Shown piece after piece: positions 1-31,137 of a DNA stretch of 31,137 nt. The notes beneath the pieces are model-generated. The model was not told the DNA's origin and made no database searches. It saw only the letters and a list, made by a program, of their open reading frames with translations. Location: the IMG/VR virus record IMGVR_UViG_3300011339_000426, positions 1-31,137 of that record. One strand, given 5' to 3'. Position numbers and translations under genes: made by a program. Origin of the DNA: a virus. Its lineage: Duplodnaviria > Caudoviricetes. The first letter of the stretch is position 1. The number at the start of each line of letters is the position of its first letter.

Positions 1-17
1 ATGACTACACGGGTGAC

Positions 18-1406
18 ATGTCTAACACCGACTACGGCGGCTTTGACTACAGTGGGTTTGACTTTGGTAGTAACGACCTAGACCTAAGTGAGTTTGACCT
101 TGGCGACGGGGACTACTCTAACTTTGACTTTGGCGGTGGCGACGACTTTGGTTTTGATTTAAGTGATTACGACTTCGCAAGGGGTGGAAAGATTAACATG
201 GCAAAAGGTCGTTACTTACAAGGAAACACCGATGGTATGGCTGACAAAATCCCGGCCAAAATTAATAAAAAACAACCCGCTGCGCTTAGCCATGGCGAGT
301 TTGTTATCCCTGCGGATGTTGTGTCTCATTTGGGTAACGGCAACTCTGATGCCGGAGCTAAAAAACTTTACCAAATGATGGACAAAATTCGTGTTGCCCG
401 CACAGGTAACAAAGAACAAGGCAGACAAATCAACCCTGACAAGTTTATGCCCGGCGGTTTAACAAACGCTTATGCTAACGGTGGCAAGGTGCAGGGGTTT
501 GCAGGCCCCGATGGTAGTGCAGTAGGCGCAACTGGGCTTGGCTCGGCAGTAAGTGCAGGTATCACTGGCACGGAAACTGGCCCCAATAGCTGGGCGGGAG
601 ACTATATGTCTAACATGCTTGGTAAAACCCAAGCGTTGACTGAAACCCCCTACCAACAGTACATGGGTCCTTTATCTGCGGGTGCTTCTGGCTTGCAAAA
701 CCAAGTGTTTACAGGCTTACAGAACACTGCGTTCCCCGGCAATTTAGGTCAGTCGTTTAGCTCAGCGGGGGCATACCAAGCGCCTACTTTGGGGACTAGC
801 GGTACTACACCATCAGCGCCAACAACTCCAGCGGCACCTACCCAACCAACTGGTATTGCTTCGCAGTACATGAACCCGTACCTGCAAAATGTGCTTGATC
901 CTCAACTGGCGGAGTTGCGCCGTCAGAATGATATTACCAACATGAGTGGTAATGCAAAAATGACTCAAGCCGGTGGTTTTGGTGGCGGTCGTCAAGCCAT
1001 TATGAATGCGGAAAACAACCGCAATTTGATGCAAGAGATGAACAAAACCGTTGGTCAAGGGTACGCAAGTGCGTACGATAAGGGTCAGCAACAGTTTAAC
1101 GTCGAACAAGCGCAGGGTAGGTCATTGGCCGACCTCATGGCATCGCAAGGTAACGTTCAGCGTGGCATTGAAGCCGAGGGTATGGCAGCGGACAAATCAG
1201 CGTTTGAAGCCGCTAGGGAAAACCCCTACAAGATGCTTCAGTTCCAGCAGTCCATGCTTAACGGCCTGCCAGTTTCTGCAACCAGCTACAACATTGCACA
1301 ACCCACTAAGCTCCAAGAAATCATGGCGGGCGCAGCAGGCGGAGCAAAAGCAGTTGGTAAGAGCAATAACACTGTAGCCGATCTATTGAAACAATTAGGC
1401 TTGTAA
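18..1406 (+). CDS. Putative internal virion / DNA ejection (pilot) protein, probably 5'-truncated by the window edge
   Basis: Frame stays open upstream of ATG 18 (GAC TAC ACG GGT GAC). G/A/Q-rich. Carries GNTDGMADKIPA...LSHGEFVIPADVV and YMNPY...GGFGGGR segments recognised from phage ejection proteins. Lies upstream of a giant virion-like gene. Confidence 0.6.
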   Translation: MSNTDYGGFDYSGFDFGSNDLDLSEFDLGDGDYSNFDFGGGDDFGFDLSDYDFARGGKINMAKGRYLQGNTDGMADKIPAKINKKQPAALSHGEFVIPADVVSHLGNGNSDAGAKKLYQMMDKIRVARTGNKEQGRQINPDKFMPGGLTNAYANGGKVQGFAGPDGSAVGATGLGSAVSAGITGTETGPNSWAGDYMSNMLGKTQALTETPYQQYMGPLSAGASGLQNQVFTGLQNTAFPGNLGQSFSSAGAYQAPTLGTSGTTPSAPTTPAAPTQPTGIASQYMNPYLQNVLDPQLAELRRQNDITNMSGNAKMTQAGGFGGGRQAIMNAENNRNLMQEMNKTVGQGYASAYDKGQQQFNVEQAQGRSLADLMASQGNVQRGIEAEGMAADKSAFEAARENPYKMLQFQQSMLNGLPVSATSYNIAQPTKLQEIMAGAAGGAKAVGKSNNTVADLLKQLGL

Positions 1407-1415
1407 GGAAACATC

Positions 1416-3467
1416 ATGGGCATTGGTATTGACAAACTGGTAGATAGCTTTATGGGCAACCCAGCGCCGTTACAGGCTAAGGTTGACCGGGATAATGCTA
1501 ATAAACCGCCTAACGCTATTCCTAAGGATTTGGAAGAAGCCATTGCTCTGCAAGAAATTGCTGACGTACACGCGGGCGCACAAAACCAACAAGCTATGCA
1601 GGCTGGAGGTGCCCAGCCTTCTGTAGTCCAAAGGCTACAACAGATGTTAGCCAGTGCTGAGCAACGCGACCAAGCCCAGATGCCACAAGGTATGCCACAA
1701 GGTATCCCCCCACAGATGCCCCGAGGAATGCCACAAGGTATGCCAAGAGGTATGCCCCCACAGATGCCCCGAGGTTTGCCACAAGGTATGCCCAGAGGAA
1801 TGCCGCCCCAAATGCCCCGAGGCATGCCTCCAAAGCCCGTAATGGCTGCGAGTGGCGGTAGCATAAACCAGCTTATGTCTAACCTTGGCCGTAACTACGA
1901 CGGCGGCGGCATTGTTGCGTTTGCACCGGGCGGTGAAATTAAACTAGGTACAGACTTTGCCTCGTTCTTGCAAAAAATGGGTACGGACTACGTAGAGTAC
2001 GCTAACTCATCACCCGAAGTCAAAGCTAACCTTAAAGAAATATATGCGGAAACCAAAGCCGCAGCCCCTGCTGCCGCTAAAGAAGCTGCCGCAGTTGTAA
2101 GTAAAGCCGCTCCTGCTGCCGCTGAAGGTCGTGGACTTTTGTATGGCGCAGGCAAACTTGCAGGTAAGGCTGTCAAAGGAATGGGTCCGGCAGGTGTACT
2201 AGCTTCAACGTTGTCTGAAGCTGGTGACTACAAACTTAAATCTGATGACGACATTGACACCTCTGCTTCAGGCACATTTGAGGATTTGAAAAAAGGTGAG
2301 TTTGGTCGAGCCGCCAAAGGTCTTGGCATGGGCTTAGGTGAATTGGGCGCAGACTTAGGATCATCTGTTGCAAATACACTCGACTACGTTGTGCCCGGTA
2401 AAGCCCCTGTGTCTAGTGCATACGACAAACTGTTGCGAGATTCTGGTTTATTTAAAGACAAAGCATCTGCGCCCACCAAAGAAGAAGCCGTTGCCGGAGA
2501 TGCAGAGACAGAAAAGCTAAAACGCTTGGCAGCAGCCAGAGCGCAAACAGGGCAAAACACAAACCCTGCGCTACGGCCAAAACCCCCTGCAGCGGTAAAA
2601 CCATCTGGACCCCCCGGACCGCCCAAGCCAGTTGTTGCCAAACCTGAGGTGGAAGCCCCAGAACCGGTTAACAAACTACGTGCAGCCATAGAAGCCAATA
2701 TCTTTAAAAACTTGAACAAAGATGAAGACGCTGAGTTTGCAAAGAACGCTCAACGCTATAAGGATTACGTAGGCATAGATAAACTGCTTGCACCAAGAGA
2801 AGCGCGGATTGCAGAGCGCGAAGGCATGCAGAGAAAGATTCAAGGCGAACGTTTACCAGAGTGGGTAGCCGGTCTTGATCGCGCCTCTAAACCTATCGTA
2901 AGTGGCGGTATTGGTACGATGCTGAACAATCTGGGTTCTGGCATGCAAGGCCAACGTGAAGCATACTCTGGCGAAGACTTAAAGTTCTTTGACGACATTA
3001 CTGCCATGAAAGACGAAGTCTTAAAACTTCGGATCGAAGGCAACTACAAAGCCGCTGCCGCTGGCGAAGCTGCAATTAAAGCTGCTATTGACAGTAAAGA
3101 GAAGTCAGAACATTCCGGCACCAGCCTGCTCAATGTAGACGAACAGACTGCCCAACGCAGAGAAAAAGCCAAAGAAGATGCTAGGGTAAGGCTTGAACAA
3201 GCTAGGCTTCGTGCGGCTGGGGCTGGGTCTGGCGACAAACAACGATTAAACGAGCTTAAAGCGCTTCAGACCAGCATGAAAGATCAGCTAAAAGACCCAC
3301 GCATGATGGGTAGAGCCGGTGATGAATTGCGTCGTCAACTATCTGCTGTTAATTCTGAAATTGCAAAAATGGCTGATGTAAGTACAATGGCGGCAGCCCC
3401 CGGCGCGTCAAGCCCCGGCGGAACCACCCGGATGCGATTTGACGCAAAAGGGAACCCAATTTCATGA
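1416..3467 (+). CDS. Putative internal virion / ejection protein (Ala/Gly/Lys-rich, helical)
   Basis: 683-aa ORF with SD TAAGGA before the ATG; low-complexity composition; sits between the pilot-like gene and the large polyvalent gene. Confidence 0.6.
   Translation: MGIGIDKLVDSFMGNPAPLQAKVDRDNANKPPNAIPKDLEEAIALQEIADVHAGAQNQQAMQAGGAQPSVVQRLQQMLASAEQRDQAQMPQGMPQGIPPQMPRGMPQGMPRGMPPQMPRGLPQGMPRGMPPQMPRGMPPKPVMAASGGSINQLMSNLGRNYDGGGIVAFAPGGEIKLGTDFASFLQKMGTDYVEYANSSPEVKANLKEIYAETKAAAPAAAKEAAAVVSKAAPAAAEGRGLLYGAGKLAGKAVKGMGPAGVLASTLSEAGDYKLKSDDDIDTSASGTFEDLKKGEFGRAAKGLGMGLGELGADLGSSVANTLDYVVPGKAPVSSAYDKLLRDSGLFKDKASAPTKEEAVAGDAETEKLKRLAAARAQTGQNTNPALRPKPPAAVKPSGPPGPPKPVVAKPEVEAPEPVNKLRAAIEANIFKNLNKDEDAEFAKNAQRYKDYVGIDKLLAPREARIAEREGMQRKIQGERLPEWVAGLDRASKPIVSGGIGTMLNNLGSGMQGQREAYSGEDLKFFDDITAMKDEVLKLRIEGNYKAAAAGEAAIKAAIDSKEKSEHSGTSLLNVDEQTAQRREKAKEDARVRLEQARLRAAGAGSGDKQRLNELKALQTSMKDQLKDPRMMGRAGDELRRQLSAVNSEIAKMADVSTMAAAPGASSPGGTTRMRFDAKGNPIS
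1680..1832 (+). repeat. In-frame 12-nt tandem repeat encoding MP(Q/R)G / MPPQ, about 12 units with a 48-nt higher-order period
   Basis: MPQG MPQG IPPQ MPRG MPQG MPRG MPPQ MPRG LPQG MPRG MPPQ MPRG MPP read directly from the sequence. Confidence 0.95.
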
Positions 3468-3475
3468 GGTGATGT

Positions 3476-6400
3476 ATGGCGATTGAAGCGCAACTGGCCG
3501 ATGGCCGAGTCCTTGAGTTCCCCGATGGCACAGACCCAAGCGTAATTCAAGCAACAGTCAAACGGTTAGTCGCTCAATCATCTGGCCCAAAAGAATCCAC
3601 AATCGGTAGCGAACTGGTTCGTGGCGCTAAGCAGGCACTGTCCTCAGGGCGTACTGGCTTTGGAAGTATCTTTGACCCCAATGAGGCAGCTAAGGCTGGT
3701 GTTGCCCGTAGCGAAGCCATTGGACAAGAAGCTGGCGAAGGCGTCAGTCTAGAAGCCGTTAAAAAAGCATACCGAGACAAAGGCTTGTTGTCAGCCGCTG
3801 GCGAAGCTGTATCTCAAGTACCCCGTGCGTTAGCTGGTCAAGGCGCAAACCTAGCGTCTATGTATGCCGGAGCTAAAGCAGGCTCTGCTGCTGGCTCTGC
3901 GTTTGGTGTTCCCGGTCGTGCAATTGGCGCAGGCTTAGGCGCTGGTGCAGTTTTGCTTCCCCAATTTGCAGGTTCCAACGTTGAACGCCAAGCTGAAGAA
4001 CAGATGGACGCGGGCAAAGACGTTAACATTGACCGCAAAAAAGCCTATACAGCCGCCGCATTTCAAGCCGCACTAGAAGGTGGCGGTACCGCATTGACAT
4101 TGGGTAAACGCGTAGTTGGGGGAATACTTGGAATTACGGAAGATGCCGCCCTCAAAAGTGTTGCCGCGCAAGCTGAGTTAGTCAAAGCCGCCGAGCGTTC
4201 GCTGGCTGCATCTGCGGGACGTGGAGTTGTCCGTGGTGCGGCTGAGATGCCCGTTGAGGTTGCTCAACAAGTTCTTGAGCGTTACCAAGCAGGGTTAGAG
4301 TTAACGTCCCCAGACGCCTATAAAGAATACGGTGAGTCCGCATATCAAGCCGCCTTGATTGGCGGACCATTGGGCGGTGCCGCAGGTGCCGCAGGTCGTG
4401 GCCAAGCCCGTGGTCAGTTAGACCAACAACGTCGCGCTGCAGAAGCTGCAAGACCACGAGAGCCAGAACCCGAACAAGCACCAGAACAAGAAATCGTACC
4501 CGGTGCCAAGCTGCGTCAGGATGCCCGTGTTGGTACGCAAGGTACGTTGTTTACGCGTAAAGAGATGGGCGACAAAATTGCGGAGCCTAAAGAAGCGCCA
4601 GAACCCAAAGTTGCTGCAGTGCAGCAAGGCGAACAGCTTGGGCTTGGTTTAGATTTCCAACGTGAATACAACGACTTAGCTGCCGAACGTGAAGCACTTA
4701 GGGCGGGGCCACGAACCGCTGACGTTAGGGCGCGTATTGCCGAACTAACGGAGCAAATGGCATCGTACGATGAAGCTACCGCTGGTCAACAGCAAGCCGA
4801 AGAAATAATTAAAGCAGAACGCGCCGCCAAGAAAGCAAAGACAGCGGTAGCTGAGCCGCCCGTAGTTGAGCCGCCAGTAACCGGTATTACCCAAGCAGAC
4901 ATTGATGCCATAGGACTGCCCCTGCGAACATCTGCAAAATGGATACAAGACAATGTGCTTGGCAAAACTGTCGATGAAATTAAAGCGCTGGTTCAGCGTG
5001 ACCCCAAACTTATTAGCGGTAAGGGCGCTCGTGCTGAGGTATTGAAAGCGTTGATAGCGCCACAACCTACAGCCTTTGAGGAGAAACCAAATGTCCCGAC
5101 CACTACCCAAACGGATCAGCCTCAAGGCGAGCTTGACCTCGGAGGAGGTGAGCCAAGCGTGGGAGTATCTGGTAAGCCTACCGGAACCGACGTGGTACAA
5201 CCCGGAACCGGAGTTCCCGCCACCACCGGAACATCTGCAACACCTGACGGACTCGGATTGGCACCTGCTGGACAACCTGCTGGCACGGGAACTACATCTC
5301 AAGGAACGCAGCCCCCTGCAGTAATAACAACCCCCGCTACGCGCACGTCTGACCAAGTTCAAGATGAGATTCGCGCTATACAAAAAGAACAGCAATCGTT
5401 ACTAACTAAAGCTGGGCGTGTCCCCGCAGTAAAATCCCCAGCCCGTAAAAAATGGGACGCGCTAGAAGCCTTGTTTGCCCAGAAAATGGCCGAGTGGGAT
5501 GCCCTAGATAAAGCTGAACGTAAAGCCAAAAATGCGCCTACAACTACTCCTGCTGTTACTCCTCCTCCTGCCACTACCACGACTGCTAAGGGACCCAAGA
5601 CAACTGTTAAGCCGACTGCTACGACTACCCCTCCCAAAGAGACTAAAGCACCGGCTCCTGCTGTTGCTACTGAAACTGTAGACGAGGAAGCTGCGCGCAA
5701 AGCGGAAGCCGAAGAAATCAAGCGCCGACTAGACGAAGTAGAACGTAAACAAAAAGAAGCGCAAATTAAAGCAGATGCCGCCAAGGGCCTGCCGCCTGCG
5801 CCTACACCAAAAGCAACGCCCGTAAAAGCTGCGCCAAAAGTTGAACCGGAAACCGAACTTGAAATTCCTGATGCGTTCGCCGGAATAGGACAAGCCGCAG
5901 CAGAAGCCCGTGCCCGTCGTGAAGCTCGTGAAAAAGCCGCTGAAGACGCTAAACAAGCCGCTGAGGAAGCCAAGAAAGCCGCTGAGGAAGCCAAGAAAGC
6001 GGCAGCAGAAATTAAAAAAGCTGCAGCGGAAGCCAAGAAAGCCGCAGCAGCCCCTGCACAAGTGCCTGATGAAATTAAAAAAGTTGCCGAAAAACTTAAG
6101 GGAATTGTTTTATACCAAGGCAAGGAAGGTTTTATTGTTAAAGCCCCCGACCGATCATCTGGAGAAGCTGCATATATTCCAGTATCCAATAAAGCGGCTT
6201 ACTTTGCTAACAGGTTAAACGGTAAACCATTAAATATTAGTGCAATTAAAGGCGATGTAACTGGGACATTTACACAAACGGAATTTGATGCGCTCAAGGT
6301 AGAAGCAGCCAAGCTTGAAAAAATTGACGCTGATAACTACGCCAAGTTTCCCAATGGCCCGTTTACTGGAGCTAAGTCTAATGTTGTTGCCGGAGACAGC

Positions 6401-9400
6401 GTTGACCCACGTTACACAAATTACCTTACGGAGTTGATGAAATCTTTGGGGATAGGTGATGTGCGCGTGTTCCTGTATCACGGTGAAGACGTAAGAGGCC
6501 GCGAAAACGATTTGCATTTGCATGGGAACTACTACCCAATAATGTCTAGAGCTTATCCTGACGAAGGTCAAGAAGGCGCTACCCGCACAATTGGCCCTAA
6601 CGACAAAGACTTTATGTTGTTTATCAATAACAACATGTCCGTAGAAAACACGTTGGAAACCATTTCACACGAACTGGGCCACATGATTCAAAAGATAGCG
6701 TTTGACGGTGCCCCTGCCGCTACTCGTAAAGCTGTCATGGATGAATACGATACGTGGGTGGCTAGCCTAAAAGGTAAAACAATTGCCGACTTAATTCCCA
6801 AGTTGCGTAACCGATACACCACAGAAGACATGGAAGCCCGCACGATTCCAGACATACCGTTAGACAAAATGCGTGTGTCGGACCTTCAGTACTGGATGGG
6901 CTTCTCTGAGTGGTTTGCAGATAACGTGTCCCGTTGGGCTACTACTTCCGATAAACCTTTGACCATTACAGAAAAGTTTTTCTCCAAAGTTGGGCAGATG
7001 ATGCGTGACTTAGTGGCTTTGGTCACTAGCCGCAAATTCCCACCAGCCAAAACAGTTGCAAAATTCTTGGATGCTATGGGTCCCGGCAGTTCTCTCAACT
7101 GGTTCAATACGCGTATTAGCTCGTCAGCAATTACACCGCAAGCGTCTATTGATAGTGGCGCGTACAGCACCGAGAGTCCAAAGATTCAGAACCAAGTGTC
7201 GTTTAGCACTGAGGCTTTGGTTGACTCTATGGGTCCTCTAAGTCGGGATGAGGAGTCGAGCTTGAAGAGGCTAATTGCTGGAGTGCAATCTAGCCCTGAC
7301 ATTGGGTACGTGACTAAGTTCCGTACGCAAGTAACGGACATTGCTGCCACCATTGAGAAACGGTTAAGCAGTAAGTTTGACGGCGCTGTGCGTAACTCAC
7401 TGGGCGAACTTAACCCTATGGGTCTGTACCGTCAAGCGCAAGACTACACCAAGATGCTGCTTGAGTATTTCCAGACTGGCACGTTGTACAAAGACCCAAC
7501 TACCGGATTGTGGAAGTCAGGCATGGGCGAAGGCGTACGCCCACCCGCAGAAGTTTTTGCGTTAATAGACAAGTACGCAGAGAAGAACGGATACAGCCGT
7601 GAACGCGCCACGCAGATTGCCAGCCGTGTATTGGAAGGTGTGCGTTTGAATGAGATGCGCAGGTCCAACCGGCAAGATGGCACATCGTTTGTGATTCACT
7701 TGAAAGATAACGAGATTGACCAGTTGGTTGCGGAATACAACGCCGACCCTGACCTAAAAGAAATGTCCAAGCTCATGGACGAGGCTCGTATTGAGATGGT
7801 CAACAACATGGTCAAGGTGGGCCGGTTGTCTGCGGAAGAAGGTAAGTTGTGGCGTGAGGTCGTAGGCTATGTGCCGTTTGATCGTGAAACAATTGATGCC
7901 GTAGCGTCCAACTTTAACAAAGCCAAAAAGATCAGTGGCAAAGGTTTAGCACAGCTTGGTAAGTTGCCTGAGTTAGTTGGTTCACTTAAACGTCCAGTGG
8001 GCAATGTATTTGAGAACTACCTAAACACACTTGGTTGGATGGTCGGCCAAACACTCAAAGCCGATGCCACGTTGCAAACGCTTAAAAGTTTACAAGACGT
8101 AGGGTACGCCAAAAAGCTAGGCGTTAGTGCGCAAGGTAACCCAAACGTTGTTGGTGCGTATGTTGATGGCGAGATGGTGTATTGGTCGGTGCCTAGCAAG
8201 TACGACGTCATGGCGTTCAAAGATTTAAACCCACCAAAAGCTGGTTGGCTCCGTCTACTAGGCGCGTTCTCCAACATACTGCGTAAAGCCGTTACTGCAT
8301 TGCCACCATTTGCTTTGAAGCAGGTAACAGACGACGTGCAACGTGCCATCCTTACCTCCGGTGTGAAGAACCCCGGCGCTTTGGTTTGGATGTCTTTGAC
8401 TAACTTCCCCAAGCTGGCATTTGCAGAACTACGTGGCATTCAGCATCCAATGGTTAGAGACTTTGGTAAGCTCGGTTTGACTGGCGAGTATGACTTTGAA
8501 GCCGGTAAGCCTGCTGCATCTTTGTTAAAAGACTTAGGGTACAAGAAGCGCGGTCGCTTTGAATCACTCTTGCACAAACTTGACGGCATTACCCGCGCAT
8601 CTGATTTAGCAGTTCGTAAGGCGATCTACGATCAGACCATGAACGAAAGCAAAGATGAGTTGTTGGCGCAGACCCGTGCCCGTGAGTTTATTAACTTCCG
8701 TCGCCGTGGTTCAAACGATTTTGTAGGCGCAATGGTTACCACCATTCCGTTCTTTAACGCCTACATTCAAGGTATGGATGTGTTGTATCGCGCTGCATCC
8801 GGCAAAGACTCAAGCTCTTCTGTTGATCGTGCGCAAGCTCGTCAACTGTTCTGGAGCCGTGCAGCCATAGCCACAACCTTTAGCATAATGTATGCGTTAG
8901 GAAAGGATGATGAAGACGAAGACTACAACGATATGGATTTGCGTACACGAGACAGCAACTGGATTTTTGGCGGTGGGTACAAGCTCGGAGTTCCGGGCGA
9001 ACTGGGCGCTATCTTTAAAGTCATTCCTGAGCGCGTTGTAGAGTACATGAAGCGTCAAGGTACACCAGAAGAACAAACAGCCTTTGATGCTATGCGCACA
9101 ACGCTGAGCTACATGTTCGAGCAATACTTGGGTCGGGCAACGCCTGTACCGCAAGCCATTAAACCTGTGCTAGAAGCATGGGCAAACAAATCGTTCTTAA
9201 CTGGCAAAGACTTAGAGGGCTACCACCACAGGGCAATGGACCCAAGCATGCGTATGACCGAGCAGACGTCAGAGTTGGCTAAAGCCATTGCTAAGTTTAG
9301 CCGTGACGAGATTGGCGTTGAGGTTTCCCCAATCATGGTTGACAACGCACTGCGTGGATACCTTGGCTCTACGGCTGCAATGTTTACCATGGTAACGGAC

Positions 9401-9814
9401 AGCTTGCTCAATCCAACGCGAGTTGATCGCCCACTGCATAAGTACGCATTGCTTAGCAATTACTTGTACGACCCAGTTGGCACACGACGCATGACTGAGT
9501 TCTACGAGGAACGCGAGAAGGTCGGCAAAGCTAACACTACGCTGAACGAGCTAATGAAAACCGACATTGATCGGGCGGAAAAATACGTTGACGAACATGC
9601 TGACGAACTGCAATTAGAAGGCGCGGTTAACTCCACGCTTGAGCAACTAGAACGTACCCGCGCATACCGCAAGTTCTTAAACAGTCCTGACGGTGCTGAA
9701 GAGATGAGCAAAGAAGACCGCGAAGCAGAACTTAAAGAGCTTAAGAAACTTGAGATTGAGCTAGTTGGCTGGGTGCGAGAAGCTAAGGCAGAACTTCGCA
9801 AGGTCCAACGCTAA
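3476..9814 (+). CDS. Large polyvalent virion/ejection protein with a zincin-like metallopeptidase motif and an LPD38-like C-terminal region
   Basis: 2112 aa; SD GAGGTG; HELGH at 6668-6682 with downstream EWFAD (E at 6908); C-terminal third (NFRRRG, IPFFNAYIQG, SPIMVDNALRGYLG) resembles the conserved C-termini of phage polyvalent proteins. Confidence 0.7.
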   Translation: MAIEAQLADGRVLEFPDGTDPSVIQATVKRLVAQSSGPKESTIGSELVRGAKQALSSGRTGFGSIFDPNEAAKAGVARSEAIGQEAGEGVSLEAVKKAYRDKGLLSAAGEAVSQVPRALAGQGANLASMYAGAKAGSAAGSAFGVPGRAIGAGLGAGAVLLPQFAGSNVERQAEEQMDAGKDVNIDRKKAYTAAAFQAALEGGGTALTLGKRVVGGILGITEDAALKSVAAQAELVKAAERSLAASAGRGVVRGAAEMPVEVAQQVLERYQAGLELTSPDAYKEYGESAYQAALIGGPLGGAAGAAGRGQARGQLDQQRRAAEAARPREPEPEQAPEQEIVPGAKLRQDARVGTQGTLFTRKEMGDKIAEPKEAPEPKVAAVQQGEQLGLGLDFQREYNDLAAEREALRAGPRTADVRARIAELTEQMASYDEATAGQQQAEEIIKAERAAKKAKTAVAEPPVVEPPVTGITQADIDAIGLPLRTSAKWIQDNVLGKTVDEIKALVQRDPKLISGKGARAEVLKALIAPQPTAFEEKPNVPTTTQTDQPQGELDLGGGEPSVGVSGKPTGTDVVQPGTGVPATTGTSATPDGLGLAPAGQPAGTGTTSQGTQPPAVITTPATRTSDQVQDEIRAIQKEQQSLLTKAGRVPAVKSPARKKWDALEALFAQKMAEWDALDKAERKAKNAPTTTPAVTPPPATTTTAKGPKTTVKPTATTTPPKETKAPAPAVATETVDEEAARKAEAEEIKRRLDEVERKQKEAQIKADAAKGLPPAPTPKATPVKAAPKVEPETELEIPDAFAGIGQAAAEARARREAREKAAEDAKQAAEEAKKAAEEAKKAAAEIKKAAAEAKKAAAAPAQVPDEIKKVAEKLKGIVLYQGKEGFIVKAPDRSSGEAAYIPVSNKAAYFANRLNGKPLNISAIKGDVTGTFTQTEFDALKVEAAKLEKIDADNYAKFPNGPFTGAKSNVVAGDSVDPRYTNYLTELMKSLGIGDVRVFLYHGEDVRGRENDLHLHGNYYPIMSRAYPDEGQEGATRTIGPNDKDFMLFINNNMSVENTLETISHELGHMIQKIAFDGAPAATRKAVMDEYDTWVASLKGKTIADLIPKLRNRYTTEDMEARTIPDIPLDKMRVSDLQYWMGFSEWFADNVSRWATTSDKPLTITEKFFSKVGQMMRDLVALVTSRKFPPAKTVAKFLDAMGPGSSLNWFNTRISSSAITPQASIDSGAYSTESPKIQNQVSFSTEALVDSMGPLSRDEESSLKRLIAGVQSSPDIGYVTKFRTQVTDIAATIEKRLSSKFDGAVRNSLGELNPMGLYRQAQDYTKMLLEYFQTGTLYKDPTTGLWKSGMGEGVRPPAEVFALIDKYAEKNGYSRERATQIASRVLEGVRLNEMRRSNRQDGTSFVIHLKDNEIDQLVAEYNADPDLKEMSKLMDEARIEMVNNMVKVGRLSAEEGKLWREVVGYVPFDRETIDAVASNFNKAKKISGKGLAQLGKLPELVGSLKRPVGNVFENYLNTLGWMVGQTLKADATLQTLKSLQDVGYAKKLGVSAQGNPNVVGAYVDGEMVYWSVPSKYDVMAFKDLNPPKAGWLRLLGAFSNILRKAVTALPPFALKQVTDDVQRAILTSGVKNPGALVWMSLTNFPKLAFAELRGIQHPMVRDFGKLGLTGEYDFEAGKPAASLLKDLGYKKRGRFESLLHKLDGITRASDLAVRKAIYDQTMNESKDELLAQTRAREFINFRRRGSNDFVGAMVTTIPFFNAYIQGMDVLYRAASGKDSSSSVDRAQARQLFWSRAAIATTFSIMYALGKDDEDEDYNDMDLRTRDSNWIFGGGYKLGVPGELGAIFKVIPERVVEYMKRQGTPEEQTAFDAMRTTLSYMFEQYLGRATPVPQAIKPVLEAWANKSFLTGKDLEGYHHRAMDPSMRMTEQTSELAKAIAKFSRDEIGVEVSPIMVDNALRGYLGSTAAMFTMVTDSLLNPTRVDRPLHKYALLSNYLYDPVGTRRMTEFYEEREKVGKANTTLNELMKTDIDRAEKYVDEHADELQLEGAVNSTLEQLERTRAYRKFLNSPDGAEEMSKEDREAELKELKKLEIELVGWVREAKAELRKVQR
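5091..5324 (+). CDS. Candidate overprinted 77-aa protein in the +1 frame of the giant gene
   Basis: GAGGAG at 5078-5083, 7 nt before ATG 5091; tandem TAA TAA stop; amphipathic helical, Trp/Leu-rich product, while the main frame here is a P/T/G/Q linker. Confidence 0.55.
   Translation: MSRPLPKRISLKASLTSEEVSQAWEYLVSLPEPTWYNPEPEFPPPPEHLQHLTDSDWHLLDNLLARELHLKERSPLQ
5936..6040 (+). repeat. Five 21-nt units encoding AAEEAKK-like heptads
   Basis: GCCGCTGAGGAAGCCAAGAAA is exact twice (5957-5998), with three degenerate flanking units. Confidence 0.9.
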
Positions 9815-10020
9815 TAGACTCGCCACACACGAGTTCCGTACCGCCCGTACTCACAACGGGCGCGTACTTCTATTTTGATTTTGAGAAACCTAGTGGCCGG
9901 TAGGAGTGCGTTTCGCACCTGCACGGGTGTTGCAGTGGTCGGCAAGAAGAACGAGCTACCAATAACAAACCGCTCCCAATGAAGAAAATACTCAACCCCA
10001 AACAGGGTGAGTACTCTCAT
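9811..10020 (-). CDS. Small conserved-type phage protein (C-terminal GxRVWR motif) downstream of the primase
   Basis: Start chosen at MRVLTLFG (10020) because the longer TTG-started ORF overlaps the primase 3' end; FVIGSSFFLP...YGTRVWRV pattern. Confidence 0.6.
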   Translation of the reverse strand: MRVLTLFGVEYFLHWERFVIGSSFFLPTTATPVQVRNALLPATRFLKIKIEVRARCEYGRYGTRVWRVY

Positions 10021-10063
10021 GTTGTCCGACAGCTTTGGTTTTGGCTTAGGAGCCTTCGGTGTC

Positions 10064-12913
10064 TTAAATGTCGGAAGCTTCCGCTTGCGCGAACGCCGTT
10101 TCGTCGATGCCAATTACGTCTCCATCAAAGATGTAGCAGCGTACTGCAATACCGCTAAGCCCCCCTACGGCTCCCGCACCAATCCGAGTAGGATGTGACT
10201 TGCCACCGTGCTTCAGATACCCCGCAGTGGTTAGCCGTGCCAAGCTATCACGCACGTCTACCTGTCTACCGGTAAAGTATTTGCGTAAATCAGCCACAGG
10301 GATTGCAAGCGTCTTGGTGTCAGGGTCGTACCGCATCACCAGTTTGCCCTTGGGTGTTAGCGCAGGTCTCTCAGGCAAGCCACCCTTGGGGGTATATGCA
10401 GCCACCATTGCGTTGTTGACGTTCTCGTTGATAAACGCGCCCAGTGTTTCTTGTGCCACAGTCATTGGGTTGCCAACGCTAGACAAGTTAGATGCAATGG
10501 ACTCCCGAACTACGCCCAGTGCGTATTGGTAGATACGTGTAATGTCGATGTCAATTAGACCAAGCTTTTTTGCAATCAAGGCACCCACAAACGCACATGT
10601 CAGCAAACAAGAATAGAAACGGTCAGTCTGATCTAGGTTCAGCGCCTTGTCCACCTTGGCTTGCATATCGGCAAGCAGCTTCATCACATGGTCGTGATTG
10701 TCAATGATGTACTGGATATAGATCGGGCCTGCCAAGCCGTAGTTAGAATTAAGCTTGCCAAACGTCTCGTCAATCTCGGCCTTGGTTGAGCCTGTGTATT
10801 TGTGGAACGCAATCTCAAGCACCCGACGAAGCTCACCGTCTGGCGTATTCTTAAGATTTTGCAAGGCATCTACAACAGAGGCGTTGCCCGATGACAGAGT
10901 AAAGTTACACCATGTTGTGTTGTTCACACGCAGCTTATTACTCTGCGATTCCATACGGTGCTTGCCTCGCCCTGAGGTAAACCCATAAGCGTAGTCCGAT
11001 AGAACGTCGTGCTTCTCGTTGGTAATCTCATCCACAGTAAACGCAATGCTGTTCATCATGCCAAGCAAGTGCATCTTGGAAGCGTACGTGTCATCCTGCT
11101 TCAGCAATAAGGTGTCAGGGTTGCCGAAGATAGAGTTGACCACCATCTGAGCCGTTGACTTGCCAGAGCCTGATCCGTTGTGTTTAAGGTGAATCAACGC
11201 GCCCTTCACGTTCTGCTTGGGGCCAATGAACTTTAGCAAGGGCGAGCCAAAGCCAAAGAACAAAGCCAGCGCATGCGTCTCAAGTCCGGGGCGGTCGTAG
11301 AAGTTAGCGATCTTGCTCCACTCCTCTAGCGTGCCAGTTGGTTTGAACTGCTCAGCCAACTCCCGTGTGCCGCTTGCAGGCGGTGCCAGTTTAGTACCCG
11401 CTGCCGTGTATTCCAACTCACCTACAACAAAGCCAAGCCCATCCGGTGTCCACCCCATTTGATTGCGGGTTCTGTTTGCAGCGTACTGCGACTGCAGTTT
11501 GCGTAGTGTCGAAGCAAAATAAGCCATGATTGCATCCAAGTGTTTTCCGTAAGCGACCACACCGTTTTTAATCAGTAGGTCACGCATCTTATCTTTAGTG
11601 AACAGCGTAGTCACCGGAGCGTAGAACCTGCGGATACCATCTTGCTTCATGTGCAAGTTCAGCCCCACCATCTCGCCTTCACCATTGCCATACTGGTCAG
11701 AGTCAAAGAACCTTTCCGTCAGGTATAGGTCGTACGGGTAAATTTCAACATCCTTTTCCTCACCATCAGGAGTACGTTCTTTCTTATACACACCGCCGTT
11801 AGCGCCCCGAAAGTATGGGAATGGGTATGCCGGTATCGACATTGTGAGTGCGGGTGCCGTCTCGTCCTCGGGCGTCTCAATGATGTACTGGTCGTCCTCG
11901 ACCACTGCCTGCTCTACAAACTTACCTAACAGAATAGGTGTAGAAATCTTTTGTGGGCAACCCTCGCACAATGATGGGTTGTTGTCCCGATACCACTCGC
12001 AGGTATACGGGCCTTTGGTCTCAGCAGCTTTAGCTTCAGTCGCCTCTGCCGAGTACTCGGGATGCCGTTTAGACATGGTATGGATAGCCGTGGGGCCGTC
12101 TTCACAACGCACAGCAATAGACAGCGCAGCCCTCCACAACGGCTCTTCCAGTGTAGGTGCTTGTTCAATGGCATGCTTCATCTGCGCACAGCCGTTACCG
12201 TTAATGCTACGGATAGCAATGCGCTTAAACGACCACTTAGGGTAGTCGCCAGTACCACCCATATCCTTAGACGTATCTTCCATGCCAAACTGTTTGGCAG
12301 CACTCAAGTCCATTGCAGGGGCGGGTAACGGCTCAATAAACTCAGCAAGGGATACGGGCGTACCCATTGCAATAATCTGTACGGGTCTCGAGGTTTCGTT
12401 TTTAAAGTTATGGGTGCCGGGTATGCGTAAGATGCGTGCAGCATCTGCAGTTACCGCAGGGTCAGCAAATAGTTTTTTCTGAGCGCACAAACGCTTCAGT
12501 GATTTTGCGTGTCGTATCCACTCGGATACGGGCACGTCTTCAGTCAAAGGCCAATAGACATGTAGACCACCACCTGAGTTAACAAGCGTTGGACTTGGGA
12601 GCTTCGTGTCAGCAACAAATATGGATAGGGCTTGGGCAGCAGCAGCTTGGTCAGCGTATGGCTTACCTGTACCGCAATCTAGGTCTAGAAAGAACGACCG
12701 CAGAAAGATGGCATTGTCCACCTTGCGACCTGAGTCATCTTCAAATGTGGCAAGCGCAAAATACGCATCCACGCCTTGAGAATCCATACCTGAGCCGACT
12801 GCCTCCACGTCTTCAATCGTCGCTTGAAACGACTGCTTGACGGCGTTTGACCGAATACCCACAGTGCAATACAAGCCCTGCGTAGGTAATACGGAGTTGA
12901 GAAAGTCAGTCAC
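10064..12913 (-). CDS. Primase-helicase: N-terminal AEP/RepB-like primase, Cys-rich linker domain, DUF927-type P-loop helicase
   Basis: FFLDLD, SGGGLHVYW and DAARILRIPGTHNFK primase motifs; GC...GPYTC...CEGC; Walker A GSGSGKST and Walker B FTVDE; GTG start with GAGG SD. Confidence 0.9.
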   Translation of the reverse strand: MTDFLNSVLPTQGLYCTVGIRSNAVKQSFQATIEDVEAVGSGMDSQGVDAYFALATFEDDSGRKVDNAIFLRSFFLDLDCGTGKPYADQAAAAQALSIFVADTKLPSPTLVNSGGGLHVYWPLTEDVPVSEWIRHAKSLKRLCAQKKLFADPAVTADAARILRIPGTHNFKNETSRPVQIIAMGTPVSLAEFIEPLPAPAMDLSAAKQFGMEDTSKDMGGTGDYPKWSFKRIAIRSINGNGCAQMKHAIEQAPTLEEPLWRAALSIAVRCEDGPTAIHTMSKRHPEYSAEATEAKAAETKGPYTCEWYRDNNPSLCEGCPQKISTPILLGKFVEQAVVEDDQYIIETPEDETAPALTMSIPAYPFPYFRGANGGVYKKERTPDGEEKDVEIYPYDLYLTERFFDSDQYGNGEGEMVGLNLHMKQDGIRRFYAPVTTLFTKDKMRDLLIKNGVVAYGKHLDAIMAYFASTLRKLQSQYAANRTRNQMGWTPDGLGFVVGELEYTAAGTKLAPPASGTRELAEQFKPTGTLEEWSKIANFYDRPGLETHALALFFGFGSPLLKFIGPKQNVKGALIHLKHNGSGSGKSTAQMVVNSIFGNPDTLLLKQDDTYASKMHLLGMMNSIAFTVDEITNEKHDVLSDYAYGFTSGRGKHRMESQSNKLRVNNTTWCNFTLSSGNASVVDALQNLKNTPDGELRRVLEIAFHKYTGSTKAEIDETFGKLNSNYGLAGPIYIQYIIDNHDHVMKLLADMQAKVDKALNLDQTDRFYSCLLTCAFVGALIAKKLGLIDIDITRIYQYALGVVRESIASNLSSVGNPMTVAQETLGAFINENVNNAMVAAYTPKGGLPERPALTPKGKLVMRYDPDTKTLAIPVADLRKYFTGRQVDVRDSLARLTTAGYLKHGGKSHPTRIGAGAVGGLSGIAVRCYIFDGDVIGIDETAFAQAEASDI

Positions 12914-12935
12914 AGAACCTCACTGGGTTGAGGGG

Positions 12936-12969
12936 AAAAAATAGGGGTGACAGTGCTACCTGCCACCCC
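12936..12969 (-). terminator. Intrinsic terminator upstream of the primase gene
   Basis: Minus strand GGGGTGGCAG-GTAGCA-CTGTCACCCC (10-bp stem, one G-U pair) followed by TATTTTTT. Confidence 0.8.
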
Positions 12970-12976
12970 ACGAGGG

Positions 12977-13225
12977 TTACTTACGTTTTGAAAGACGTGC
13001 AATAACTTTAGGCATTGCTGCCTGATGACGAGCGCGTGGCACCGATCTACCAGTCAGCCAGTTGTACACACTCGCACGAGTCACGCCAAACATCAGCGCT
13101 ATCTCGGTAATCGGTGTACCTTTGTTGATGCAAACGTCAGCCAACTGCATAACAATCGGCCTCTGGTCTGCATCTTCAACTTTCTGAATGAAGAGGGTGT
13201 CATGCCCCCGTGGTCTATTACGCAT
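12977..13225 (-). CDS. Cro/C1-like helix-turn-helix DNA-binding protein
   Basis: ITEIALMFGVTRASVYNWLTGRSVP HTH signature; start MRNRP at 13225 overlaps the upstream gene's stop. Confidence 0.8.
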   Translation of the reverse strand: MRNRPRGHDTLFIQKVEDADQRPIVMQLADVCINKGTPITEIALMFGVTRASVYNWLTGRSVPRARHQAAMPKVIARLSKRK

Positions 13226-14108
13226 CTTCGTCAGTAGCCCAGTCACTCAAGATGTCAGATACGTTCTTTGCTGCTGCAGGCGTCTCGGGCTTTGCTTTAG
13301 CAGGGGCACGTTTCACTGGCTCAGCCACGGCTTCCGCTTTCTCGACGGCAGCAGGGGCTTCCTTGAACGACTGTGGTAACGCAGGCATGCCTTCGGCTTT
13401 AGATGGAACCATCTTCAACTCGATTGCTTGCTTGGCGTCTTCTGTCAGGCTCTGTGCTTTACCCAGTTCCCACTCTTCTTTCGACAAGGGGCGTACAGCA
13501 CGGAACTTCAACACGGGCACTGCTTCGGCTGTGTCGAAGCGAGCTTCGGTCACGATGCCTGTAATCGGAATACCATGTCCTGACAAGAACTTACCAAACG
13601 CTTGCAGTGGCATCTTCTCACCTTCAGCACGACCGAAGTATGACTTGGCAGGGACTGACAAGCGGTAGATGTTGCCACCAATGTCGTTCTCTAAAGCTAC
13701 AGCCAAGCGCTTACTGTAACGGCAGGCACGAGCCTTACCATCGCCAGAGCCTTCGATGTTCTGTGGGCAGGTAGCGCATGACTTACTTTGTGGGTTAGTC
13801 ACTTCTTCGTTGGGCACTACGCCTTCAGCAGACCAGCAGGCAGGTTTAATGTCCTTGCCTTCTTCGTATTTGTCTGCATAAAACGTACGTGTCACACCTT
13901 TGCCAGATGCAATCACCACGAAGTTCATGGCGCGTTCTTCGTTCTTGGCGACTTCTTCACCGCCTACGACCATACGCCACACACCGCCCTTGATAGAGAT
14001 TTGCTTACCGCCAGAGCTACCTGCAATGTCACGGGTAGTAGCGTCAGAAGCCTCACGTAAATAGTCAGGGATAACGGAACCGGATTTGAAAAGTGTCATG
14101 TTACTCAT
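13218..14108 (-). CDS. Putative single-stranded DNA-binding protein with Zn-ribbon insert and acidic tail
   Basis: PACWSAEG...CATCPQN..GSG...AC Cys cluster; Ala/Pro/Lys linker; acidic aromatic C-terminus (DILSDWATDEDA); replication-module context. Confidence 0.6.
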   Translation of the reverse strand: MSNMTLFKSGSVIPDYLREASDATTRDIAGSSGGKQISIKGGVWRMVVGGEEVAKNEERAMNFVVIASGKGVTRTFYADKYEEGKDIKPACWSAEGVVPNEEVTNPQSKSCATCPQNIEGSGDGKARACRYSKRLAVALENDIGGNIYRLSVPAKSYFGRAEGEKMPLQAFGKFLSGHGIPITGIVTEARFDTAEAVPVLKFRAVRPLSKEEWELGKAQSLTEDAKQAIELKMVPSKAEGMPALPQSFKEAPAAVEKAEAVAEPVKRAPAKAKPETPAAAKNVSDILSDWATDEDA

Positions 14109-14128
14109 TTTGATTTCCTATTGGGAAG

Positions 14129-14518
14129 TTACTTGGATGAACGGCGAACCGTGATCGAGTATTTCGACTCGATATTCACACCTGCAGGCATGCTGTCCGG
14201 ATTCTCTTTGACGAACTGTGCAAAGTTACCTTGCGCAATCCGACGTTCGAGTAAGTCAGGTGCATCATGCTCACGGATGAATTTGTACATACTGTCCCAG
14301 TCACTGGTCCAGTAGCGTGTTTTGACGGCTCGTGTGAACGAGCCATGTTGTGTCTTGCCACCGTCTTGACCAGTGGCTTTGCAGATTTCTAAAAGCTCAT
14401 GCTCAACGGCATCAAGCTGAACATCAAGGTCAGCTATCTCAGCTTCCATCTGTTTCTTTTTAATTTCTTTGGCGTCACGTATCTTGATATACACACTGAC
14501 TAACTGATTTGCATCCAT
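14129..14518 (-). CDS. Conserved phage replication-module protein (N-terminal coiled coil)
   Basis: AAGGA SD before MDANQL at 14518; YIKIRD...KTQHG...DWDSMYKFI...PAGV pattern typical of genes preceding this SSB type. Confidence 0.75.
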   Translation of the reverse strand: MDANQLVSVYIKIRDAKEIKKKQMEAEIADLDVQLDAVEHELLEICKATGQDGGKTQHGSFTRAVKTRYWTSDWDSMYKFIREHDAPDLLERRIAQGNFAQFVKENPDSMPAGVNIESKYSITVRRSSK

Positions 14519-14550
14519 AAGATTCCTTTGATTTACGTTGAACATTGGGT

Positions 14551-14604
14551 GAGGGTACTAACCGCTCGTCCGCAAGCTTTACAACTTTTGACGGCTTTCC
14601 CCTC
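14551..14604 (-). ncRNA. Candidate structured 5'-leader RNA (loop-E-like internal loop, GNRA-capped hairpin)
   Basis: Minus strand GAGGG-GAA-AGCCG...AAGUU-GUAA-AGCUU...CGGUU-AGUA-CCCUC, lying between a consensus promoter and the next SD. Confidence 0.55.
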
Positions 14605-14615
14605 GTTTTTTAGAA

Positions 14616-14643
14616 ATTATACACTGTAAAATTTACGTGTCAA
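14616..14643 (-). promoter_or_regulatory. Sigma70-type promoter TTGACA-16-TATAAT
   Basis: Perfect hexamers on the minus strand, overlapping the helicase stop codon; 16-nt spacer. Confidence 0.8.
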
Positions 14644-16186
14644 GCTCTTGTTTGTATAAATCTACCAAACTTTGATGTAAATCTATTTTATTTTGCAGCA
14701 TGGTGTACATGCGTCGCTCGACCGGACTGCCTTGCAGATGTGTGACTGTAACTTTGTTTGTCTGCCCTGCTCGGTGCGCTCGTGAGTTAGCTTGCAGATA
14801 GATTTCCGTGGACGCTACTGGACCCCACCACACAACTTGGTCGGCACGAGTCAGCGTGATACCGTGCGCAGTTGCCTGCGGAACCAACAACAGTATGCGT
14901 GGGTCATCCTCTGTTTGGAATTCTTTAATTATGTCTGCTCGTCGTGTTGACGCAACACCGCCATGAATCGTCTGCACTGTGTAACCTTCTTTGAGCAGAG
15001 TATTCTCAACCATCTGAAGCGTGTGTCGATATGGGATAAACACCAATATCTTATGGTCAGTCTGCTCGATCACGTTTAGCAACTCACTCATGCGGTTAGT
15101 TACATCAAACTCAACAACGCCACCGTCATCGGTATATACCGCCCCTTGTGCAACTTGCAAAAGTTTGTTAAGCATGGCTGCCGCATTCACCGCTGTAATT
15201 TCTGAGCCTGCTGCGATAGTCATCATTTGTTTTTTGAGCGCGTCATAGTACTTGGTCTGCTGAGCAGTCAGCGGAACTTCACGAGTCGAGTACAACAAGT
15301 CAGGCAAGTCCAAGCACTCAAGTTTTGTGTATCTAATGGCAGGTTGCAATACTTGGTGAACGATCTGTTGTGCGTCTTGTCTTGGCACCCACTTGTACTG
15401 CGTAAGCTTGAGCATCACCTTGTCACGGAACGCACCAAAGAATCTAGGCACCGCATCAGGTGCCACAAGCTTAGCCAGACCATAGGCGTCTAGCGGTGAC
15501 TGCGACGCAGGCGTACCCGTCATCATCCACAGGCGTGTAGTAGGTTTAATCAAGGTTGCAAGGCACTTCCACCTATCGGTAGTCACGCTCTTAACTGCGT
15601 TAGCCTCGTCCACAATGATGAGGTCAAACCCACCGGCTTCCAACTCTTTATTGACTACCTTCACACCATCAAAGTTAATGATGACGAACTCGTAATCACC
15701 TTGAATAACCTTCTGTCTTTGTGTGCGTGACCCCTGTGCGATAGCCACTGTGCGGTGCATGACTGTCTTAAATAAATCAGATCGCCATGCGGTGTCCATG
15801 ATGGACACTGGGCACACAACAAGCACACGCTTGACCCTGCCTTGTTGCATTAAATAATCCGCAGCCCAAGCTGCTGCACTGGTCTTGCCTGTGCCTGCTT
15901 CGTTGAACACAAAGCAACGTGGATGGAGTGTGAGGAACTCTGCAGTAGTTCGTTGATGATCGAACGGCGTAAACATTCCGGGCCACTGGTAGCGCCCAAG
16001 AATAGGGCTAGGCACATCTCGTATACCTAGATTGCGTAGCAGTTGCACTTCGTCAAAGCCCCAGTTAACAATAACTTGGTCAACGTCTCCGTTGTTCTCA
16101 AGCACCTTGCTCTTAGGAATGATTGAAGTGATTTGATTTGCTTTGCGTGTATTAAACACCAATGCCTTGTTGTCAATGATTTGCAT
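14633..16186 (-). CDS. SNF2-family (SF2) helicase/ATPase
   Basis: EAGTGKT, IIVDEA, MTGTP, HGITLT and QANSRAHRAGQ motifs. Confidence 0.93.
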   Translation of the reverse strand: MQIIDNKALVFNTRKANQITSIIPKSKVLENNGDVDQVIVNWGFDEVQLLRNLGIRDVPSPILGRYQWPGMFTPFDHQRTTAEFLTLHPRCFVFNEAGTGKTSAAAWAADYLMQQGRVKRVLVVCPVSIMDTAWRSDLFKTVMHRTVAIAQGSRTQRQKVIQGDYEFVIINFDGVKVVNKELEAGGFDLIIVDEANAVKSVTTDRWKCLATLIKPTTRLWMMTGTPASQSPLDAYGLAKLVAPDAVPRFFGAFRDKVMLKLTQYKWVPRQDAQQIVHQVLQPAIRYTKLECLDLPDLLYSTREVPLTAQQTKYYDALKKQMMTIAAGSEITAVNAAAMLNKLLQVAQGAVYTDDGGVVEFDVTNRMSELLNVIEQTDHKILVFIPYRHTLQMVENTLLKEGYTVQTIHGGVASTRRADIIKEFQTEDDPRILLLVPQATAHGITLTRADQVVWWGPVASTEIYLQANSRAHRAGQTNKVTVTHLQGSPVERRMYTMLQNKIDLHQSLVDLYKQELDT

Positions 16187-16207
16187 ATAAATTTGAATAG
16201 AGGTGAC

Positions 16208-16237
16208 AAAAATAGCCCAGTAGCACTGCTACTGGGC
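16208..16237 (-). terminator. Intrinsic terminator upstream of the SNF2 helicase gene
   Basis: Perfect 10-bp stem GCCCAGTAGC-AGT-GCTACTGGGC followed by TATTTTT on the minus strand. Confidence 0.75.
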
Positions 16238-16310
16238 AAACCCATTACTGGGGAGGAGATTCCAACGAAACAACTTAGAAGTGGCAACCGCTAAGTGATT
16301 TCATCTTACA

Positions 16311-16595
16311 TTATTTTTTACGCTCTCGCTTGGAAATTTGTGACTTTAGCGCACCAGTTTTGGTACGGGAAAAGCTTGTGTTTTCAGACTGCGGTGAGGC
16401 ACGGAGATTGCTTAATTTAGACGTACCGCCTTTGGACATAGCCTTTTTGTGGTCTACGTCTACATCGTCAGGCAGAGTGCCGTGAGCCTTCTCGTATGCC
16501 CGTCTAGCTTTGTGCCTTTCGGACTGCGCAGCCAGTTGTTTGGGTGTGCCCTGATAGTTTTTATACTCAGCAGCATAATTTCGTTTAGTTGCCAT
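16311..16595 (-). CDS. Small HNH-like endonuclease
   Basis: DVDHKKAMSKGG...SNLR...EN motif; start MATKRNY at 16595 overlaps the exonuclease stop. Confidence 0.75.
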   Translation of the reverse strand: MATKRNYAAEYKNYQGTPKQLAAQSERHKARRAYEKAHGTLPDDVDVDHKKAMSKGGTSKLSNLRASPQSENTSFSRTKTGALKSQISKRERKK

Positions 16596-17250
16596 TGTGG
16601 TTCTCACATGTAGTAACTGGGCAGAATTTGCACAGGGCAGAGCTTTTGGGGTTCCATACCCCATGCACCACCGCTGCTTCGATTGCACTAGCCCTGCCAG
16701 CCCATTTAGACAGGATTTCAGGCAATTGTTTACGAGTGTACTCAGACTTGATAATGTCGCCAACTACAACAAACAACAGTGCCCCCTTAACGGTATGTAC
16801 GTCGGGATGGTGAATCATCACCATAGCTGCCATTAGTTCTAACTGAGCGCTGTCTGCGTACCGGCTTGACTTGCCGGTCTTATAGTCGGCTACCCTTGCA
16901 ATTCCTTTGTCGTGGTTGATTGCAAGATAGTCGGGTATGCCTCGGAACCATACATCTTTGTCAAAGAATCCACAGGGTGTGAAGTCTGCACGGATGCCAA
17001 GCTTTTCCTCGCAACGGACGTCGCCCTTAAAGTTGGCGAGGGGTTCCACAAATGGTTTGTAATGCGCATAACTCGCCGGAAGTGGTGTCTTATCACGGAT
17101 GTAATCCTCAAATGCTTTATGCACGGCAGTACCGTACATGGTTGCTTCAGTGTCTTTAGATTTGAACTTTTTTAGTATCTTGACTTCGTGGTATCTGCGT
17201 GGACAGCCTTCGTAGTCTTTGATGCCTGAGTATGAATGGGCTAGCGTCAT
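16585..17250 (-). CDS. Cas4/RecB-like PD-(D/E)xK exonuclease
   Basis: SYS...CP, GTAVH, E...D...DYKTG, QLELM and C-terminal CKFCPVTTC (four-Cys cluster); start at MTLAHSYS. Confidence 0.88.
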   Translation of the reverse strand: MTLAHSYSGIKDYEGCPRRYHEVKILKKFKSKDTEATMYGTAVHKAFEDYIRDKTPLPASYAHYKPFVEPLANFKGDVRCEEKLGIRADFTPCGFFDKDVWFRGIPDYLAINHDKGIARVADYKTGKSSRYADSAQLELMAAMVMIHHPDVHTVKGALLFVVVGDIIKSEYTRKQLPEILSKWAGRASAIEAAVVHGVWNPKSSALCKFCPVTTCENHNGN

Positions 17251-17281
17251 GGAAAGAACTGGGTTTGTTTTTGCAAGCCCT

Positions 17282-17310
17282 AGTGTACCAATCAACAGTC
17301 CCCATAGGAA
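17282..17310 (-). promoter_or_regulatory. Possible weak extended -10 promoter (TTCCTA-17-TACACT with TGn)
   Basis: Minus strand ...TTCCTA TGGGGACTGTTGATTGG TACACT upstream of the exonuclease gene; imperfect consensus. Confidence 0.3.
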
Positions 17311-19184
17311 GCCCCTACGCCTGATTCGCAGGCTAGCGGTAAAGTTTGTGCCCACTTTGGTCGCCATGACATACACTCCTCAACGTATTGTTTTGCTTCA
17401 TCTTTTTCCTCAATCGGTGCGATACAAGCCACGGCATCATGAACTGTCAAGACGACCTTGTACTTCTTGCCGATTCTTAGCATCTGCTCCGCAACGACCT
17501 GCCTTGCTACGGCTTGACACACGTTCTCGACTACTTTCCCGCCATAGATATACACGGGTATTCCCTTAGAGAAGTACCGCCACTGGTCTTTGTTAGTCTT
17601 CTCATCGGTCACTTTGGCTAGGTCGGGATACTGGATATACAAGCCACTAGGTAGGGTTAACCCTTTGCCCGGAACTGCCCTGATTAGCCCCTGCTCATCT
17701 ACTTGCATCCCGTTGCCAGTACGCAACGCTATCAGCGCCTCGTCTGCTCTCCGCCACAACTCGGGTATCTTGTAGTAGGAGTTTCTGTATGCGTCAATGA
17801 TGCGTTTTGCTTCTGCCTCGGTTGCATCGACACCGGCTTGCATCTTGAGAAACAACTTCAGCTTTTGGTGTCCAACGCCATATCCCGCGCCAAGAATCAC
17901 AACCTTGCCAACCTGTCTTTGTTGCTTGTCAATCTCTTCAACGGGTATTTTGTATATCTTGCTTGCCATCAGCTTGTACACATCCTGAGACTGTGAGAAC
18001 GCATCCACCAGTTCGTGTTGCCCTGCAAGCCAAGCTAAAGTTCTAGCTTCGATTTGTGCAGAGTCGCAGTCAATGACCACATGCCCTGCCGGAGCCTTGA
18101 TAGCCTTCTTGATCTTGCCTGCGTTGTCACCGCGTGATGGTAAGTTCTGCAGGTTTACAGAGTCTTGACCAGACCAACGACCAGAGTGTGCCCCGTAGTA
18201 ACGTAGAGGTACAGGAAACCTGCCTCGATTAGACATACCAATAAAGCGCTCAGTGCGAGTTTCTTCAATTGTCGTCTTGTTTCCAAGGCGGGCTGCGACA
18301 AGCATTTGTACTCGTTCATCAGGATGCTCCTCTAGTGCTTTAAATTCTTCGTCGGTTTTGGCAAATGCCCACGCTATCTTGCCAGTGCGCAGGCTTACCT
18401 TTGTGGGCGGTACAACACCGTAGTTCTCGAGTACTTTGGAGAACTTGTCATTAGACATTAGTAGCTTCTTGATGCCATCCATACCCTCGCTAAAGATAGC
18501 GTGTACGTACTCGGGATCAGCGTCTTTGAGCATGAAGTCCCGCACCGATTCCATCAGCGCTTCCTTGGCATCTTTCACGGTTTCCAAGTGGTCAACCAAT
18601 AGCTTCTTGTCCAACTCAAGCACAGGCTCAATGAACATACGCAAGGTCATGTCAATCAGTTTCAGTTCTTGTTTAGGGAAACCCAACGCCATGTACGCAT
18701 TGAATAGTTTGTAGGTTAACTCGGTGTCATTGATACAGTACAGAGCGTAGCGTGACAGTTCCTCGGTAGAGAAGTCAACGTAATGCTTTCCCTTGGCATG
18801 AAGCACCTCGTCACCCTTGACACCGATACCCATGCGTTGCGCTTGCACTTCAAGGCGGTGTGCCTTCTCATGCGGATACAAAGCTCGTGACATGCCAAGT
18901 ATGTCAAACCAAGCCATAGGCTTCACACCGTACAGCCAGTTGAGAACGGCACCATCGAACGCAGTGTTCTGTGCAACTACCATCGCATCAGACCAATCAA
19001 ACTCTTTTAGTATCCGTTCCACTTGCGGTTTGGGATACCAAACGGTTTCACCATCGTCAACCTTGATTGCAATGCCAATCATCTCAAACTGAGGCGACCG
19101 CACATACTCCTCGGTAGGAATCTTGGTCAGGGAATACTCAGTTGAGTAGAAGCACTCAAGGTCAAGTGTTACGATTTTTGGCAT
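17292..19184 (-). CDS. polA: Family A DNA polymerase with 3'-5' exonuclease domain
   Basis: ExoI DLE, ExoII QNTAFD, ExoIII YCIND; SGRWS and NLQNLP; motif A DSAQIEAR, motif B RQVGKVVILGAGYG, motif C TVHD. Confidence 0.95.
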   Translation of the reverse strand: MPKIVTLDLECFYSTEYSLTKIPTEEYVRSPQFEMIGIAIKVDDGETVWYPKPQVERILKEFDWSDAMVVAQNTAFDGAVLNWLYGVKPMAWFDILGMSRALYPHEKAHRLEVQAQRMGIGVKGDEVLHAKGKHYVDFSTEELSRYALYCINDTELTYKLFNAYMALGFPKQELKLIDMTLRMFIEPVLELDKKLLVDHLETVKDAKEALMESVRDFMLKDADPEYVHAIFSEGMDGIKKLLMSNDKFSKVLENYGVVPPTKVSLRTGKIAWAFAKTDEEFKALEEHPDERVQMLVAARLGNKTTIEETRTERFIGMSNRGRFPVPLRYYGAHSGRWSGQDSVNLQNLPSRGDNAGKIKKAIKAPAGHVVIDCDSAQIEARTLAWLAGQHELVDAFSQSQDVYKLMASKIYKIPVEEIDKQQRQVGKVVILGAGYGVGHQKLKLFLKMQAGVDATEAEAKRIIDAYRNSYYKIPELWRRADEALIALRTGNGMQVDEQGLIRAVPGKGLTLPSGLYIQYPDLAKVTDEKTNKDQWRYFSKGIPVYIYGGKVVENVCQAVARQVVAEQMLRIGKKYKVVLTVHDAVACIAPIEEKDEAKQYVEECMSWRPKWAQTLPLACESGVGASYGDC

Positions 19185-19617
19185 ATTGTTTGTCGAATTC
19201 ATCGCTAAGAATTTTAGTGGCTGCTGCAAGCATGTTTTTGGGGGCGATCATTGTAGTCGGCCCTTGCATCAGAGGTTTGCCTGTATGGGGGTCGTATCTA
19301 TTGGTTGCCTTGTATGTCACGGTGCTACGTTCTTCCGGTTCTTGTGCGGTCAATAACGTGTGAAACACCTTGGCTTCAAACCGTTCACGTCGAGCTTGTT
19401 TGTATGCCTCAAGAAGCGCAAGCTTCTCGTCTTCGTTTAGATACCACAACCGGTACACGCTTCCGTCCTGCGGGTCGGTCAGTAGATTGTCAAGCTTCTC
19501 TCTGACGTCGTTAAACTTGGGTGCGTGGCGTCCGATAAGCCTACCCTCTATATCCCCAAAGAAATCCTCGGGGTTGGTTTTAAGTCGTTCAATAATTACT
19601 TGTACTGATTGCATCAT
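19162..19617 (-). CDS. Hypothetical protein (paralog of the upstream neighbour)
   Basis: 151 aa, ATGA-coupled; IIERLKTNPEDF matches LIERMQSHPKDF of 19614-20150. Confidence 0.75.
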   Translation of the reverse strand: MMQSVQVIIERLKTNPEDFFGDIEGRLIGRHAPKFNDVREKLDNLLTDPQDGSVYRLWYLNEDEKLALLEAYKQARRERFEAKVFHTLLTAQEPEERSTVTYKATNRYDPHTGKPLMQGPTTMIAPKNMLAAATKILSDEFDKQYAKNRNT

Positions 19618-20150
19618 TTTGATTTCCTTTTTAGTTTAGCTAAAGTTCGGTCAGTCATTTCACGCAAAATTCGTTTTTCGTGTTCAAACCAGTCACGCCC
19701 AGCTTTTGGTTTTTCTTGTTCCGTCCACAACACTTGTCCTTGCGCGGGGTTTTGCGGTGGTACCCCACCCGGCCACATCAACCGTGGGTCGTTGTATCCA
19801 CTAAGCAGGTTTGAGGCGATTTGATTCTTTGTGTTCATCATGCTTTGCCCCAACTGTTGCGAATATGCGCTACCTATCTTCGCCTGTTCTTCCGCACGAC
19901 GCTTCTCACCGTTAAAGATTTCATCCACTACAAACTCAGTCAGTTGTGGCTCCAGTATGTACTTGTCGTATGCAGCGCTCAGTGCCGTGTCATCACGGTC
20001 TGATAAGTCGTTGAAACCCACCGGAACTTTTCCCAATATGTGGTCGACAATTCGAGAAAACCTACCCTCAAATTTAAAGTCTTTTGGGTGTGACTGCATG
20101 CGCTCAATCAGCATGCGTGCCCCTTCGGAGCAGTTTAGTTCGTCAGCCAT
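19614..20150 (-). CDS. Hypothetical protein
   Basis: 178 aa; GGAG SD; overlaps its neighbours in operon fashion. Confidence 0.75.
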   Translation of the reverse strand: MADELNCSEGARMLIERMQSHPKDFKFEGRFSRIVDHILGKVPVGFNDLSDRDDTALSAAYDKYILEPQLTEFVVDEIFNGEKRRAEEQAKIGSAYSQQLGQSMMNTKNQIASNLLSGYNDPRLMWPGGVPPQNPAQGQVLWTEQEKPKAGRDWFEHEKRILREMTDRTLAKLKRKSK

Positions 20151-20442
20151 TCACACTCTCCTTTACGAATTCTTCTAGATGGACAAGGTTGGTCTCGTTC
20201 ACCACCCATGCGTCACCACCGGACTCGATGATGTTCTTGAGGTTCTTTTCTTGCAGGGCAGTTGTCGTACCTTTACCTGCCTTGGCTTCGATGGCAAAGA
20301 ACTTTCCGTTAAGACAACACAGAAAGTCAGGCACTCCACTGTTGCCGTAGCCAGTGCCGATAGGCATGGCGTAGTAGATGTTGTGGGCTTTCAAGATCGC
20401 TTTGATCTTGGCTTTAACTTTAGATTCGGGTGTTGCTGCCAT
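20143..20442 (-). CDS. VRR-NUC domain nuclease (putative Holliday junction resolvase)
   Basis: PESKV...GVPD...AIEAK...TALQ...GG motif set. Confidence 0.88.
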   Translation of the reverse strand: MAATPESKVKAKIKAILKAHNIYYAMPIGTGYGNSGVPDFLCCLNGKFFAIEAKAGKGTTTALQEKNLKNIIESGGDAWVVNETNLVHLEEFVKESVNG

Positions 20443-20908
20443 GTAGATTGGTACTCATAACTTGGTTGTAATCGAACCCCTCGTCGAGGCATTCACTGAG
20501 TAGCACTTCTTCATCCCCGTGTTTAACAACCGTGTTGTTGTATGTGTACACGCTACGTGGGACACGTATCAGCCCCGCCACAAATTCTTTACCTAGCCGT
20601 GTAGTACGCCAGATACCTGAGAACTTGGACTTGTGTGAGTCGTCTTTGCTCTTGCGTTCCACAAGGTTCCACCAGTGCAACGTAGCCAGTTGGTTAGATC
20701 GCACCAACCATTGGGGTCCAGTTATGGGAACGTTTACCCAACCATCCTCATCGCCAGTTTGATGGTTCAGCCACACCAAACCTTGTGCCATTGTTTTGTT
20801 AATGTTGCGGATGTATATCTTGCCCCACCGGTCACACACAGGGCAGTGCCCACCGTCACCGGCAATCGTGCGACCCCAAGCGTCTCGCATTATCATTCTA
20901 TTTTCCAT
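20420..20908 (-). CDS. Hypothetical protein with CxxC and a possible winged-helix region
   Basis: GAGGTGG SD before MENR at 20908; HCPVC; GIWRTTRLG. Confidence 0.7.
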   Translation of the reverse strand: MENRMIMRDAWGRTIAGDGGHCPVCDRWGKIYIRNINKTMAQGLVWLNHQTGDEDGWVNVPITGPQWLVRSNQLATLHWWNLVERKSKDDSHKSKFSGIWRTTRLGKEFVAGLIRVPRSVYTYNNTVVKHGDEEVLLSECLDEGFDYNQVMSTNLHGSNTRI

Positions 20909-21113
20909 TTGCCACCTCAATTAGTTTGGATAAGTAATGTTGGGCTTTCTTTAAGTCCTCGATACCGTTTTTGTTTTTCCAACGGGATATGTACTTCACC
21001 ACGTTACCTTCAAGATACCCAAGGTCGTTGGCAATGATGTAGTCCCATGGTTGTATGGTTTTGTCTTTGTAGTGTGACCCGCCAATTTGCGTGTCATCGG
21101 CTCTTTGAATCAT
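20898..21113 (-). CDS. DUF3310-family protein (T7 gp1.7-like nucleotide kinase domain)
   Basis: GGSHY...GNVVKYISRW..KNGIEDLKKAQHYL signature; AGGAG SD before ATG 21113. Confidence 0.88.
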   Translation of the reverse strand: MIQRADDTQIGGSHYKDKTIQPWDYIIANDLGYLEGNVVKYISRWKNKNGIEDLKKAQHYLSKLIEVANGK

Positions 21114-21285
21114 TTGGCTTCTCCTGTAGTAGTGCGTCATAGTACTGCTTGGGCATCGGGGCTTTCTTGGTGATGATGGTACGTAACCACTCGGCACCGC
21201 CAAGCTGATTAAAAATAATCCACTGCCGATCAGACATCCTTACTTGTCTTCCTATTAGTGGCTCGGGGGGCTTGGGGCGTGGCAT
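21094..21285 (-). CDS. Small ribbon-helix-helix-like DNA-binding protein
   Basis: MPRPK...RQVRMSDRQW...LGGAEWLR..I strand-helix-helix pattern. Confidence 0.55.
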   Translation of the reverse strand: MPRPKPPEPLIGRQVRMSDRQWIIFNQLGGAEWLRTIITKKAPMPKQYYDALLQEKPNDSKSR

Positions 21286-21541
21286 CGTCAGGTGTCCTTT
21301 CGTATTTGTTTGGTTGTCGTGCTTTTGAGTAAGTGCCAAATTGTTTATAGCCTAGACCTTCTTCGCTAGCGACCGTACCCTTTGCAACCTTGGCTCGGAA
21401 GTACGGGTCTTTCAGAAAGATGCTTGGGCGGTCAACTTGCGCTAACTCTTCCCAAGGGTTGAGTGCGCGTGGGGGGTTATTATCTTTCAAAACAAAACAT
21501 CCTCTATCAGGGTCATACCTTACTAACTCTAGCACTTTCAT
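21230..21541 (-). CDS. Hypothetical protein
   Basis: 103-aa ORF in the operon direction, overlapping both neighbours. Confidence 0.6.
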   Translation of the reverse strand: MKVLELVRYDPDRGCFVLKDNNPPRALNPWEELAQVDRPSIFLKDPYFRAKVAKGTVASEEGLGYKQFGTYSKARQPNKYERTPDDATPQAPRATNRKTSKDV

Positions 21542-21698
21542 CTTTCTTTTCCTTTCGGTATTTCAAAACTTCTTCCAGTAACTGTTCCATCTCATCTGCA
21601 GCCATCAAATGAAAAGGAGTAATCGGTTTGTGGCTTGCTATTGAACGCATCATGCCTATGGTTTGTCTTGCGGTTGTTTCACTAAGCGGTCTTTTCAT
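21513..21698 (-). CDS. Hypothetical protein
   Basis: AGGAGG SD before MKRPLSE at 21698; 61 aa. Confidence 0.65.
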   Translation of the reverse strand: MKRPLSETTARQTIGMMRSIASHKPITPFHLMAADEMEQLLEEVLKYRKEKKDESARVSKV

Positions 21699-21858
21699 TC
21701 TTGTCCTCCTGATACTTGCCCCACACTGCATCCAACATGTCTGCGGCTTTGTTGAGTTTATGGATCAGCGTTGAATGTTCGTGTGCATCTAGTCCCGATG
21801 CGTAACCACGCATCCATGCTGCCATTGTGAAGTACTGTAATTTATTTGGGTCAATCAT
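21682..21858 (-). CDS. Hypothetical 58-aa protein (not in ORF track)
   Basis: Hand translation MIDPNKLQYFTMAAWMRGYASGLDAHEHSTLIHKLNKAADMLDAVWGKYQEDKNEKTA*; fills the gap and is ATGA-coupled to the upstream ORF. Confidence 0.65.
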   Translation of the reverse strand: MIDPNKLQYFTMAAWMRGYASGLDAHEHSTLIHKLNKAADMLDAVWGKYQEDKNEKTA

Positions 21859-21950
21859 CTTGGTGCATCCTCATGGTTATCGGGGTTGAACTTAGGGACT
21901 CGGTTGCCCTTGTCCTTGGGGTTTGGGAATGGGGGAAAGGGCCAAGTCAT
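21855..21950 (-). CDS. 31-aa proline-rich peptide (not in ORF track)
   Basis: MTWPFPPFPNPKDKGNRVPKFNPDNHEDAPR*; ATGA overlaps at both ends. Confidence 0.6.
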   Translation of the reverse strand: MTWPFPPFPNPKDKGNRVPKFNPDNHEDAPR

Positions 21951-22162
21951 GCTTGTTTCTCCTGTGCCCACATGTGCAGTCTTAGTTCTGCGCTTTCCGC
22001 GTTAAAGTTGTTGCGTAGTTCTTGCAGATGCGCTTTGGCTTCGTCGTTAATTTTTTCACGCTCGGCAGAAGCGACAAGGGCGGCAAACTTGGCAAGGAAC
22101 TCAGGAGTAGCATCAAAGCCCCCTGCTTCTCGTGTCCACTGTTCAATGTCTTCTCTGTTCAT
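21947..22162 (-). CDS. Hypothetical protein
   Basis: MNREDI...FAALVASAERE; GGAGG SD; ATGA overlap with the upstream stop. Confidence 0.7.
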   Translation of the reverse strand: MNREDIEQWTREAGGFDATPEFLAKFAALVASAEREKINDEAKAHLQELRNNFNAESAELRLHMWAQEKQA

Positions 22163-22347
22163 TTTAATTTCCTCCATTGGGTTCGTGGTGCATCGGGTTG
22201 TTGAGTGCGTACTAAATAGAAATGAATCAGGTAGTCAAGCACTTGGTTGTATGTCATCTTGATGCCAGTATCCGCAGACAGTTGATCTCGTATCTTATCA
22301 ATGCCTTCGGACACCGGTATCGTGATGCGTTTAGCCGTGGGTTTCAT
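22159..22347 (-). CDS. Small protein, possible ribbon-helix-helix
   Basis: KRITIPVS...IRDQL...TYNQVLDYLI pattern; coupled on both sides. Confidence 0.6.
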   Translation of the reverse strand: MKPTAKRITIPVSEGIDKIRDQLSADTGIKMTYNQVLDYLIHFYLVRTQQPDAPRTQWRKLK

Positions 22348-22538
22348 TCACCCAACTCCTCAAAGATTTCGTTGAGTACAGTTTTGATTTGGCTAACCAT
22401 CTCAGCTTTTGTATAAGGTGCAGACATAACCATCTTGATACTTGCCAACGCCTTATACATAGCTTGCCCCTTCAATGCGAACAGTAACGCATCCTCATCG
22501 TCGGGGTATTCAAACTCCAGTATGGCTTTTGATCTCAT
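22344..22538 (-). CDS. Hypothetical protein
   Basis: 64 aa; KAILEFEYPDDE; ATGA-coupled. Confidence 0.65.
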   Translation of the reverse strand: MRSKAILEFEYPDDEDALLFALKGQAMYKALASIKMVMSAPYTKAEMVSQIKTVLNEIFEELGE

Positions 22539-23071
22539 TTACCCAAGCCACCGAAGTACAGGTGCAAGCGACGATACAACTCGTGGGCATCATTAAGGCT
22601 AACCGTATCCATGATGACGTCGATGCTTGTACGAATAGGGGTGTGGTCAAGTACCAATGCAGCCAATCCCAATGACTCTGCGCTAGGCTCATTTGTTATA
22701 GAAGTTCTAACCTTAGAAGTTTTTGGTTTCTTTACCTTAGCTTCTCGCTTAGCAATTGTCTTAGATGACTTGATGGGTGTGTACTCTTTACCATTGGGGC
22801 GTAGCAAACCGTCGCTATCCTTATAGATATGCCCTTGGCGTAGCATCTGTCCAAGCAAAGATGACACAGATGATTTCTTATGCCCTTGCGCTACAAGGAT
22901 TCGGATTGCATCGTTTCGAGCGCAACCGGAGTTGTCTCGCACAAAGTTAAATGTTGCTTGCGTTACGTTGTTTGTAGGTTTGAACACTGTTGTTTCCTTA
23001 GTTGTTTCAGTTGTTTCGGGTTGTTCCCAAGCATGCAATATCTTTTGCATTTCTGTTTTTAAATCAGGCAT
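22535..23071 (-). CDS. Putative winged-helix DNA-binding protein with a Lys-rich linker
   Basis: GAGGA SD before MPDLK at 23071; TFNFVRDNSG...SSVSSLLGQMLRQGHIYKDSDG wHTH-like pattern. Confidence 0.6.
   Translation of the reverse strand: MPDLKTEMQKILHAWEQPETTETTKETTVFKPTNNVTQATFNFVRDNSGCARNDAIRILVAQGHKKSSVSSLLGQMLRQGHIYKDSDGLLRPNGKEYTPIKSSKTIAKREAKVKKPKTSKVRTSITNEPSAESLGLAALVLDHTPIRTSIDVIMDTVSLNDAHELYRRLHLYFGGLGK
22705..22718. repeat. Palindrome copy 1 (intragenic, CC centre on + strand)
   Basis: AAG TTCTAACCTTAGAA GTT at 22702-22721. Confidence 0.85.
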
Positions 23072-23237
23072 CGTCATCCTCGAATAGGTTAAGTTGTTTA
23101 GGGTCAGGCATGGTGCGTGATAAATCCTCCATGTCACGCAACCGCATCTCCAACCTTTCAGATAAGACTTTGATTAGACCCGACTGCCCATCGGCTACTC
23201 GGATTAGTTCCTCATCGGTCAAGTTGTCATAATTCAT
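23064..23237 (-). CDS. 57-aa protein with a QLNLF beta-clamp-binding-like motif (not in ORF track)
   Basis: MNYDNLTDEELIRVADGQSGLIKVLSERLEMRLRDMEDLSRTMPDPKQLNLFEDDDA*; GGAG SD and ATGA overlap. Confidence 0.7.
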   Translation of the reverse strand: MNYDNLTDEELIRVADGQSGLIKVLSERLEMRLRDMEDLSRTMPDPKQLNLFEDDDA

Positions 23238-23596
23238 TTAAGCTCCATAAAGTTAAGTAAGTTTCCATCGTCGTCAATAGTGAACCATACGATGTTGTCA
23301 GGGGGAGGCACCATCACCCGCTTGAGATGCCCACCCACCGTTGCCACATCCCTGATTCTCTCTAGCCAATCAGGTAGGTCTGTCACCAGTCCACGAGATG
23401 CTTCCTCGTGTCCGTCACGCCATTTCTTTAGCGTGTAGTCAAGCCCACGTTCTTCGTATCTACATTCGTACATAGGATTGTCTTTGTGGTATCCAAGTTT
23501 ATGTTCTAGCATTCGAAGGGCGTCTGACTTCGCTCGCCCATGCCTGTCTGCTACTTCCATAATCTCAGTTACCATCGCCTTCACTTTCCCCATCAT
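23234..23596 (-). CDS. Hypothetical protein
   Basis: Start at MMGKVK (GGGGGA SD) preferred over 23629. Confidence 0.6.
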   Translation of the reverse strand: MMGKVKAMVTEIMEVADRHGRAKSDALRMLEHKLGYHKDNPMYECRYEERGLDYTLKKWRDGHEEASRGLVTDLPDWLERIRDVATVGGHLKRVMVPPPDNIVWFTIDDDGNLLNFMELK

Positions 23597-24491
23597 GTAT
23601 CCCCCAATCAAATGCACCAAGGATTTCATCCACCTTGATCTTGGTTAAAGCACGAGTGCTATCTTCTTCACGCAATTCTTTAGGTGTTATGCCAGACAAT
23701 ACCTCTTCAAGCTTACGTGAAGCTTTCGTTAACGCAGGATCGTTAGTAATGTTCATGACTTGCAACAACTCACACAAGTCAACGGCATTGGTCACCGTCG
23801 TGTCGTGGAACGTACGCTTCTTGCCATCCTCATCGACAGTCAAGCGGTCACTCAACTTACTGATAGCGTTATACAAACGAGTCCATGAGTCTTGGTTCGC
23901 TGCTTTAATCTTAGAGTCAAGCTTGGCTTCGTAGTCTGCGATCAACTGGCGTTGTACCTCGCTCTCAATGTCTAACCTAAAGTCACCGCCAGTAGGCAAG
24001 GGAGTGAACGAAGTCTCCATGCGGAAACGCTGAGCTACCTTGCCCCTGCTTGGGTACTCGCCACGATCAAACAATGTGCCAAGTTGAAACGCTGCCCCTG
24101 CCACGAGTGTCTCGTACTTGTCCAAGAACGCATCGACCAAACGATTGAACTCGGTGTTGTACTTACCCATAACCTTCTGATAGTCGAGCAGGGCTGCAGT
24201 GGGCAACAGTCTTGCACCTTGGTCATTCCATGGGAGTGTGAGTTTGTAATGCTCGGCTCGGGCACGGGCTTGGAACTTGGTGATAGCTTCCAACTCTTTG
24301 CACTCAGCAAACAAGTTCTTGTACACCGACGCTGCTTTCTTGGAGCCTGACCCCTTGGCATTGGTGACCTCGGCTTGCGTACTCTTGTCTTGCTTGCGAC
24401 CCGAGTAGACTGCGATGTTTAAGTCCACCATCATGGCGGAGCGAGCGATGCCTGCAATAGGCTTTTCTGTTTCGATTGTGTAGTAGTTCAT
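23565..24491 (-). CDS. DUF3150-like helical protein associated with AAA/VWA modules
   Basis: SAMMVDLNI..YSGRKQD, TLPW...GARLLP, LFDRGEYP and MNITNDP segments; context downstream of DUF2201 and AAA genes. Confidence 0.6.
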   Translation of the reverse strand: MNYYTIETEKPIAGIARSAMMVDLNIAVYSGRKQDKSTQAEVTNAKGSGSKKAASVYKNLFAECKELEAITKFQARARAEHYKLTLPWNDQGARLLPTAALLDYQKVMGKYNTEFNRLVDAFLDKYETLVAGAAFQLGTLFDRGEYPSRGKVAQRFRMETSFTPLPTGGDFRLDIESEVQRQLIADYEAKLDSKIKAANQDSWTRLYNAISKLSDRLTVDEDGKKRTFHDTTVTNAVDLCELLQVMNITNDPALTKASRKLEEVLSGITPKELREEDSTRALTKIKVDEILGAFDWGIHDGESEGDGN

Positions 24492-24496
24492 GATAG

Positions 24497-24510
24497 TTCT
24501 AAGGTTAGAA
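24497..24510. repeat. Palindrome copy 2 (gene junction)
   Basis: TTCTAAGGTTAGAA between the stop at 24514-24516 and ATG 24491. Confidence 0.95.
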
Positions 24511-24513
24511 GTT

Positions 24514-24786
24514 TTAGCGTTTGATGATGACAGTCTCGTCTAGCTTTGCAGCCAGTTTGATTGTGTCGATGTAGTCTTGGTTCACTGGTGCTACAGTGAA
24601 TAGCTCGTGTGTTACGACCGGTTTGATAGCCGGTACGTATGCGTTCTGATACCCTTGCGAGCCTTGGTTGTTGCCCACATGAGTTTCGGTTAGGTGTTCA
24701 GCAAACGACAAAGTATCTGTAAGAACTTGAAGTTGCCCTACATCTAATAAAACGTGATGCCCGTTGATTGTTAGTTTGAATTTCAT
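24514..24786 (-). CDS. Hypothetical protein
   Basis: 90 aa; ATGA-coupled to the upstream gene. Confidence 0.7.
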   Translation of the reverse strand: MKFKLTINGHHVLLDVGQLQVLTDTLSFAEHLTETHVGNNQGSQGYQNAYVPAIKPVVTHELFTVAPVNQDYIDTIKLAAKLDETVIIKR

Positions 24787-25151
24787 AAGTTCACCTGTAT
24801 GGTTCGTTCTACGTACATGTAGTGTTCGGCATCGCCTGTGCTATCGGACTCAACATCGTTATCATCTTCACCAATGCGTAGGAACTCGTATTCGTATTCA
24901 AGATCACGTACCTCTGTTAAAAACTTAGTGAACAAATCCACGTCGGGAAACGAGTCGTACCACTTGACTGAGTTTGCAGCAAACTTAAGCACGCGATGAT
25001 GATCATCCCATGTAAAGAAGTCGTCGCCCCACGCCTCAAACACATCCTTGAACGTAGTGTTCATTAGCGTCTTAAGCTTGTCGTATTCCAACAAGTTGTG
25101 TTCACCCCCGAGGGGGTAAATGAGTGCCATTACATCTGATCGATATCCCAT
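24783..25151 (-). CDS. Acidic hypothetical phage protein (MGYRSDV N-terminus)
   Basis: GGAG SD supplied by the repeat; MGYRSDV...VKWY...FLRIGED. Confidence 0.8.
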   Translation of the reverse strand: MGYRSDVMALIYPLGGEHNLLEYDKLKTLMNTTFKDVFEAWGDDFFTWDDHHRVLKFAANSVKWYDSFPDVDLFTKFLTEVRDLEYEYEFLRIGEDDNDVESDSTGDAEHYMYVERTIQVNL

Positions 25152-25155
25152 AATA

Positions 25156-25183
25156 TTCTCCAAAAGTTCTAAGGTTAGAAGTT
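25156..25183. repeat. Palindrome copy 3 within the 28-bp direct repeat (includes SD)
   Basis: TTCTCCAAAAGTTCTAAGGTTAGAAGTT exact. Confidence 0.97.
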
Positions 25184-26362
25184 TTAAACTTCGACACGAA
25201 TCGTTGTGCCGAATGGTGCAACTACATCGGATGTGATAGCCCACAAGGTAGGCACATCGGTGTTACCCCAATCACCTACATAGCCATCGGTAAACTGCAC
25301 GATAGCGTCAGGCTTGATATTGTTGTCACGCAAGTAGTCGAACAAGACCTTGCCGTCTGTACCACCACCGCCCTTGGGTTGCATGTTGGCTACGGCAAAC
25401 TGACCTTCCTCAAATGTCTGATGCCCTGCTACCTCAGTGTCCCAATAGATAACGTGTACCTTGGTTGGCTTAACATCCTCGATGATGGTCTTGATGTTGG
25501 ACACGAACGCAGTCATCTCATCGCCACCGAAACATGACCCCGACGTGTCGAACCCGATGACAAGCTCTGTCATAGTAGTCCCCACCATAGAAGGCATGTA
25601 AACGTCGTAGCTCAAGAACCTACGATTGGGCTTACGCCAAGATGATTCGTCACGACCTGCGCATGTCTCAGTAACGAAGTCACGCAAGACTTTCTTCCAG
25701 TCGATCTTGGGTTGCATCAAGTCACCGAACACACCATCCTCACCGCCTGCACCCTTGCCCTGCATCTTGCGACGAATGATCTCGCCCTGACGAATGGCTC
25801 GTTGAATCTCATTGCCACGCTCGGCATCAGTAGCAGGGTCACCGCTTGTTGCGTTTTCCCAATCGTGAGAGTCAATACCACCCTCGCCCTCACCATCGCC
25901 ACCTTCACCACCCCCGCCTTCCTCTTGCTCTTGCTTGAGGTGTTCGAAGATTTGCTTGACTGACCACCCACGATACTTAGCATCAGGTTGCACACCCAAC
26001 TCGGGCATCTTGATGAACCCTTCGCCTGCATCTGTATCGACTAAGGATAAGTTAACGAAGTGATCTGCTGCGATGTTAGCCAACTGAGCATCCTCGTCAT
26101 GCAATGCAGACCATACTTGCAAGTGACGATAGGCTTTGTGTTGTGCCTCATGCAATACGAGGAAGCGTAACTCGGGGTCAGTCTTCATGTGTTGCTCAAT
26201 GAAGCTAGGGTTGTAGATAACATCCCAACCGTTAGTAGCTGCGGTAGGTACGTCGTCATTTACCTTGACCTTGCCACATGCGAGGATACTGCCGTATGCG
26301 CAGAACACCTTGTGTTGCATGATAGCGATGTGTGCTTTCTTGATTCGATCTTGTACGTTCAT
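25184..26362 (-). CDS. DUF2201-family protein: HExxH metallopeptidase-like N-terminus plus VWA-like C-terminus
   Basis: TAATNG, LHEAQH, NIAAD; acidic Gly linker; MIDAS DTSGS, GGGT and FTDG. Confidence 0.9.
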   Translation of the reverse strand: MNVQDRIKKAHIAIMQHKVFCAYGSILACGKVKVNDDVPTAATNGWDVIYNPSFIEQHMKTDPELRFLVLHEAQHKAYRHLQVWSALHDEDAQLANIAADHFVNLSLVDTDAGEGFIKMPELGVQPDAKYRGWSVKQIFEHLKQEQEEGGGGEGGDGEGEGGIDSHDWENATSGDPATDAERGNEIQRAIRQGEIIRRKMQGKGAGGEDGVFGDLMQPKIDWKKVLRDFVTETCAGRDESSWRKPNRRFLSYDVYMPSMVGTTMTELVIGFDTSGSCFGGDEMTAFVSNIKTIIEDVKPTKVHVIYWDTEVAGHQTFEEGQFAVANMQPKGGGGTDGKVLFDYLRDNNIKPDAIVQFTDGYVGDWGNTDVPTLWAITSDVVAPFGTTIRVEV

Positions 26363-26367
26363 TTGAT

Positions 26368-26395
26368 TTCTCCAAAAGTTCTAAGGTTAGAAGTT
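26368..26395. repeat. Palindrome copy 4 within the 28-bp direct repeat
   Basis: Exact 28-mer; contains the TAA stop (26387-26389) of the upstream gene. Confidence 0.97.
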
Positions 26396-26986
26396 ATGAT
26401 CCATTGGGATGAGGAACTCTCGGTTCTCATCTAGTAGCGAAGCTATGCGCTCAGCCATTGCTATCTCGTCGGAGGTTCGCAGTGTAAGGAACAGATCAAC
26501 TACCTGTTCCCGTAGTGGTTTGTTGCGGATGATGAGTGAGTAGTGATTACTACCACCCACCTCTTTGATGCGTTGCTTGTTGGTATCAAAGGTTTCGTCA
26601 ACACGTTTTACAAACTCTTCGTATGTGATCTTGTAGTAATTCTTTTTCTCTTCCTCGAAGTTCATCTTAGTCAATGCGCAGTCAGCTTCGAGCAGACCAG
26701 TCATCTCATCCTTCATAGCCTGAGGTATAACCCGTGGTGATTGAAAAGATACATACGGTCCATGCTCGGGCTTAGCAAATGTCACAGGCGTTTCACCCGC
26801 TAGCTTAAAGATAAGTCCACGCACTTGTTTAGTCTTGCTTGACCACCCACCGCTATGCTTGCCTGACGCAATGCTCTTGCGAGCAAGGTTGCGTAGCGAC
26901 TTAGTTAAACGAGTTGGATTAAAGTATGCCGTGGTGACTACACCGGGGGACTGCAGTTGTCTTGCTAATGCGTACATGTTGCTCAT
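26387..26986 (-). CDS. Hypothetical protein
   Basis: AAGGA SD before MSNMY at 26986; ATGA-coupled; 199 aa. Confidence 0.75.
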   Translation of the reverse strand: MSNMYALARQLQSPGVVTTAYFNPTRLTKSLRNLARKSIASGKHSGGWSSKTKQVRGLIFKLAGETPVTFAKPEHGPYVSFQSPRVIPQAMKDEMTGLLEADCALTKMNFEEEKKNYYKITYEEFVKRVDETFDTNKQRIKEVGGSNHYSLIIRNKPLREQVVDLFLTLRTSDEIAMAERIASLLDENREFLIPMDHNF

Positions 26987-27159
26987 GATGGTTTCCTTAG
27001 TTTGTTTAGTAATGCGGTTTGTAAATTCCATGCGTCATTTGACTGCACATGGTTAGGTAGTGGGCGTTGGTATGCCTTGCCGATACGATTGGGATGCCAA
27101 TCTTTTTTGATGACGACGATGGTCTGCCCGTTAGATGTTCGTTCTACGATAAGCATCAT
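26983..27159 (-). CDS. Hypothetical 58-aa protein
   Basis: GGAG SD before MMLIVE at 27159; coupled on both sides. Confidence 0.65.
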   Translation of the reverse strand: MMLIVERTSNGQTIVVIKKDWHPNRIGKAYQRPLPNHVQSNDAWNLQTALLNKLRKPS

Positions 27160-27245
27160 GGTCTCCAGTAGTAGAGGTCGAGGACTAGCACAATAATGGC
27201 TAGGGCTAAGATCAAACGCTCGAAGCGTTCCCAAGGTGTAAACAT
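27156..27245 (-). CDS. 29-aa single-pass membrane peptide (not in ORF track)
   Basis: MFTPWERFERLILALAIIVLVLDLYYWRP*; stop overlaps the next ATG (ATGA). Confidence 0.65.
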   Translation of the reverse strand: MFTPWERFERLILALAIIVLVLDLYYWRP

Positions 27246-27249
27246 AATG

Positions 27250-27263
27250 TTCTAACCTTAGAA
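27250..27263. repeat. Palindrome copy 5 (flipped centre, gene junction)
   Basis: TTCTAACCTTAGAA on + strand; contains the AAA gene stop (27258-27260). Confidence 0.9.
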
Positions 27264-28325
27264 GAATTTACCAAGCTTGGCTGCTTGTGTTGTGAACTTA
27301 CGGCTGTGACATGCCATGCCTACCTTGGCTTTGTTGGATGCCAATGAGGTAATGAACAAGGCGTGTGCCTCGAACGATTCGTTAGCCATGCGGTCAGAGT
27401 AGTCCATCACTGCGTCGATAGTCTTAGCATCGACACGGGCTGCCAACATAAAGGACAAGATAAACAATGCACCGGCACTGCTTGGAACCTTGGCTTTGTA
27501 TGGTTCTCTGACGATGTTCTCGAACAAGGGCAACTGATCTGCCAAGTGAATGAGTGCATCCATATCCCTAGCTGCTGCTTCGCCAACAGTACCCGCCAAT
27601 GCAGGCAACAAGGCATCACCCAATACATGACGCATCTTGATAAGGTTAGATGCTTTCTCGAGTGAACGAGGCGAGCAGTATGCCTTCACGTTGCCCGTCA
27701 ATGGGTTGAAGATGTAGGGGTTCTTAGCCTTGGGGTCGAGGTCGGTGTAGCAGTCGAATATCTGTGGGTACTGCTTGGCAAATGCCATCACCTCGGGGGC
27801 TATGTCGTTGTCGGATGCCCACTCGAGCCATTGCTCGACAGTTGGGTTGGCTAGGTTCACGACAGTCATGCGGTTATAGGCATGGGCAGGGATGTTGTCA
27901 CCCACGCCATCTGTATCTAGGTTGGTCGTTGCAAATACAATCGAGCCAGTCGGTAGAAGCACATCACCTACACGATGCTCGAGGACAGTCGGCAACAACA
28001 TGTTCATCACTGGTCGCAGTGATTTACCCAACTCGTCGAGCATTAGCGCAACAGGGCGGGTTTGATTTCGACCGATACCGAAGCGCACATTGGGTGCGTA
28101 CGATGTGGTCATGTTCTCTCGGTCAATGACAGGCATAGCCAAGTCACCGAGGTCTAAGTTTGCACAGTCGATGTAGCACATCTGATAATCAGGTAGCTCT
28201 CTACCTAGTGTCGCAAGGATGGACGATTTGCCCACACCCGGCTGACCACGCAGTAGGACTGTGTTTGTTGTACCCACATTACGAATGAGGGTCGTTGCTT
28301 GTTTGAGATTGATAGACAAGTTCAT
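27258..28325 (-). CDS. MoxR-like AAA+ ATPase
   Basis: Walker A GQPGVGKS, Walker B LMLDE, ATTN sensor 1, NR arginine finger, SPRS sensor 2. Confidence 0.9.
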   Translation of the reverse strand: MNLSINLKQATTLIRNVGTTNTVLLRGQPGVGKSSILATLGRELPDYQMCYIDCANLDLGDLAMPVIDRENMTTSYAPNVRFGIGRNQTRPVALMLDELGKSLRPVMNMLLPTVLEHRVGDVLLPTGSIVFATTNLDTDGVGDNIPAHAYNRMTVVNLANPTVEQWLEWASDNDIAPEVMAFAKQYPQIFDCYTDLDPKAKNPYIFNPLTGNVKAYCSPRSLEKASNLIKMRHVLGDALLPALAGTVGEAAARDMDALIHLADQLPLFENIVREPYKAKVPSSAGALFILSFMLAARVDAKTIDAVMDYSDRMANESFEAHALFITSLASNKAKVGMACHSRKFTTQAAKLGKFF

Positions 28326-28348
28326 TTTGATTTCCAGTTGATTAAAAG

Positions 28349-28362
28349 TTCTAAGGTTAGAA
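28349..28362. repeat. Palindrome copy 6 (intergenic, upstream of AAA gene)
   Basis: AAAAG TTCTAAGGTTAGAA GTTT. Confidence 0.95.
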
Positions 28363-28389
28363 GTTTACTTAAATAGGCTTTCGCCATGC

Positions 28390-29148
28390 TTACAAGACAT
28401 AGGTCTCAGAGCGAGACACAATGTACATGTTCTTTTTGCAAGCAGCCATGATGGTTGCCCAACACGCTTTTGCATTTGATTTCTCTACATACTGGTACTG
28501 CGGGTATGCGTACTCACGTTGGAATTTACTGCGAGCGATCACCATCTTCCATGTGTCGGCTCGGCTGTTGTCAGTTAGTGCATCGGGTAGTTTTACACCA
28601 AACATCCCGTAGTTATCTTTCTCCATATCATCGGGTGTAGCTACGGCATACAGTAGCTTGAACGCATCGGTGAACCCTGACTCTTTTAAGTCATCGGCAA
28701 ATGCTTTGGTCTCGACTTTATCGACACGCTTTTGCTCGAACGCTCGAAGTGGCGTGATGACTTCGCCTTGGTCATTGAGTGTGATGCCGTCATAGTACGA
28801 ATAGAGTTTAACGCCCACACGAAGCACAGGTTGTGAGTAGCTCAAGATGCTACGTTTGCCCATGCCCACGCCCACACCCTCAAAGAAACCAAACGCTTCA
28901 TTGAGGCGGATGATCGTGGTGTTGTGTGTGTAGTATCCGTTGGTGTCAATCTTCACATCGCCATTGGGGTAAGCGGTAATGATGTCGGTACTCCACATGC
29001 GGATGCGCATGGTGTCGTCGTTACCCTTGACTACACGAAAGTGGCACATGCTACGTTGATGCGCATTGGCAGGGGCATCGCCCTTGTTCTTGCCACGCTT
29101 ATACATGTGACGTGTCAAGTGCATTGAAAGTTTTGTGTACATGTTCAT
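28390..29148 (-). CDS. Hypothetical early protein
   Basis: 252 aa; SD supplied by the 28-bp repeat. Confidence 0.8.
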   Translation of the reverse strand: MNMYTKLSMHLTRHMYKRGKNKGDAPANAHQRSMCHFRVVKGNDDTMRIRMWSTDIITAYPNGDVKIDTNGYYTHNTTIIRLNEAFGFFEGVGVGMGKRSILSYSQPVLRVGVKLYSYYDGITLNDQGEVITPLRAFEQKRVDKVETKAFADDLKESGFTDAFKLLYAVATPDDMEKDNYGMFGVKLPDALTDNSRADTWKMVIARSKFQREYAYPQYQYVEKSNAKACWATIMAACKKNMYIVSRSETYVL

Positions 29149-29153
29149 TGTGT

Positions 29154-29181
29154 TTCTCCAAAAGTTCTAAGGTTAGAAGTT
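29154..29181. repeat. Palindrome copy 7 within the 28-bp direct repeat
   Basis: Exact 28-mer overlapping the upstream stop at 29180-29182. Confidence 0.97.
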
Positions 29182-29398
29182 ATCTGCCACCCTTGTGGCT
29201 TGAGTTGAGGTTGAGTAAGAGAGTGCGGTCAGTCACTACGATGTAGTTGGACTTAGGCATAGGCACGATGGTGTGTTTAACCTTGCGTGCTTCGCTTTCA
29301 CCACATGCTAGGCATGTGGGTCGTGTCATGTGTTTGCGTTGGGGTTCGACCCTCACGGCATAACAACAAGTGCAAATCGGTAAGTGATAGTGGCTCAT
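29180..29398 (-). CDS. Small C4 zinc-finger protein (DksA/TraR-like spacing)
   Basis: CTCC...VEPQR......TCLACGE. Confidence 0.6.
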   Translation of the reverse strand: MSHYHLPICTCCYAVRVEPQRKHMTRPTCLACGESEARKVKHTIVPMPKSNYIVVTDRTLLLNLNSSHKGGR

Positions 29399-29501
29399 GA
29401 TGTGTCCTTACAATTTGTCTAGCATCTATACGGCTTGCGAACCAACGGCTAAGCCGTTGACATTCGTACCCTTCCATCTCATCTTGAAGTAGGCGGTTCA
29501 T
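29298..29501 (-). CDS. Hypothetical protein
   Basis: ATGA-coupled to the upstream gene; 3' end overlaps the next gene by about 100 nt. Confidence 0.5.
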   Translation of the reverse strand: MNRLLQDEMEGYECQRLSRWFASRIDARQIVRTHHEPLSLTDLHLLLCREGRTPTQTHDTTHMPSMW

Positions 29502-29737
29502 TCGATCACCACCACACGACGAATGGGTTCGTCTTCGTCATCTTCAGGCTCGTCGAGGTCACGCTCATACAAGCGGTCGGTCTGGTGATACTCAGACTTC
29601 TGCACCGTACCTTGAAAGGTTCGGGCTACCCTTGGGGCTAGCGTTGTACGCCAGTAGTCGCCTGCCCCGTATGCCATGTGTACTTCGGCATCACCGTCGT
29701 AGCACTCCAGTTCTGCGATTAGTTCGGACACTTTCAT
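29498..29737 (-). CDS. Hypothetical acidic protein (MKVSELI N-terminus)
   Basis: GGAG SD; 79 aa. Confidence 0.75.
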   Translation of the reverse strand: MKVSELIAELECYDGDAEVHMAYGAGDYWRTTLAPRVARTFQGTVQKSEYHQTDRLYERDLDEPEDDEDEPIRRVVVIE

Positions 29738-29763
29738 ATCATTCTCCAGTTATGGTTAGGTGT

Positions 29764-29979
29764 TTAGATAAAGTCAATAGCGTATTCGTTACCAGCTTCG
29801 CTTAGCTGCAGTTCACACAACACGACACTCTTGAGTGCCTGCATCATGCGGTAAACATCAAGTGCTTTAAATTGGTCTGCGTTCTTGATGAATAGTGTGC
29901 CGTATGCGAAGTACGCATTGTCGGCAATGTCAGAGTTAACTTCCTCGATTCGTTTTAGTACAACGGTTTCAAGTCCCAT
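29764..29979 (-). CDS. Hypothetical 71-aa protein, first gene after the long leader
   Basis: Start MGLETVV at 29979, directly after the repeat-borne GGAG. Confidence 0.7.
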   Translation of the reverse strand: MGLETVVLKRIEEVNSDIADNAYFAYGTLFIKNADQFKALDVYRMMQALKSVVLCELQLSEAGNEYAIDFI

Positions 29980-29983
29980 GGTT

Positions 29984-30011
29984 TTCTCCAAAAGTTCTAA
30001 GGTTAGAAGTT
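29984..30011. repeat. Palindrome copy 8 within the 28-bp direct repeat
   Basis: Exact 28-mer. Confidence 0.97.
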
Positions 30012-30496
30012 TGGTGCGGTATGCACCCAAGAGGGGACAGTATCCCCTCCCAGTTGAATACAACTTGTTGACACGGCTGATGCCGTGAGTAGTGCGTCGC
30101 TTTTGATTTGGCTTTTTTACTACGATAGGGTTTGTCGTTCACGTATATCCTGACCCGTGTCAGTCCGTGTTCCCGTGGTTGTCTTAGCGGTAGCATCCCG
30201 AGGTGCTACATAAACTCCACTTAGCAGGCATGTATGTTTGCATACATAACCCGCACCCATTTAGGTAGTGTGCGTATGCTTTGCATTTAGGTGTTCTATG
30301 TCGCTGACACTTGCCTATAACCCTACTAACCTAAATACTGGGGCTTGTACCCAACGTCTATTCAAACGAGGAAGAATTCATGACCTGCACTTTGGGGAGT
30401 CTTAGTGCCTCTATTTTTGGCGGGTCTGCATCTATCGAGCTTCTGTTATGTAAACAGCGACGGCTTGCGGTGATTGTGTGTGGTTGCTAGTCACAA

Positions 30497-30516
30497 AAGT
30501 TCTAAGGTTAGAACTT
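30497..30516. repeat. Palindrome copy 9, fully symmetric 9-2-9 version
   Basis: AAGTTCTAA-GG-TTAGAACTT, about 100 bp downstream of the strong promoter. Confidence 0.95.
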
Positions 30517-30539
30517 ACACAAAAACCTCTGTGTATATA

Positions 30540-30552
30540 TTGTTAAAGAACG
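30540..30552 (-). promoter_or_regulatory. boxA-like antitermination element
   Basis: Minus strand CGTTCTTTAACAA versus the rrn boxA consensus TGCTCTTTAACA; preceded by hairpins. Confidence 0.6.
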
Positions 30553-30614
30553 ATGCGACCGATAGGTGTAGGTGGTGCGCTACAAGCCGAGGCGTTACTC
30601 GACTTGATAAATCA

Positions 30615-30643
30615 ATTATAACAGATTATAGGTATCTTGTCAA
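30615..30643 (-). promoter_or_regulatory. Strong sigma70 early promoter TTGACA-17-TATAAT with extended -10
   Basis: Minus strand TTGACA AGATACCTATAATCTGT TATAAT; TGn present. Confidence 0.9.
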
Positions 30644-30648
30644 GCGTT

Positions 30649-31137
30649 TTATAGTCCGTCTACCTCATCCCAGTCCTTCAAGATTTCGGCGGTTTTTGCC
30701 ACGACTTCGGGGTTTCGCTTGGGGTCGTTCTTCTTTCCCTGTGCGACGATCTGATGCACTCTGATCTCTGAGATGCCGTAGTCTTGGGCGAGTTGTTTTC
30801 TTTTGACCCCGAGCATCGCCCTGCGGTATACATCTGCATCTCGTTCGGCACGAAGTTTCTTCATGGGGATCATGGCTTCGACTCGTGGGGCTTTCTCGTC
30901 TAATACTTTGATGATGGCTTTCTTGATGGCGGAGTGTTGACTCATGCCGTGGGAGACTGCATAACCTTGGGCGATGTTGAGGTGCTTGGTTCCGATCTTG
31001 AGCCAGAGTTGTAGTGCTGCAACTGCAGCCCCTTCTAAGCCATCTTCGTGGGTTTGTGCCAAGTCGTCTGCAACGGAGAGGGGCAGTTCAATGGTGAGGG
31101 AGTGGGTTTGGAAGCTTGCGGTGGTGGAGGTTGTCAT
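30649..31137 (-). CDS. Putative transcriptional regulator with a Mor/C-like C-terminal HTH (start at window edge, may extend)
   Basis: ERDADVYRRAMLGVKRKQLAQDYGISEIRVHQIV matches the Mor-type HTH pattern. Confidence 0.7.
   Translation of the reverse strand: MTTSTTASFQTHSLTIELPLSVADDLAQTHEDGLEGAAVAALQLWLKIGTKHLNIAQGYAVSHGMSQHSAIKKAIIKVLDEKAPRVEAMIPMKKLRAERDADVYRRAMLGVKRKQLAQDYGISEIRVHQIVAQGKKNDPKRNPEVVAKTAEILKDWDEVDGL

Follow-up and report, generated by a model that had tools for sequence, protein, structure and literature searches.

The analysed window, a stretch of 31,137 nucleotides, is a fragment of an HTVC023P-like phage genome of about 61-68 kb, and its right part harbors a dispersed inverted repeat. 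A motif scan of the whole window with TTCTAA-NN-TTAGAA retrieved nine exact matches starting at 22705, 24497, 25167, 26379, 27250, 28349, 29165, 29995 and 30500, none of them left of 22.7 kb, and a single further match with two mismatches at 23504. Shuffled windows contained on average 0.97 matches with at most two mismatches, and 0 of 100 reached ten. The copies are evenly spaced at 0.5-1.8 kb. All nine starts of the original prediction were thus reproduced, as were the identical 28-mer at 25156, 26368, 29154 and 29984 and the close association with stop codons, which are contained in the repeat or located at most 3 nt upstream in five of the nine copies.

The right end of the window is occupied by a Mor-like HTH gene (30649..31137, minus strand; Pfam Mor, E 0.0016, below cut-off), whose product was considered as a binder of the repeat and is not favoured. 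It is followed by P2 (30615..30643, minus strand), a predicted sigma70 promoter that matches the consensus at 12 of 12 positions and is conserved in relatives. The copy at 30500..30513 follows the predicted P2 start by about 95 nt. It had been described as the only fully symmetric one, and it is indeed the sole copy whose symmetry extends over three more base pairs, but its centre still reads GG; the early promoter proposed nearby is a perfect one (30643-30615), but the second early promoter and not the first. The next copy (29995..30008, 28-mer type) precedes an ATG by 15 nt with GGAG in between, and that at 29165..29178 (28-mer type) lies 1 nt past the stop of a 72-aa Zn-ribbon-like gene and 16 nt before a 252-aa gene. 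Two copies border the gene of an AAA ATPase (27258..28325, minus strand; phrog_1297), whose top cultured matches range from 24 to 28% and are in part annotated as N4 gp24-like: one at 28349..28362, 23 nt before its start, and one at 27250..27263, which contains its stop and shows the minority orientation of the centre. The gene for a DUF2201 metallopeptidase-like plus VWA-like protein (25184..26362, minus strand) is bordered by two copies of the 28-mer type, namely 26379..26392, which contains the stop of a 214-aa gene and lies 16 nt before the DUF2201 gene, and 25167..25180, 3 nt past the DUF2201 stop. The copy at 24497..24510 is found 3 nt past a stop, with the start of a 308-aa gene 5 nt further on, and the last copy of the array (22705..22718) resides within the coding sequence of a winged-helix-like gene (wHTH; 22535..23137, minus strand), which has a weak match to a MarR-family PHROG (E 0.002).

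The proposed punctuation of the region into units of stop, repeat, ribosome binding site and start therefore holds in part: the 22705 copy forms no such unit because it lies inside the wHTH reading frame, and the copies at 24497 and 27250 lack GGAG, with an ATG 5 and 4 nt beyond, respectively. The core is a 14-bp dyad whose polarity is limited to the flanks and the centre, with a coding-strand C at -8 in 30 and at +8 in 32 of 33 copies of the TTC type. P2 is the one minus-strand sigma70 promoter detected between 20000 and 31137, hence there is none per repeat copy.

Past 30500, the array continues in the record G005, which is 99.96-100% identical to the window and extends past its end. Twelve exact copies and one with a single mismatch are present in G005, four of these 13 beyond the window end (31137). 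They comprise exact copies at 10299, 10348 and 10808 (G005 coordinates) and a degenerate one at 9193, 13 bp upstream of the -35 box of the first early promoter, P1. The adjoining gene (9316-9852) encodes a protein of 178 aa without known family, henceforth e178. In 42 of 56 loci, a site precedes the P1 -35 box by 13-14 bp. This position would be equally compatible with activation.

In relatives, the array is located at the same junctions, but both arms are respelled genome-wide (TTC, TTA, TCT, TTT, ATC/GTC), with a spacer of 2-4 bp across lineages and a centre that varies within single genomes. Among 29 loci retrieved via the ATPase, 28 harbor a TAA-N2-TTA array and the remaining one represents a 3-bp-spacer variant. 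The respelling extends into coding sequence: 20 wHTH genes were examined, with the window counted twice through G005, and in all 17 that have the copy it matches the type of its genome, altering the encoded residues. Copies at least 5 kb away from e178 mostly retain the type. The array region adjoins the terminase genes, and the motif is largely confined to it, with 11 of 11 loose matches inside 11 kb in the complete genome G002, 10 of 12 in G001, 12 of 12 inside 14 kb in G016 and 12 of 12 inside 12.6 kb in G017. The 22-mer has no exact match among the GTDB species genomes.

A screen of 45 ORF clusters from outside the virion half of the genome showed the largest gap between within-type and between-type identity for e178 (0.86 vs 0.46, based on ten pure-type loci, five of them close kin). 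The respective values were 0.61 and 0.52 for the Mor-like protein, 0.72 and 0.65 for the wHTH, 0.77 and 0.80 for RHH81 and 0.91 and 0.88 for the small terminase. The original suggestion of a distributed protein-binding array was thus supported, but the HTH, RHH and wHTH proteins of the window, which had been named as candidate binders, do not track the spelling, unlike e178 just beyond the window end; for the wHTH this was established for its DNA-binding part.

Within e178, the spelling is best tracked by residues 85, 88, 89 and 92, all on one predicted helix, and the five columns of strongest covariation include 165 and 168, which lie elsewhere in the protein. Among 59 distinct typed proteins, Q92 is present in 8 of 8 TTA and 0 of 51 other proteins, and position 89 is Q or M in 8 of 8 TTA, 9 of 9 mixed, 3 of 9 TTC and 0 of 33 TTT/TCT proteins. 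There is no one-residue rule, because five of the nine TTC proteins carry T or S at position 89. All nine spacer-variant loci that were excluded from the tests, some of them near-duplicates, fit by eye a pairing of Q or N at 89 with C and of T, V or I with T. When the type was predicted from proteins of less than 70% identity, windows starting at residues 85-89 reached a balanced accuracy of up to 0.65 (five classes) or 0.78 (four classes), compared with 0.24 and 0.28 for the median window and 0.26 and 0.30 for the rest of e178; the four-class grouping and the helix were picked after the alignment had been seen. In matched locus sets, the best window scored 0.85-0.91 in the e178 helix, 0.73 in the Mor-like protein, 0.54 in the small and 0.64 in the large terminase. 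An e178 tree calculated without the helix places the TTA type in two distant clades, each with Q89 and Q92, and one TTC protein next to two TTT proteins with other residues at positions 85, 89 and 92. The independent-pairs test on the tree comprised at most four pairs, too few to reach significance. The spelling changes together with one predicted helix of e178, and the protein therefore likely docks on the sites.

The AlphaFold2 model of e178 (pLDDT 84.4) predicts a helix-loop-helix with helices 64-78 and 84-100, and a further helical domain connected through a flexible linker. The homodimer prediction scored 0.79 versus 0.00 for the best control, with a pLDDT of at least 75 and an agreement of at least 86% of the contacts between runs; 20 of 30 solved homodimers reach the score mark, compared with 1 of 23 single chains. 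The predicted dimer pairs through antiparallel N-terminal helices, and in both subunits helix 84-100 stays free of the interface. No sequence match of e178 was found in Pfam, PHROG or PDB, and HTH proteins were absent from its top fold matches.

We interpret the repeat as a dispersed operator array of e178 in the early region that likely represses early transcription, and assign this reading a probability of about 0.6. The binder is probably e178; if so, repression or a roadblock would be its probable effect. Host sigma70 RNA polymerase would start at P1, making e178 the first early protein. One helix 84-100 of the dimer would contact each TTCTAA half-site, upstream of the P1 -35 box at a distance of 13-14 bp, in the P2 leader about 95 nt after the promoter and at the majority of gene junctions. 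Once accumulated, bound e178 would slow initiation or elongation. We propose that the sites are located mainly at junctions because the coding sequence is spared there.

Instead of regulating transcription, bound e178 might organise, protect or pull in the first-entering 10-14 kb, or mark the DNA for replication or packaging. The even spacing, the confinement next to the terminase genes, the large distance of most sites from any promoter and the second domain predicted after the linker are in line with such a structural role, but the fixed geometry relative to two promoters, the strand polarity of the flanks and the absence of the ParB domain (PF02195) from e178 and from all four complete or near-complete relatives (96-100% completeness) make it unlikely. 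An activating or anti-terminating e178, which would raise P1 output and help RNA polymerase to read on along the early operon, appears improbable. Activators are known to use positions around -55, where the P1 site has its centre in most loci; however, P2 is a perfect consensus promoter without a site found directly upstream, and most sites lie within the transcribed region. It is similarly improbable that a host protein or an unscreened phage protein reads the array and that e178 tracks the spelling by linkage or ancestry alone. The proximity of e178 to the first copies, the under-powered tree test and the restriction of the screen to genes outside the virion region would allow for this scenario, but the signal peaks in one helix and is not gene-wide, the genes flanking e178 on both sides track worse, distant copies mostly hold their type and the host-side search of GTDB for the 22-mer was negative.

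The original prediction had also considered recombination joints that turn the intervals into exchangeable cassettes, as reported for the PeSL elements of T4-like phages, and an RNA hairpin. PeSL elements resemble the array as a repeated element between early genes of a variable region, but each PeSL unit comprises a terminator stem-loop besides its sigma70 promoter, and mini-circles are formed (PMC2839356), whereas the copies investigated here have neither a promoter nor a stable hairpin and show no excess of breakpoints. Several variable genes do bring their own copy, 28 identical bp are common to four copies, one TTT genome contains a lone foreign-type copy before its DUF2201 gene, and one comparable indel is described for Cluster O sites (PMC4351075). 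Yet other insertions lack a copy, the core gene order between copies is constant in all maps, and cassettes do not account for the change in spelling of a copy that lies in coding sequence between unrelated flanks. The 285 homology breakpoints from 25 genomes amount to 4.46 per motif site and 4.47 per motif-less gene junction; breakpoints, for which a concentration at the repeat had been suggested, are thus no commoner there. A site-specific recombination site is not supported, given the variable centre, the spacer of 2-4 bp and the missing cognate recombinase: tyrosine and serine recombinase domains (PF00589, PF00239) are absent from the same four relatives, the genome of the window itself being a fragment. 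Recombination as the main role is accordingly very improbable. The hairpin, which would gate translation or processing beside each ribosome site, is favoured by the neighboring Shine-Dalgarno sequences, the polar flanks and the mostly symmetric respelling. However, the stem energy is -1.8 kcal/mol in six and between -1.8 and -2.9 kcal/mol in eight of nine copies, with GGAG outside the 5-bp stem, and the arms are mismatched in 27 of 57 copies from seven mixed genomes (Fisher p 0.064) and in 19 of 39 copies from four ATC/GTC genomes (p 0.75), which is near independent assortment. Some copies reside in non-coding DNA upstream of a promoter, there is no Rfam match, and no repeat copy was recovered among terminator-like matches. 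A role as RNA element hence seems extremely improbable.

The proposed e178 operator array has several counterparts. Repressor c of the temperate Streptomyces phage phiC31 binds dispersed conserved inverted repeats, a likeness to the array and its candidate reader; our literature search found no paper describing these repeats. Its family is a weak ESM Atlas neighbor of e178 (0.79), within the range of shuffled proteins, and kinship is unsupported by alignment. In Cluster A mycobacteriophages, a repressor such as L5 gp71, with an HTH and a Stoperator domain, halts transcription on binding and confers superinfection immunity. In this group (L5, TipsytheTRex), many short stoperators at promoters and in short intergenic spaces are bound by a single phage protein of about 180 aa, and motif and protein diverge jointly among relatives with intermediate specificities (PMC9283540, PMC6550527). 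Those sites are asymmetric (13 bp), genome-wide and monomer-bound in temperate phages with integrase or parABS, whereas here a 14-bp dyad with a predicted dimer occurs in the early region only, and the four relatives yielded neither integrase nor resolvase nor ParB. Cluster O mycobacteriophages contain more than 30 genome-wide copies of the 17-bp dyad TGTTCGG-N3-CCGAACA (PMC4351075). As in our array, the dyad is dispersed and variable in its centre, numerous copies are intergenic and some coding, a dimeric binder is predicted, indels at the sites are few, and integrase and parAB are lacking; however, in that report the arms are invariant, the copies are not tied to start codons and the binder is not identified, as opposed to 10-13 early copies of another sequence here, which are respelled between relatives and have a candidate binder. 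The RK2 KorB/OB system also comprises palindromes near and far from promoters with one dimer as reader, and our 3-bp-spacer variants are similar to the OB core TTTAGCGGCTAAA in their length and outermost bases, but KorB is a plasmid-borne ParB-family CTP clamp (PMC11790492). The array thus appears to function in the manner of Cluster A stoperators and of the dyads of Cluster O, but its candidate reader belongs to a new protein family.

Dispersed dyads without assigned binder are already known from Cluster O; here, comparative data point to a candidate binder and yield residue-level, testable predictions for orthogonal protein-site pairs. A repeated, joint respelling of a dozen sites is a trait of immunity systems, yet the search of these phages for lysogeny genes was negative. 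As a tentative extension, e178 and the dyad may confer superinfection immunity in phages that neither integrate nor possess ParB, based on a new DNA-binding family with a four-position helix code and with a parallel array of other sequence in a cultured distant relative (Pra-JY27/MinM2/Pag-Yong1). Later-arriving phages of the same spelling would have their early region silenced by the e178 that the first phage in the cell makes at once, and this would drive the split into TTC, TTA, TCT, TTT and ATC/GTC groups with mixed intermediates. An action between co-infecting phages would bear on the competition among abundant aquatic phages; if it is confined to early-gene feedback, the array would represent a familiar design with a new regulator family.

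The dyad TTCTAA-NN-TTAGAA occurs exactly nine times in the window, as originally predicted, with cores starting at 22705, 24497, 25167, 26379, 27250, 28349, 29165, 29995 and 30500; shuffled sequence yields 0.97 matches even at up to two mismatches. Four copies share an identical 28-mer, and five of the nine hold a stop codon or lie within 3 nt of one. Copies occur at most gene junctions, but the one at 22705 sits within the wHTH gene (22535-23137, minus strand) and does not form the proposed stop-repeat-RBS-start unit. On the coding strand the flanks carry C at -8 as well as at +8, and in genomes with mixed outer bases TTC left plus TTA right occurs 25 times versus two for the reverse. This polarity could stem from a direction-dependent roadblock or from common ancestry of the copies.

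The window is a phage fragment encoding a DNA polymerase A, an SNF2 helicase, a DUF927 primase and an LPD38 virion protein, and all 30 of its bins are covered by three riverine metagenome runs. A longer record (G005), which is 99.96-100% identical to the window, extends beyond the right end and adds three exact dyad copies and a degenerate one, followed by small and large terminase, a probable portal and a capsid gene. The capsid matched 22 records, with 75% identity to Pra-JY27, MinM2 and Pag-Yong1 and 62-66% to HTVC023P, HTVC027P and DSL-LC04.

In the early direction the region starts with the degenerate copy, 13 bp, the TTGACA promoter P1, the gene for a 178-aa protein (e178) and a short gene. 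Next come a non-coding gap that holds three copies, the Mor-like gene (30649-31137, minus strand) and the predicted promoter P2 with a perfect sigma70 consensus (30643-30615, minus strand). A copy follows P2 at about 95 nt, and the remaining copies occupy most gene junctions up to the wHTH gene. This placement recurs among relatives. Upstream of the P1 -35 box, 47 of 56 non-redundant loci have a site and nine lack one of this form; in 42 of the 56 the distance is 13-14 bp. P2 was found in 19 loci; the copy behind it is located at +91 to +112 in 16 of these, and the remaining three have it at +66/67. In relatives with complete or nearly complete genomes, the array stays within 9-14 kb. The non-coding gap that separates e178 from the Mor-like gene also harbors a second dyad family, GTTAC-N3-GTAAC, with four copies, one longer-spacer copy and AG and AT runs (G005 10375-10790); TGTTAC/GTAACA clusters occupy the same place in two relatives, and an origin or packaging signal is possible. 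A 29-codon hydrophobic ORF below the ORF list threshold (27156-27245, minus strand) begins 4 nt past the 27250 copy, and similar starts lie after the equivalent copy in many relatives.

The spelling of the outer bases differs between genomes. All but one of the 29 loci found via the ATPase, G005 among them, carry a TAA-N2-TTA array, the exception having a 3-bp spacer; spacers of 3 and 4 bp are found in other lineages. Each genome uses one outer spelling on both arms (TTC, TTA, TCT, TTT or ATC/GTC) or a TTC/TTA mix, and ATPase similarity does not predict it, given that loci with 97% identity are TTA and those with 88-90% are TTC. Even in the wHTH gene, the coding copy agrees with the genome type wherever it is present (17 of 17 genes, 20 examined), and its respelling alters the encoded protein. 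The joint change of copies whose flanks are unrelated, and of which one is constrained by coding, suggests selection by one reader. One TTT-type genome has a single TTC/TTA-type copy before a DUF2201 gene (L043 12515), as if the module had brought a foreign site. The dyad copy at the stop of the ATPase gene comprises, in TTA genomes, three half-sites at an 8-bp period (L026 1600-1621, L027 11063-11084 and others) and retains a TTC half-site holding the stop codon.

The HTH, RHH and wHTH proteins of the window had been suggested as binders, but none tracks the dyad type. The Mor-like protein does not track it either; its two N-terminal types (about 35-40% versus 70-86% identity) do not coincide with dyad type. 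Among 45 ORF clusters, real and spurious, all represented by two or more genomes from each of three pure types, e178 shows the widest identity gap, 0.86 within and 0.46 between types, based on few loci. From 158 gathered e178 loci, 86 could be typed (at least two downstream copies and a near-full protein), corresponding to 68 distinct proteins; subtraction of eight distant ATC/GTC proteins and one untyped protein left 59. In these, columns 92, 165, 88, 168, 89 and 85 covary most strongly with type, and the spacing of 85, 88, 89 and 92 corresponds to one face of a predicted helix (84-100). Helix windows predict the type across proteins less than 70% identical (0.65 and 0.78; medians 0.24 and 0.28) and outperform the top-scoring windows of three nearby genes in matched sets. 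The e178 tree built without the helix requires nine type changes and includes convergent cases; an independent-pairs test with at most four pairs was not significant. A simple residue-89 rule is broken by five of nine TTC proteins, and nine spacer-variant loci left out of the covariation tests agree with it.

Structure prediction yields an e178 homodimer (score 0.79 versus 0.00 for the best of three controls; pLDDT of 75 or more and contact agreement of 86% or more). Of the 30 solved homodimers 20 attain the homodimer mark, as does one of 23 single chains. The predicted interface comprises helix 3-47 and residues 64-82, and residues 84-92 are not named in it. Searches for a family or a solved relative of e178 gave none, and fold comparison assigned no fold.

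Of the readings offered in the original prediction, the distributed operator array is the likely one in view of respelling and covariation, with e178, a previously unnamed phage protein, as its likely co-evolving partner. An RNA hairpin gating translation is not supported: folding gives -1.8 kcal/mol in six of nine copies (calculated without a shuffle control), and among the copies that mixed genomes carry, 27 of 57 and 19 of 39 have mismatched arms. Recombination sites delimiting exchangeable cassettes are disfavored by the breakpoints, which are equally common at motif-less junctions and at motifs. Some variable genes bring their own dyad copy and others have none, so homologous exchange might take place at copies now and then as a side effect. 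Neither recombinases nor ParB were detected in the four relatives searched. As for a host-factor site, the dyad 22-mer lacks an exact counterpart in GTDB genomes.

As a dispersed operator array, the system may operate as follows: e178 would be made first, from P1, its dimer would bind each dyad, and the bound protein would damp early transcription, acting at P1 itself and forming roadblocks behind P2 and at junctions. Such damping may serve as timed feedback during a lytic cycle, keep a non-integrated state going or shut out kin that arrive later. The CIRs of phiC31 are a looser analogue. The array would work like the Cluster A stoperators (PMC9283540, PMC6550527), but is set apart from them by site symmetry and lysogeny genes. 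By analogy with the system in PMC6550527, the repeated respelling favours some interaction between phages. The Cluster O dyads are similar (PMC4351075), a dimeric binder having been predicted for them and not named; KorB (PMC11790492) is a looser analogue, and the array is no PeSL (PMC2839356). The six motif spellings had no match in the searched literature, which covers few subscription journals.

The cultured relative Pra-JY27 (PP438419.1) carries 25 copies of another dyad, GTTCA-N3-TGAAC, in early and late regions, many in the same stop-site-RBS-start layout. Twelve are located in the first 12.1 kb, and one copy lies about 60 nt before gene 1, whose product does not align with e178. Gene 1 is identical in Pra-JY27, MinM2 and Pag-Yong1, whose genomes all measure 65,014 bp and were deposited on three different cyanobacterial hosts. 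Elsewhere in the window, a third sigma70 promoter close to consensus (about 14616-14643, minus strand) lies downstream of the helicase gene and is kept in three relatives (G001, G002, G004); the 400 nt that follow it are free of dyads. Coding tandem repeats of 12 and 21 nt are present at 1641-1840 and 5912-6087, in virion proteins of 683 and 2112 aa.
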